64,000 nucleotides of DNA from assembly GCA_001643675.2 (NCBI GenBank), contig LSRY02000052.1, forward strand, positions 372,001-436,000, read 5' to 3'. The position numbers and the translations under genes were made by a program. Position 1 is the stretch's first letter; each line of letters opens with the position of its first letter. The notes below the pieces were generated by a model. That model was given only the letters and a program-made list of their open reading frames with translations. It searched no databases and was not told the DNA's origin. Source of the DNA: Monocercomonoides exilis PA203 (taxonomy: Eukaryota > Protista > Preaxostyla). Below, one piece after another: positions 1 through 64,000 of the stretch.

Positions 1-83
1 TTTTTTATACAAATTGTTAAAGAGATTAAAGTTATTTGATTAAAATTTTGTGAAAAATCAGACAAAGTATTTCTTATAACAGA

Positions 84-260
84 TGGGGCAAAATTATTAC
101 AAATGTGAAAAAAACTGAGAGTTGTTCCAAACATTTTCTTCAATCATTTCATTATAAATCAACCGAAACAATGTGAATAAACAGAAAAATTCAAAAATTG
201 AGAAAAATATTTGTAAAAGAAGAATGGAACAAAATTCATAAAACAAAAAATTTTGCCCCA
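84..260 (+). repeat. ~180-bp dispersed MITE-like repeat, copy 1
   Basis: Perfect 12-bp terminal inverted repeat TGGGGCAAAATT (84-95) / AATTTTGCCCCA (249-260). Inner inverted pair TTGTTCCA (122-129) / TGGAACAA (225-232). Shares core motifs TTGTTCCAAAC.TTTT and GAATGGAACAAAATTCATAAA with other copies in the window. Confidence 0.75.
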
Positions 261-1891
261 GATATGATTAACACCCACATTTTATTTTTGACAATAGTCA
301 TTGTTATTTTTTGTAATATTTGAGTACAAGATGCAATTTGCAATTAATTGATTGGCCACTAACGGAAAACGAATTTATAACTTTCACAATGTGAATTTTA
401 TTTTGCAGAAAATGAAACATGAGAAGCTTATAGCTTTTGATTTTTTTTAACCTGGAAATGTGCTTAACAACAAGTGCATGTTTATGTTTCCATCGTGCAC
501 AAACAAAAATTTATTTTTTCTGTTGCATGGATTAAAAAAACAATGGATTTGCTTTTGATTACGAAAATTTGGAGAAATTTCATTTTTCACATGATTTGTT
601 CGAGTCAAGGAGATATTTATGCTTCATCATTTTAATGCATGCAACATGGTTACATAATAAATTTGAATCGTCTATTAAAGATTTCCAATTTCAAAAAGCA
701 AATCATTTTAGAACGAGATATTTTCATGTTTCTTATCCAAATGATGGATATTGGACTTTCTGAGGGGAGAGCAAGCTCCATAAAGAAGAGGTATAATGTT
801 TGAAAAGTGAATGCAATACATGGACAAAGCATTTAAACGAAAGAAGACGAAGACGAAGAAGAGAAAAAAAGAAAATAGAATTCAATATCTTATTGATACA
901 AACGGATTACAAGAGCATCAAACAACGCTTCAAACAAGGAGAAACTTGCGGGAAAATGTCAAGAGACTTTTTGAAATGAAAAATAAATCGCTTTAATACT
1001 TAAAATGCAAAAATCGTTCAACTTCTGAAATATTAATGAACATGAGTCACAAAAGCTTACAGAGAAGCATCAAACAAATTAATGCGCTTTGGGTGAGAAA
1101 GTGAGAAAGAAACCAGGGAAAGAGGAACTGAAAGATGAGAAATTTGCGGAGGTGTGAACATAAAACAAAGTTCGCTTTTCTTTCTTTCACGTTATATTTT
1201 ATTCTTTTTCAGCAAAATTCAATTATTTGCTCTTGAAAGTTCATTTACATTTATATTTTGACTTTTGATTTTGAAATTTTAATCTGTTAAATTTGAGAAG
1301 TGTTTTATCGATGGGAAATTCTATTTTTGTGAATTTTTAATACCGTTCCATCTTCATTCATAAGATTGGAATGAACATTTATTTTCATATTTTTTAAATA
1401 ATTTTTAACTTCATTTTCATTGACTTTCTTTTTTGTTTTCAGATTATTTTATTGCTTTTTTACTCTCAACAAAATGTGCAACAATTTGAACAGAATCCTT
1501 ATGTTCTTTTGTGAGCACGACTCTTTTTCTGTCTGAAAATTTGATATTTTTTTAAAGTAGGTTAAGTAAGAGATGAGAATCGATTACTGAATCTGTGATC
1601 ATCCAGTTTCATCGTTAGCCTTTCTCATGAATTATCCGCTTCTGACACAGAACGAGATTTAATCCAACAAGGGCGCACAAAACAAAAAATAAAATTAAAA
1701 AATATTCAATAACAGCTGGATTATCCTGGAACAAGTATCGAAGAATTAGGACTTTGAGATGAGATGCCAGCCCTTCAAAAAAAACCAAAATCTGGAACAT
1801 TCGGAAGGACTGAAGAAAGGAAATGCCAAAAAAAAGTTAGAAATATACATGCCCATATGAATTCGCATGAGAATATAGATTTACAGAGAGC

Positions 1892-4800
1892 ATGAAAGAG
1901 AATGAGAGAAAGGTTAAAAAAACGAAAATCTTTTTTAGGCGTTTTGAAACACACGGGATAAATGAAGATATATATTTTAATATGGGTGGAAGGAATATTG
2001 GAATTGCGAAGGGAGACATGATGATATTGCCTTTGCTATTGCTTTTGAATCAAACAATGCTGGAGTATGAAAATAAAGATATTGATAGAGATAGACCAAA
2101 TCAGCATGATAAGCTTGATGATAATTCACTCCAGGTGACCAGGAGAGAAGAGATGCTTCTTTACCATCTGCAGGAAGAAATCATGAATAAAAATGCACTT
2201 TTACACGAAGTGGCAGGAAATCCACAGGCAAAAAGAAGCCTGGTGAAGTGGCATGTATCTTTTCTGAATTCTTCTGTTTCGATGAAGAATTTAGATATAA
2301 ACAACATCAAAGGAAGAATTTTTGATATTCTGGAAAGTTCTTCGATGATGTTGCAACATTGTTCAATAGAGGCTGAAACGGGAAATGTTTGCGAGGTATG
2401 GCGCAGCCGGAGCAATGTCTACATGAAAAACATCACAATTGAGAATACAAAACAAATCAGTACTTCAAGAACAACTGCACTAATTGATGCAGAAGATTTA
2501 TCATCATTCTTTTTTGAAGAGTGCAATATTGTAGATAAGATGTTTGAAGCTGGTTCATCATTGATCTGCGATGGACGAGTTGGGCTTGCTTCTGTTTCTC
2601 GATGTTCATTCCAAAACATTTCCAGCAAAGGAACTTTTGGTGTTCAAAGCACAAGCAAAGAATGGGAACGATGCTCATTTTCAGATTCAGCAGTTGAACG
2701 AGTCGATTGCCTATATTACGGGATAATTGTCTCACAAACGAAAGCGAGCATGACGTTGATGAACACATCGATATGCGGATGCTCAAATACAAATGTAGAT
2801 CCTTCAAAACGAAATGAATTTGATACTGGAAATATTGAAATTTCCGACGCTTCTTTTCAATCTGTAAAATCAACTGATGTTAATGGAGGATGCCTATGCT
2901 TCACAGGAACATCAAAATCAATTGTGAAACGATGCATATTTAGTGAATGCTCAGTTATTCGAGAGATCTCTGAACCTTCTGGTGGAGCAATTGGTATTTC
3001 TGGAAATGGTAATCATGAAGTAGCATTTTGTTTTTTCAGTAACTGTTCATCATATAGGATGGCTGGCGGTTTGTTTTATGATGGAAATGAAAAAATTACA
3101 GTAAGAGATTCAACATTTGAAAGTTGTTCATCTATGCATTATGGGGCAATTGATTTTTATATGAAAAGGGGAATTGATGGAACAATTGTTTCAAATCTTA
3201 AATTTGAACTTTGCTCCTCTTCAGAACATGGATCTGCACTTGCATTTGATAAAAGCAACAGTGCACCTGTTGTATCTGATTGTCTCTTTGATTCATGCAT
3301 CTGCACAAACAATGGAGGAGCGATTACCTTTGTTGTCAGCGTTACAAACGGAGAAAATATATCCATTTCATATTGCTTTTTTTCAAACAATGTTGCTAAA
3401 AATGGAAATGACATCAACATTTTTTCAAATTGGAGCACGTTTGTCACTGAAGAGAAGATTATTAAGTGCTTCTCAGTTTCAGAGGGAAATCGCGTTTGGG
3501 TTAATGATGTCCAACACAATGATTGGCTTCCAAATCCGCCTTCTAATGCTGATCCAATTTGTATATCATTTAGAGGAACCGATAGCGAGGGATGTGGATA
3601 TCATGCTCACGAATGCCAAACAATATCATTTGGTTTGAGAAGGCGAACATCAACTGAGGTTTTGCTTGTTCAAAGAGGCAATTACACTGAATCAGAAATT
3701 ACATTTGATACCAATCTGGAATTAACTGGTGCTGAAATGACAGAAACGCGCTTGAGTTGGAAAGGAAAAAGTGAAAATGGAGCTCTGTTTTTTGTTGCAG
3801 GACAAACACTGAAGGTCAGCGATATTACACTGATTCACGGCTTATCTGATAGCGGAGAGAGCTCTATTTTGCTGTGGATTGATGGGGGACTTGCAGAATT
3901 TGAGAATTTGTTTGTAACTTGTGACAAAAATCAGAATTCTCCACTTGTAAGCAGTTTGATTTCTTTGCAAAGCGGGATTGCAAGATTTAAAAAAGTGTTA
4001 TTCAGTTCTATTGAGCAATTGAATTGCTCGCTATTGGATTTCAGAGATCGTTCAGAGTTTGAGATAGAAAATTGTTCATTTGTATCAATTGTGAGAAATG
4101 TTGGAGATGGTTCAGTTATTTCAATAGCGGTTGAAAACACAGAAAAACTTGAATTAAATGGAATACGATTTGAGGGATGCAAATGTGCGAGAGGAAATGG
4201 AGGAGCTATGCACGTGACTTTGAATGAAGGTGGGGAAGTGCGAATTGGGAATGAGTCGGTTGTCCATGCAACCTTGTGTGAAGTTCCTTCAGAGCAACAG
4301 TGGAGAGGATGTGGTGGGTGGATGTATCTTCTTTTAAAGGAAAGAGCGAGTGATTTTATTCTTCAGGATATTGTTTTTTCGGAATGTGGAGGATGGGCTG
4401 GAAAGAATTTATTTATGGATGCAGAGGATTTGAGTGCAGTAGCAAACATGGAACACATAAAGTTTGAGATATTGATTGAAGAGGAGAGAGGCAGAGAGGC
4501 GATGGGGTATGAAGGAGGAAAACGAGATTATGAGATTCCGTTGAGGGTATTTTTCACCGTTCCATTTCCAGAAGAAGGGTATGTTGGTGGAGAGAGGAGT
4601 TTGGATTTCAGTGGATGTGGGTTTTTATCGCATCCTTGCTCAACATTGGGAAAGATAGTTGAATTGAGATTTGAAAACAGCGAAAGGAATATAATCATAA
4701 ATGACGGATTTGAGTTGGCAGAAGTTGTTTCGATGGCAGGGTCATATGAATGGGAGGTGTATTGCACAACTAACAAGACGAATGTGAATGTGAATGTGCC

Positions 4801-7800
4801 CAGTGAAATGACATATTCGTATTTGATAAATGTTGAGAGCAAAAGTTTAATTAAGAACATAGCCTTCCAAATTCCATTTTCGTTATCGAGTGCAACATCG
4901 CTCATTTCTTTAACCAGCTCATCACTCACACTCACAGACTGTTCAGTTGCTCATATATCAGAGAGCACATCGAGTGTGTCCTTTGGATACAGCATTGTGA
5001 ATGCACAGAGTGGGAGTCTGAAAATGGAACGATTTGTGATTGAGGAAGGGCTGACATTCAATGATCACTCAGCGATTGAATTTTGTGAAGGAATGACGAG
5101 TGTGATTTGTTCAGGATGTAATATCAGTGGAGTAGTGAAGAATAGTGGAGATGGAGGATGGATGAAAGGAACAGTTGGAACGAGTGGAACATTGACTGTT
5201 GATGGATGCAATGTGAATGGGTGCAGTTGTGTTGGTGGAAAAGGAGGAGGAATGAATGTTGGATTGAAGGGAAATGGGAAAGTTGTTGTGAATGGAACGA
5301 GTGTGATTGATGGATGCAAGGCAGAGAATAATGGAGGGAGAGGAGGAGGGATGTTTGTTGGAATGGAGACTGAGGGATGTGGATTGACAATTGGGCAGAA
5401 TGTTGAATTTTCGAAAGATCATGAGAATGCGGCCTCATATGGGAAGGATGTGTTTGTTCATTGTTGGAATGGTGTGTTTTTGGAGTCAATAGTGAATACA
5501 AACACATTTGCCTTTTTTGACGCAAGAACCATTCCATCAGATGCATTGAAACTGAGTGGGAGTGAAAATGGGGATGAAAGTGGAATGATTCCACTGTTTG
5601 TGTATTTGTGCACAATGGGGGCAAAAGTGATTGTTGACGGGAGTGGAGGAAATGGGAAGGACCACAACCATTGTGGATTTGATGGATTTGGATGTTTGAC
5701 AATTGATTATTGCGCGAACTCAAGATTGAGCAGCACTGTGAATGAAATAGAGGTTGTCTCATCTTCTTCAATTACCAAGGAAATAACAGGACCATCATTT
5801 GGAGCGATGATTTCAGGCAGAATAGTGTTATCCGATGGAGAGAGGATGGGAGTGAATGTGAGTGATGGAGGATCAGCCACACAAGACTGGATTGTTGGAT
5901 GTTCGAGATCACTGACAATGAGCAGACTTTCATTTGTTTTGAAAGGACTGATGAATTCAAGGAGAAGTGCATTCATTCATTCAAATTCGACACTCGGTCT
6001 TACGAATTGTTCAGTCTCATTTGAAAGTGGGGCATTGACTGATGGAAAGATAGGATATAATGTGATAAACATTGATGGAGGAGTGTTGATTGTTGATAGA
6101 TTTGTGATGGATGGTTCAGTGATAATGAATGGGAAATCTCCAGTTGTTATTTCAAATGGAGTTGAATTGGAGATTTTGAATAGTAGAGTGAGTGGAGTGA
6201 AAGTGAAAGGTGGAATTGGAGGATGTTTGAATGTGGAGATGAAGGAAGGAGGGGGTGTGAATATTGAAGAAAGCAATATATCCTCAACATGTTCAGGTGG
6301 AAATGGAATGAAAGGGGGAGGGATGATGATATCAATGGGAATGGGAGGGAGTTTGGAAATGAAAAATATAAAGTTTGAGGGATGCAAAGTGCCAACAGAG
6401 GATGTTGAGGATGGAGGGAGAGGAATGGGAGGAGGGATGTTTGTGAAGCTGGCAGATGAGATGGAAACATTTGTGATGGAAGGGATGGAATTTGAGGGAT
6501 GCAATGCGTGGAAAGGGAAGAATGTGTTTGTGTCAGGATTGGATCTGAGTGAGATTGTGAATGAGAAGCACCTGAAATGGGAGATAAAGGAGGAGGAGTT
6601 GGGATCGTTGGATCAGTTGTGTGGATGGGAAAGGAAGACAACAGGAGAGGGATATGTGATTCCATTGGTTGTGTATTTGTGGAGTAATTGGAGTGGGAAT
6701 GGATTTGTTTCGAAAGATGGAGGAGGAGACTTCAGTGGGTGTGGATTTTCAGAAGCGCCATGTTCATCGATTGACCATCTGAAGACCCTTCGATATTCAA
6801 CACTTGGAGAAGGGGAAACACACATCAGCATTGTGGGATCAGGGTTGCTGAGCCATTCCATATCATTTTCATCTTCTAATTCATCAACAATTACGGTTAT
6901 TCCAAGAATGGTGATTGAAGGGACAAAGAAAGGGACAGGAGTGGTAATAAGTGATGAAGATGAGAATGATTTGTCTGATGGTTCAATGATATCCTCGAAT
7001 GTGAATCTGATACTGACAAATCTGTCATTCTTGAATCCAAATCCAAACAGTCATCATGAGATATTGATCGAATCATCAGGAACAAACATCTGTTTATCAG
7101 TCGTGGATTGCTCATTTGGCTCATTGAGAGGGATCACAGAGACAACAGGATTTTGTGTGATGAAAGTGAATGGAGGAAGAGTTATTGTTCAAGGATGTTC
7201 GTTGGATGCAGCTGGTCAGTTGAGAGGGTTCATCGCTTTCAGTGCAGTGGCAACAAGGGAGGTGACTGTGGAGGATGTGAACATCTCGAATAGAGGGGTG
7301 AAAGAGAGAAGTCTGATATCGATGTTTGAGGATGAACAGACGAATGAGATGAAAGCAAAAACAGAGATAAACAGGGGAGAAAATGGGAATTCAAACAACG
7401 AAAAAGTGGTGATAAAAGTGAATGGCTCTTCGTTCACAAACATCACAAATGGAGAAAACAGAGCAGGGGTGTTGAGTGTGGATTCATTTGCGAGGGCAAT
7501 GGAGTGTGTGTTGGAGGGGTGTTCAGTTTCGAATTGCAGGAGTGAAATGAGCGAGGAAGGAGGAGGGATGAAAGTGTGCCTGAAGAGAGGGGAATCAGAA
7601 GTGAGAGTTGTTGGATGCTCGTTGGGGATGTGCTCGTGCTCGGGGGTGGAGGGAAGAGGAGGAGGAGTGATGGTTGATGCACTTGACCCGAATGAGTGTG
7701 GAACCAGTGGATTTGGGCCTGTTGGGATAAGGATGGAGAATGTGAGGTTTTGGGGCAACGAGGCATTTGTGGGGAAGGATGTGTTCATCAGATGCGAGTC

Positions 7801-10800
7801 GATTGCCGAACAGATCAATGAGACATTGTTTGTGCTGGATCTCAGCCAGGATGCCCTGAAATCCACGAACTCCATCTGTGGGTCAGACAAGGAAAGGGAT
7901 GATGTTGATCTGATCCCCCTGATCACATTCTATTACGGCCAGCAGGTGTTTGTCTCTGCAAGTGGAAGAGATGACAGACAATGTGGGGCACAGAACAACC
8001 CTTGCCTGAGCATTGGCAGTGCTGTGAAGCACATTCAAAAAGGTGTGATGAATGCAATTCTGATTGATGGGGAAGGGGTGATTGGGGGAGAGTGTGTGAT
8101 TGGGGATATGAATGTGAAGAGTCTGAAGAAAACTCAATCCACAATCCATCTTGATGGAAAGATGGAGGCTGTGGGGGATGAAGGGAGTGTGGTTGTGTTT
8201 GTGAATGAGAGTGCTGTGGAGAAATGTGAATTCTTGTTTGGGTTGAGCTTTGAATCAGAGCATTCATGCATTGTGAAAGTGAAGAATGGAACATTGGGGG
8301 TGAGTGAGTGTTGGTGGAAGAGTGTTGGAATGATGACACTTTTGAACAGCACAATTGTGAAAGTGGAGGGTGGAGAGCTGGAGATGGAGAAATGTGTTGT
8401 CAGCTGTGTTTCCACTTCACGAGAGATATTGTCAGTCTGTGAAGGGAGCAAGGCTGCGATATATCAGCTGAGGATGAGCGATATTGAGAGCGAGGATGGA
8501 GGGATTGTTGATGTGAAGAAAGCAAGGGTGGAGGCGAAGGAGATGTCGATGAGCAACATCGCCAGACAGAACAGAGGGAGCATTGTGAAGATGATGGAAT
8601 GCACAGAAAGAGTGGATTTGATGAATTGCTCGATGAGAATGTGTTTGGGAAAAGAAGAGAGAGGATGGATGGTGAGTGTGTGGAACTGTGAGTGTGTGAA
8701 TGTTGACTGCTGTGAGTTTGATGGAGAAGAGGAAGAGAATGAAGAAAGATCAAGAAATGAGCAGGATAGAAGAGAAAGAAGAGAGGAGACATGCAAGTGG
8801 AATGGGTCAATGGTTGAATTTGAGAAGAGTGAAGCGGAGATGAAAGTGACTTCGATGAGAAACAGCAAGAAAGGGGGATTGTCAGTGAGTGGAGGAAATG
8901 TGGTGATTGAGAAAGGAGAGTTTGCGAACAACAACCCATTGATTGGAAAATATCCCTCAGCTCGGAGAAACATCTTGTGTTCGGATTCTGCTCAGCTGAA
9001 TATCATGAGTCTGAAGGGAGGAGATGGGCAAGAGAAGAACACCTCCCTTTGGATTCTGAATGATGGATGCAGTTTGATGGGGATTGTTGAGGAGCGAGCA
9101 TCACCATTGTTCATCCCTACACTGCGATCGGTGGAGACAGAGGAGAAGGAAGGGGTGCTGGATGTTGTGTTCAGGGGCACACTTCTTCTGCCATGCAACC
9201 TGTCGTTTCGCGTTGTTTCGTCGGTGGGGGATGTTGAGCAGGTGGAGACTCACGAGATAAGTGAGTCTGGATTTGTGAGTGAAGAGGAAGTGCATGGAAC
9301 AGCTGGGTTGGAGATAGTCAGGGGTGCAGAGGCGAGTGCAGAAGTGAGGGTGTGCATTTTGTTTGGAGATGGCCATTCTCCCTCGGTAACTGAGTCATTC
9401 ATCCTGAAGAACAGGAGCGAGGTTGAATCAAAGGGAGATGAAAAAATTGTTGAAAGTGGAAAGAAAGAAAAATCATTTTGGCCAATTATTGTGATTGTGC
9501 TTGTTGTGATTTTGCTGATTGTCCTTGTTGTGTCCATTGTTGTGACAATTCGATGGAGAAGGGCAAAGAATGAGAACAAAGGTCTGAGGGAGATAGTGAA
9601 TGATAATATCAGAAAAGATCCAAAGCTGATTGAGATGGTGACGATGGAGATGTCACCAGAGGAACAGTGGAGGAGGGCTGAAAGAGAAGCAGAGAAGAAG
9701 AATGAAGAGAAGATAAAGAAGAGAGTATATGGGAAACAGATGCAGCACTCAGAATCATCAGAGCATCTTCTATCAGAGAGTGGATCAACTGAATATATTC
9801 TAGGGAGAGACTCAGACAAGATCCCAGAGTGGGTGCTTGAGAAGGTTGATGAAAAGGAGATCGAGGAGGAAACAAGAAAGAGAACACCATCACCATCCAT
9901 TTCATCCATTTCATCCACTTCAACAACAGACACTTCAGATACTGACACTACATTTGTTCGATCTGAGAGCATGTGCCCAACAACATCATCGATGTCGAAT
10001 CTGGTGGATGCAATGGCATGCTCGTCTCCTCATGAGAAGTTGATTGTTGATCTGAGGGATTCATTGTTCATGCTGATTCATGGGAGAAATGAGAAGAAGG
10101 AGATGGCGATAGGCACTCTGCAGGAGAGGGAGATGACAGCTGCACAGATTTTGTTCTGGGTGGCTAATGGTGCGCTTCACTCCTTCAAAGAATGTGAAGT
10201 TCCACTTCAGTCATTATCTTATCTGAGCCCTCACATTGTGCTGTTCTCTGAGCACATGGTTATTTGCATTGTGTTGCATTCTAACTTTTTGTCGGATGAT
10301 GATTCAGATTCATCATCGATCTCATCAACAGTTGTGACATCAGCCAGTGATGATGATGACAGTGACTCTCTTCCCTCTTCAGCGTTTGAGGATGAGGATG
10401 ATTTCAAAAAAGAATGCTTGAGGTGGAAGGCCCCCGAACTGATGAATGGAACAAAGAACCATGCGACGAAAAAGACAGTTGTGTTTTCAATAGGGATGAT
10501 GCTGTGGGAGTGCTTGACACTCCAGATCCCGTTTGGGGAGTATCCGGCAGAGGTGGCGGGGCAGAAGATTGTGAATGGAGAAAGGCCAGATTGTGGAAGT
10601 ATTTCCGGCTCAGGGCTGTGTTCGGTTGTGAAAGCAATGCTCAGCAGAGAAGGGGCACATCGGCCTTCGCTGGAAATGCTAAAGAGAGAGTACATTAAAT
10701 GGGTTCCAGGCAGTGCATCAATGCTCACCGTTTCAGATGCAATTGGTGCATATGATTATTCGGATGAAGCAAAAAGTGAAGTGGAAACGAAGATATTTTT

Positions 10801-10810
10801 GAAGGAATGA
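1892..10810 (+). CDS. Giant type-I membrane protein: Cys/Gly-rich beta-helix-like ectodomain, one TM helix, C-terminal TKL-like pseudokinase (lineage-expanded family)
   Basis: Intronless 2972-aa ORF; the true start may be Met at 1982 or 2018 (MMILPLLLLL, signal-like). Repeated 'F..C....GGA(I/M)' motifs and five 'CG....(P)C.(T/S)(I/L)' caps. TM helix WPIIVIVLVVILLIVLVVSIVVTI at ~9478-9550. The kinase C-lobe motifs LRWKAPE, VFSIGMMLWECLTLQIPF and GERP are present, but HRD and DFG are not. Confidence 0.85.
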   Translation: MKENERKVKKTKIFFRRFETHGINEDIYFNMGGRNIGIAKGDMMILPLLLLLNQTMLEYENKDIDRDRPNQHDKLDDNSLQVTRREEMLLYHLQEEIMNKNALLHEVAGNPQAKRSLVKWHVSFLNSSVSMKNLDINNIKGRIFDILESSSMMLQHCSIEAETGNVCEVWRSRSNVYMKNITIENTKQISTSRTTALIDAEDLSSFFFEECNIVDKMFEAGSSLICDGRVGLASVSRCSFQNISSKGTFGVQSTSKEWERCSFSDSAVERVDCLYYGIIVSQTKASMTLMNTSICGCSNTNVDPSKRNEFDTGNIEISDASFQSVKSTDVNGGCLCFTGTSKSIVKRCIFSECSVIREISEPSGGAIGISGNGNHEVAFCFFSNCSSYRMAGGLFYDGNEKITVRDSTFESCSSMHYGAIDFYMKRGIDGTIVSNLKFELCSSSEHGSALAFDKSNSAPVVSDCLFDSCICTNNGGAITFVVSVTNGENISISYCFFSNNVAKNGNDINIFSNWSTFVTEEKIIKCFSVSEGNRVWVNDVQHNDWLPNPPSNADPICISFRGTDSEGCGYHAHECQTISFGLRRRTSTEVLLVQRGNYTESEITFDTNLELTGAEMTETRLSWKGKSENGALFFVAGQTLKVSDITLIHGLSDSGESSILLWIDGGLAEFENLFVTCDKNQNSPLVSSLISLQSGIARFKKVLFSSIEQLNCSLLDFRDRSEFEIENCSFVSIVRNVGDGSVISIAVENTEKLELNGIRFEGCKCARGNGGAMHVTLNEGGEVRIGNESVVHATLCEVPSEQQWRGCGGWMYLLLKERASDFILQDIVFSECGGWAGKNLFMDAEDLSAVANMEHIKFEILIEEERGREAMGYEGGKRDYEIPLRVFFTVPFPEEGYVGGERSLDFSGCGFLSHPCSTLGKIVELRFENSERNIIINDGFELAEVVSMAGSYEWEVYCTTNKTNVNVNVPSEMTYSYLINVESKSLIKNIAFQIPFSLSSATSLISLTSSSLTLTDCSVAHISESTSSVSFGYSIVNAQSGSLKMERFVIEEGLTFNDHSAIEFCEGMTSVICSGCNISGVVKNSGDGGWMKGTVGTSGTLTVDGCNVNGCSCVGGKGGGMNVGLKGNGKVVVNGTSVIDGCKAENNGGRGGGMFVGMETEGCGLTIGQNVEFSKDHENAASYGKDVFVHCWNGVFLESIVNTNTFAFFDARTIPSDALKLSGSENGDESGMIPLFVYLCTMGAKVIVDGSGGNGKDHNHCGFDGFGCLTIDYCANSRLSSTVNEIEVVSSSSITKEITGPSFGAMISGRIVLSDGERMGVNVSDGGSATQDWIVGCSRSLTMSRLSFVLKGLMNSRRSAFIHSNSTLGLTNCSVSFESGALTDGKIGYNVINIDGGVLIVDRFVMDGSVIMNGKSPVVISNGVELEILNSRVSGVKVKGGIGGCLNVEMKEGGGVNIEESNISSTCSGGNGMKGGGMMISMGMGGSLEMKNIKFEGCKVPTEDVEDGGRGMGGGMFVKLADEMETFVMEGMEFEGCNAWKGKNVFVSGLDLSEIVNEKHLKWEIKEEELGSLDQLCGWERKTTGEGYVIPLVVYLWSNWSGNGFVSKDGGGDFSGCGFSEAPCSSIDHLKTLRYSTLGEGETHISIVGSGLLSHSISFSSSNSSTITVIPRMVIEGTKKGTGVVISDEDENDLSDGSMISSNVNLILTNLSFLNPNPNSHHEILIESSGTNICLSVVDCSFGSLRGITETTGFCVMKVNGGRVIVQGCSLDAAGQLRGFIAFSAVATREVTVEDVNISNRGVKERSLISMFEDEQTNEMKAKTEINRGENGNSNNEKVVIKVNGSSFTNITNGENRAGVLSVDSFARAMECVLEGCSVSNCRSEMSEEGGGMKVCLKRGESEVRVVGCSLGMCSCSGVEGRGGGVMVDALDPNECGTSGFGPVGIRMENVRFWGNEAFVGKDVFIRCESIAEQINETLFVLDLSQDALKSTNSICGSDKERDDVDLIPLITFYYGQQVFVSASGRDDRQCGAQNNPCLSIGSAVKHIQKGVMNAILIDGEGVIGGECVIGDMNVKSLKKTQSTIHLDGKMEAVGDEGSVVVFVNESAVEKCEFLFGLSFESEHSCIVKVKNGTLGVSECWWKSVGMMTLLNSTIVKVEGGELEMEKCVVSCVSTSREILSVCEGSKAAIYQLRMSDIESEDGGIVDVKKARVEAKEMSMSNIARQNRGSIVKMMECTERVDLMNCSMRMCLGKEERGWMVSVWNCECVNVDCCEFDGEEEENEERSRNEQDRRERREETCKWNGSMVEFEKSEAEMKVTSMRNSKKGGLSVSGGNVVIEKGEFANNNPLIGKYPSARRNILCSDSAQLNIMSLKGGDGQEKNTSLWILNDGCSLMGIVEERASPLFIPTLRSVETEEKEGVLDVVFRGTLLLPCNLSFRVVSSVGDVEQVETHEISESGFVSEEEVHGTAGLEIVRGAEASAEVRVCILFGDGHSPSVTESFILKNRSEVESKGDEKIVESGKKEKSFWPIIVIVLVVILLIVLVVSIVVTIRWRRAKNENKGLREIVNDNIRKDPKLIEMVTMEMSPEEQWRRAEREAEKKNEEKIKKRVYGKQMQHSESSEHLLSESGSTEYILGRDSDKIPEWVLEKVDEKEIEEETRKRTPSPSISSISSTSTTDTSDTDTTFVRSESMCPTTSSMSNLVDAMACSSPHEKLIVDLRDSLFMLIHGRNEKKEMAIGTLQEREMTAAQILFWVANGALHSFKECEVPLQSLSYLSPHIVLFSEHMVICIVLHSNFLSDDDSDSSSISSTVVTSASDDDDSDSLPSSAFEDEDDFKKECLRWKAPELMNGTKNHATKKTVVFSIGMMLWECLTLQIPFGEYPAEVAGQKIVNGERPDCGSISGSGLCSVVKAMLSREGAHRPSLEMLKREYIKWVPGSASMLTVSDAIGAYDYSDEAKSEVETKIFLKE

Positions 10811-11603
10811 ATTGGAAGAAATGCAGCAAGTTTATGCAAAATCCCACAAAAAATAGAGTTTCTAACAAACAAGTGCAAATCAGTTTTTATAGAAGATACT
10901 ATTTCTTATTTTTGTCATGGTAAAAGGCACGCAAAATCAGACAATTAGGCAAAAAATGATATGCAAAAAAAGAAGTGCATCCAAGCTATTAAGAGAAATC
11001 TGAGAGATATATTATTCTTGCAAGTATTGCGTTTATTATTGGCTTCAATTTTTAATTATTTGTTTTTTTTGTTCAAAAAGGAACACAACAATTTTAAATC
11101 ACCTGAAAATGTTAAAAACCCATATTTTGAAGCAGCGTTATCAAGAAAAAGTTTTATATTTCAAAATTTTAAAGCTAAATACGTTTTTCAGAAATTAAAA
11201 AATTAAAATAACAGCAACATATTTATTTGCGTTTATAAAACATTAGCTAATAAAAACAGACAGATTGTGGTTTTATAAAGAATGTTAAATGGCAGATAAA
11301 ACATCAAACAATCAAAAATTTTCAAATTAATGCTAGGAATTAAAATTTTATCTCTATCACAAATTAATTTTTCATTTTTGTGTATTTTCAAAAAAATATT
11401 AATAATATTTATACATATGTGAATTCCCAATTGTTCTTTTAAAAGTATTTTCCAAATTCGCTCAATGGAAATAACACTTTAGATATTTTGTTTAACAACA
11501 TTTAACCATAATTATTAACATTGATTATTAAATTAATTTCAAAAATTTTTTTATTGCATATATAACAACAATTCTTGCTTGAATTTAGCACCATCAAAAT
11601 AAC

Positions 11604-14078
11604 ATGTCTTATTCTGGATTGCCACAAAAGATAATGGAAGGGGAATGGGACGGAGTTCTGAATGATCTTCAATTTACGGAAATAAAAGCTCTCTTTGTAT
11701 TCGATTTGCTGGAGGAAGTGTGATAAATAAATTTGACTTTTTCATGTTATTTAATAACATACTTTTGGAATAAAAAATTCGATAAAGATTATTAATGAGT
11801 GCTCAGCTATTTCTGAATTTGAAATTGCATGGAAAATTTTGGTTGAAACAGGTAAATGAATTTTAATAACAATTAAATTTATTTTCATTTTCTTTAATTA
11901 GATATGTCGCAATTAAAACATTCAGATCCCCAGAGATACGCAAGACTTTTAATTCGTTTAAGAAATAGAGAAAAAACAGCAAAACTCGAAACTTTCTCCT
12001 CTTGTCGAAAGAAAATCCTCGAAAAATTACTCGAAGAAGTTAATGCTATGAACAAAGGAAAATGTTCTTCTTCTTTTTCAACTTTTATCAAAGAATTTGA
12101 GCAGAAACCCTCGAAAAGAAGCCTTCAGCATACATCTTTCCCTTCTCAAAAAGAAACAAGCAAACTTCCGCCTATAAGATTATGCCATCACATTGCCTTA
12201 GTTGGGAATATGAGCGCATTTCAACCTGAAGCTTCACGGACAGCACATAAAAGAAATCCCTATTCATTTGCTTCTCTTTGTGCATCTAGTCTGATTTTCT
12301 CTTCAACTGGAATGACACTTATTATAGGTACAAATGATGGAAGAGTAGCTGAATTTGATTGCAACAGTGCTCAGAAACTGAAGGAGCTTGGAGTTAACAG
12401 TTCACTCTTTTTAATGGCAGGACGCAAAAAGGAACAAGAAGTTCAAAAGAAGAAAGAGGAAATTGGGGAAGTGAGACGAGGAGAACAAGGAAGAATTATA
12501 ACTTCTATGAAATTTTCAAAGGACGGAGAAATTTTTGGATGCGGAGATAACAAAGGAGATGTGTTTTTATTTGACTGGAAAATGGGAATATGTGCAAGAG
12601 CATTTCACGCTGACGAAAAGAAGAAAGAAAGCAAAAAGGTGCATTCAATGGAGTATAATTGCAAGTCAGAAGATCCCTCGAAGGAAGAACCCGAGCTTGA
12701 AGCAGACCATCCTGCCATAACTTCACTGTGCTTCAGCAAAGACGGTTCACATGTGCTTTGTAGCACCTCCTTTTATCAGCCCAACGCGCACCTCCTTCGC
12801 AACACCTCCTCAACAGCAACGTCATCCCAGTCTGTTGCATTGTCATCTGGATTTTCCAGCACTGCGCTTCAGGAAGTGATTGACGGGTATGTGTGCTATT
12901 ACTCATTGCCTGAAAATATCATAAAGCGAAGACTCTCTGCTACAAGCGGTGATTCCTCGTGCTTGTCTTCTGAAAAATCTGGCTGGGGCAATCGCCACAG
13001 CGTTTCAGAGGGCATCTCCATCGACTGTGTCTGCTTTTCTGGAGACTGGAAAGCAGCAGTCGGTGGATGCAGCGACGGAAGAATAAGAATCTGGGAGATA
13101 AAATCGCAGCTGCAAATCACAAACATATTAATTCCTCAGTTCGCCACTTATCAGCTGACTTCTTCTGGCTCAGCAAGCAGTACAGCATCCAGTTCGAAAA
13201 CTCAATCACATTCTAATTGGAGAAGAGGTAGCGAGAGCATTCATCGGCCAATTCGGTGGGTTGAAGCAGATCCGCTTCAGAAGGATCAGATTCACGTTAT
13301 GGGCGAGACAGGCACAATATGCACAGTCACTCTGAAAGGGGCTGTTGTGTCGCAAAGTGTGCTTCCTCCGATTCCGAAGCATGTCCCTTTGCAGAAGCAG
13401 CTGAGCATCGATGGCGATGAAATCGAGGGAAGTTCAACAGGTCGCCCCAATGAAACTGCAGTTGACGAAGGCTTACTTTCAGAAGCTGCTCAGAAAAGCA
13501 AGAAAACTTCGGCACGAGGTGTGATTGAAGAGGAAGAAGACGCAGTTGTTTCTGGATGCTTTCTCAACGAATGCTCCATGTTTGTCGGTGCCAGCGAGAA
13601 TGGAGTAATTCGAATGGCACAAATATCAGTCACTTCTCCATCTCCAGCATTTTTGGCTGCGTGGCCGTCTCAGCTCGAAGTGCAATACCAGCGCGATGGA
13701 TTTGCAGCGACTGAACATTATGCAGTTGTTTCAGCTGGAGTAGGGCGAGCACTTTCTATTGCTGCACATCCATCACTTGGCGTGGTTGCTATCTCTGGAA
13801 GAAAGGGAGCTGTAGAGATATGGGTGCCTGACAAATCCGAAGATGGGAAACCAAAGGTGGAGGACATTGGAACAGATATTGAACAATTTAAGGAAGAAGA
13901 CAACCTTTTGAGAACTCAAGAAGAATTATCTGAAAATTTGTTTGAAGGGGAGCAAATTTCGAAACAAATAAAAAAGAACACGTCTATTGAAGAAGAAACT
14001 TATGAAGACGAAGATGACAAATGGTCGGCCTTATTGTCTACAAGAATCGATTCAAAGAAGAGGAAACAAACAGGTTGA
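11604..14078 (+). CDS. SMU1: WD40-repeat spliceosomal protein SMU1 (CTLH + WD40), divergent; 3 exons
   Basis: Exons 11604-11717, 11788-11851 and 11902-14078 join in frame via GT-AG introns. The N-terminus 'IMEGEWDGVLNDLQ...FDLLEEIINE...MSQLKHSDPQRYARL' matches the SMU1 CTLH region. The C-terminal 'SIAAHPSLGVVAISGRKGAVEIWVP' matches SMU1's last WD repeat. Confidence 0.75.
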
Positions 14079-14132
14079 AAACGATTTTTTAAATGTTAAA
14101 CAATTTTTAACCCCATAATAATATATCAATTA

Positions 14133-15454
14133 ATGTCTTTGCAGTCATTATTTGATTCTTGGAAGATTGAAAAGGGCGACATCATTTCGTTTGTTGGAGG
14201 CTTGAATTAATTTAAATTAATAACAAGCTGAAATTAGTAAATTGTTTTTCATACTTTTTAATTATCAAATATGACAATTTTTGACGTTTTCATATTAACA
14301 GGAGGTGGAAAATCGACAAGTTTGATGATACAATAATAGTTCTTATAACAAAAAATTTAACGTTCCAGCAATGAGAAAATTAGCTCATTACATTTCTGAT
14401 AAACTTGGGTGGAAAGTGATAATGACAACAACAACAAAAATAGGTGCAGATCAAGCTGAAGGAGAAATCATATTTTATGAAGATTTGAAACAAATGAAAG
14501 ATGCAATATCTTCATATTTCAAAAGTGATTCATGCACCAATCATTTGTTAACTATTGGCCTAAAATGCAATGGGTATTTTCTTTAAAAATCTATTTTTTG
14601 TATAATATAATCAAATTATATCAATACAGCCGCAAGATAATTGGAATTTCACCAGAATGGGCTGACGAGCTTATTGGTATGATATTTTTGGAGTTTTTTC
14701 CTTTTTTATCTTTATAATTTTAGAGACGACTGATGTACTTCTTGTTGAAGCTGATGGAGCAGCAATGTGTCCTTTAAAAATGAGTGCATTTTTTGAGCCC
14801 GTCATGCCTCTTAGAACAACTCATGTTGTTGTTTGCGTCGGAGCTGATTCAGTCAATAGACAAATCAAGGATAAATCTGTTCACAGACCGCTTCTATTTT
14901 CAGATGTTCTTTCAAAGCCAATGAATTCAACGCTTCTTGTCGAAGACGTAGCGAAAATAGTAATTTCTCCAAATGGGCATTTTAAGGGTTTTTTTGCACT
15001 TCATCCTGCGACTTGTAACTCGACATTTTTGACCATGGGAAGACTCTCTTCGACCCCTCCTTTTTTCATCAGTGGCCAGCCTTCATTTGTCGTGTGCACT
15101 AAAGCAGAACAAGTGACAGACGCGTCTTCCTCATCTGTTCTCTCCAAATCTGATGATGATTCTGCATCATCTTCACTTCAGCACATATCCTGTGAAAACC
15201 ACCTTCGTCTATCTGTTTTGATCAATCAAAAAAACACCTTTTCAGAAGAAGCTGCTCAGTTGTATGAATGTTTGACAGAACAGCTTTTCCACAAAGATGC
15301 TCATTCTTCGACTTTCCCATCAAAATTATCAAAACCTACAAATCAGCTTTCTCATCCTCTGCTCGAACAAATCAAAGGAACACCGACCACAATTGGTGTG
15401 ATTTCTCCAGCTTCTGATGAGCTGCTGTTGATGAAAAATGATATAATTTCTTGA
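14133..15454 (+). CDS. yqeC: YqeC-family protein (selenium-dependent molybdenum hydroxylase accessory protein), 5 exons, ~355 aa
   Basis: Exons 14133-14199, 14302-14319, 14369-14573, 14630-14676 and 14724-15454 total 1068 nt in frame. They give IISFVGGGGKSTTMRKLA...KVIMTTTTKI...KIIGISPEWADEL...DVLLVEADGAAMCPLKM...EPVMP...VGADSV...VHRPLLF, the YqeC motif series in the correct order. Confidence 0.85.
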
Positions 15455-16177
15455 GCTTTGACATCATAATTTAGAAATTTGTTTAACCTCGTTGTTTTTT
15501 ATTCGGGCAACTAATACATATTGTGCGACGAATAAATGAAACTCTTAAGACTCATTTGACAGATGACAGAAAAGATTCATCAAAATAAAATGTTCAAAGA
15601 AAAAGGTTAAAAAAAGTTTAAGTGAAAAAGATAAAAAAAAAGTAAATAAAAAATTAAGTTAGGCAGAGATTCAAAGAAACACCGTAAATATTGAAAAAAA
15701 TACTCATTATTTTCTTTCGTAAATCAAAAATAATTCCATCAAATAAGGCAAACTTTCTTGAAAACATTCGCCAAAAAGAAAAGGAATGATCCATTTGGCA
15801 AAGAACAAATGAACTAAAAAACAAGATAAATTGTCAGAAAACAAGCAAACACACAAAAACTCAACATTTGTATTTAATAAAAGATAAATCCACTTATCAG
15901 AGGCAAAGACAGAAAAAAAAAATCAGCTCATCAAAGAAAAAATAAAGTAAGCCTTCTTTAAAAAAAACAAACTTTAAATCCTAAAAAAATAATTAAAAAA
16001 AAAAAAAGGTTAAAGAAAGCAAAATAAAAGCAAATAACATTAACACGCTTATAAAAAAAACTTAAAAAATAAGACCAAAACTCACAAAAGAATATTTACC
16101 AAAACACACTCTATATGATAAAGGAAAGAAAAGTACTCTTCATTTGAAAGCAATACGAACTCTGAAATCAAGAAAAA

Positions 16178-17769
16178 CTACAACTGTTCCTGTGTCAGCT
16201 TCTTAGCGCTCTTTGTCACAGGGCAGTCCTTTGAGATATGGCCTCTCATGCCACAAACAAAACAAACTCTGGTGTCTTGGAACGTGCATTCTTTCGAAGA
16301 ATGCCCCATCCGCCCGCAGCGGAAACAGGAGTGTCGGGAGATAAAAAGCTCTTTGTTGTGGTGAGGGCAGTGGATGAACATATGTCCTTTCTGTCCGCAA
16401 TGGTAGCAACGCTCCCCTTGAGCACGCCGGCAGAGCTTCGCATTGGCACTTGCATTTTCAGTTGAATCATCCACTTTTTCTCCTTCGGCACCTGCCCCTT
16501 CATCAGCATGAGCGATGCTCTGCTCATGCTTTTTGGATTTTTGATATTCTTTGTGCATTTTTTGTAGCAAACGTTTGATATCTCCTCCTTTTTCTTCTGA
16601 AACAAGAGATTCCCCGTTGAATGCAAACTTCTTTCCTAAATCATCTGTAGCCTTTTTATCAATATCATCATATTCTGCCTCTTCTTCAACGAATGCTGTT
16701 TCAGAAAGTTCACCACGCACAACTCCATGTTGTTTGCTTGATTCGTCTTCATTTTCTGTTCTTTCTGAGAATCCATCTTTTGCTGGAACAGGAATTCTTC
16801 CAAAGAATTCGCCCTCAGAATAGTTTCCATCAGATCCAAAAGAACTTCCAGACAAAACAACAGAAGTGCGCGTGAAAGTCACTTCACTCATCGACTGAGC
16901 AGCTAAAGTGGATGGCTGATAAACAGGAGCTGTTGCAACAGTGACCACCGACTGCCCGAGAAAAGGTGGTTTTAATGTGACTGTTTTTCCGTGTGAATCA
17001 ACGAACGAGGTGAACACTGGAGGAGGAAGTGTGTGCTGTGGCTGGCGCGGATTCACGATCTGAGGCTGTATTTGGATTGGAGTGGATACTTGTGTTTGTA
17101 TCTGTGACTGGGGCAAAGGCAAAGCTTGGAGTTGAGGTTGGAGCTGGAGCTGGGACAGGGTTTGTGGCTGGGGCTGAGGCTGTGCTTGAGGCAGGAACTG
17201 ATACGCTGGTTGAAGATGCAGCTGCGGAGTAAACTTAAAGGCAGGTTGTTGTTGTTGTTGTTGTTGCTGCTGCACCAAGACGGGCTGAGCGTATGGAGCA
17301 AATGGCTGTGTGTAATTAACAGGCTGGCCAACAGAAAGAGTCGGAGTGAAGACTGGACAGGACTGTACACTAAGCGGAGAGAGTTGGGCAGAAGCAAAAG
17401 AGGAGTTCATTGGCTCTGGATTTGTGCAGATTTGAAGAGCATCTGCCTGCGACGGTGGGAAAGTGCTCTTGGCTATCTCATAAGGCACATTTACGGTAGC
17501 ATATGAGCTAATCGAAGGAGTGAAACAGAACGAATCACTTGTGCTGTTCGGATGCGCAGGGTCAACAAACGAAGGGGCAGACACAGCAGATGACTGCAAC
17601 TTGAACTGACCAAAAGAAGAAGAAGGAGAAGAAGAGACATCAGGGAAAGATGCAACGTTGTCTTGTGGAGCACAAAATGATGACTTTACAGATGGGGCTG
17701 AGGAAAATTGCGCAAACGGAGGGAGGGATGGAATTACAGGAGCATCTCTATTCTCATTCTCATTAAGTG

Positions 17770-17800
<31 letters not shown>

Positions 17801-20800
17801 TACAGAGGCAGAAATAACATCATTTCCTTCAGATAAGGTTGGAGCAATAGCTGAGAGAGGAAGAGAAGGAAGAGAAGGAAGAGGAGAAAGTGTAGGCGAA
17901 GGAGAACTGGGATGCTCTTTGATCTCTTTTTCAGATGACAGTTTGGAAGAATTAACTGAAATAGTGGAAGAACCATCTGTGAATGCCAACGATGACAACA
18001 AAGGCACTTCATTCGACTGAGCCCCAGGCGAAAGTGCAGTTGCGACTTCAGCCTGGTCTGAGGGCAGCTGTGATATCAGCTCAGACGCACTGCGGATGGA
18101 GGCATTGGGAGACGATGACTGCGAAGCCGATCGGCGGCGCTTGCGATGGCGCCGGCGGAGAAGAGACGACGAAAGAGAGATAGAAACATCAGACTCATCG
18201 TCGGAATCAGACGAAGACTCAGAAATCTCTTCTTCAGCTGCTTTTATTGTCTTTACTGTTTCCACTGCTTCTTCATGTGATACTGTTTTGTTGATCGGTT
18301 GTTCAGTATTGTTGTTGACAATGCCATTCTTGCTGTTATCACAAAGCTCAACAATTGCTTTGTTGCTGTCTGATACATCCAGCGTTATTGGAGAGGTATG
18401 TCGGAGCGATGATTTCGAACAAATATCAGAACATCCACAAACAATACCATCATCCTCAACTTCCTCTTCAACAGATGATTCACTTTTCAAAACAAGATCT
18501 CCATCAGATAAATCAAATCGATCCTTTTTTATTGAAAGATCACAGGCATCTAACGATGGCTCTTGGTTGCCTGCTTTTTCAGCAACGGAGCTGTCACAAA
18601 GCACAAGCTCTTGGGTCACATCAGCAGCAATACGCACATCATTTACATTTACATCTTTGGAAGCCAATTCTTCCTTTTCTTCAGACAATTGATTTCCATT
18701 ACATTTTACAGAACTGAAATTTTCAATGATTTCAGTGAGCTTTTCATAATCTTCATTCAAATCAGATTCTTTTCTTTCCGAAACCAGTACAAGTGGGCTA
18801 CTATCCAATTCAATCTCTTTTTTTGTCTGTTCACTGACAACAGCAGACATATCAGAAGCCACTTCGCCAACATCCTCTGGATTGAGCTGTTCAATCAGCT
18901 GCAGCGGCTGAGACATTGTGGAATCCATTGACAGCATCCTCTTCTTCCTCTTCTTTTTCTTCTTCTTTGAACCATCTTCGTAAATAAACTCAATCACTTC
19001 CTCGTCTTCCTCTGCTCCTTCTTTGTTGTCTTCTCCTTCTCTTCTTCTCTTCTTTATCTTTCGCACAATCCTCTGCAATGCTATTTCCTCTATCTTATCT
19101 CCTATTTGCGCACTTTCCATTGATCCTTTGCTGCTAACAGATCCAATTCCAGCTGCGGAAAACGACGAAGACACAGACGACTGCACACACTCAGCCAACT
19201 GCATTCGCTCAGACAGATCAGATGGACTGTCTAAACAGTTGTTGATCTGAACAACAGAAGCATTTACATTCGAAACAGACGAATTCACAGCCAATAAGTT
19301 TGGTTTGCTCGGTGCAAGCTGATCGTCTTTGAAAGGCGACTGGGCGGAATGCAACGTGTCAAAGTGGCAGAACGAAGGCGACACGGCAGACAGCTCAGCA
19401 CAGCTGTCGTATTCGTTGATTGAGAGTGAGTGCATTGCCTGAGACGAGCGCGGTGAGAGGGAGCTGCCACACGAGGACGAGACATCTGAAGAGAAGGCAG
19501 CTCCTTCCTCTGATGCCGGCAGAGTATTGGACTGAGACACACTCAATGAAGAGTTCAATGAAAATGCCTTTCGTGTGATTGTGTCAGTCAGAAGAAACGA
19601 GTTACTTGACGATTGCAGTGTAAGCTCATTGGACGGAAGAAGGCTGAAGCCACTTGCAGCATCTGCTGTTGTGCTTGGTGCCAATGCAAAAACTGTGCCA
19701 GAAGGTGCATTTTCAGGAGAAGAAGACGATGAAGAAGAATGCGATGGAGAAGAAGGAGAAACAGAACGAAAAGAAGAATTTTCTGCTCCGGCAGCAGTTG
19801 TGGCAGGCGCAGGAACCGAAGCGCGTTTTGACTCTTCTTCTTCAGCATATGCAAAGCTGTGTGGAACTGAGGCTGACAAAAGAGGCGACAACGGATTTGG
19901 ATAAGCAGAAGGCGACACTGAATTCTCTGTTGCACTTTGGAGAGCCGACTGAAAAGATGAAGATGACGACGATGGATCTGCCAGATACGAAGGATACGAA
20001 GAAGCCGAAGAATACGGAATGGTCTGAAATTCAGTTGCTGTCTTTGAAGACGATGCAATATCATTTGAAGGAATCTGAAGTTCTATTGTTTGCTTTGACA
20101 CAGGTGAAACAGACGATTCTTCCGAAAGAGAATGAAAACAGCGTGCGGACGGGGACAAGGCTGAATGAACAGCCGAACGGTAAGGAAAGCCTCCATATAC
20201 AAACGTATTTACAGCAGGTTTAACAGATGAATTAGCATCTACAGAAAATAAAGGATGCACAAGAAGTTCCGCGGCTGTTGGCCTCATTGAAGAATCTGTT
20301 ATAGTGCAATCTTTTATAAAACTGAGCATTTTTTCAGAGCAATTTATATACGGAAGTGGAAGATTTTGTTGGAATTTTAAATTCTGTAAGTAGTTTGGCA
20401 AGTTTTGATACGAGATATTTACAAATGGATGTGTTCCATTAAGTAGCTCGATTGCAGTGATTCCCAACGACCATATGTCCGACTTAACATTTGCATCTGT
20501 GTCGCTTGCAACTTCTTCTGGAGCAGACCAAGGAGTGATTATCTGCATCACACCACGACCAATTGTTTGTGGAAACGATAAAAGACGGCTGGTTCCAAAA
20601 CAAGATAAGAAAATGTCACCATTACATGTAATTATAATATTTGACGCATTAAGCACAGCATATCTCTTTCCAGCGGTATGAAGATGAGCAAGGATCACGA
20701 GTATTTCAAAAAGCATTTTTGAAACTTCTTTTTCTGAAAATGGACCTTTTTGAGATAAAACTTGTTTTGCAGTATTTGAGTGATAGTCAACAACTATCCA

Positions 20801-21141
20801 TGTTTTATCTCCAACTATCAGACTTCCGCGAAACGGAACTATTCTAGGTATTTTATTCCGTGCCAAAAAATCAAGTTCTGCTCGTAATTCATGTGCATTC
20901 TCCCCCAGCAAAGAATTTGATATGGCCAATATTGCACAAAGAGTTCCACTTAACTTGTGAAAACTGAATTAGGTTATTCAAACAAAACAAAACCAAAAAA
21001 TTTTAACGTTGTAAATAAATTTTTTAAGCATTTCTTTTTTAAAAAATCAACACAAACGCTTGAAAGTAACTAACCAAATTTTCTGGATGTGGATTTTCCA
21101 ATATGTCAAAAAAATTTGAAACGCTGGATTGATGGATATCC
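16178..21141 (-). CDS. STE20/MST-like pseudokinase with long low-complexity linker and three C-terminal CCHC zinc knuckles; start codon unresolved
   Basis: Main exon 20963-16178 plus a likely upstream exon 21141-21058 (FFDILENPHPENLVSYFQA|FHKLSGTLCAIL). Kinase motifs TPWSAPE, KSDIWSLGITAIEL and RPTAAELLVHP. Knuckles CYHCGQKGHMFIHC, CFRCGRMGHSSKEC and CFVCGMRGHISKDC at 16408-16223. Confidence 0.8.
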
Positions 21142-21355
21142 CTGAGGCAAAAGAATAAACAGATATCACAAAACAACGAGAAGCAATAATAACATATTCA
21201 ATATAATTGAATACAAACATGCAACAGCACAATTATTTGCAAATATGTTTCGGAGTAATTCTAATAAAACGGATCCTAAATTTGATCTTATAACCTTAGT
21301 TTACTTTGAAAAAATACGATCATATTATTCCCGATTATATCAATTTCCTTTGTGA

Positions 21356-24300
21356 ATGTTCAGAACGCCGAATTCGTCAGCGCTTCAGTCGTCAATTTTT
21401 CGGCTAATTACAGCAAGCGATGTGCATTCCATAGTGCTGACTTGCATCATGACCCATCTTAACCGAAATGATGCTGCACAAATTACCTCATTTCATGATT
21501 CTTTGTACAAGTCATCACCAGCTGCAAATTTACAATCAATAAAAGAGTACATTCAAAAGTTTGTTTTTTTTAGAAATTTTAGTTTCGAAATTTCAATGAA
21601 AACTTGCCTTTTTGTTGATTAATTTAATTTTAAAGATTGATGAAATCAATGATGTGCAGCCCTCTTTGCTTTATCTTTTCGATGATTTACTTAGACCGCC
21701 TGCATAAAAGTCGATGCTTGATACTTACGACCCCGACTGCGCATCGTGCAATTCTTGTGAGGTTTATTTTGATATAATTTATCTTTTTTTAGAAATTTAT
21801 TTTTTTAAAGCACTGTAATTGCTATAAAATATTTGGACGATCGTTATTTTTATAATACATATTACGCAAATCTCGGAGGATTAACTGTTTCGGAATTTAA
21901 CAGACTTGAAGTCGATTTTCTATCAAGATTAAGATTTCATCTATTTGTTGAGAATAAAGCGTGCGAAAATTTTCTGACGAGATTGAAAAATTATACAGAC
22001 AGCTTGCGAACAATTAGTCCTTCTTTATCTGTAAATCATTCTCCTCCTTCTCCATCCCCATCGCAAAAGGCTATAACAAGCCCGAATTCAGATGCGTCAC
22101 AAAATCAAAACGATGGCCAATCACCTTCCACATCATCACAATCTGCGTCTCGCTCATCTGCAAATCCTTCATCTTCGTCTCCAACACCACCATCAGCTGG
22201 AATATCTCCAACTTCTCAGGATTTTGCCTCTCCACCTAGATACAATTCACCAATTATTGTTCATACTCAGTCGGCGCCTCGCTCAAACTCTTCGGCTAAC
22301 TGTCAAGGATTTCCTCATTCGTCAGGAGGAGCAAATGCCCAATCACCATTTGGCTCCTTGGCTCCATTTGGGATGCCTTATCTTCTTTTCCCACCTTCTG
22401 GGCCACTTCCCATTTCGCAGCAGATCCCATCAAATCGATACAATCGGCAGTCACAAGGGTCTTCTTCTCAGGGTGTGTCTGTTGGGAATGTGATGCCACT
22501 GGGTGCGTCTTCTGCGTCATCTGTTTCCTCTGTCTCTGTGGCTGAACAGATTCCGTCTGTGGTGCCCATCGCAGGTGTTGCTGGAAACCCTCCACTGACA
22601 GACTTCACTACACTTCTAACACAGATGACGCAGGCTTTCCTACCTCCCCCATATCCCCCTCAAATAGCACCATTCTTTTCACCTTCTGAGCTATTCCACC
22701 ACACAAATCACTCATCACGCTCAACCTCTTCTGCTCTTTCATCCTATTCCTCCACGCCCTCTTCTTCCTCTGGCTCTTCCTCTTCCTCAGCATCAGTCTC
22801 TCTTGCATCACCTTTGTCTGCTCTGTCCGCCTCATCGCTGGCACAGCTGTCGTCTTCTGCCAACGGCGTTGCTGGACTGGCAATGATGATGGATGCACTC
22901 ACCAGCGATGCCTGTATGGCTCCTCATACAAACCCTCATTCACGCTCTTCTCTGTCTGCTTTGTCTTCCTCCTCCTCTTCCTCTTCTGTAGCTGCACCTC
23001 ACAACAACTCCATTTCAGTTGCTGGCACTTCTTCTGCTGGGATAGCGTCTTCTTCGATGTCTCATCCTTTTTCACACACACAATTCTCTTCATTCGCACC
23101 TGTCAACGAGCCTTTCAATTCAACCATCGAAAACCCAACTCTTTTGCAGCCTTTGTCAAGCGCCATTTCAGCTTCGCTATCATCGCATCAGTCTTCAAAG
23201 ACATCTTTGCTTTCTTCTTCGTCGTGTTCATCTTCTTCTTCTTCAAATACACATGATTCATCATCATCTTCTTCTTCTTCTTATTCATCCACTTCATCGT
23301 CCCATCCACCAAATGAAGGCAATTCACTTTCGAATTCTCAAAAATCATCTCATTCAGCTGGTGACAGAACTGATAAGAACAACCAAAAACCATCTAATTG
23401 TTATTCTTTGTCTTCGTCTGCAGCATCTGAATATGACAACAACAACAACAACAACAATAATAATAACAAGCAGACATCAACATCATCTGAAATGAGCAAA
23501 GGAAAGAAAGCAGAAGCTGAAAGTGACACTGCACTCACATCATCATCATCGTCGTCGTCATCAGCTTCTTCTTCTTCTTCTTCTGCGCCTGCATCTGCAT
23601 CATCATCTCATAACACATCATCCACTTCACAAGGATCTGCTTCTTCTGCTGCTTCTTCTTCAACCTCATCCTCATCCTCATCTTCCTCTTCCTCTTCAAC
23701 CACAACAGCTGCTCCTTCATCTTCATCATCATCATCAATTTTATCCACATCAAAACTCTCATTCAGAGCACGCCCATTCATTTCCCAACTCCACTCAACT
23801 AAAAGCACTAAAAGTTCATCCACAAAGAAATCATCATCATCATCTTCTTCTTCTTCTTCTTCCTCGTCTTCTGCTTCTTCATCTTCTTCATCCTCATCCT
23901 CATCATCTTCTTCTTCCTCTTCTTCTTCAACGCACAAATCGTCCACCACCAAACCCCACACCACATCTCGCCATCGCCCCCATGAAGATGAGCCCTTCTT
24001 CTCTAATTCTCCCTCTCAATCTCTGTTTTTTCCAGACGAAACACAATTTTATGCGCTTCCAGTGACAGACGCACCATCTAATGGAATGTCATCTTCTATG
24101 AGTCCATCAGGCATCAACACAACATCTTCATCAGTTTCTGAAGGGAATGGATCAACATGTGCAGACAATGCGATGGATGATAAGAGATTAGTGCATTCAG
24201 GGAAGAACGAAAGGCAGGAGAAGCTGTTTGGGAAGGAGGAGGAAGGAAGGAGAAAGGATATGGATGCACATCGTGAAGGAGAGAGAGGGAAAGAGAGAGA

Positions 24301-27300
24301 AAGAGAAAGAGAAAGAGCAGAACATGAGCGTCTGTGTGAGAGTGACGAGGTTGTTGTGATTGAAAGGAAAGGAGAAGTGATTGAGGTGGATGAGCGCCTG
24401 GTGGAGAAGATGTTTCTGGAGCAGAATCAGCTGCTGCTGAAGCTGGGTCTCCTTCCCCCGCCTCTGCAGATGCTCAACAGCACTCTCGCTCAAGTTTCGC
24501 CCTCTCCACCTTCACTCTCTCTCTCTCAGTCTGCTTCATCCTCAATGGCTGCTCCTTCGGTGCCTGTCTCTATGCCTTTGTCTATCCCTGCCTCTGCTTC
24601 TTCTGCTTCTGCAACTGCACCATTATCAGCTGTGCAATCTTGTAATGCAGGTTCTTCTTCATCTTCTTCATCAAATGCCTCCTCCAATTGCATTCTCCCT
24701 TCAAATGTCATCCCAAATCCTGTTCCTTCTGATACCACTGGCTCTTCTGCATCATCATCATCATCTTCCTCCTCTCTTTCTCTCTCATCCAATGCATCTG
24801 CCTCTTCCCTCCAGTGTGCTGCTAATCCTTCTGCTTATTATCAGGCCCCTCTGCAAACAGCCAATCTGATGGGATCAGGACTGGGTGTTTCTCCTCTCAC
24901 GACGTATCCTCCTTCTCATTCTGCCATGCTCAATGCATCGACATCATCTCCATCGAACCCGCAACAGCAGCAGCAGCAGCAATCACATCAAATGTCTCAC
25001 CTTCCTTCTTCTCAACATTCACTGCCATATCAACCTCCTCTTCAATCATCATCATCATCTTCTTCTTCTTCCACAAATTCTTCTTCCTCTTCCTCTAATT
25101 CTTCATATCCAGCTGATCCAGCTGTCCAACCCTCCAACCTTTCCTCCTCATCCACTTCATCCACACAATACCCTCCTCTCTCTCTTCCTCCGTCGCAGCG
25201 TATCTCCTCTATGCCTTCCATGTCTTCTATCCAATCCATGTCTTCAATCTCTTCAATGTCTTCTATACCTTCTGTGTCATCCATGGCATATGCTGCCCAG
25301 CCTCCTCCTCCTTCTTATCTGCAGCCAATTCAAAGAAATGCTTCTCCTTCGAATGCTCAGCTGCCTTATGGCACCTCACATGGCATCTCCAATGAATATC
25401 TGCAGAGTCAGTCATTGAATCAGGCAATGGCTGCTTATCAAAGACCTCATTGCAATAATAGCAGTAACAGTAATAGTAATAACAGTAATTGCAGTAACAA
25501 TAATCCTAATGCTAATAATACTAACAATAATATTCTTACAAACATTCCATCTTCTCTTTCGAACTCTTCTTCTGTTGTACTTCCGCCATATCCCCCTCAG
25601 CAGATGATGAAGATGCCAAATACACAGCTTCGACAGCAGATGTCTCAACAGCTCAATCAACAGCCTAATCAACAACAGCAGCAGCAACAGCAACAGAGAT
25701 ATGATCAGACACAAATGAATGACAGGATGCTCACTGCAAACACGATGGATGTGAATTCTATGAATTCTACGAACTCTTTAAACACTCAACAGCCTCATCC
25801 ACAACTTCAACAACAGCAGCAGCAGCAACAGCAGATGATGATGATGTCTTCTGTTGAATCCAATCAATTGAACAACCAACAGAATTATGCATCCATCCAT
25901 CTCAGCAATGAACAAGTGAAATATACTCCACTGTCTCAGTCATCTGCTCAGATGGCAGCACAACAAGAGCGCTCTTCAAAGGAAGACCTGTTGCAGCACA
26001 CACCTCATATGGATATGACATCAGAGGATGGGATGATGTCTTCATCGGCTTCATCGTCTGGTTATATGTCACAGAATGAAGGGAGAAGTTATGATTCTAC
26101 TAGTTCATCATCATCATCATCATCAGCTTCTTCATCTGTTGTATGTTCTTGTGGTTCAAACTCTTCTTCCTCTTCCTCTTCTTCTTCATCCTCCACTTCA
26201 TCATCATCATCTTCATCCTCCTCCTCATCCGCACAGATCGGTTCCTGCACTCTCCATCCACCTGTTCATCAGGCTCCTCTTCTCCCTCATCCACCTCGTC
26301 TTCGTCCATATCCTCTGCCAGGCAAAATAGCACTTCAGTCTAATTCCAGTTATTCCTCTTCTTCTTCTTCCTCTTCCACTTTGTGTGATCCTCTTTCTCC
26401 ATTCCATCCATTTGATTCACCTCCACAAAGCATGCTACCGAGAAAGAATTCGATTCAACTGTCTCAACCGCACATGTACGAGCAGATGCAAGAGATGGAC
26501 AAGGAAATAGATCAGATCAATAACAACATCAGCAACAACAGCAGTATAAGTCAATATAGACAGCTTCCACAGAAATCATTGATTTCAAATGATCCATCAA
26601 CATCAACAACAACAGCATCATCATCACTTACTCAATCATCTGCTGTTGCTATTCATCAAAGGCATCTATCTTCGCCCACTCCACCCCATCTGCCTGTCTC
26701 ATGTGGCAAGCAACTTCCACATATATCTCCTGATTCCATGACAAGTACTAATAATATCAACAACAATAATACAAGTAATAATTGCAGTAATAGCAATATT
26801 ACCAGTAACAATATGAGTCAGTTACAATCGCTCTCTAATTCTGAGCTGTACAACATGAGCAAAAAAATGGATGTTCAGATGCCTCCGCCTTCTGTGAATG
26901 CTTCTGTTTATTCAGCTGCATTGGGACAAAATAGAACAATACAGCAGCAGCAACAACAACAGATGCAATTGGCAGGTTCAACAACAACATCATCATCATC
27001 AGTTTCATCTCAACAACCACTTCAGCCACAGCAGCTGTCTAACTCTCTCCCATCCAAAGAGATGCACTCCGAAATGGCTAGAAATCAGATGGTGGATGGA
27101 TTGTCTCTATCGTCATTGGATTATTCTCGACTGGGAATGTTTCCTGCTTCTCGCCCTGTTCTGTCTGTCCCTGCGGGTGTTGGCTATTCATCTTATCCTC
27201 CTGACTTCTCTCATATTCATAATCCTTCATCATCATCTTCCTCTTCCTCTTCCTCTTCTTCTTCTTCTGTAAATTCATCGTTGGGAATGAATGGTTCTCA

Positions 27301-30300
27301 AATGACTTCAAATAGCATGTCTCCACATGCTTCTTCAGCCAATTCTGAGCCTTCATTCTCTTCTATCAGCCCTCGCCATCTCTCTTTCCTTTCTATGGCC
27401 TCATCATCCATGCCTCAATCAATGCATTTTGATAGCTCATCTCCTTCTTCCTCATCTTCCTCATCTTCATCTTCTTCTACCAATTCTAATTCCAGCTCTA
27501 ATTCAAGTCTCTCTATTTCTTCCCAGCAGATAAGCCAACCACTATCATCACATCAGAAACAGCAGAATATTCAACAACAGTCACAGCAACAGTCACAGCC
27601 AATGCTGAATTCACTTGTGTTGCACCCAAACTATCATCCACAGATGTCTCAGATGTCTCAAATGCCACAATTGTCTCAATTGTCCCAGCAGCATATGTCA
27701 TATCCCTCACATCAATACACACAGACACAGCTGGCTGAGATGCAACAGTTCTTCCTGTCACATCAGGTGCAGACACAACAACAACAACAACAGTCTAATC
27801 ACATTCAGAATAGAGAGAACTATCCAATGCAGATGGACAAGTCATTTCCATCTGCCTATCAAAGCCAGTTGTTGCACATTCAACAACAGGCACAGCAGAT
27901 GTCTTCTGTTCAGCGTCCTTCTTCTTCACCTTCTTCTTCTTCTTCTTCGGTTTCTTCTGCCTCTTCTTCTGTTGTTGGTGATTCAAGACAGACAATTCAA
28001 CAAGAAATGAATAGAGACTCCAAATCTGCATTGTATCCCGACTCTTCTCGCACGCACATGCATCCAAACACAACATCTGCCGCTAATTCCAATGCTGCCT
28101 CATTCAACTCACAGCAGCCGTTTCCTCTTTCTCTGCTTCCGCAACAGGATGTTATTCTCCAACCACAAAACATACAGACTCACAATATGTCATCATCAGA
28201 TATGTCGCTTTCATTCAATGGAATGCCCTCGTCACGCTCATCACTGGCTGATCCAATGGCGAATGAACGAATGTCTCTTTCGTATCAGCAGACAATTTCT
28301 CGACTGCTGGGACAGCCAAGAGAAGGCATGGGATATTCCTCTGATAAACAGCAGGTGTATCAGAACGATGTGACGAATGCAATGGAGAGTGGAGAAGGAG
28401 AAGGAGAAGGAGAAAGAGAAGCAGAAACAGAGGAAGAGAGGCAGAAGCAGCAGAAGATGATGGAAGAGGTGGCTGGGCAGGTGAGTGCAGAGTATTTGGG
28501 TGAGGAATCAGCTGTTTCGCATTCAAATGACATGAAAATTGATTCAAGCACTCGAAATGCTAATGATGATGTTGATACGAAGAAGCAGAAGCGCAAAGAG
28601 AGAAAAGAAAAGAAGGAGAAAGAGAGGAAAGAGAAAGAAGAGAGAGGCAGAGGAACAAAGGAAGAGAATGGAGGAGAATCACTTGCACATTCAAAGGCAT
28701 TTTCTCTTTCTCTGTCTGCTTCTTCTTCATCCTCTTCTTCAAATGACGTCCTATCTCAATCAGAATATTCTGTTTCAGTTGAACAAGCTCTTCTATATTC
28801 ATCTAAAGAGAATGACAAACAAGAGCAGAATTCTGTTTCTTTGATGGATGACATCGAAGGCAGTGGAAAAGGCAAAGCACACAAGAGAGTCACAGCCAAT
28901 GAGAACAAGTCAATTGGAGAGAAGCATCCACCAATCATCCATCCGTCATTCAACACAACATCTGAGGCCATCTCACCCACGTGGAATGCATCGTCCTCTG
29001 CTCCTTCTCTTTCTGGCATTGGCAACAGCAGCAGCAATAACAATAACAACAATTGTTCATTATCCACTGCTTCTTTGTCAATGTCTGGCCAGTCTGTTAC
29101 GCCTTATCCCACTCCATCTCCTACGTCTTCTGTAGCCACACTCGCCACACCCACACCAATCCCCACTCATCCACCGCCTCCTCCTCACCCTCATCCTCAT
29201 TATGTGCCTCCATTTGCCTCTCCCTCTGCTCTCTTGGCTGGCTCTATTCCTTCTCCTTCTCCTGTTCCTTTTGCTTCTTCTTCTTCCACTTCCTCGTTGT
29301 CTTCTGCATCTGGTGTTATATTAACTGCATCTTCACCCAATCCAATGCTTATCTCTTCACAAGGAGCAGCTCAAAAGGGAAGGTCGCAAACATCTGCACC
29401 TCAACTTCAACTTTCTTCTTCTTCAAATTCTTCTTCTCAGATTCTGATGGGAATGACAAATGCACAACTAAATCATCAGAAATCAGCACTCAGCCAGAAC
29501 AACATGAAGCATATCGCAGCAGAAGCATTGAAGAAGCAGGAAATGCATGATGGAATGGACAATGCAGAGAGTGAAGAGATAAATGCAACTATTTCAAAGG
29601 AAGAGAACATTCATTTGAATCAACAGCACAAAAATGCAGATGATGAAGAGATGGAAGAGATAAACGAGGGAAATTCAGAAGAGAAAGATGAAGTGGGGCA
29701 GACAGAGAAGGATATGAAGCCGCTTTCAAAGAGACAGAAGAAGAGAGAGAAACTGAGGGAGAAGAGGAAGAAGAAAGAGGATGAAAGAGAAAAGAGAGAG
29801 AAAGAGAAAGAGAAAGAGAAAGAGAAAGAGAAGGAGAAAGAAGAGAAAGACAAGCAATCATTGATGAATGCATCTAATTCAAAGGCAGGAGCAGTTCATT
29901 CGAATGAGAAAGGAGAGAGGGTGAATGCATCAGACAATACAAAGGAGCATTTGGAAGGGAAAAGCACATCTTCAAAGGAAGCAGCTGCTTCTAAGCAGAA
30001 TGCGAATAAAGAACAGAAATCAACACAAAGCAAAGGAAAAGAGGCGAAAGAACAAAAAGAAGGGAAAGGGAAGAAGTCGAATGAAAGTGAAGCAAATAGC
30101 AGAATGAAGAATGGAGAAAAAGAAGGAGCACATCAGCAGCAAGGGAAAGATCATTCATTGCAATCAATTACAAACAATGAAAAAGCAGAAAAGATTGAAA
30201 AATCAACAGAACAAACACGTTCAGAACAAGAAAAAGCCAAAACAAAGCAAAATACACAGCAAATTGCACAACAAGCTCAACAAATGAAGCAAACTCAGCA

Positions 30301-32680
30301 AAAGCCGAAGAAAGTGAAAGTGCGGTCAGTTGCCATTCAGACAGAGCAGTCTGTGTTTAGTGGGGCTCTTCTTGCGAAGCATCTGGGGGCTGTCCCTCCA
30401 TTCACTGCAGCTGCTACACGTGTATCGTCGGTTATATTGCCATCGTCAGCTTTTCCAGCACTGCCTGTGAAAGGAAGAGCGAAGAAGGATGCTCATCATA
30501 CAAGTAATACTGCAACCACTACAGCAGCAGCAGCAACAACAACTTCTTCTTCTTCTTCAAATGCAAACACACAGAATACATTTAGCACTCAACCACCACT
30601 GACAAAGAAGCAGAAGAAAGCAGAACAAGCCAAGCAACAACAACAGCAACAGCATTCTTCACAATCTTCTCATCAGCCAAACCTTCCAGCCCATTCCTCA
30701 CTCAACTTCACGTGTCCTCTGTCTCCCTCCAGTGGCTCTATTCACTCAATCATGTCTGCCACCTCATCTGTCATGAGCACCTCTGCCTCTGCCTCCACCT
30801 CCACCTCCAGCACCTCCAGCTACACTCAGCCATCAGTTGATCTCTCTCGTCCAATCACTTTCTCCTCTGCTGGCACTCAGACTGATCATGTTCCATTCAC
30901 TTCTTCTCATCTGCTTCCTCCTCCCTTTTCGAGTGTGCCTGAGCATCTCCATTTGTCTGCACTGCATCCACAGCCGTCTTCTGTGCTTAGCCCATCTCCT
31001 CTGGCTTCCTCATGCTCTATATCTTCTTCTACACCTTCTGCATCTTCTTCATCTTTATCATCTTCTTCTGCCTCATCCTCTTCATCTGCCCAGCAGAATA
31101 CAATGATCTCAGACATTCAACAGTCTCCTCCTCTTCTGCAGGACCCTCCACAACAACAAGTTTATCACTCATCTACTTCTCCTTCTCAGCAGATGAGCAT
31201 ATCTTCAAGTTCTCCTTCGTCTTCTTCCTCTTCTTCCTCTGCCTCATCATCATCAACATCATCAACAACCATGCCTTCTCTCTTAAGCAATCCACAGCCT
31301 CTTCCATTTGACAGCCAACTGCGCAATTCAAATGAACGATCAGAAGGAGAAGAGCAGTTTTATCACTACGCTGCAAGCAGCATCAGAACACAGCCATCAT
31401 CATCATCATCTTCTTCTTCTTCTTCTTCAACACCATCATCAACATATACTCAGAGTGCAGGAGAAATGCAAATGGTGTATGTGTCAAGGGGAATGAGTCG
31501 GACTTCTCCTTATCCTTCGATATCTCCTCAGTCACAGATGATGGAGTCATTTGCTGCTTCTGAAACATATTCTGCTCCATCATCTTCTTCTTCTTCTGCA
31601 ACTGCTTCTAATTCATCATCCATTGGTTCATCATCATCATCATCTTCTTCTTCTTCTTCTTCTTCTTTATCTTCTCAATCAATCCAGAGAAGAGGCATAT
31701 CCATTTCTGATAAGGGACCTCTTCTGCCTTTGCCTGCATATCTCTCTCAGGCAATGCACACATCTCAACCGACTGTTCCATTGCATCTGTCTCCTAAGCC
31801 ATCTCATTCATCATCTTCCTCTTCCTCCTCTTCCTCTTCCTCTTCTTCTGCTCAATCTTCCTCTTCAAAATCAGTCTCAGGTTCTTCTTCTTCCTCCTCT
31901 TCTTCTTCTAATTCATCATCATCTTCTTCTCCATCTCCTTCTTCAGTCATGTCTCGACAGACTTCTCTTTCTCATCTCTCCAACAGCGCTCTTTCTCCTC
32001 CTTCAAGTGAAAAAGCTCTTCTTCCGCTTCCTCTCCCTTCAATGAGGAACATATCGATGAATATGAAGGGACCTTCCGCACACCAATCGAGACAGCCGTT
32101 CATACGCTCTTCATTCTGCCAGCAAAATACAGGCGCTTCTAATTCATGTGGAAGCAATATATCTTCTTCTACTTCTTCTTCTTCATCTTCTTCCTCCTCT
32201 TCTTCATCGTCTTCTTCTCAATCATCTTCTCAGCAAATGTCATTTCCTGTGCAATCTTCATACACACAAAATGCATCCATGTCAAATTCTAACTCTTCAT
32301 CTGGCACATCATCGTCTTCTTCTTCTTCTTCTAATTCTTCTTCTTCAAATACATCGAATTCTTCATCAAGAAGAGAAAAGGAAGGAACTAAGCGTATTGT
32401 TACATCCACTCCACCTCCTTCCTCTGCCCCTCTCTTGCCAACCCCTCCTTCCTCTTACTCTTCCATCACATCTCCAACACCCAGACAGCATTTGTCTTCT
32501 TCTTCTTCCTCCTCTTCCTCTTCTTCTAATTCCTCCTCCTCCTCCTCAAATTCTTCTTCTTCTTCTTCATCTTCTTCCATTCATTCACAATCTCCCTCAC
32601 CTGCCCCTCTCCTCTCCACCACCCCTCTCCTCAGCACTCGTCTGAATCGCTCTAATCACAGATCCTCACGCAAAGCATAA
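21356..32680 (+). CDS. Pho80/Pcl (cyclin P/U)-family cyclin with ~3,500-aa Ser/Gln/Asn/Pro-rich tail; 3 exons, ~3,730 aa
   Basis: Exons 21356-21558, 21636-21761 and 21811-32680 join in frame. The cyclin box reads SIKEYIQKLMKSMMCSPLCFIFSMIYLDRL...HRAILVSTVIAIKYLDDRYFYNTYYANLGGLTVSEFNRLEVDFLSRLRFHLFV. Confidence 0.85.
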
Positions 32681-33436
32681 GAAGGATGACATGAAAATGA
32701 TTCTGTTATGAAGCATTTCGCATTTTCACAAAACATTTCCTTCTGTGATTTATTTTATTGTTAAAATTTAATATCATTATTATTAATAGTTATAAAAGTA
32801 GGCATTAACTTTGATTTAACCTTCACTTTTTTTGTTATAAACCTATTAAGTTGTTGACTTCATTGGGGAATGTTTTTTATCTATGTCTGTTTATTTTAAA
32901 TCAACTTACTGTGTTTTCCTTTCATGATTTGCTTTTCTTGTGCCAATATTTGAATAATCTGATAAGCTTCTTCTTTTTTTTTAAAAAAATTGGATTTTTT
33001 GTTTAAACATTGTTTAAAGTCTTCGGGATTGCTCTCATTTTATTTTAATTTTCCGAATCTTGTTTTGCTGAGAAGAAGTTGTCTCCATTTAATTCTTTAT
33101 GTTTTCAGTCGTTTGCAAAATCATCACAAAAACAGAAAAGAAGCAAGAGCAGAAAATAGAAGGTTTTTGTTTTCGTTGGGTCATTTTCATTCGATAAAAA
33201 GTATTTATTCTTTTAAAACCAATATTCAAAGAAGAATGGAAAAAAAGTATCTTCTCTTGAATTCGTTCAGACGAAAATAGAGTCCATGGATAAAATCTGT
33301 CAATTTATTGTTGTTGTGAATTATTAAATTGCACATTCAATTGAATTCAAAGCAATCTCATTCAGTGATTAATTCTGGAGAATATGTTATGACTTTTCTT
33401 ATTATGGTCATCAGATCTCAAAATAACATAAAATAT

Positions 33437-35643
33437 ATGAATAATCAACTTTCAAATCAGATCGAACAATCTCGCACAAAAGAAGGCGATCAGGAATCAG
33501 ATGCAATAGCAAGTTTGGTGCTATTTAAATGATACAATCTCAGAAATTTTTATTTTTAAAACATTTGTTATTTTTTTTATTATTCAATCAAAAATGAATA
33601 GACTTGCAAGTTGCAATTTCTTTTTTAAAATCTCGTGTCGATGCAATGGAAAAGCGTTTTTCTGAACGTCAGGAGCAGATTCAATCCCTTTCTCTTCTTC
33701 TTCCGCTTGCAAGAGTTTCATACACTTTTTCTGAACTTATCCAAGTTACTTCGGTTGTTAGACTTCACAAAAAGGCAGTTCTATGCATCAAGGCAATGAG
33801 CGAAGTTCAGACGCCAATTCCACTTGGCACACCACTGAGTAAATCATTATTCAATGTGAAAGTCACTTCTCACGATCTAGCCTTTTCAGGAAGAGAAATT
33901 ATTAGCACACAAGAAGTGCCATTTCGTTACCTTACCCAGCGAGAAGCCGAAGCAGAAGGGTTGGATGTTCATTCACCACCTCTTTCAGAAGCTCATTTCA
34001 TCATTACTTTTATTCTTGACAAACCCGTCACATATAAAATTGGAGTTTATAGACCTTTAAACAGCATGACAACGCAAAGGCAGGAGCTTCAAATAAAGTC
34101 TCATGTTGCCCAAACTGGCTCATCTACGTTTGGAGAAGCACCTTTACCAACTATAAAGCATCAAAAAGATGAAGTATTTGCTTCACCATCTCCTGGTCAT
34201 CGTCCAATTTCTTCATATCCAGCAACATCACCTCAAGCTTCTGTTTTTTCTTCATTCTCCACTCCTCCTGCTTCGATGCTTAAAGCTCAGACAGAAGGAG
34301 ATTTCGCAGTCCCAAGCACAGGATCCACTTCATATGCCATTCCTGACCGTGTTTCATCTTCTTCTCCTTTTTCAGTTACATCTCCAACAATCTCTGCACA
34401 AAACTATTTAATGGCTCCATCCCATAGTAGCTCTGCGTACCCTGTATCAAGCTCTCCCATGGTATCATCCATGATGTCATCATCGTTCAAGCATGCACCC
34501 TTCTTGTCTGTTCCAACACCTTCTCCTCCTTCTTTCCAGCAAATTCCTTCTCATGTTCCCCTATCCATCTCACCAATGCCAACTTCCGTGTTGGGCTCAA
34601 CCACACCTCCGCTCCTTCCTCCGCTTCAGTCAGCTTCTCCTTATTCTTCGATCTCTGGCACTGCAAGTGGAAATGAAGCTACCATCGACATTCTTGGAAG
34701 AACACCTGCTCCTTCTTATATGTCTGGCACACCATTTGTGACTACTCTCTCATCATCACTAGTCCAATCAGGACAACTGGGATCTGCAGCTTCTTCTATT
34801 TCTTCATCTGGAATGTATGCTTCATCGCTGCAAACCACTTCGGGTGGTCGAGGAAGGCATCTGACAACGTTGCACATCCCAACCTCGCCTATCTTCATTC
34901 GCTATGCATTCGCCTTCAACGAGAAGAAGAGTGCGGCTGGATTGGCTGTGAGTGATCACGGGCTGTGTCTGAGTTATGAGCGTGATGCAGTGGGGCGTCG
35001 AATGGGTGTGACTGACGAAGTGATGGAAGGATCTTCATTCTTCTGGAGAATGCGGATTAAGCATCTGGCGCCATCTACTCCGATGCTTCTGGGGATTGTT
35101 GATGAGTCGCTGTGGATGCCTGGGCAGACGCTGACTTCGCTCAAAGGCGCTGTTGTTGTGGATGTGCAGGATCTGTCGGTGTTTGTGAATGGAGAGCAGC
35201 AGAGGATATTTGCGAGACAAGAGAAATACCAACTGAAAGAAGGCAGCTGCATTGACTTCTATTTGGACTGCAAAGACGAAAAACTCTACATTTCTTTGGA
35301 TGAGATGCCGGCAAAGGAGATCAAAGAGATTACTCCGTTCCCTCAGAAATGGATAGCAGCAGCGGAGTTGTATTGCCACGGCGATGCTGTTCAGCTTGAA
35401 TTCCCTTATCCACGAATTGTCATTGACCATTCTGATGATGAAGATCAGGAAGAGCGAATCTGGAGAGAGCAGGCAGAGCTTGTGTACATGCAGAATCTGC
35501 CCATATCTACACCAGAGCCTTCATGGACACCAGACAAGCAGTTTGAAGGAACACCGAAGAAGATTGAGACACCAAAAAATGAAGACGACGAGACAGAAGA
35601 CGATGACGACGACAACCCACAGCCGGTACACATCAGTCGGTAA
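33437..35643 (+). CDS. Hypothetical protein with N-terminal coiled coil, Ser/Pro-rich linker and C-terminal SPRY/B30.2-like domain; 5' end uncertain
   Basis: Main exon 33602-35643, with a GT-AG intron at 33513-33601 joining an upstream exon in frame. The C-terminal 'FFWRMRI...MLLGIV...LKEGSCIDFYLDCKDEKLYISLD...WIAAAELYCHGDAVQL' follows the SPRY pattern. Confidence 0.6.
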
Positions 35644-36080
35644 TGTCAGCTCGTTCATTGAGTTGAATCGGGAAATTGTCATCTATTCCTATTTTATGCT
35701 TACAAATTTTGCTTTGAAAAAAAGCATTTCGGTTGTACATTTGGATGCTTAACCATTTCTTTGGCATTCAAATGTATTTTTTATTGTTTCTCCACTGATA
35801 GTTTGCTTTTTTTACAAAAAGACTTATTTCCCGTTTCAGCTTTTTCATCTCATTGTTTTTTGAAATTCTATCTTCTTCATTTTTTTATTCTTTTTTTTCT
35901 GATAAAGAAAAAAAATATTAACACCTTCAAAAACTAATGATTAACCAAAAATCAAATAAAAAACTGATTAATTATTTTTTTGGAAACCCAAAAGAAAATT
36001 ATTAGATAAGTTACTTTCAGGTATTTTTTCAGTTTTGAAATCACTGTCGAATATTTGTTTTCAATAAAAAGTTAGTAATT

Positions 36081-39000
36081 ATGACTGATGAGCAGAAAGC
36101 TGATAATGAATCTGTAGATGTGTTGCATGAACGAATTGCAAAGCTTGAAAAGGATCTTAAAAAATTAGATATACAGAATGATAGAATTCTACAAGACAAA
36201 GTTTTGCATTACTATTGTGTTGCTTTGTTTTTTGTAGTTATTTGTTATTTTTCAATTGTTTCAGGTTGATGTTAGTACTTTCCTTCAGCAAAAACTTAAA
36301 GAAGCTCAAGAGACTATTCAACAACTTCAAAAACAAATAGAAGAAAAAGATAGAATTGCTAAAGCAACTCCAAATATTGAAAAGGCAGTGTACAACGCGC
36401 GATTGCTAGAGCTTCAAGAGGAGATTAAAGGAAAGGATGAAACATTAAGACAGCAAGCTCAAAAATTGAGAAAGCTCGATTCAGTTGTTGAAGAAAATTC
36501 TTTACTAAGCAGTGAGGTTGAAAGAGTTCGCGAAGAGCATACCAAGGCGCAGAAGGATTTTGAAGCGACCATTGAAGCATTGAAATTAACACATATGGAG
36601 AAAGAGCATCAAATGCAAGATGAAATGAAAGCAGAATTGCGGGAAATTCAGATGAATGCAATGCAAAATGCTAAAAAGAAGCTAAATCAAGTTTCTCGTG
36701 AATTGATTAACGATAATGCTTCGCTTAAGGAATCATTAATTCAAACAAAAGCAAAGTGCAGAGAATTAACAGACGAGAATACTGAGCTAAAAGAACAGTT
36801 GGAAAAGATAAAGAGAACAGTTTGCTCTAATTTGATGATAATCTTTTGTTTGTTTAATGTTTGGTACTTTTATATCACAGGTTTCTTTGCAAACGCATCA
36901 AAGTGAGCTTTATGCCGAAGTCAAACAGAAAAATTCTGAAGATATCAAAAAGTTAAACGCAAAAGTTGGCGAACTTCAAGACGAACTGAAGAAAGAAAAA
37001 GAAACTTTCAATAGAGACAGGCGTGCACTTGCACACAGAGCAGGTACTGATTGAATTGTTTCCGAATGCAAGTTTATTAAGAAATTATTTATTTGGCATT
37101 AAAGAATTGGAAGTTGAGATTGCACGAAGCGAAGCTGATACTTTAAGGCATCTTTTGAATTTAAGAATTGAAGAAGAAAACAAAATAAAAGTCTGCTTTA
37201 TCTCTCATTTTTTTGCTAAAGGAAGTGAATGCTTTTGATCTCAATTTATGTGAAAACAGCTTTTAGCTCAGACAATCCTGAATGAAAGAAGTGATGTTGA
37301 GCAGTTTCTTATTGAGGCTCTTCAAACAGTTAGGGCGCAAATCAGAGCATCTGAAGAAGAGAAGCAGAGACAAGAAGAGCAGTCTTTAAGAGAGAGGGCA
37401 TCGGTTTGATTATAAGAACAAATATTAGCATTTTCTTAAAAACATGTTGTTATACTCCATTTTATATTTCATATTATTGAAACAGAAATTATTTTCTTTT
37501 CATGCATCTCAAAGGACTTCACCTCGTTCCAGTGCAAATGACCAAGACTACACTCAAATAGAGATGTCATATCCTTCTTCTGTTTCAGTTTTGTCTGATG
37601 CTTCTTCGCCAAACGTCAAAACTCCCAGTGGCCGAAGCGATGACACACGGAAAAGACAAGATTCAGAGAGAAGAGGCGGAACTGATCCATCAATCTTGTC
37701 GCAGTTTCTGACTTGGCACAAAATGGAGAAAGAAGAAAGAAAAGCAGCAAGAGGCACATCTGACACGAAAGGAAGCGCTTTCAAGTCAAGTCCAAAGCAG
37801 ATTGGTCAAAAAATCAAGAAAATGGAAAATGAAATTAGAAAGGGAAATGATAAAAAAATGGCAGATGCTGTTTCAACCGAATTGAATGTGACTTCAGCAA
37901 ATGATGCACCAACAGAGACTGACAATGTTAATACAGAGCAGTTTGAGAAGGAAGACGAAGAAGTTCGTATGAGGAGAGAAGAGGCAAAGCGGAACAAAAG
38001 AAAGAAAGGAGGGATGAGCGTTGGAAGCAGAGCAGCCGACGGGCTGATGGATTCGTGGAAAGAGGCTGAAGACGAAGAGGGGTTTGAAGGCACAGCTGCT
38101 GAGTCTTCAAAACAGGCTATGTCTGAACGAGCAGATGAGGCTGAACGCAATTATGTTCCAACATCATCGAAAGACGAAGAACACGATGCAGATTTGATAG
38201 AAGAGCAGAGAAACGAGGCAGGGGAAGGAATTACATCGTTTTCTGGTGAGAAAGCAGAGGGAGCAATGCAATCTGCCCAATCCAATGCAATCACTCCTTC
38301 GAAAGGCAAAGACACTTCTGCACGAACTTCCTCTCGCAAATCGCGCTCTTCGTCGTCAGCTGCACATGTGTCTCCTTCTCTCTATTCTCCGCCGCCACAA
38401 CCTCGTTTCCCTTACAAAAAAGGCGCACCTGGTTTGTCTTCACATTTGCTTTTTCATCTCAAAAATGAAAAAATTTCTGTGTTAAATATTCTTTGATATT
38501 TTTATGAAAATCATTTTTTTCAATTTAAATGATGATTTTTTTCTTTTTAAATTTTCCTTCTTGTCATCTTCCCCTTCCAATATGTGCATAGGCCGAGGAT
38601 CAGGGCCAGGTCCGCTGCCGATTGGGATCCAGTTTGAAGTGCACCAGACGCAGCACGAGCAGCAGGTGAAGGCGAAGCTGAGTCAGATCCAAGCAGCAGA
38701 AGAGGCGAGGCGCGGAGAGTCTTCGCTTTTGTCGATTGGGAAAGAGAGGGGGCCTCCTCCGCCAAACAGCAGCCTTCTTCCTTCGAGCACTGACCTCCAG
38801 AGGAGCTTCTTGTCTCAGAGAAAGGGCGTTTCAGATAGAGAAGGTAGCGATGAATTTGACTGATTCCAAAATTATTTTAATAGAAATGCTCGTTTTGAAG
38901 AAGAAATTTATTGAAAGAAATGAAATATTCTGAATGTTCTTTAATGTGATTTATATTTCGAATTTTTTTTCTTTTCTTTTCCTTTTGCTAAATTTCACAA

Positions 39001-39787
39001 GAGTTTTTCTTTTTCCTTTCATTTTTTTTTTCCATATTTTTTTTTAATCCAAATGTTGTTTTGAAAAAGGCCTTACTCCGTCTGAGAAGTGGCTGGAAGA
39101 AGAAAAGGAGAAAACGCGAAATGCGATGAGTTTGAGTGGAACGTCTTCCTTCGCTCATCCTCGTTCTGCCTCGGCAGCTGGATACGTCAGAGTTGAGAAG
39201 ACTTCTTTCGCTGGTATGCTTCTGTTCGAAAGATTAATAGCTTTCACGCGCATTTGATTGCTTTGTGGTTGTTGAAAGAAACTGAACAAGGAAAGTCGAA
39301 AGGAAAACCTGAGATGAAGCGCGACTCGCTGCTCACGCCACAGCCGCAGGCTCCTTCAGAAGAGAAGTCCAGCTCAGCCAGTGGAAGATCAGCAATAGCA
39401 AGTTTACCACCCAAACAGAAATCTAATTCTTCGATATTTCCGGCAAAAACATCGTATTTTTCTGAGAGCGGGGTTGAAGATCCTTTGAAGGCGCTGTCGA
39501 AGCAGAATGATAAAAGTTTGCATCTTCCTTTAAATTTTTGTTGACACAGCAAACAAATAATTGCATGTGAAATATAAACACGATTGCAATTATTCTTCAT
39601 TTCTCAATACTTTTTTTCAAGCTTCATTGGAGAGTCTGAGCTGGAAGCAAAAAGAACAAGTGCTCCGAGTGTTATTTGCAAAGATAAATCAAGGGTATTT
39701 TTTTTTATATTTGCTTGTTTACTTCTCCTTCATTGTTAATAACCGAATTTTTGATTTATCAATATTTCCTGTAGGTCTCATGGTTGA
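36081..39787 (+). CDS. BBOF1: Basal body-orientation factor 1 (CCDC176) homologue, ~11 exons
   Basis: Coiled-coil exons 36081-36200, 36265-36819, 36881-37043, 37105-37190 and 37260-37403, with further exons to TGA at 39785-39787. The diagnostic motifs are LAQTILNERSDVEQFLIEALQTVRAQI and LESLSWKQKEQVLRVLFAKIN. The middle exon boundaries are less certain. Confidence 0.8.
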
Positions 39788-39990
39788 TTACTATCTTGGG
39801 GGTTGTGATATCTTTCTTTGAGTTTGAAGTTATTGATGCTTATTGATTTAAAAAGTTATTATTTTGGATTTTTTGCAATTATTTATGTAGAATGTACTAT
39901 TCATTGCTTAAAAAAGAATTTCCTGTATCGCTAATATTTTTTATTTGTTTGAAAAAAATAAAATAATGTGAAATGAATGAATGGGTAAAA

Positions 39991-40125
39991 ATGGTGCAAA
40001 GTTTTTGCTTTTTTGAAAAAACAACGATTTGTTCCAATATTTTTCACTTTCATTTCAGAACAAGTCTAATGTGATTATGCAAAATATATACATGAATTTT
40101 GAAAAAAAAATATTGAATAAAGAAA
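39991..40125 (+). repeat. Degenerate or partial copy of the ~180-bp repeat
   Basis: ATGGTGCAAAGTT...GAAAAAACAACGATTTGTTCCAATATTTTTCACTTTCAT matches the 5' half of the copy at 40545. The 3' half is poorly conserved. Confidence 0.5.
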
Positions 40126-40544
40126 AAATTCGGTTAGAGGAGACACAACCGACACCCTGAATAGGCATAGATAATCATTTTCCCAACATATAAAATGAAA
40201 AATATTTGATGTATTCAAATTTTATTTTAATAATAACTTCATTCAAATAGAAAAAACCATTTTCTTTCTTTTCATTCATTTTCAAAAAAAATTGGATTTT
40301 CAAGGAAAACCCTAACTTATTTGCCATTTCTTTACCCGAGCAAATAAGACGCGAAAACAATAAGTCATAAAACGCTAAAAAATCTTCAATTCAGATCTTA
40401 TTAAAGGTAATAAAAACAATATATATATAAATATAATGGGCGTGATCAAAACAGTGTCGATTAATTCAACTTTTTCCAAAAATTCAAAAATTGTTTTATT
40501 GAACAAAAAAATGGAAGTTAATCATTTCATTCAGTATTTTTAAA

Positions 40545-40729
40545 ATATGGGATAAAATTCTTACTTTGATGAAAAAAAGAACGATTTGTTCCAAACTTTT
40601 TCCACTTTCATATCATAATAAGTCAAACATTATCATGCAAAAACACTTAGAAAAATTAAAAAATTGAGAGATTTGTTCGAAAATTCTGAATGGAACAAAA
40701 TTCATAAATCAAAAAATATCATCCCAAAT
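40545..40729 (+). repeat. ~185-bp dispersed MITE-like repeat copy
   Basis: Ends ATATGGGATAAAATT ... AATATCATCCCAAAT; cores GATTTGTTCCAAACTTTTTCC and GAATGGAACAAAATTCATAAA. Confidence 0.75.
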
Positions 40730-40825
40730 CAAAATTACATAACCATAATGAATATTATTAATAAAAAAAATTCAACATTTTTTAAAATTTCACTGAAGGA
40801 AAACCAGAAAGTGGAAACGATTTTT

Positions 40826-42762
40826 ATGATGAATGCAACAAATATTAAAGAAACAGAAAAAGAACAAATCGAAGAAAGAGTTTGGACAAATACAAAAGAC
40901 GAGATAAAAGTTTTGATGGAAGGTTTGTATTTTGTTGTGCTTCAAATATGTCAAGCTATTTTTCTTTTTGATGGCTTTCTTTTTTCAAAGGAATAATATT
41001 GGCAGAAGGGGAGAAGCTTGAGAATCTGATGAAAAGGCTTTATCATTTACTAAAAATTGTTGATCCACATAGCTCAAATCTTTACAATTACAAAACGATC
41101 AAAAGTTTAAAGAAAAAGTTGAAAGAAACATGTGGAAATATGAAAAAACCAATTGAGCTTTTGGCCGCTCGGCTTTTTGGATATTTATTCCGAAATGGTT
41201 GTATTGACTACCATTTTGAACGAATTACATTTCCTGTGAGTGTTGATCGTCTTTTTGGATCGGTAAAGCATCTTGCAATATCCGTTTCATGTTTTGACTC
41301 ACACTCCAGGGTAGATAAAATTGAAGACGAGCTTATTAACTTGGGAAAATGTAAAGATGAAGATATTTGTTTATTCACTTTAGCATATTTCCGGTCTCTG
41401 TCAATTGATTGTGGTGTGATATTCTTTTGCTTGTTTATATGATAACTGAATATTTGAATTATTCGCCCAGGAGCAACTCCATATTTTGGGGATTTTAAGC
41501 CTGCAAAAATTTGTGAATGGTTATATGGTCTTCTATCCAACAGAATTCCTTCAGTTATTATGGAAGCACTGGAGATAGCGGAAAAATTGTCTTCGTTTAA
41601 AATTTCTATGAAATTGAACAATGATGTTGATGAAAACAGTCTTTTAACAATCGATTCATTCATTCCAGTTCCAAATCCGAATGATTCTTCACAAACATTT
41701 CCTGAGCCACCCAATGGTAATTCTTCTTGTTGGACTCCTCCTGTGTACTTGCACGGTCCGGTTTGCTCAATTGCAATAAAAGCATTTGAATGTTTGCAGA
41801 GCTTAGCTTCCTATCAAAGAAAGGCATTTGATTATTTGTTTCAGAACATGGACAACGTTGTTCAGAAAGCACTTGGCTATTTGCTTGGAAATTGGACAGA
41901 AGATGATTGGAAGGCGATTTTCTCTGGAAGCAAGTTTTTTGATGCAAGTTGCGATGATATTTACTCTTCTGGTGAAGCAAACTTCCAGCAAATGGCAGAC
42001 GGACTATTTTGCGAAGAGGAAAGTATTAAAGCAATGATAACGAAATTCCAATTATGCGCAGTTAAATGTGTCAGTAGTTGGCTTGAAAGGCAAACTCGCG
42101 AGTCAATTACTCGGTGCACGGAAAGAGATGTCATGAGAAGAATAGCTTCGCTGTTGTGTGAAACAACAAATGACCAACTAAAATTGAGTGCTTCAGATGC
42201 ACTGATAGGCGGATGGGCTCGATCGTTTCCTGCTGCACGGACGCAATCGCTTTTCAGGAAAGCCATGGGATACGATACGATGGGAGATAAATGCCTTCCT
42301 CAGCCTTTTCGCGGGGAATTGACAGCAATGATGAACGATGTTTGTGAAGAAGAAGGGGTAATAGATGTTTTGCATGCACGAATTGCACCATTTTTTACAG
42401 ATCGAAAATTAAAAGCCAAAAATGAAGAACAAATTAAACGAAGGCTATGCACAAAATGTGATCCAAGAATTTGTATGGTTTGTGCGATGTTTGAAAATAA
42501 AGATCAAGAAAAAGTGGAAGCAGAGCAACTTGTCAAAGATGAAAAGGAAGAAAAGGAAGAGGAAGAGGAAGAGGAAGAGGATGCAGCTTCTTATTATGAA
42601 TTCAAAGAAAGGGAAATGAAATCAATAGATGAAAGTTATGAACAGCTTTTTGATTGCATAAGTGCAGGTGGAATGTCGTTAAATGAGTACGCTAAATATC
42701 AATATAACCACACATGGAATTGGAAAGATAATGTGGATGATGAAGACAGCAATGAATATTGA
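40826..42762 (+). CDS. Hypothetical alpha-helical (possibly ARM/HEAT-like) protein with acidic C-terminus; 3 exons
   Basis: Exons 40826-40922, 40991-41413 and 41471-42762 join ORFs 40664, 40999 and 41560 in frame through GT-AG introns. No recognisable catalytic motif. Confidence 0.65.
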
Positions 42763-42909
42763 AATTATATTGAAAAAGAAAAAGAAATGAAGTTGAAGGA
42801 AAGATATTAAATGATTGGGCAAGATATCCAAGATGAAAATAAATTTGAGAATTCTTCAAAAAAAATGTTTCAAGTTCATGCTATTTGAGCTTCCTTATTG
42901 AATTGTTTT

Positions 42910-43006
42910 TTTATTTATTTATTTATTTATTTATTTATTTTATTTTATTTTATTTTATTTTATTTTATTTTATTTTATTTTATTTTATTTTATTTTATTT
43001 TATTTT
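42910..43006 (+). repeat. Compound microsatellite: (TTTA)~7 followed by (TTTTA)~13
   Basis: Read directly from the sequence. Confidence 0.95.
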
Positions 43007-43038
43007 GATTTTTATAAAAATTGAATCAATTTGAAGAA

Positions 43039-43227
43039 GATATGAGGCAAAATTCTTGCATTTATGGAAAAAAACAATAATTTGCTCCAAACTTTTTCTC
43101 CAACCTTATCATTATAAGTCTTTCATTCACATGTCAAATAAATACAGAAATATTCTAAAATTGAGAAAAATATTTGTTAGAGCAGAATGGAACAAAATTC
43201 ATAAAGCATTATATTTCGTCCCATATC
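43039..43227 (+). repeat. ~190-bp dispersed MITE-like repeat copy
   Basis: Ends GATATGAGGCAAAATT ... ATTTCGTCCCATATC; core GAATGGAACAAAATTCATAAA. Confidence 0.8.
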
Positions 43228-43387
43228 AAAAACATTTTTATAACTTCTGGATTTTATTTTTACATATCTCAGAAACTCTTTGGTATAAATAACTAATTGA
43301 CACTTTTGAAATAAAGTGCTATTTGTTTATGATGTATTTCATTTCCGTGAAAACAATTGTTAAACAATTTTTGGTTTTTATTTCAAA

Positions 43388-44798
43388 ATGAAAGTTTCGA
43401 ATGATGGAAAAATTTACAAGTTTGAGCAATAAATTATTTAGAAAGCGAAAAAATATGTTTTATAACGTTTATATCTACAGAACTGTTTTCTGAACTGGAA
43501 GATAGCGATGAGAATGAACAGAAAGTCAAAATCGAAGAAATGAGCTATATTTTGGAAGAGATGAATGGAAACGAATTTATATCCATTTTATTGGAAGAAA
43601 CATTTGATGAAATATGTAAAATGATTGAATTAAAGGGATTATCGATTAAGGATACATTGTCATTGTTGAAGCATATTGGATATTTCAAAGTCTTGAAAAG
43701 AATTTCATCATCATGTTTTGATGATTCTTCATTGTGCCCAAGGCTCGAGAAGATGATTGCTGATGAAGAGAAGAAAAAAGAAGGAAATAACGAAAAGTTT
43801 TTGGCTAATATTTGCGAATGCAACGTAATGAATCGTGAATATGAAATATCAGAAGAACTGCTGCATGTTTGCATACATTGTCTTCTGAAAGCTGCGTTAA
43901 ACAAAGAAATCAGCGAAAAAGCACAAAAAGAGGTGGAATTGGCTCTGTTATCTTTTAGTTGCATTGAACTTTATCATGTGCGAGGATTTCAATTCATTTT
44001 TGATCATTGATTTCTTTTTTCTTTTTTTCTTATCAGTTTTTGGATAAAGAACTGTATTTGAACGCGATTGTAGGAATTATTCAACATCATCAAGAGCATC
44101 ACAGCCTGACTCGATTTGCCTATCAATCAATTTGGCAATTTTTGGTGTGCAGATTTGAGAATGATAATATACTTTGGAAGATATGATTGTGAATGAGTTG
44201 CATTTCGGAAGCGAGGCCACAAGAGAATAAGAAGAGCTGACAAAGTGTGTGAATTGGAAGAGAAAAGACGAGAGGAAAGAAAGAAGAAGAATTGTAAGAA
44301 AAGATGTGATAATTATATGTTCGTGGATTTCTGCATTGGTCACGTATTTAATGTCATGCAAAATGTGGAATGAAGAATGTTTTGGGGTTGTCAGGAGTGT
44401 TGTTCTAGTATTTCAAGCAGCAAAGGATTATCATAGAGAAATTAGTGATACGTGCAGTTGCTTTTTTGTTTGCGCTGTGATGAACAAAACTGTGGAAGTT
44501 GATGAATTGTTGAAAAGCGGGGCTGTTGATGTTGTTTTGGAGGAGACAATTCAACTGAATGTCAAATACTCGCAAATTTCATATTGTTAAGATTTTTTCA
44601 AAGGCCTTTGCGAAAGATTGAAAAGAAAGATGGATCAAAAGGAAGAGTAAGTTAAACGAAAAGATATCAAAAGAAACATTTATGAAAAGATGGAGGAAGA
44701 AGGATATGAAGACTGCTTGTTTGGATTGCGATATTGTATGGTTAAAGAAACGTTTGAAGATAATTTTTTGTTTCGGAATTTTGAAGCTTATTATATTA
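43388..44798 (+). pseudogene. Pseudogene of a lineage-expanded helical-repeat hypothetical family (LFSELED..E.EQK.KIEEM...MEEEGYED)
   Basis: A coherent spliced reading frame is broken by a frameshift near 44170 and in-frame TAA stops at 44228, 44588 and 44648. The 3' end is interrupted by the transposon. Confidence 0.7.
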
Positions 44799-44837
44799 CC
44801 ATCGTTAAAAAACCCGTGAATTTTTCAAAAACCCGGA
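44799..44837 (+). repeat. Left terminal inverted repeat of the pogo-type transposon
   Basis: CCATCGTTAAAAAACCCGTGAATTTTTCAAAAACCCGGA, containing AAAAACCCG twice. Confidence 0.92.
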
Positions 44838-45462
44838 GAAGCCTTTTTTTAAATTTGCATTCAAACTTATTCAAAACAAGTATTCCTCTATGATTTCCGC
44901 AATACAAACTAATATAAAAGCAGGTATGATTCATACATCAATTGAAATCATATCTGTTCTTTCAATATTTATTGAGTTATATGTTTTAATCATAGAAGAA
45001 ATTCTAACTGCTTTTTGGCTTTGTGCAATCGAAAGTTAGAATTTGTTGTTTGTTTCTTATATTTCCATGCCACTTGTGTTTGTTCGCAAATAAAATTGCT
45101 TATATTCAAAACTCTATGCCTCAAACATTAATACGAATTAATAAACTTCAATTATTTCTATTTTATTAGACTTTTCTGAAATAAGAAAACAATTGTTATA
45201 TGAATAACGAATAAAAAAATATATTCTTCATGATAAATGCACTTTTCAAGGATTTGATTGAGTTGCATTTGTTTGTCGTTCAAACCAATGAACAATTGTC
45301 TGAAGAATTTTCGTTATATCTTCGATATCTTTCTTTGATTATTTGCGTCATCGTCATAATCAATCCTCATGCATTTTCTTTTCCATTTCATTTTGTCGCT
45401 ATTTCTCCTGCAACTGTTTTCTTTTCTTTTCGCCAATTTCTCTTCTTTCTTTTCTTTTCTTT

Positions 45463-46938
45463 TCAAATCCAATGAATCTTCTCTCGATTGTTTCTTTTTT
45501 CTTTTCGAAGAATGGAAGCACAGTTGATTTCTTTCATCTTTTGAATAGATTCATTTTCACAATATCTTTTTTTTTCATCTTCAATTTTCTTTTTCTTTGG
45601 AGAAAATCTACCAAACAGCTGCTCTTTATTCTCATTGTCATTCAATGATGCTTCCTTTTCAGGTGTTCCACTTATTCTTTCAAGAACCGGAGCAGCTTTG
45701 ACCGGCCAAACGCCCGTCTGCCTGAATGCATGCTTAATATTTGAAGGTGCGACCGCAGCAGAAAGAGCTTCTAGAAGAATATCGAAGATGGCTGAGCGAA
45801 ACGCTGCAGAAGAATGATCAGTTGGAGCTTTGAAGCTATTATTATATGTTTTCTTGAATCGTGCAAAAATTGAATTATTGCACGGTTGTAGAAGATGAGT
45901 TAAATTCTGTGGAAACTTTTTTATGATGATGTTTTTCTTTTTTACAACCATTTCAACAGCTTCACTGTTGTGAGAAGAATGGTTATCCATCAGGAACAAT
46001 GCAAATTTCATTCCTCCATCTTTCATCTTTTTTTCAATATTATCAAGCCAATAATCAAGCATAATTTTTTCGAAGATTTTTGAAGTGATCCATCCTGAAG
46101 ATGCGAAGATATAATTTATGTTGAACGATGAAAGCATACGAAATTCCACTGGAATTTTTTTCGCAGGCCAAAGAAGAAAAGATGACAAACATGAGCCATC
46201 TGCGTAGGCACATAAGCACAATGTTGTGTTCGAAGTCTTTTTCGGAGAAGGAGTCGAAGGAGGTTTCTGGTTTTGCAGACATACCACAAGTTTGCAAGAA
46301 TCCTCACCCAGATGAAGTGAAGTTTCATCAAAATTAAAGATACCTGATGGGACTATTTCTTTCTCATTCACAATCTGCGAAAGTTCATCAAACCACTTTC
46401 TGACGGAATCAGAAGATTGGGAAGATATTTTTGCAGTGTCCAATTGCCTTGAAACAGCTGACTTCAATATAGAACTTTTTTGAATAACATAGAATGCGGC
46501 AGTTAAACTTGGTATTTTTTTTCGCTTCTTCGTCTTTTGAGGATTTTTCCAAATGCTCCACAATCTAAAAATATTTAAAAAAATTAATTTTTATAATAAA
46601 AATTAAACATAAACCATTTTGTGCACGTCTTTAACTCTTATTGTTTTACCTTTTGAGAGATGAACAATAACTTGGTTTTCGATTTTTTCTATTAAATCTG
46701 GCGTAATTATCGGAGGTCTTCCGTTGACTCCCGCCTGCCTTTTCTGCTTCTCTGCCGCTATTCCTCTGTACCATGAGCCATTTGATATTGTGCCAGAATC
46801 AACAGCCACTTTTCTTGTTATTATATGATCCTTACGCAGTTCAAATATTTTTTGGGATGTTGTTTTTTACCTTCTGATTTCGGAAATTGCCAACTTTTTC
46901 CTTAGTTCTGGTAACGACAATTCTTTTGTAATAGCCAT
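45463..46938 (-). pseudogene. Inactivated pogo/Fot1-like DD35D transposase
   Basis: Motifs NFDETS, SSGWIT, LMDNHSSH and THLLQPCNNSIFARFK, with the third Asp replaced by Asn 35 residues after the second. ATG at 46938 with an in-frame TAA at 46869-46867. Intron ~46614-46565, followed by an apparent +1 frameshift in the A8 run at 46522-46515. Confidence 0.85.
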
Positions 46939-47263
46939 TAATATGGGTTTGATTTTTGATCAATTTTTTATGAAAGTGAGTATTAATTATGATTTTTAGT
47001 TTAGGCTTCTTAAAGGAATCATCAAAGTGTCAAAAAATTGTGAAAATGAAAAATATGACAATTGGAGAATGCTTAAGTTTTTTTCTTTTTGAGAAATAAA
47101 TATATTTCAAAATAGAATTTTTTTAACGATGTTTATTCAATAACAATGAAATGTGATTTGTTTTTTTTTTTGATTATGGATTTATGATAATATACAACGA
47201 GAAATAATGCAATTATTGAAAATGCTTTTTGACATGATAATCGTGAACTGTTTTTTCATGAAG

Positions 47264-47302
47264 TCCGGGTTTTTGAAAAATTCCCGGGTTTTTTAACGAT
47301 GG
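47264..47302 (-). repeat. Right terminal inverted repeat of the pogo-type transposon
   Basis: TCCGGGTTTTTGAAAAATTCCCGGGTTTTTTAACGATGG, the reverse complement of the left TIR with one mismatch. Confidence 0.92.
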
Positions 47303-47312
47303 TAAAATTGAA

Positions 47313-47500
47313 ATATGTGACGATATTTTTTTGCTTAATGAATTTTGTTCTATTCTGCACATTTAATTAATTTTGTAATTTTGTAATTTTTCCTATGTTT
47401 TTTTGACATGAGAATGAAAGATTTCTCATGATAAGGTTGTGGAAAAAGTTTGGAACTAATTGTTGTTTTTTTCATAAATGAAAGAATTATGCCCCATATC
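47313..47500 (-). repeat. ~190-bp dispersed MITE-like repeat copy, reverse orientation
   Basis: The reverse complement reads GATATGGGGCATAATTCTTTCATTTATGAAAAAAACAACAATTAGTTCCAAACTTTTTCCACAACCTTATCAT...GAATAGAACAAAATTCATTAAGC...ATATCGTCACATAT. Confidence 0.8.
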
Positions 47501-48927
47501 GCAAGTTAATAATATTTTCACCATTTTCTTATGTTCAAACAAAATATTATTGTTAGTAGCAAATATGCAAGGAAGAGAAAATAATTAACAAAAAATATTT
47601 GACACGCAAAATGAAAAAGTTGATATTTTGTTTTTCGTGTTAAACTAATCATGCACAAATACATATATATGTGAACTGAAATATTTAATATTATTTTTAA
47701 AAAATTATGAAAATATTGTTTCCATTGCGAATATTTGAGTTTTAGAAAAAAAATGTGGGGTGTAAGAACTATTGAATAAATGAGTTCTCAAAGTTTTAAA
47801 ATAACCAAAAATATAAAAAAAAGAAAAGTTTAAAAACAACATCAACAAGAAAAATTATCAAATTCAAAAGCTCGTGGAAAGAAGAGCATGTCTTTGATCA
47901 TGTTCCAAAAAATAAAAATTTCTAGATCTTTTTAGAAAAATGGAGAAGATAATAAATATTCTCGAAAACATAGTTTCACAACATTCCCAAAGTGTTTGTT
48001 TATTTTTAATCATATTTTAATGCATATTCATTGTTCAAACACGAAAAAATTTTTTTGTGTACTAAAAAAAAGGTTCTAATAAAAATATCACTCTATTAAA
48101 ATTTTGTATAAAATGATCATCCGTCTTTTCAGCTTTCTCAGCTTCAGTATTTAATTAACAAAACTTCCTATTTCTTTTTTCTTCATGATTCAACTTACAA
48201 AGGGATATTTTCATTCTCTGCATTCATCAGTGCAAAATTTAAAAAATATTCTTTCTTTTTTTCATTTATTTTTTTTACTCTTTTGCACTTAAATTTTTAT
48301 CATTTTTTCAATTGCTTTTAAGATATTTCTATGTGTTGAGCTACAATAAAAATAATTAAAATAAAAAATTTAATCATTTCATTTCTATGCATGTTGTTTT
48401 TCTTCGTTAAATCTCCTGCATTGCATGTTTTTGTTCAGCCAAGCTCAGAGAAGATGAAATCGTTCACAAGAACTTAAACATGCAAAATTATGTTTATTTT
48501 TGATGTGCTTTATAACCTTCAATTGAAATAGTTTTGTTCACTTGTTTTATCCATTTATTGTCTTTTGCGATGAAATTAAAAACAGACAAATTTGGTCCAG
48601 TAAAGTTGAACTCAAAAATTTTTGCGCTTCATAAATTCTTGGTTTTAATTTTGGTGACAAAGACTATAAAGGATAATTTAGATTTTCTTCAATTGTGGTA
48701 TCATGAAGATAGCCAATGGATGAAATTTTTTTAATAAAACAAAAAGAATCATTTGACAAAAAATAAATGAGAAAAGACAACAATTAATTCAACCATTGTA
48801 AAACGTTAACGTAACAATATCACACATAATTCGAGTGCGACAATTTTTAATATTTGTTGATTAACATTCAAAATAAACAAATAAAGCAAAATCTATTACA
48901 CACATAAACCGCATGAATCATGCGTAA

Positions 48928-51900
48928 CTAAAATCCGTGAACACAAAAAAATATCTCAAAAAGAGATTCTAGAAATTGCTGGTGTGCCGAAGGTGGGAGT
49001 CCAACAACAGAACGCAAATACTCCATGTCAAGCCACAATAAATACACAGCTGTTTGAAATTGATTCAGATCGTTGTCATTCGGTGCAACTGCTCCTGAAT
49101 GCGTGTCAATAAAAAGAGGAAAGATGATTCCGTTTGACAGCTGATTGCTGTGCGAATGCAAAAGATAAGAGAGGGGCAGTGCAGACAAAATAGTTTTGTT
49201 GTGCAAAGAATTCAAAGCACGGCTTTGAGGAGGTACATGAATCGAAATGGACTGCTGAGACAAAGGAAAAGTTAGGAAAGATGTTGGACGATACGCAAAA
49301 AAGTGATATTTCGTTGGATTTGAACGAGAGCAACGGCGAATGCAGTCAGAAACCGAAGACGCATCTAATTGTTTCTTCTGGGCATTTGAGTCCGTTTGCT
49401 CAAAATGTTCAGGATATTCATCGACTGAAATGGACAAACGAGGATTTGGAGGCGAAGGAGATTGAATTTTTTTCTTAGGAGGAAGAGGAGAGACAGACTT
49501 CGCCAACGAAATGGCATCTGCCAGAGACGACAGATCTGAAGGCGTTGTAGGGAAATATGGAGGCAGAAGAGACGAACAGAAGGAAGAGCTGCCAAGAGAA
49601 GGGCAAACGGCTGTTGGGATGTTGCGACGCGACGCAATTGGACGAGTTTTGAATGCGTTTGCATCAAATACTGGCTTATCTTTTGAGCAAGGTGGTTTTT
49701 CTGATGGATTAACAGGGGTGCATGACTGTGAATGTGATTGAGGCGACTTCTGCGAATGGATGGCAGGCTGACTGTTATTTAATGATGCATTGTTGATTGT
49801 ATCAATTGAATTTCTGGGCAGATTATTATTCGAAGGACTGTCTATGCATTCGCACTTGTTTCTGCAAATTTCTTTTGTTGTCACATTATTCTTAGACAAA
49901 TAAGAGGGAGCAGGAGAATTAGAAGGAGGAGAAGAGGAAGACAACGGACTCGTTGACTGAGGAGTGGAAGATACTGAGCGATTGAAAGAAGGCGAACGCT
50001 GTGCAAGTGCTCTGTCAGTATTTGCGAATGTCTTAATCGATCTCTCTGAAAATGAAGCATTCGAAGCGCGTCGGCGCTTTGTGTCGTTTTGGATGGGAGT
50101 GTCCAGTGGGCTCGTCTGATGAGCATTGGAAGAGTTTACTGCAGAGCGATCCTCAGATGACAGTACGGATGATGATACTGATGAGGACGAGGATGAGGAT
50201 GAGGAAGAGAGCGAGGGCGAGGGCAAGGCCAAAGATGGAGAGTGAGACGGAGATGGAAAAGGTGAAGAAGGTGTGAAAGAGAACGACTGGCGAAGAGGAA
50301 GTGCCAATTCTTGGAGGATGCCTCCTTGTCTGTTCTGAGGAACAGCACACTGCTTTAAATACTGCAAAGCTGGACTGATGCTCTTTGCAGTCGAGTGAAT
50401 GGGGTACAGATTTGCAGATGTTGCAACAGGAGAATTCTGTTTGGAGCTGTTTCGCTGCGAAGAACGAAGCGAATTTCTTTTCTTTTTCAAGCTGAGAACA
50501 GAAGTAAAGCACGACCCAAACAGCTTTAGCGAGGCCTGGATTGCAGAGCCAATGCTGATTGGTGCTTCATTGCTCACCTTTGGCGGTTTGGCTGTGATGC
50601 GGTCCATCGGCATTGATGTGTGCAAGTCAGCCAGCAGGATGCGTGCTGGAGGAGTGCTGCGGGAGCTTTTGTGTGGGCAGTACACAAAGGAGTCATTATG
50701 ATAACAGAAATCAGATGATTTGCTTGGAGAATGAGATGAAGAAGACGAGCTGTTTGAACGCAAAGAAGAGGAATTTTTGGGAAAAGAAGATGAAACAGAT
50801 GAAGATCCCCGTATGTTCAGCACAGTCGCACGAGTTATATGTTTTGCCAGTGAAGAAAAAATAGGGTTAAGAAGATGTGCATCAAAGCTATCGCTGCTGA
50901 GCTGCTGGCTTGGATGTGTTCCGAGATACTGCTTCCCTTGAATCACTAGCTCTCTGACAAGATCCAAATCTGTGCCTGAGCCAGCAAGTGCAAAAGATGC
51001 AGCGTCGTGTGAAAGATCAGCGATGGACGAATGTAGCAGAAAGAGCTTCCCCCACTCCTCTTTGGCTCTCCATCCACCGTTCATCACAAATGAGCGGGAA
51101 AGAGCAGGAAACACAGGGTGAGGCAGAGGGGAGCGTAGATAGACAGACAAGAGATGCAGAAGGTGTGCAACTACTCCAAGCACGGTGGAGATCTTCTCAA
51201 AGGACGAGAAAGAAAGAGGGGGCAGAAGCTTCACATAGTCCACAATGGCCTTGCAGCCTTGAAATGCAGGGCTGGAAATAGGAGACGGAGATTGCTTGGG
51301 AATTGCTCCTGACGTTCGTTCAGGTTGGAAGGCAGCACATGTCTCAGGCTGAGGATGAGCAGAGGCAGAAATAGGATGAAGATGAAGGGGAGTGAAAGTA
51401 CTGAGAGAGTGGGAACAAGAAGATAAGGCAGGGAATAAGTTGTTTGCTGCGTTTTGATCTGCAGTACGAGATGATATTGTCGAAGACGAAATGACTTCAG
51501 TATCGCGTATTCCATTCATTCCAGGTGATGGGGCTAGAGTTGGACAAAAAATACGATGGACGTCTTGATAATTCGGTGCATATTCAAAATAATTGCTGAC
51601 CTTCTGCTTGTTTCGGTTGATAATGCAATCAGACTCCTTTGAGGAGAGAGCATTTGATCTTTTTACATGAACACGATGCTTCCAATTTTTTAAGCAATGT
51701 TTTGATTTCAAATCGATTATTTCATCTGAGTGCCTAATGTCAGTTTGTTCTGTGCATTCATTTGTTTCTGAGTGAAAATGCTGATCAAATGAATTTCTTT
51801 CAAAAACTGGATCTGTCGATGAGTATTTATTCTGCATGATGCTTTCGTTTTGTGCTCCAATGGAATAAATCGGTTCGAGCACAGTCACTCCCTTTTGATT

Positions 51901-54900
51901 CTTCTCATAGAAGCATCCAACTTTTGTGTAGTCTGATGTGCTTATATGATTTGTCCAGCAAGGAAATTCACACGTGTCGATGTCAAACGAATCAAAACGA
52001 GCAGGAAACGAAAGGCCTGCGATGAAAAACAGCGGGCTCAGCTCCTGAGAATGCGGACTGCGGTATGTTATCTTCGTTTTTGGGTGTTTGTGTGATGATG
52101 AGAAAGCACAACTTTTGAAAAGGGGTGTTCCACGTTGAGTCAGCTGAGGAGAAAACTGCAAAGTGTTGCTGATGCTGCTGTAGAGAGAAGCAGCAGATCT
52201 GTCGAGCATATTTCCATCGCTGTTGTGATGTGCCATTTTCGCTGCAGGAGACCGTTTCTCGTCTTGCTGCATTGAAACCAATTCAAGAAGCGCTTGTATG
52301 TTTTGCGGGTTGTTTGGTGCGTTGTTATTAAATTTCTGGATGAATGAAAAAAATTGATCATTTGGCTTGTACCTATACAAATTATTGAGCGCTGAAGTGG
52401 ACAGATGCTTTTTTTGATTGATGGCTTGAGCATTGCTGGTGTATTTTGGACTTGTTCCATTTGTTTTTTGTGAGGAAAGCTTATCCAAATATCTTTTGCG
52501 TGAAATCTGATTAACTCTTGAAGAAGAAGACGAAGAAGAAGAAAGAAGTTTTGTTGGATGGAATGAGCATGTTGCTGACTGCATCGGCAATTCTGCTGTT
52601 GATGCAGCTGTTTGAATAGAATCTTTCAACTGGCTGTTTGAAGTCAGCATTCCATTGCAATGTGCATTTGATACTAAATTTGGCGAGGTTGAAGAAGCAT
52701 CGGCAGTTGAGTGATAATGTGAAAAATCCCGCGAATCAGCAGAGGTGCAAGAGTCCTTCATCTTTGAGGGATATTCTGGTTTCACGAACAAAGAAGGCAT
52801 TGCAGAAGGAGGCGAATTGGAGGTACTGAAAGCAGATGTCTGAAATTGGGAAGGCGGGAAAAGGTGGGAATGGTTTGCAGGAGAAGCAAAGACTTCAGAA
52901 TGAACAGCGTCTGCGAGAAGAGAAGCAGCCACGTTTGAGGGAGAAGATACACTCTGAATTGAAGTATTGTTTTTGCCTGGCAGTTTCTGTTGCTTGCCTT
53001 CCATTTGTAATGAGTCTGAAAGAGGAAGCGACACTTCAGACAGATCTCGTCTTTCGCAGTTGATCAACTGAGTGTCTGAATCCTGTGTCTCCACCTCGTC
53101 AAGCTCTTCTTCGCTGAAAATTGAAAGGCTTTTTACAGAAAATGCATGCAAATGACGAGAAGTCGAAGAAGCAGTAAAATCAGCTGTCTGGTTTTGCTTC
53201 GGATGTATTGGAACATTTGAAGCAAACTGAGAGTGATCAGCTGTTTGAGAGCTGATTGGTTTGCCTTCTTCTTCCATTGGATGCTCATTAGCAGATTCTG
53301 TGTCTTCATATTCCTCTTCCACTTCCTCGTATTCGTACTCATCTGGCAGCACGACGCTTTTCGGTGTTTGAGCACCGACACATTCCAAATTCGCATTTCT
53401 TTGTATTTCTTGATCAGATGTGTCTGCTTTGAAAGGCAATAAATCGTTCTGACTGTCTCCATTGCTTTTCCATTCGTCAGCAGTTGTGGCTGTTGGATCC
53501 TGTGTGTTCAAACTGAATGTGTCTTTTTCGCAGCAAAGCACTGTTGATTCAACTGCATCCAACATCAGCGCTTGCTTTATGAGATCTTCACGTGACAATT
53601 CGTCTTTGTGCATTTCAATTATACACCCAAGCTCTTCTTTTCCTCCTCCTCCTGCTGTCACTACTGCCGATGCTGTAACTGCAGCTGATACTGTCTTTGT
53701 AGCTATGCATTTCTGATTCTTCTTTGAATTTACATCTTCATTTTTCAGAGTTTTTAAATCACCAACTTTGTTCGATGCCTGTAGGGCTTCAGTCTTCCCT
53801 TTATTTTCATTGCTGTTTTGGCTGCTGTTTGCCTTCTCCTTCTGCACATCCAGCGCTAACAGCATTTCCATGCGGCGTCTTTTGGTAAGCGCATCCTTCC
53901 TCTTCTTCCACAGGAACATACACAGTCCGCCTGTTGCAACGACAAAAGTGTCTCTTTTCCTGTTGAACGGACGGGACGACTGGAACGGCTGGGCTTGAGA
54001 GAAAGTGCTGGGCAGACTCTTCAGCGCAGATGCAGAAGAAGAGCTGGGGCTGGGCTGTTTGGCGATTCTTAAGGGAAGAAAGGTCAAAGACGTATTTATG
54101 TTGGGCTCTGTTGTTGCAGCAGAGTTTTCTGAGTCGATGTTGTTCAGCGACGATTGAAGAGACGCAACTTCTGAAGAAGAATTGGAGTGTATGGAAGAAT
54201 GTGACTGCAAATGGCTGTCCTGAGTGAATGGGTTCATCTGCCCTTCGGACGGAGTGTGTGGATTGCTTGTTTGTGCAGCAGATCGAATGTTTGGAGGAGC
54301 AAATGTGTTTTGAGGTGGGTTGATGAGAGAGGTGGATGACGAATGAAGTGATGAATGAGAAGAATGTTGAATTATTGAAGATTTTGTTCTGTCAGATGAG
54401 GGACTTATTTCTGAAGAGCAAGGCTTATCTGGATTTATGGAAATGTCGTGTGAATCTTTACTGGCATTTATTGAATGAGGTCTTTTCTCTTTTTCGTTTT
54501 CCTCTTCTTTTTGTTGTTGTTCATTCTCCTCTTCCTCTTCCTCCTCCTCCTCCTCCTCCTCTTCTTCTTCTTCTTCTTCTTCCGCCTCCTCCATCTTGCA
54601 GAATCCGAAGGACGAATCTTTTTCTCTTTGCTTTTTCCGTTCTCTTTTAGCTTGCTTTGCTGCTTTTGGCCAAACATAGCCAATCTGAAAGATGCTCTGC
54701 AAATGGCACAAAATCCTGCCTTTTTCAGTGCGAAGAGTCGAAGCCAGCTTTTCGGCTTTGAGTCTTTTGCTGCTTAGAGCATAGTGCAAGTCCCTATTGT
54801 GAGAGGAAAATGACAGAAATGGTGAAAGTTGATAGAAGAAAGCACAGTTTGAGGAGCAAGAAGACAAAGACGATTCATTTGCTTGAGAAGACGATGAGTG

Positions 54901-56088
54901 CTGTGTTCTGAATGAGCTTGAAGCTGATAGCTGAAGCGAAGAAGAGGCTGAAGAAGATCTCGAATTCACGTGGGAGTCAGTCGAAAATATGTCAGGCGTG
55001 TTAAAAGCAGCAGTTCGCATAGCAGGCGTAGACAAATCTGAAGCCAATGAATGTAAAATTGGGGTGTCTGGATGTGTTTGCGCTTGCGTGGCTGAAGAGA
55101 TGACTGGCGAAGAAGAATAGACAAGATGAGAACTTGGAGAAGCATTTATGATGGGAGATTGAAGCGCACTAAACGGACAACTGACAGGGGATTCTATGTG
55201 AACTGAAGGAGAATGAAATATGAAAGAAGGTGTGCTTTGAATGGAATCCGAACTGTCCGAATGAAGTAAATAATCCATCGACGGTGAAGAAGAACTGCAG
55301 GACAGTTTCCTGTTTGCTGAAAAATAAGGAGGAGATGTATTCACTTGCGAAGATTCTTTCATTGGTGTTAATGAATGTCTGCTACATGTCGAGCCTAATT
55401 CAACGCATTCCCTTCTCCTATCAATGTCATTTCTTGGACAATGAGACATATTTGCAAGATAGTTAATTATTGAAGTCTCCAATGAATGAATATTCTTTCG
55501 AAGGCAATAAAAAAGTTGATCAATCGAGAATTGAGGAATATCAATTCCGTTTTGATGAGAAATTCCTTTTGAAATATAATCAATCTCTTCATATCGTACT
55601 TTGCTATATTTTTCGATTGCGATTACAGAAGAAATGTCCCAATTATCTTTGTCAAGAAGTTTCAAAATGCTAAAAAATTGACTTTCAGAACTTTTTTGAG
55701 ATGTTCCAAGCATTCCGCAAAATCCTAAACTTCTTGCTGATGTGCATTTAGCAAGGGAAACGTATCTCTCTGCAATTCTTTGAATATCTGAAAGCAAGAC
55801 GGTTTTCAACGATCTTAGTTCTTTTTTCTTCTTGTTCAATTTAAATTCCTTTTTACTGAGTTTGTCTCGCAATTCAGAATAAGAGAAGCGTTTTTCTTTG
55901 AGATTTGAAAGCAATGAAAGATAATGTTCACTTTCTGCTTTATTAATTTCGATAGAAGATAATAATGCATTCATTTGCAATGTTCGCGTTTCAACGGTAG
56001 CAGCAATTTGTTCAAAGGGAAGAATGAACTCCCCTTGCTGGAAATTCATCAAAATATTTGATGATTTCCCGTTGATAAAATGTGCCAA
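48928..56088 (-). CDS. UVRAG/Vps38/Atg14-family PI3K-complex subunit, greatly expanded by low-complexity insertions; 5' exons unresolved
   Basis: 2386-aa ORF with an N-terminal coiled coil. The family motifs occur in order: ILCHLQSIFQI, FFIAGLSFP, ISTVLGVVAHLLHLLSVYLRSPLPHPVFPALSRSFV and IFPLF...FQTAVYLLWLDMEYLRSVVGL. Confidence 0.75.
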   Translation of the reverse strand: MAHFINGKSSNILMNFQQGEFILPFEQIAATVETRTLQMNALLSSIEINKAESEHYLSLLSNLKEKRFSYSELRDKLSKKEFKLNKKKKELRSLKTVLLSDIQRIAERYVSLAKCTSARSLGFCGMLGTSQKSSESQFFSILKLLDKDNWDISSVIAIEKYSKVRYEEIDYISKGISHQNGIDIPQFSIDQLFYCLRKNIHSLETSIINYLANMSHCPRNDIDRRRECVELGSTCSRHSLTPMKESSQVNTSPPYFSANRKLSCSSSSPSMDYLLHSDSSDSIQSTPSFIFHSPSVHIESPVSCPFSALQSPIINASPSSHLVYSSSPVISSATQAQTHPDTPILHSLASDLSTPAMRTAAFNTPDIFSTDSHVNSRSSSASSSLQLSASSSFRTQHSSSSQANESSLSSCSSNCAFFYQLSPFLSFSSHNRDLHYALSSKRLKAEKLASTLRTEKGRILCHLQSIFQIGYVWPKAAKQAKRERKKQREKDSSFGFCKMEEAEEEEEEEEEEEEEEEEEEENEQQQKEEENEKEKRPHSINASKDSHDISINPDKPCSSEISPSSDRTKSSIIQHSSHSSLHSSSTSLINPPQNTFAPPNIRSAAQTSNPHTPSEGQMNPFTQDSHLQSHSSIHSNSSSEVASLQSSLNNIDSENSAATTEPNINTSLTFLPLRIAKQPSPSSSSASALKSLPSTFSQAQPFQSSRPFNRKRDTFVVATGGLCMFLWKKRKDALTKRRRMEMLLALDVQKEKANSSQNSNENKGKTEALQASNKVGDLKTLKNEDVNSKKNQKCIATKTVSAAVTASAVVTAGGGGKEELGCIIEMHKDELSREDLIKQALMLDAVESTVLCCEKDTFSLNTQDPTATTADEWKSNGDSQNDLLPFKADTSDQEIQRNANLECVGAQTPKSVVLPDEYEYEEVEEEYEDTESANEHPMEEEGKPISSQTADHSQFASNVPIHPKQNQTADFTASSTSRHLHAFSVKSLSIFSEEELDEVETQDSDTQLINCERRDLSEVSLPLSDSLQMEGKQQKLPGKNNTSIQSVSSPSNVAASLLADAVHSEVFASPANHSHLFPPSQFQTSAFSTSNSPPSAMPSLFVKPEYPSKMKDSCTSADSRDFSHYHSTADASSTSPNLVSNAHCNGMLTSNSQLKDSIQTAASTAELPMQSATCSFHPTKLLSSSSSSSSRVNQISRKRYLDKLSSQKTNGTSPKYTSNAQAINQKKHLSTSALNNLYRYKPNDQFFSFIQKFNNNAPNNPQNIQALLELVSMQQDEKRSPAAKMAHHNSDGNMLDRSAASLYSSISNTLQFSPQLTQRGTPLFKSCAFSSSHKHPKTKITYRSPHSQELSPLFFIAGLSFPARFDSFDIDTCEFPCWTNHISTSDYTKVGCFYEKNQKGVTVLEPIYSIGAQNESIMQNKYSSTDPVFERNSFDQHFHSETNECTEQTDIRHSDEIIDLKSKHCLKNWKHRVHVKRSNALSSKESDCIINRNKQKVSNYFEYAPNYQDVHRIFCPTLAPSPGMNGIRDTEVISSSTISSRTADQNAANNLFPALSSCSHSLSTFTPLHLHPISASAHPQPETCAAFQPERTSGAIPKQSPSPISSPAFQGCKAIVDYVKLLPPLSFSSFEKISTVLGVVAHLLHLLSVYLRSPLPHPVFPALSRSFVMNGGWRAKEEWGKLFLLHSSIADLSHDAASFALAGSGTDLDLVRELVIQGKQYLGTHPSQQLSSDSFDAHLLNPIFSSLAKHITRATVLNIRGSSSVSSSFPKNSSSLRSNSSSSSSHSPSKSSDFCYHNDSFVYCPHKSSRSTPPARILLADLHTSMPMDRITAKPPKVSNEAPISIGSAIQASLKLFGSCFTSVLSLKKKRNSLRSSQRNSSKQNSPVATSANLYPIHSTAKSISPALQYLKQCAVPQNRQGGILQELALPLRQSFSFTPSSPFPSPSHSPSLALPSPSLSSSSSSSSSSVSSSVLSSEDRSAVNSSNAHQTSPLDTPIQNDTKRRRASNASFSERSIKTFANTDRALAQRSPSFNRSVSSTPQSTSPLSSSSPPSNSPAPSYLSKNNVTTKEICRNKCECIDSPSNNNLPRNSIDTINNASLNNSQPAIHSQKSPQSHSQSCTPVNPSEKPPCSKDKPVFDANAFKTRPIASRRNIPTAVCPSLGSSSFCSSLLPPYFPTTPSDLSSLADAISLAKSVSPLPPKKKIQSPSPPNPRLSISVDEYPEHFEQTDSNAQKKQLDASSVSDCIRRCSRSNPTKYHFFAYRPTSFLTFPLSQQSISIHVPPQSRALNSLHNKTILSALPLSYLLHSHSNQLSNGIIFPLFIDTHSGAVAPNDNDLNQFQTAVYLLWLDMEYLRSVVGLPPSAHQQFLESLFEIFFCVHGF

Positions 56089-56482
56089 TGATAATGTAGA
56101 AAAAACTAAAATGTAATGCTATTTTTGATCTCTAGAAATTTAAATAAAGATTTATGCAAACAACGAACATAACCATGCATAAAATAAACAAGTTAGCACG
56201 AAATTCATATTTTACGAAATTATTAATCAAACTGACAAATCAGTATTTCTACAAAGGTCTTTTTTTTAATCCGACTTTTTGACTGTGAACCTGAATATTT
56301 TTCACTAAAAGCATTTTTATTCAAATCTTTATCAAAAAAGATATTAATTGAACGATATCTTTAGTTTATTGGTGATAAATCAAGAAAAGCGTGAAAACAG
56401 CTGTTTTCATATTGTTTATGAATTGGAGTATTTTTTCCAATTTTGAATGATATTCTAACAATTTTGATTTTTTTTTGAAAAG

Positions 56483-56666
56483 AGATGGGACAAAATTTTA
56501 GCAATTATGAATAAAACAATGATTTATTCAAAACTTTTTCTGCAATCATTTAAAAAAAGTCTTTCATTCTCAGACATAACAATAAAGAAAATATTATAAA
56601 TTGAAACAAATATTTGAAAATATTGTGTGGAACATAATTCATTAACCAATGAAATTTGCGACATAT
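56483..56666 (+). repeat. ~185-bp dispersed MITE-like repeat copy between divergent genes
   Basis: Ends AGATGGGACAAAATT ... AAATTTGCGACATAT; cores CAAAACTTTTTC, TCTTTCATTCTCA and TGGAACATAATTCATTAA. Confidence 0.7.
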
Positions 56667-56705
56667 TCATATAATCCAAATAAAAAGTGGGAGATAGATC
56701 AATAA

Positions 56706-59700
56706 ATGGGATTTCTAAATGATGATGTATGCTTCTCTACACATCCGGGAGCCGATATTGCGCGCTTTGATACGCTTATGTACATTCATATTATACTTTT
56801 GTGTGATAAAACTTTTTTTATATATTTTGAACAAACACTTTGATAATTTTTTTGAAGATTTGTTCTTTTGATTTATTGCGTGAATTTTGCTTTATATTAC
56901 TTAATAAAAGCTAATGATTTGGGGACTGAAGATGCAATATCACTAGCAAGGTATTTTATTTTATATTTATATTTGAAATTGTGAAAATGCTTTTCGTTTT
57001 TGAAAGAGAAGCAAAATCAAAGAAATTTGACTTTTGGCGCTTTGTTGGATGGGTTTTGTTGGTATATGAAGGATTTCAGCTTTCATCACTTGCATTTGTC
57101 AAAGAATTCCAATTTTCTTCCAATGAAACGTCACCTCTTCAGTTACCATTTTTTGGAACATTTTTCCAAATTATTAAGATCATAACACTAAAATTGTCCG
57201 ATTGGATGTCTCTTATATTATTTTGTGTTTTCTTCATTGTTACTACTTTCGCTGCAATTTGGACTAAGCATCTGAAGAGGGATATGCATCATTTTTTAAA
57301 TCAGATTATTTGGGACTTTATGTATATACCAGCAACTCGCTCATTTGTGGAGGCTTTTGTATGTACTTATCATTGCAATTTTTTTGGTCAACCAGCTAGC
57401 TTCAAACCATATCCGCCAATGGATTTATATCATTCAGTACCTTGTAATTCTGTTGGATACACCATTTGGTTTGCAGCTGGGTATATAGGGACTCTCATGC
57501 TACAACCTTTGGCACTGAACTTTGTGGCCTTCAAAAAGAATGAATCTGATGCTGCAATGAGATTACGGCCTCGTTTTAATGTGCTTTTTTATGTCTGTAA
57601 GGTTTGAATTTTAAGAATTAGTTGAAACTTTAAAGCTTATTTTTAAAATATGTTTGTAATTTGATGAATCCGAACATATTATTCCATAAATTTGTGTTTC
57701 TTCTTTATCAATTGATAAATTCAAACTTATTAATTAGCTCGGAATGGTTGTAACTTCCACGATTTCTCCAAACGCTTACATTGTTTTGGGAATAAATACG
57801 ATAATTCTTTTTGCGCTGCTCATTTTCCATATTTATCTGCAGCCATGCCTTGGATTTGGCTTGGGAGTTAACAATCTTCGTTCGGCATTGTTTTTTGGAG
57901 AGTTTTCTTCGAATTTCTTTGCTCTGCTTGCTGAAATCTGGCCAGCTTACACTGAAATCTTTGTGATATTGATGCCTGTTGTGTACGTATGTGGGGCTGT
58001 CGTTGTATATAATTGCAACGCCATTCGCGGGTGGAAGAAGTCGCTGCCAAGATACCCGCTCGTTCGACTGCTGTATGGGTTCAAAACAGATTACAGACTG
58101 ACTGCGTGCTTGTCCATTGTGGATAAAATCGAAGATGTGACACTCGAGACAATGAAGCCTGCTATTTTGGCATTAATTGAGATTGCTCAGTCAGACTCTG
58201 CAACTGCAAAGGAACACGATTTGGCAATGAGCTATCTTGTGATGGCAAGCTGCAAGAAGATGGGTCCCCCAGCCTTTGCCGCTGTGGGGGGCTCTGTCGA
58301 TTTGGTGAAGCTTGTTCTGCGCGGGACGCTCTCGTCGCGGAAGGACATTCAGGATGTGCAGGAGATTATCAGCAACATTGCAGAGTATGACCCGATCAAT
58401 AAGTATACTGTGCCTCCAAGCCAGATGACGGAGCTGATGGAGTTGATTCTGTTTCTCTCGAATGCAATGCCTGAATCTGAGTTTCTTCCTGTGCTGATAA
58501 AGTATGGCTCCAACTTCATGCAAAATAAAAAATGTGTTGAATTGATGCGTGACTCCCCCCAACTGCAGTTGCTGGAGAAGACATCGCGAAATGTGGATGC
58601 GTCTTCAATCATCAGTAGCGTTCTTTCTGACTCTATTGACATTTTCGTACAATCCCACACTCCTTCTGCCGCTGAGATGAGTGGGACGCTTGCACAGCTC
58701 TGCTCATTCGCTGTACACCCCATATATTCTGTTGCAGGACATGCGTGCTATTCTTTGCTATTTGTTCTCATTCGAGTGAGAGATTTATCGTTTAATCGCG
58801 AGGTCAAGAATGCAATGGAATTATCTCCGTGCATTCAGGATATGAAAAACAAGACAGATATACTAGGGGTATTTGCACTGCAAGAGGGGGACATTGTCAG
58901 CATGCTGTTAAAGAAGAGAGAGGAAAGAGAGGAGAAAAGGAGAAAAGCTCTCGCTCAATTGGAAGATGGCAATGGAAAGAAAGAAAGAACAACGAGAAAG
59001 AGAAAATCGGATGGTTCATATGACTCAGAGAACAGCAGCAATGGAGAAGAAGACTCAGAAGCTTCGAGAAACTATGATGAATCGAAGAGGCCCAAAGAGG
59101 TTGAGGACTTTGAAGAGGAAGGGACCCAAGAAAACAAAGAGGAATCCAAAGAAGGCGACGCTGGCTTGTTGGACAGTGATTATGTGGATGTGAGTCTGTT
59201 GGATGTGAATGACGACCGTCCAGACAATGAAATTGAGATGCAGCTAACTCATAATCGGAAGGGTTTGGAGACTATTAGCTCACTTGGCAGAGGGCAGAAG
59301 GATGACAGCAAAAAGCAGGGAAAACAATTTAGCTTTGGAAAGTTTTTCTCTTGGGGAAAAAAATCGAAAAAAGATAAAAAAGGAAAGGGAGAGATCGAAG
59401 AAGAGCAGATATCTATTGAAGATCAAAAAGCAAGAATGGAAATAAACGCACAGAACAAAGTTCTGTCATCGCTTCTGTTTGTTCCGTGGGGAAATCAAGA
59501 CGACGAAAGCGAAGAAGAGGAGAAAGAGGCTAATGATTCTTCGTCTCAACGCAATTCTGATGAATTGCAAGCGTCTTTTTCAAATGATTTCGAATCCGAT
59601 TCGTCTGGAGACAGACACGGTCATCTCAGGAAGGAAAGAACAAAGAATAGCAGCTCGAAACGGCATGGCAGAAGAAGAGCGAAAGATTTGAATTCTGATT

Positions 59701-62700
59701 CGTCAGATGGTGATTCTTCATCAATACCACTCCCATCGGAGTTTTCGAGTGATTCGTCCAACATAAGTGACTCAGATCCAATTGAATTGGCATTGCTCGC
59801 TACTCCACATAATGGACATCTTGCAAAAGAGAGAAAGAGACGAGACAAAAAGAGAGAGAGAAAGAGGAAGAGAAAACAAGAGGATAAGAAAAATGGAAAG
59901 TTCCAAAATGATTCAAGCAGATGGAGTTCAAAGCAGAAGTCGCAGATGAATAAGAACTTGGAACAAGCACTGCAAAATCCACATCCATTTGAGAAGACGT
60001 CGCCACTTCAGCACATTTCTCGCGTTGTGCGAAAGCTGAAGAAGGCGAAGCAGAAGGTGCCACTTTTGGTTGATGTGACGAAGTTCCACCACGAAATGCC
60101 GAGAGACTTCGAAGAAGTGGAAGAAGGCGTATTCCACTCACAGCTCACGAAGAAGCTGAGGGACAATGGAATATCCTGGTTTGAAAAGAAGGTGCAGGAG
60201 AGGAAGGAGGAAAGAGAACAGAGGCTGAAGGAGCTTCTGGAGGACGAAGATTCGAATGAGACTGATCCCTCTCGAAGTTCAAGTGAGTATTCAGATGAGA
60301 GAATGCGTAGAAAAAGACATGCATTGAATCATATTGATGATGATGACTCTGATGATTCTGATGTTGATTTGCCAGAGCCAAATTCACCACCTCCACTGTC
60401 ATTGGATTCTCTTTCTACGCCTCCTTCTCCTTTGTTAGAAGTTGACTCTGATGAGGAATACGATAAAAACGGGGCTAACTTTGGAGATATGGATGAGGAG
60501 GACTTTGAGATGGATCTTCCACCCGCTCCTTCTTTTCCACCCGCTCCTTCTCCTCCTTCGTCTACTTCTTTACCATCTCCTCCTTCGTCTTCTTCTTTTC
60601 CATTGCCTCCTTCATCTCCATCATCAACAACTGACAAGTCATCCAATGGAAAGCAGCATCGAAAAAGGAAAAGAAAGCAAAAAGATATTTCGCCTGAAGA
60701 TGAACTTTCGAAACAGGCAAGAGTGAAAGCAGAGGCGGAAGCAGAAGCAAAAGAAAAAGAAGAGGAAGAAGCAGAAAGGCAGGTCATGTCAGACCCAACA
60801 TGGTTTGATGAGGAAGATCCTGAGTTTTCTATTCTTGCATTTGAATATGATGACAGGGAAGATGAGGACGAGGATGATGAGGGGGGTGATGAAGGTGGAA
60901 AGAAAAGAAAAGGGCAGCGACTTTCTGATCTTCTTGAAGAGAAGAAAAGAATGAACGATTATTTGATTCTTTCTCGTGCGTATTTTCGTGCATCTGAACA
61001 GTCTGCAGATGATCCTTCGAATGATCCTGATGCCGATTCGTCTTTTGGCGGAGAAAGCAAAATGAACAAAAGCGCATCTTCGGGTGGCACGTTGAAGTCG
61101 TTAGCAATGAAATTTTCATTGCTCAAAGGGAAATCCCAATCGTCTTCGTCGGATGTTGGTGCCTCTTCAAGCAATAAAGACCACAAAGTTTGGACTTCTC
61201 CGTTGGAAAACGAGAAGACATTCGCAATGTTTCGGCAGGTGCTCGAACAGCGAAGAAGAGAGAAAATGAGACTGAACGAGAGCAGAGTGCTGTTTTCTTC
61301 TTCAAATGCTCAGGCGAGTGCTGCTGAATCAAACCCACTTTCAGCGCCGGAGAGCTCGCCGAATGTAAAAACACAGATTTCTCCGTTTTCTGCTTCTACA
61401 AAGTATTCTGATGCTGTCAATGCTGCTGCCTCTGCTATTGGCATCAGGCCTTATTTCCCGCACAGTTACAGTCTTCCAGAGGAGGCAGTTGAGAAGCAAG
61501 CAAACCAAAAAGAAAAAATGAGAAAGGAAGAGTTGCCCGATGAAAAAGATAAGGAAGATCTGGACTTGTGGCTGGAAGAGGACGAAAAGAAAGAACTGGA
61601 GGCAAAAAGAAGAGAGTGCTGCCAGCAGCATTTGAAGATTATTAACCAAGGAGTCATGCCTCGATCTCAAGGCATATCGAAGTTTGCGTATTTCCTGAAA
61701 GGCAAGGACAATAGTGCTTCAGCGCTTGCAACAGGGGAGCAAGACATCTGGATCTATTCCTCTTTCATTCATGACTGCAAAAGAAAGCTTCTGCCGTCCT
61801 TCCAGGCAATTTTGCGACCCTTGTCGTTGGCGTTTTTACAGCCTGATCCATTTGACGAGATGTTCAACCCGTCTATTCTTCCCATGCCTCCAATTGTTCG
61901 AGAAAACGTTAAAGGAAACGATTTGCTTAAAGAGAAGGAGCTCAGCAATTCCCACCTCTTTTCGTTTCTGTCTGGAATTTCACCTCTTTCGTGCGTCGAC
62001 TATTCAAAAACATTGACTGAGGCCGGCTCTCTTCCGCTGGGGACAGCACTGCACCAATCGATGCTCAGCAAGCTGAATGTGAATGGGCTTAACTCGTTGG
62101 ATGCGTCGTTGACGATTGCTGGTCTGTCCAAGGAAATAGCAAATAAATCGAAAAAATCGGAAGACTGGGACGAGCCCGTTACGCTTGAGAGAGCACGTTC
62201 TGCGCTGACGGAGACATTCAACACTCAGCCGCTGTGGATTATGGACGAGCGCACATTCACAAGGCCTCAGTGTCGCATCCTTCCTGATCGCATCGAGGTT
62301 GAAGGGTTCGTGCTTGTGCGGGACATGTCCAGCGGGATGATAAAATTGGACGATCGGCTGTTTTTGAGTGGAAGCACACGCGCTGAAAGATTGGAGCAGT
62401 ATTCTTTTGCCAGAGCTCCGTATTATCGTGCTCGGATGGCGCTGCGGCTGAACCTGACAGTGGAAGAGATTACGACGGATGTAATTCAGGGGCTCAGAGA
62501 AGTTGTGAAGACAGATAAGACACAGACAGACGAATTTGATCATCAGAATATTGCTATTCAGCTATGGACAAAGAACGAATTTGAAGACGAAGAAGAATTT
62601 GAGGAGAAATTACTTGGAGGAAAAGTGCCCGAAAAGAAGGATAACTTGACGAAAGATGCTTCTGGAAGTTCCACTTTGAGAAGGGGAAAAGAAGGTTCTG

Positions 62701-64000
62701 GGAAAGACAACGCCAAGTACAATGAAGAAATGTCGCTTGCGAAGCCTTACACAACCGAATACGAAAAGCAAAAGGAAAGGGCCGATTCAATTTTTCAACT
62801 TATGAACACAAGGATTAGCGACATTGGAAAAGTTAGAAATGAACTCATGCATAGCAAAACTATTCATTCCAAAAATATAAAGGATTCTGATACCATGATA
62901 AGATGTCTTGTTTGGCTCATTAAAAGTAAATTAAAGGAGAAATACATTGGAGATATCGGAAAAGTGTTGATGAGACTATTTTCCATTTTTACAAGTGTGC
63001 CAGAAATCACTCGCTATATTGTGGACAAAGGTTATCTCCAACAAGAAAACTTTGGATTCAGGTTCGACCAAGGAAAATGCTTCACGACTCTTTTCGCATC
63101 GATTGAAAACATTGTCGTTTCCAATCCGAACGAATTTGTGGATAGCCGCGAGCATATTTTGGAAGTGCTGAACCAATCGTACCACTCTGGGCTGAAGTAC
63201 AGCTATCTTGGGCGATGTTTGGAGTCATGTGCCTGTGCCTGCATCAAGACCCGCACCCACGCATTCACCGTAGCGTGTATGATGGGGCCTCAAGTCCTCG
63301 GTGCCTCGAGACATTTTCAGAAGAGTCTTATTGTCGGAGTACCAAAAGATCATCATGCTGCTGATTCTCAGAAATCTTCTAGTTCTCAGAATCATGATGA
63401 GTCCAAAGTTTCTGACAGAAAGCACCTCACTGAATCTCAAAAGCAAATATTCATGCTTTCATATTGCCTTGACCGCATTGAAGTGATCATTCCGAGTATT
63501 TTCGCATCGCTCCTCATGCTGAACCCGCTCTTTGTGGAGAAGAGAGGCAACGATAAAGAGTGCTATTTTGCAGCACATGATGAGGACTCTGCAGAGGAGT
63601 TGTATGGAATGCGCTGCAAAAAAGACGAGGCTGTTCCGCTGTGTACCAAATGGCTTTGGTGCATTCGAGTGATCAAAAACATACTCAGCCTGCTAACACA
63701 TCTCTGCTACGATTCCTGGGATGCGACACTTTTGTGCTGCACTTACAAGAGATTTCCGAATTTTCTGACTGTGGATGATCTCAAGTCGAAAAAGAAAGAA
63801 GGTCTCATCATAAAAGAGCAGAAAAAGAAATCCAGACATTCAAAAGGCAAATCACGTTCTAGAAAAGCACGGAAGCGCCGTGTAAAAGCCTCGCGATCAG
63901 GATCTGATTTAAGCGATGAAGAATATTTTCAGTCAGAGTCAGATGAAGGCTTTTCTGGTTCTGATTCCGAAGACGATGAAAGCAGTGATGACTCTGCTTC
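56706..64000 (+). CDS. Large multi-pass membrane protein (N-terminal ~6-7 TM region) with a long cytoplasmic helical/acidic domain; truncated at the window edge
   Basis: Exons 56706-56726, 56858-56879, 56911-56950 and 57007-57601 join in frame to an exon starting at 57738 (LGMVVTSTISP...). The same frame reads sensibly at spot checks (58983, 63903), and the ORF track lists no closed ORF in it, which implies it is open to the window end. Confidence 0.75.

Follow-up and report, generated by a model that had tools for sequence, protein, structure and literature searches.

Of the ways in which cells use selenium, the labile cofactor of molybdenum hydroxylases is the most poorly understood, and the corresponding trait has been described only from bacteria and archaea in the literature searched (PMC5029168, PMC9312934), in line with an earlier note on the locus considered here. 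The published marker set of this trait consists of SelD, YqeB and YqeC (PMC9312934, PMC5029168). What, then, is a gene with the motifs of YqeC doing in the genome of the oxymonad Monocercomonoides exilis, a protist without mitochondria? Is it a genuine gene of this protist, how was it acquired, and does it imply that a eukaryote places selenium on molybdenum?

The gene lies in a stretch of 64,000 nucleotides, the window of this analysis (C50:372001-436000), where the earlier note had assembled a protein of about 355 residues from five exons. We place yqeC at 14133-15454 on the plus strand, with five exons and four introns on the same strand, and the coordinates indeed sum to 1068 coding nucleotides including the stop codon, or 355 amino acids. 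Exon 1 (14133..14199, 67 nt), which is left out of the public gene model MONOS_1588, runs from the start codon through the first beta strand and half-way into the P-loop (…ISFVGG). Intron 1 (14200..14301, 102 nt, GC..AG, 20% GC) interrupts a P-loop glycine codon in phase 1, and the remainder of the loop, GGKST with its lysine, is carried on an 18-nt microexon, exon 2 (14302..14319). Intron 2 (14320..14368, 49 nt, GT..AG) is followed by exon 3 (14369..14573, 205 nt), which encodes helix 1 and the VIMTTTTKI strand and covers positions 14-60 of the TIGR03172 profile. Beyond intron 3 (14574..14629, 56 nt, GT..AG, 14% GC), exon 4 (14630..14676, 47 nt; …RKIIGISPEWADELI…) holds the near-invariant family lysine K76, and intron 4 (14677..14723, 47 nt, GT..AG) leads to exon 5 (14724..15454, 731 nt), which ends with the stop codon at 15452-15454. 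Exon 5 encodes, in this order, the Walker-B-like VEADGA, PLK, EPV and VHRP, a Ser-rich disordered insert, NQKN and the C-terminal strands. Every motif that had been claimed for the protein is present: SFVGGGGKST (split between exons 1 and 2), VIMTTTTKI, VEADGA..PLK, EPVMP and VHRP.

Evidence for splicing comes from RNA contigs of four runs (X1-X4) belonging to one study, and all four junctions occur in them. The junction of intron 3 (14573|14630) is present in contigs of all four runs, that of intron 4 (14676|14724) in three runs with an agreeing loose end in X4, and that of intron 2 (14319|14369) in X1 and X2. The joint between exons 1 and 2, found in X2 and X3, has a 3-nt ambiguity (joint 14197/14300), and we assign intron 1 as GC..AG at 14200-14301 because this is the sole reading of the ambiguous joint with an AG end. 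The microexon itself is visible in an X1 piece covering 14300-14319 and in an X2 joint (14200/14369) with 17 microexon letters in between; the Walker-A P-loop VGGGGKST reads across the joint of exons 1 and 2 in the contigs, and the gene also encodes VIMTTTT and VEADGA. The RNA contigs start at 14175, and the ATG at 14133 is an inferred start: it is the first start codon downstream of an in-frame stop, and the resulting N-terminus aligns with the orthologues of Streblomastix (P0006) and Blattamonas, where it corresponds to an unannotated exon in the latter. We conclude that yqeC is a genuine, functional-looking, spliced and transcribed nuclear gene of M. exilis, and the five-exon assembly of the earlier note is confirmed.

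The public model tells a different story. MONOS_1588 (1116 aa, P0001) is a chimera in which the upstream WD40-repeat ORF (11904..14078, plus strand), a neighbour lying outside yqeC, is spliced onto yqeC exon 2. If it were correct, YqeC would form the C-terminal part of an 1116-aa WD40-YqeC fusion and exon 1 would go unused. In the deposited protein the tail of the WD40 ORF does run into exon 2, and the two ORFs share a strand, the stop codon of the first preceding the yqeC ATG by 54 bp. RNA contigs of two runs, however, connect 14175-14199 straight to exon 2, while no contig contains a junction from ~14075 to 14302 and none covers 13900-14143. The WD40 ORF also has a stop codon of its own, and every family member has the beta strand and initial P-loop glycines that exon 1 encodes. 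Exon 1 can moreover be aligned with the N-terminal ends of the orthologues from Streblomastix and Blattamonas, neither of which is fused to a WD40 gene. A fused protein is for these reasons very improbable, and the public models MONOS_1588 and BLNAU_13210 both stand corrected.

Membership in the YqeC family was assessed by profile searches with the exons singly and with the deposited protein segment P0001:785-1116, which represents exons 2-5. This segment scores 126.2 bits with TIGR03172, the curated YqeC equivalog model of NCBIfam (cut-off 73.05 bits), which upholds the family assignment; the same model gives 72.0 bits for exon 5 and 19.6 bits for exon 3 taken singly, and Pfam PF19842 gives 55.1 bits for exon 5 against a cut-off of 27.6. 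An exhaustive HMMER search with a threshold of E<=1e-3 yielded 1010 homologues, so that the empty result of a word-index protein homologue search with exon 5 (nothing at E<=1e-3) is ascribed to the limit of the word index. Among the top 150 of these homologues, almost every one has a length typical of YqeC. In an alignment of 106 sequences, the family-invariant G1, D100, G101 and K108 are kept in the M. exilis protein, and the near-invariant G2, K3, T26, T28, K76, E98, E114, P115 and R144 are present as well. At the position of the G4-like NK[AV][DE], a guanine-specificity-like motif that is our own reading of the family and not a curated criterion, M. exilis has NQKN, with the asparagine kept and the lysine displaced; Blattamonas has NQAD, and Paratrimastix retains NKAD. 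The Ser-rich insert spans about 60 residues.

An AlphaFold model reaches a pLDDT of 75.5 overall and exceeds 90 over the core (residues 1-180). Its closest folds in VIA-align, with Z of 9.5-7.4, are FlhF, SRP54/FtsY, MinD, ParA, UreG, HypB, CooC and MeaB, and profile matches to FtsY and ArsA agree with these hits, all consistent with a predicted P-loop NTPase fold of the SIMIBI class. A Foldseek comparison of the model with the PDB gave no match below E 1e-3, and a single-sequence search of PDB sequences returned only noise.

Orthologues of yqeC occur in Blattamonas nauphoetae, Streblomastix strix and Paratrimastix pyriformis. The position of the P-loop intron is common to the three oxymonads (Monocercomonoides, Blattamonas and Streblomastix), and two of the three share the 18-nt microexon, which is at the same place in Blattamonas. 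The gene of S. strix contains seven in-frame TAA/TAG codons aligned to Gln, following the variant genetic code of its host. Because orthologues with common intron positions exist in three oxymonads, we regard the transfer as old: yqeC was gained by lateral transfer from a bacterium before the oxymonads diverged, after which it acquired spliceosomal introns, a host-like base composition (38.7% GC in the exons and 19% in the introns) and the disordered insert. The oxymonad clade is supported at 100/97 in a careful tree of 50 rows. Monophyly of all four Preaxostyla sequences received an SH-aLRT of 90 in one quick tree. The careful tree does not contain this group, which 6% of its bootstrap trees show, and the AU test does not reject it (p = 0.40); a single transfer on the Preaxostyla stem is possibly the correct scenario.

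Neither the quick trees nor the careful one single out a bacterial donor. The closest bacterial homologues are only 28-40% identical, mostly come from MAGs of uncultured bacteria, and are spread over many phyla, their labels including Thermodesulfobacteriota or 'delta proteobacteria', Chloroflexota, Bacillota, Actinomycetota, Atribacterota and Spirochaetota. Of the proposal of an old lateral transfer from gut anaerobes, the first half is borne out by the shared oxymonad introns and the nuclear context, whereas the second is not, given the scatter of homologues and the presence of the gene in free-living Paratrimastix. That yqeC might be an artefact or relic, either bacterial contamination or a decaying transferred gene devoid of function, is suggested by the otherwise prokaryotic distribution of the family, the diverged G4-like motif and the disordered insert. 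It is scarcely credible in view of the four introns removed in RNA, the intact frame with its invariant family residues, and orthologues in four Preaxostyla species with shared introns and, in S. strix, the variant code. The gene resides, moreover, on a large contig (the deposited MONOS_1588 record measures 633 kb) between eukaryotic neighbours, as the earlier note had stated; these are the WD40 gene upstream and a Ser/Thr kinase with zinc knuckle downstream. Contamination specifically is rejected by the splicing, these neighbours, the in-frame TAA/TAG codons of S. strix and the host-like composition.

If the gene is real, the next issue is whether it stands alone. An intron-split YqeB gene is found at C11:291649-292635, its pieces scoring 122, 45 and 35 bits with TIGR03309, and over one exon it shares 63% identity with a YqeB from bacteria. 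SelD, at C2:1004361-1005555 (164 and 105 bits), carries a C-terminal YedF domain (79 bits) and is hence a SelD-YedF fusion, and the genome further contains an XdhC-family gene and three genes of the xanthine dehydrogenase (XDH) family. The earlier note had reckoned with an orphan, repurposed gene in case such partners were missing; yqeC is not one. SelD, YqeB and YqeC occur together in M. exilis, so that a eukaryote has all the markers by which the literature defines the selenium-cofactor trait. SelD is not specific to this trait, because it is also required by the selenocysteine pathway, the machinery of which M. exilis has (PMC6759080; PMC10703272 supplement). For S. strix, the Novak table has an entry for SEPHS but none for SEPSECS. 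The tRNA 2-selenouridine synthase, marking the second selenium trait, was absent from a search of the M. exilis genome. The annotation of M. exilis includes a class-V aminotransferase resembling MOCOS, MONOS_10551, and a gene of this type lies 1.6 kb from yqeC in P. pyriformis. Both the sharing of SelD with the selenocysteine pathway and MONOS_10551, which could give sulfur together with XdhC, speak against a selenium reading.

The candidate clients are the three XDH genes, which have 2Fe2S, FAD and MoCoBD domains. Their best models are TIGR02965 and TIGR02963 (about 600 and 206 bits), while the model of Se-dependent XDH, TIGR03311, gives 137-230 bits, well under its cut-off of 830. The closest solved structure to the C9 gene (L012 ORF) is bovine xanthine oxidase (XO; 545 bits). 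The alignment with the bovine enzyme covered this one paralogue, in which the catalytic Gln767, Arg880 and Glu1261 all have retained counterparts, whereas Glu802 is matched by Gln. By sequence, the XDHs of M. exilis belong to the eukaryotic sulfido-type lineage and not to the clostridial Se-XDH family, which puts the client outside the trait-linked bacterial families TIGR03311 and TIGR03313. Enzymes of the eukaryotic XDH lineage usually carry a sulfido ligand. The proximity of these XDHs to bovine XO and TIGR02965 rather than TIGR03311 is a further observation against selenium.

A second peculiarity concerns the molybdenum cofactor (Moco) itself. Six-frame HMM searches of the M. exilis genome found no MoaA, MoaC, MoaE, MoeA, MogA, MocA or MOSC domain; the models without a match were PF06463, PF01967, PF02391, PF03453, PF00994 and TIGR03310, and control genomes gave the expected matches. 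The last of these models represents MocA, one of the genes that the earlier note had proposed to look for. Six-frame searches meet an intron-rich genome in this case, and the same approach caught the intron-split YqeB, SelD, XdhC and YqeC. The supplement tables for Preaxostyla likewise hold no rows for Moco biosynthesis genes. Own supply of Moco (MoaA/C/D/E, MogA/MoeA and often MocA) is a usual companion of the trait and not a formal criterion. Since the biosynthesis genes were not found, the cofactor would have to derive from ingested bacteria.

What could YqeC contribute in such a setting? Bacterial genomes offer some guidance: a YqeB homologue lies within 6 kb at 53 of 80 bacterial yqeC loci and a subunit of a molybdenum hydroxylase at 28 of 80, and at least nine bacterial proteins fuse YqeC with a MobA/MocA-like domain in both domain orders, a recurrent arrangement that gives a concrete functional lead. 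We suggest that YqeC, powered by nucleotides, would assist the final stage of Moco maturation for the three XDH-family enzymes, its likely partners being the bacterial-type YqeB, the XdhC-family Moco chaperone and the SelD-YedF selenophosphate synthetase. SelD-YedF would provide activated selenium; YqeB and XdhC would hold the cofactor, itself obtained from ingested bacteria, during the placement of selenium as its terminal ligand, by analogy with the selenium-dependent molybdenum hydroxylases of bacteria; and hydrolysis of NTP by YqeC would drive the hand-over or insertion of the cofactor, much as MobB helps MobA. That this transcribed YqeC-family gene serves Moco maturation alongside these partners, with a selenium ligand, is in our judgement the somewhat favoured reading, and we infer from it a non-selenocysteine selenium pathway in M. 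exilis. Further observations that sit awkwardly with it are the replacement of NK[AV][DE] by NQKN and the lack of a clear phenotype upon deletion of yqeC alone in C. difficile (PMC11448449).

The same genes could also work without selenium. YqeC, together with YqeB and XdhC, would then be a MobB-like NTPase that only handles, protects or inserts Moco, possibly including Moco derived from prey, the sulfur ligand would come from the MOCOS-like NifS protein, and SelD-YedF would serve selenocysteine alone. The sulfido-type affinity of the XDHs fits this alternative, as do the MOCOS-like aminotransferase of M. exilis and its counterpart next to yqeC in P. pyriformis, the selenocysteine machinery (PMC6759080), the lack of a clear phenotype in the C. 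difficile yqeC mutant (PMC11448449), the suggestion that YqeB or YqeC alone may take part in processes unrelated to selenium (PMC5029168), and the YqeC-MobA/MocA fusions, which link YqeC to cofactor nucleotide chemistry rather than to selenium. It is opposed by the joint occurrence of YqeB, YqeC and SelD, the combination that serves in the literature to mark the trait (PMC9312934), by the strong conservation of YqeB, and by the C. difficile yqeB mutants, which mimic selD mutants, both having lost the use of xanthine and urate (PMC11448449). Moreover, the Moco-binding MOSC domain of eukaryotic sulfurases was not found in M. exilis, and the absence of MocA, the fusion partner of YqeC, excludes a MobB-for-MocA job in this organism. 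We consider a selenium-independent role rather unlikely.

Returning to the selenium-dependent reading, a broader and more tentative proposal is that Preaxostyla without their own Moco scavenge it from prey and finish it with the acquired XdhC, YqeB, YqeC and SelD-YedF, setting selenium instead of sulfur on the molybdenum of a eukaryote-type XDH. If true, Preaxostyla would be the first eukaryotes to employ the 'third' selenium trait, and this may partly account for the failure of M. exilis to grow without bacteria; that the cells draw their Moco from bacterial prey and need selenium for active XDH is a testable idea. The M. exilis genome paper described the organism as lacking purine catabolism (PMC6759080), whereas the XDH genes point to a capacity for oxidising purines or aldehydes. 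A eukaryote would give a new setting in which to study YqeB and YqeC, as dispersed, intron-bearing genes conserved across a protist lineage and accompanied in the genome by eukaryote-type XDHs.

Compared with bacterial YqeC (TIGR03172 and PF19842; E. coli, C. difficile), the M. exilis protein passes the same equivalog model, agrees in its P-loop, TTTT, EADG, PxK, EP and HR motifs as well as in the predicted SIMIBI fold, and shares its genome with YqeB, SelD, XdhC-like and molybdenum hydroxylase genes. Unlike its bacterial counterparts, it is encoded by a nuclear gene with four spliceosomal introns and a microexon, has 355 residues with the Ser-rich insert as opposed to 220-270 in bacteria, and bears NQKN; its partner genes are dispersed over contigs C11, C2, C14, C9 and C60, MocA and the Moco biosynthesis genes were not found in its genome, and its candidate clients are fused XDHs of the eukaryotic type. 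MobB is the P-loop GTPase that partners MobA, the nucleotidyltransferase of Moco. YqeC resembles it in being a SIMIBI-type NTPase of small size with a link to a MobA-like transferase, a comparison based on the fusions and on the general properties of MobB, which is not among the listed fold hits. YqeC is nonetheless a separate family with no detectable sequence match to MobB, and the transferase partner was not found in M. exilis.

The known routes of terminal-ligand maturation in XDH, XdhC with NifS4 in Rhodobacter capsulatus and MOCOS/ABA3 in eukaryotes, serve the end that is proposed here for YqeC, the placement of a terminal chalcogen and the insertion of Moco into an apoenzyme of the XDH family, and M. 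exilis has components of both kinds, a gene of the XdhC family and a NifS domain similar to that of MOCOS. Those routes, however, place sulfur on the cofactor and work without YqeB, YqeC or SelD, and eukaryotic MOCOS differs further in its MOSC domain, undetected in M. exilis. As for the source of the cofactor, Caenorhabditis elegans takes up dietary Moco of bacterial origin (PMC9793310, PMC7849362). The nematode also synthesizes Moco, whereas uptake in M. exilis is deduced from the missing biosynthesis genes and the intact XDH genes, but in both cases a eukaryote would be using Moco made by the bacteria that it eats.

The yqeC gene of Monocercomonoides exilis, as read from the sequence, consists of five exons on the forward strand: exon 1 (14133-14199), exon 2, an 18-nt microexon carrying the P-loop lysine (14302-14319), exon 3 (14369-14573), exon 4 (14630-14676) and exon 5 (14724-15454), together 1068 nt of coding sequence, or 355 codons and a stop. 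Its introns (102, 49, 56 and 47 nt) are AT-rich, with 14-24% GC, and the first has a GC donor. This reading holds every YqeC motif named in the earlier note, and all four junctions, for which that note had sought RNA confirmation, occur in assembled RNA contigs. These contigs, compared over 13900-15700, come from four runs of one study, a metatranscriptome labelled ‘synthetic metagenome’; junction 14573/14630 is present in four runs, 14676/14724 in three (plus a matching loose end), and 14319/14369 and the joint of exon 1 to the microexon in two each, while expression level, strand and transcript ends are not readable from such contigs. The exon 1 joint has a 3-base ambiguity, and the sole option ending in AG is GC..AG at 14200-14301. 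Because the RNA contigs begin at 14175, we infer the start at ATG 14133, which is the earliest start codon downstream of an in-frame stop and gives an N-terminus alignable with those of the orthologues. The spliced contigs also extend by up to ~2.1 kb beyond 15700, reaching the convergent minus-strand kinase gene (16178-20929) at its 3' end; such run-on over 15455-17800 suggests overlapping 3' ends or merged contigs.

We regard the five-exon gene call as solid and as an improvement over the public annotation. The top database match for exon 5 is MONOS_1588 of M. exilis, a 1116-aa ‘uncharacterized protein’ that proves to be a chimera spanning 11904-15454: residues 61-784 represent the upstream WD40 ORF and residues 785-1116 exons 2-5 of yqeC, with exon 1 omitted. 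It is filed as uncharacterized because the model is chimeric and lacks the true exon 1. We favour a stand-alone gene over the WD40 fusion on account of the RNA junction between exons 1 and 2 and the conserved N-terminus. As had been proposed, yqeC lies between eukaryotic genes: 54 bp separate it from the end of the upstream WD40 protein, and a zinc-knuckle protein kinase lies downstream on the opposite strand; the GC content of its exons is 38.7% versus 42-44% for the adjacent ORFs. Two very long forward-strand ORFs are found in the same window, at 1892-10810 (2972 aa, no Pfam match at E<=1e-3) and 21833-32680 (3615 aa).

The assignment to the YqeC family was examined with individual exons as HMM queries and, for exons 2-5, with the deposited segment (MONOS_1588, residues 785-1116) as joined by its depositors. 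The NCBIfam equivalog TIGR03172 scores 72.0 bits on exon 5 alone, 19.6 bits on exon 3 and 126.2 bits on the joined segment against a cut-off of 73.05, so that the protein passes the profile check proposed for it; Pfam PF19842 agrees. An exhaustive HMMER search with exon 5 over 1.84 billion representatives returned 1010 relatives at E<=1e-3, with YqeC-like lengths in nearly every one of the best 150. The invariant and near-invariant residues of the family (106-sequence alignment) are retained, and NQKN stands in place of the C-terminal NK[AV][DE], a motif resembling the G4 box of GTPases. The AlphaFold model is confident in its core (residues 1-180, pLDDT above 90) and carries a Ser-rich disordered insert at residues 188-246. 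Its closest solved folds are the SIMIBI-class NTPases FlhF, SRP54/FtsY, MinD/ParA, UreG, HypB, CooC and MeaB (Z 9.5-7.4); FtsY and ArsA were matched in a profile search of PDB sequences, and Foldseek alone gave no significant match to the model.

Public records include homologues from Blattamonas nauphoetae (BLNAU_13210) and Paratrimastix pyriformis (PAPYR_3382, named YqeC in UniRef), and one on contig SNRW01010758.1 of assembly GCA_008636045.1, which we take to be that of Streblomastix strix and whose record already carries the name YqeC. In the Streblomastix gene seven TAA/TAG codons stand in frame opposite glutamine and TGA is absent, a pattern that fits a nuclear variant code. BLNAU_13210 begins at an internal Met and lacks the P-loop and N-terminal exons, which lie unannotated in JARBJD010000112.1 (locus L018:4740-5010; exon 1 end 4822, 18-nt microexon 4866-4883, exon 3 start 4930). 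The P-loop intron is common to all three oxymonads at the identical codon and phase, and the microexon to M. exilis and Blattamonas. The oxymonad clade has 100/97 support in a careful 50-row tree; there Paratrimastix is not their sister by maximum likelihood, with four-way monophyly not rejected (AU p = 0.40), and a quick 130-row tree unites them (SH-aLRT 90). The P. pyriformis model (1486 aa; JAPMOS010000013.1, L100:10001-20740) is largely a low-complexity tail, and 1.6 kb from the gene lies a 614-aa class-V aminotransferase, probably, judged by locus-tag number, ‘MOCOS’ PAPYR_3385 of the Novak supplement. The suggestion of gut anaerobes as donors finds no support: the closest bacterial proteins are only 28-40% identical and are scattered over Thermodesulfobacteriota, Chloroflexota, Bacillota, Actinomycetota, Atribacterota, Spirochaetota and Tectomicrobia, and no donor can be named.

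A six-frame HMM search of the 82.3-Mb M. exilis assembly, with control genomes alongside, recovered the YqeB, SelD, XdhC-family and XDH-family partners that the earlier note had proposed looking for. YqeB on contig C11 comprises three exon pieces (122, 45 and 35 bits). SelD on contig C2 (164 + 105 bits; 1003575-1005555, minus strand; locus L016:3576-5556) is intron-split, its last exon running on into a YedF-type domain (SelD-YedF fusion, TIGR03527, 79 bits). An intron-split XdhC-family Moco chaperone lies on C14 (1218407-1219996, minus strand; L019:43-1632), its pieces matching PF02625 and NF045664. The XDH family is represented by three genes on C9, C14 and C60 (L012:3822-8398, L013:4232-8660 and L014:2995-7741; each two long ORFs with a short gap) that combine 2Fe-2S, FAD and Moco domains; their number agrees with the Preaxostyla genomics supplement, which gives three XDHs for each species. 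The whole marker set (SelD, YqeB and YqeC) of the third selenium trait is thus present in a eukaryote and conserved across its lineage. MocA, also looked for at the note's suggestion, gave no match in this search, nor did SelU, the MOSC domain, the MoaA C-terminal domain, MoaC, MoaE, MoeA_N or the MogA/MoeA MoCF domain (MoCF_biosynth), the controls being positive as expected; the Preaxostyla supplement tables list no Moco biosynthesis proteins. The apparent absence of Moco biosynthesis beside three intact-looking XDH genes points to putative salvage of the cofactor from prey.

Is the ligand selenium or sulfur? That selenium is placed on the molybdenum centre of XDH in M. exilis is, in our judgement, slightly the better side of an even chance; the main rival is that YqeC serves selenium-independent Moco handling and the XDH ligand is sulfur. 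The complete marker set stands beside the following: a MOCOS-like class-V aminotransferase, MONOS_10551, is listed for M. exilis (PMC10703272 supplement), the M. exilis XDHs match proteobacterial/eukaryotic XDH models much more closely than the Se-dependent one, and among solved structures they come closest to bovine XO (545 bits). In the paralogue aligned to bovine XO, that on C9, the equivalents of Gln767, Arg880 and Glu1261 are retained, and substrate-binding Glu802 is replaced by Gln and Thr1010 by Glu; its substrate may therefore be other than xanthine. The papers describing the genomes of M. exilis and of Preaxostyla report selenocysteine machinery, cite XDH solely as a 2Fe-2S protein, declare purine catabolism absent and mention neither YqeB, YqeC nor molybdenum (PMC6759080, PMC10703272). 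SEPHS is listed for Streblomastix and SEPSECS is not, and neither is listed for Blattamonas (PMC10703272 supplement file 5), yet both possess yqeC; the pattern may represent an ‘orphan SelD’ case or an annotation gap.

The selenium-cofactor trait is known from bacteria and archaea (PMC5029168, PMC9312934) and occurs in ~6% of bacterial genomes, chiefly anaerobes; the searchable literature links it to no protist, in keeping with the earlier note's view of it as prokaryotic. In C. difficile, growth on xanthine and urate is lost in yqeB and selD mutants, and mutation of yqeC gives no clear phenotype (PMC11448449). Among 80 bacterial yqeC loci, a homologue of M. exilis YqeB (identity up to 63%) lies within 6 kb of yqeC in 53, a Mo-hydroxylase large subunit is present at 28 and an XdhC-like gene at 19. 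Nine of the long bacterial matches (P0050, P0057, P0058, P0076, P0112, P0121, P0126, P0129 and P0137) are fusions of YqeC to a MobA/MocA-like nucleotidyltransferase, in either domain order, which connects YqeC to the handling of the cofactor itself and provides a functional lead for the protein.
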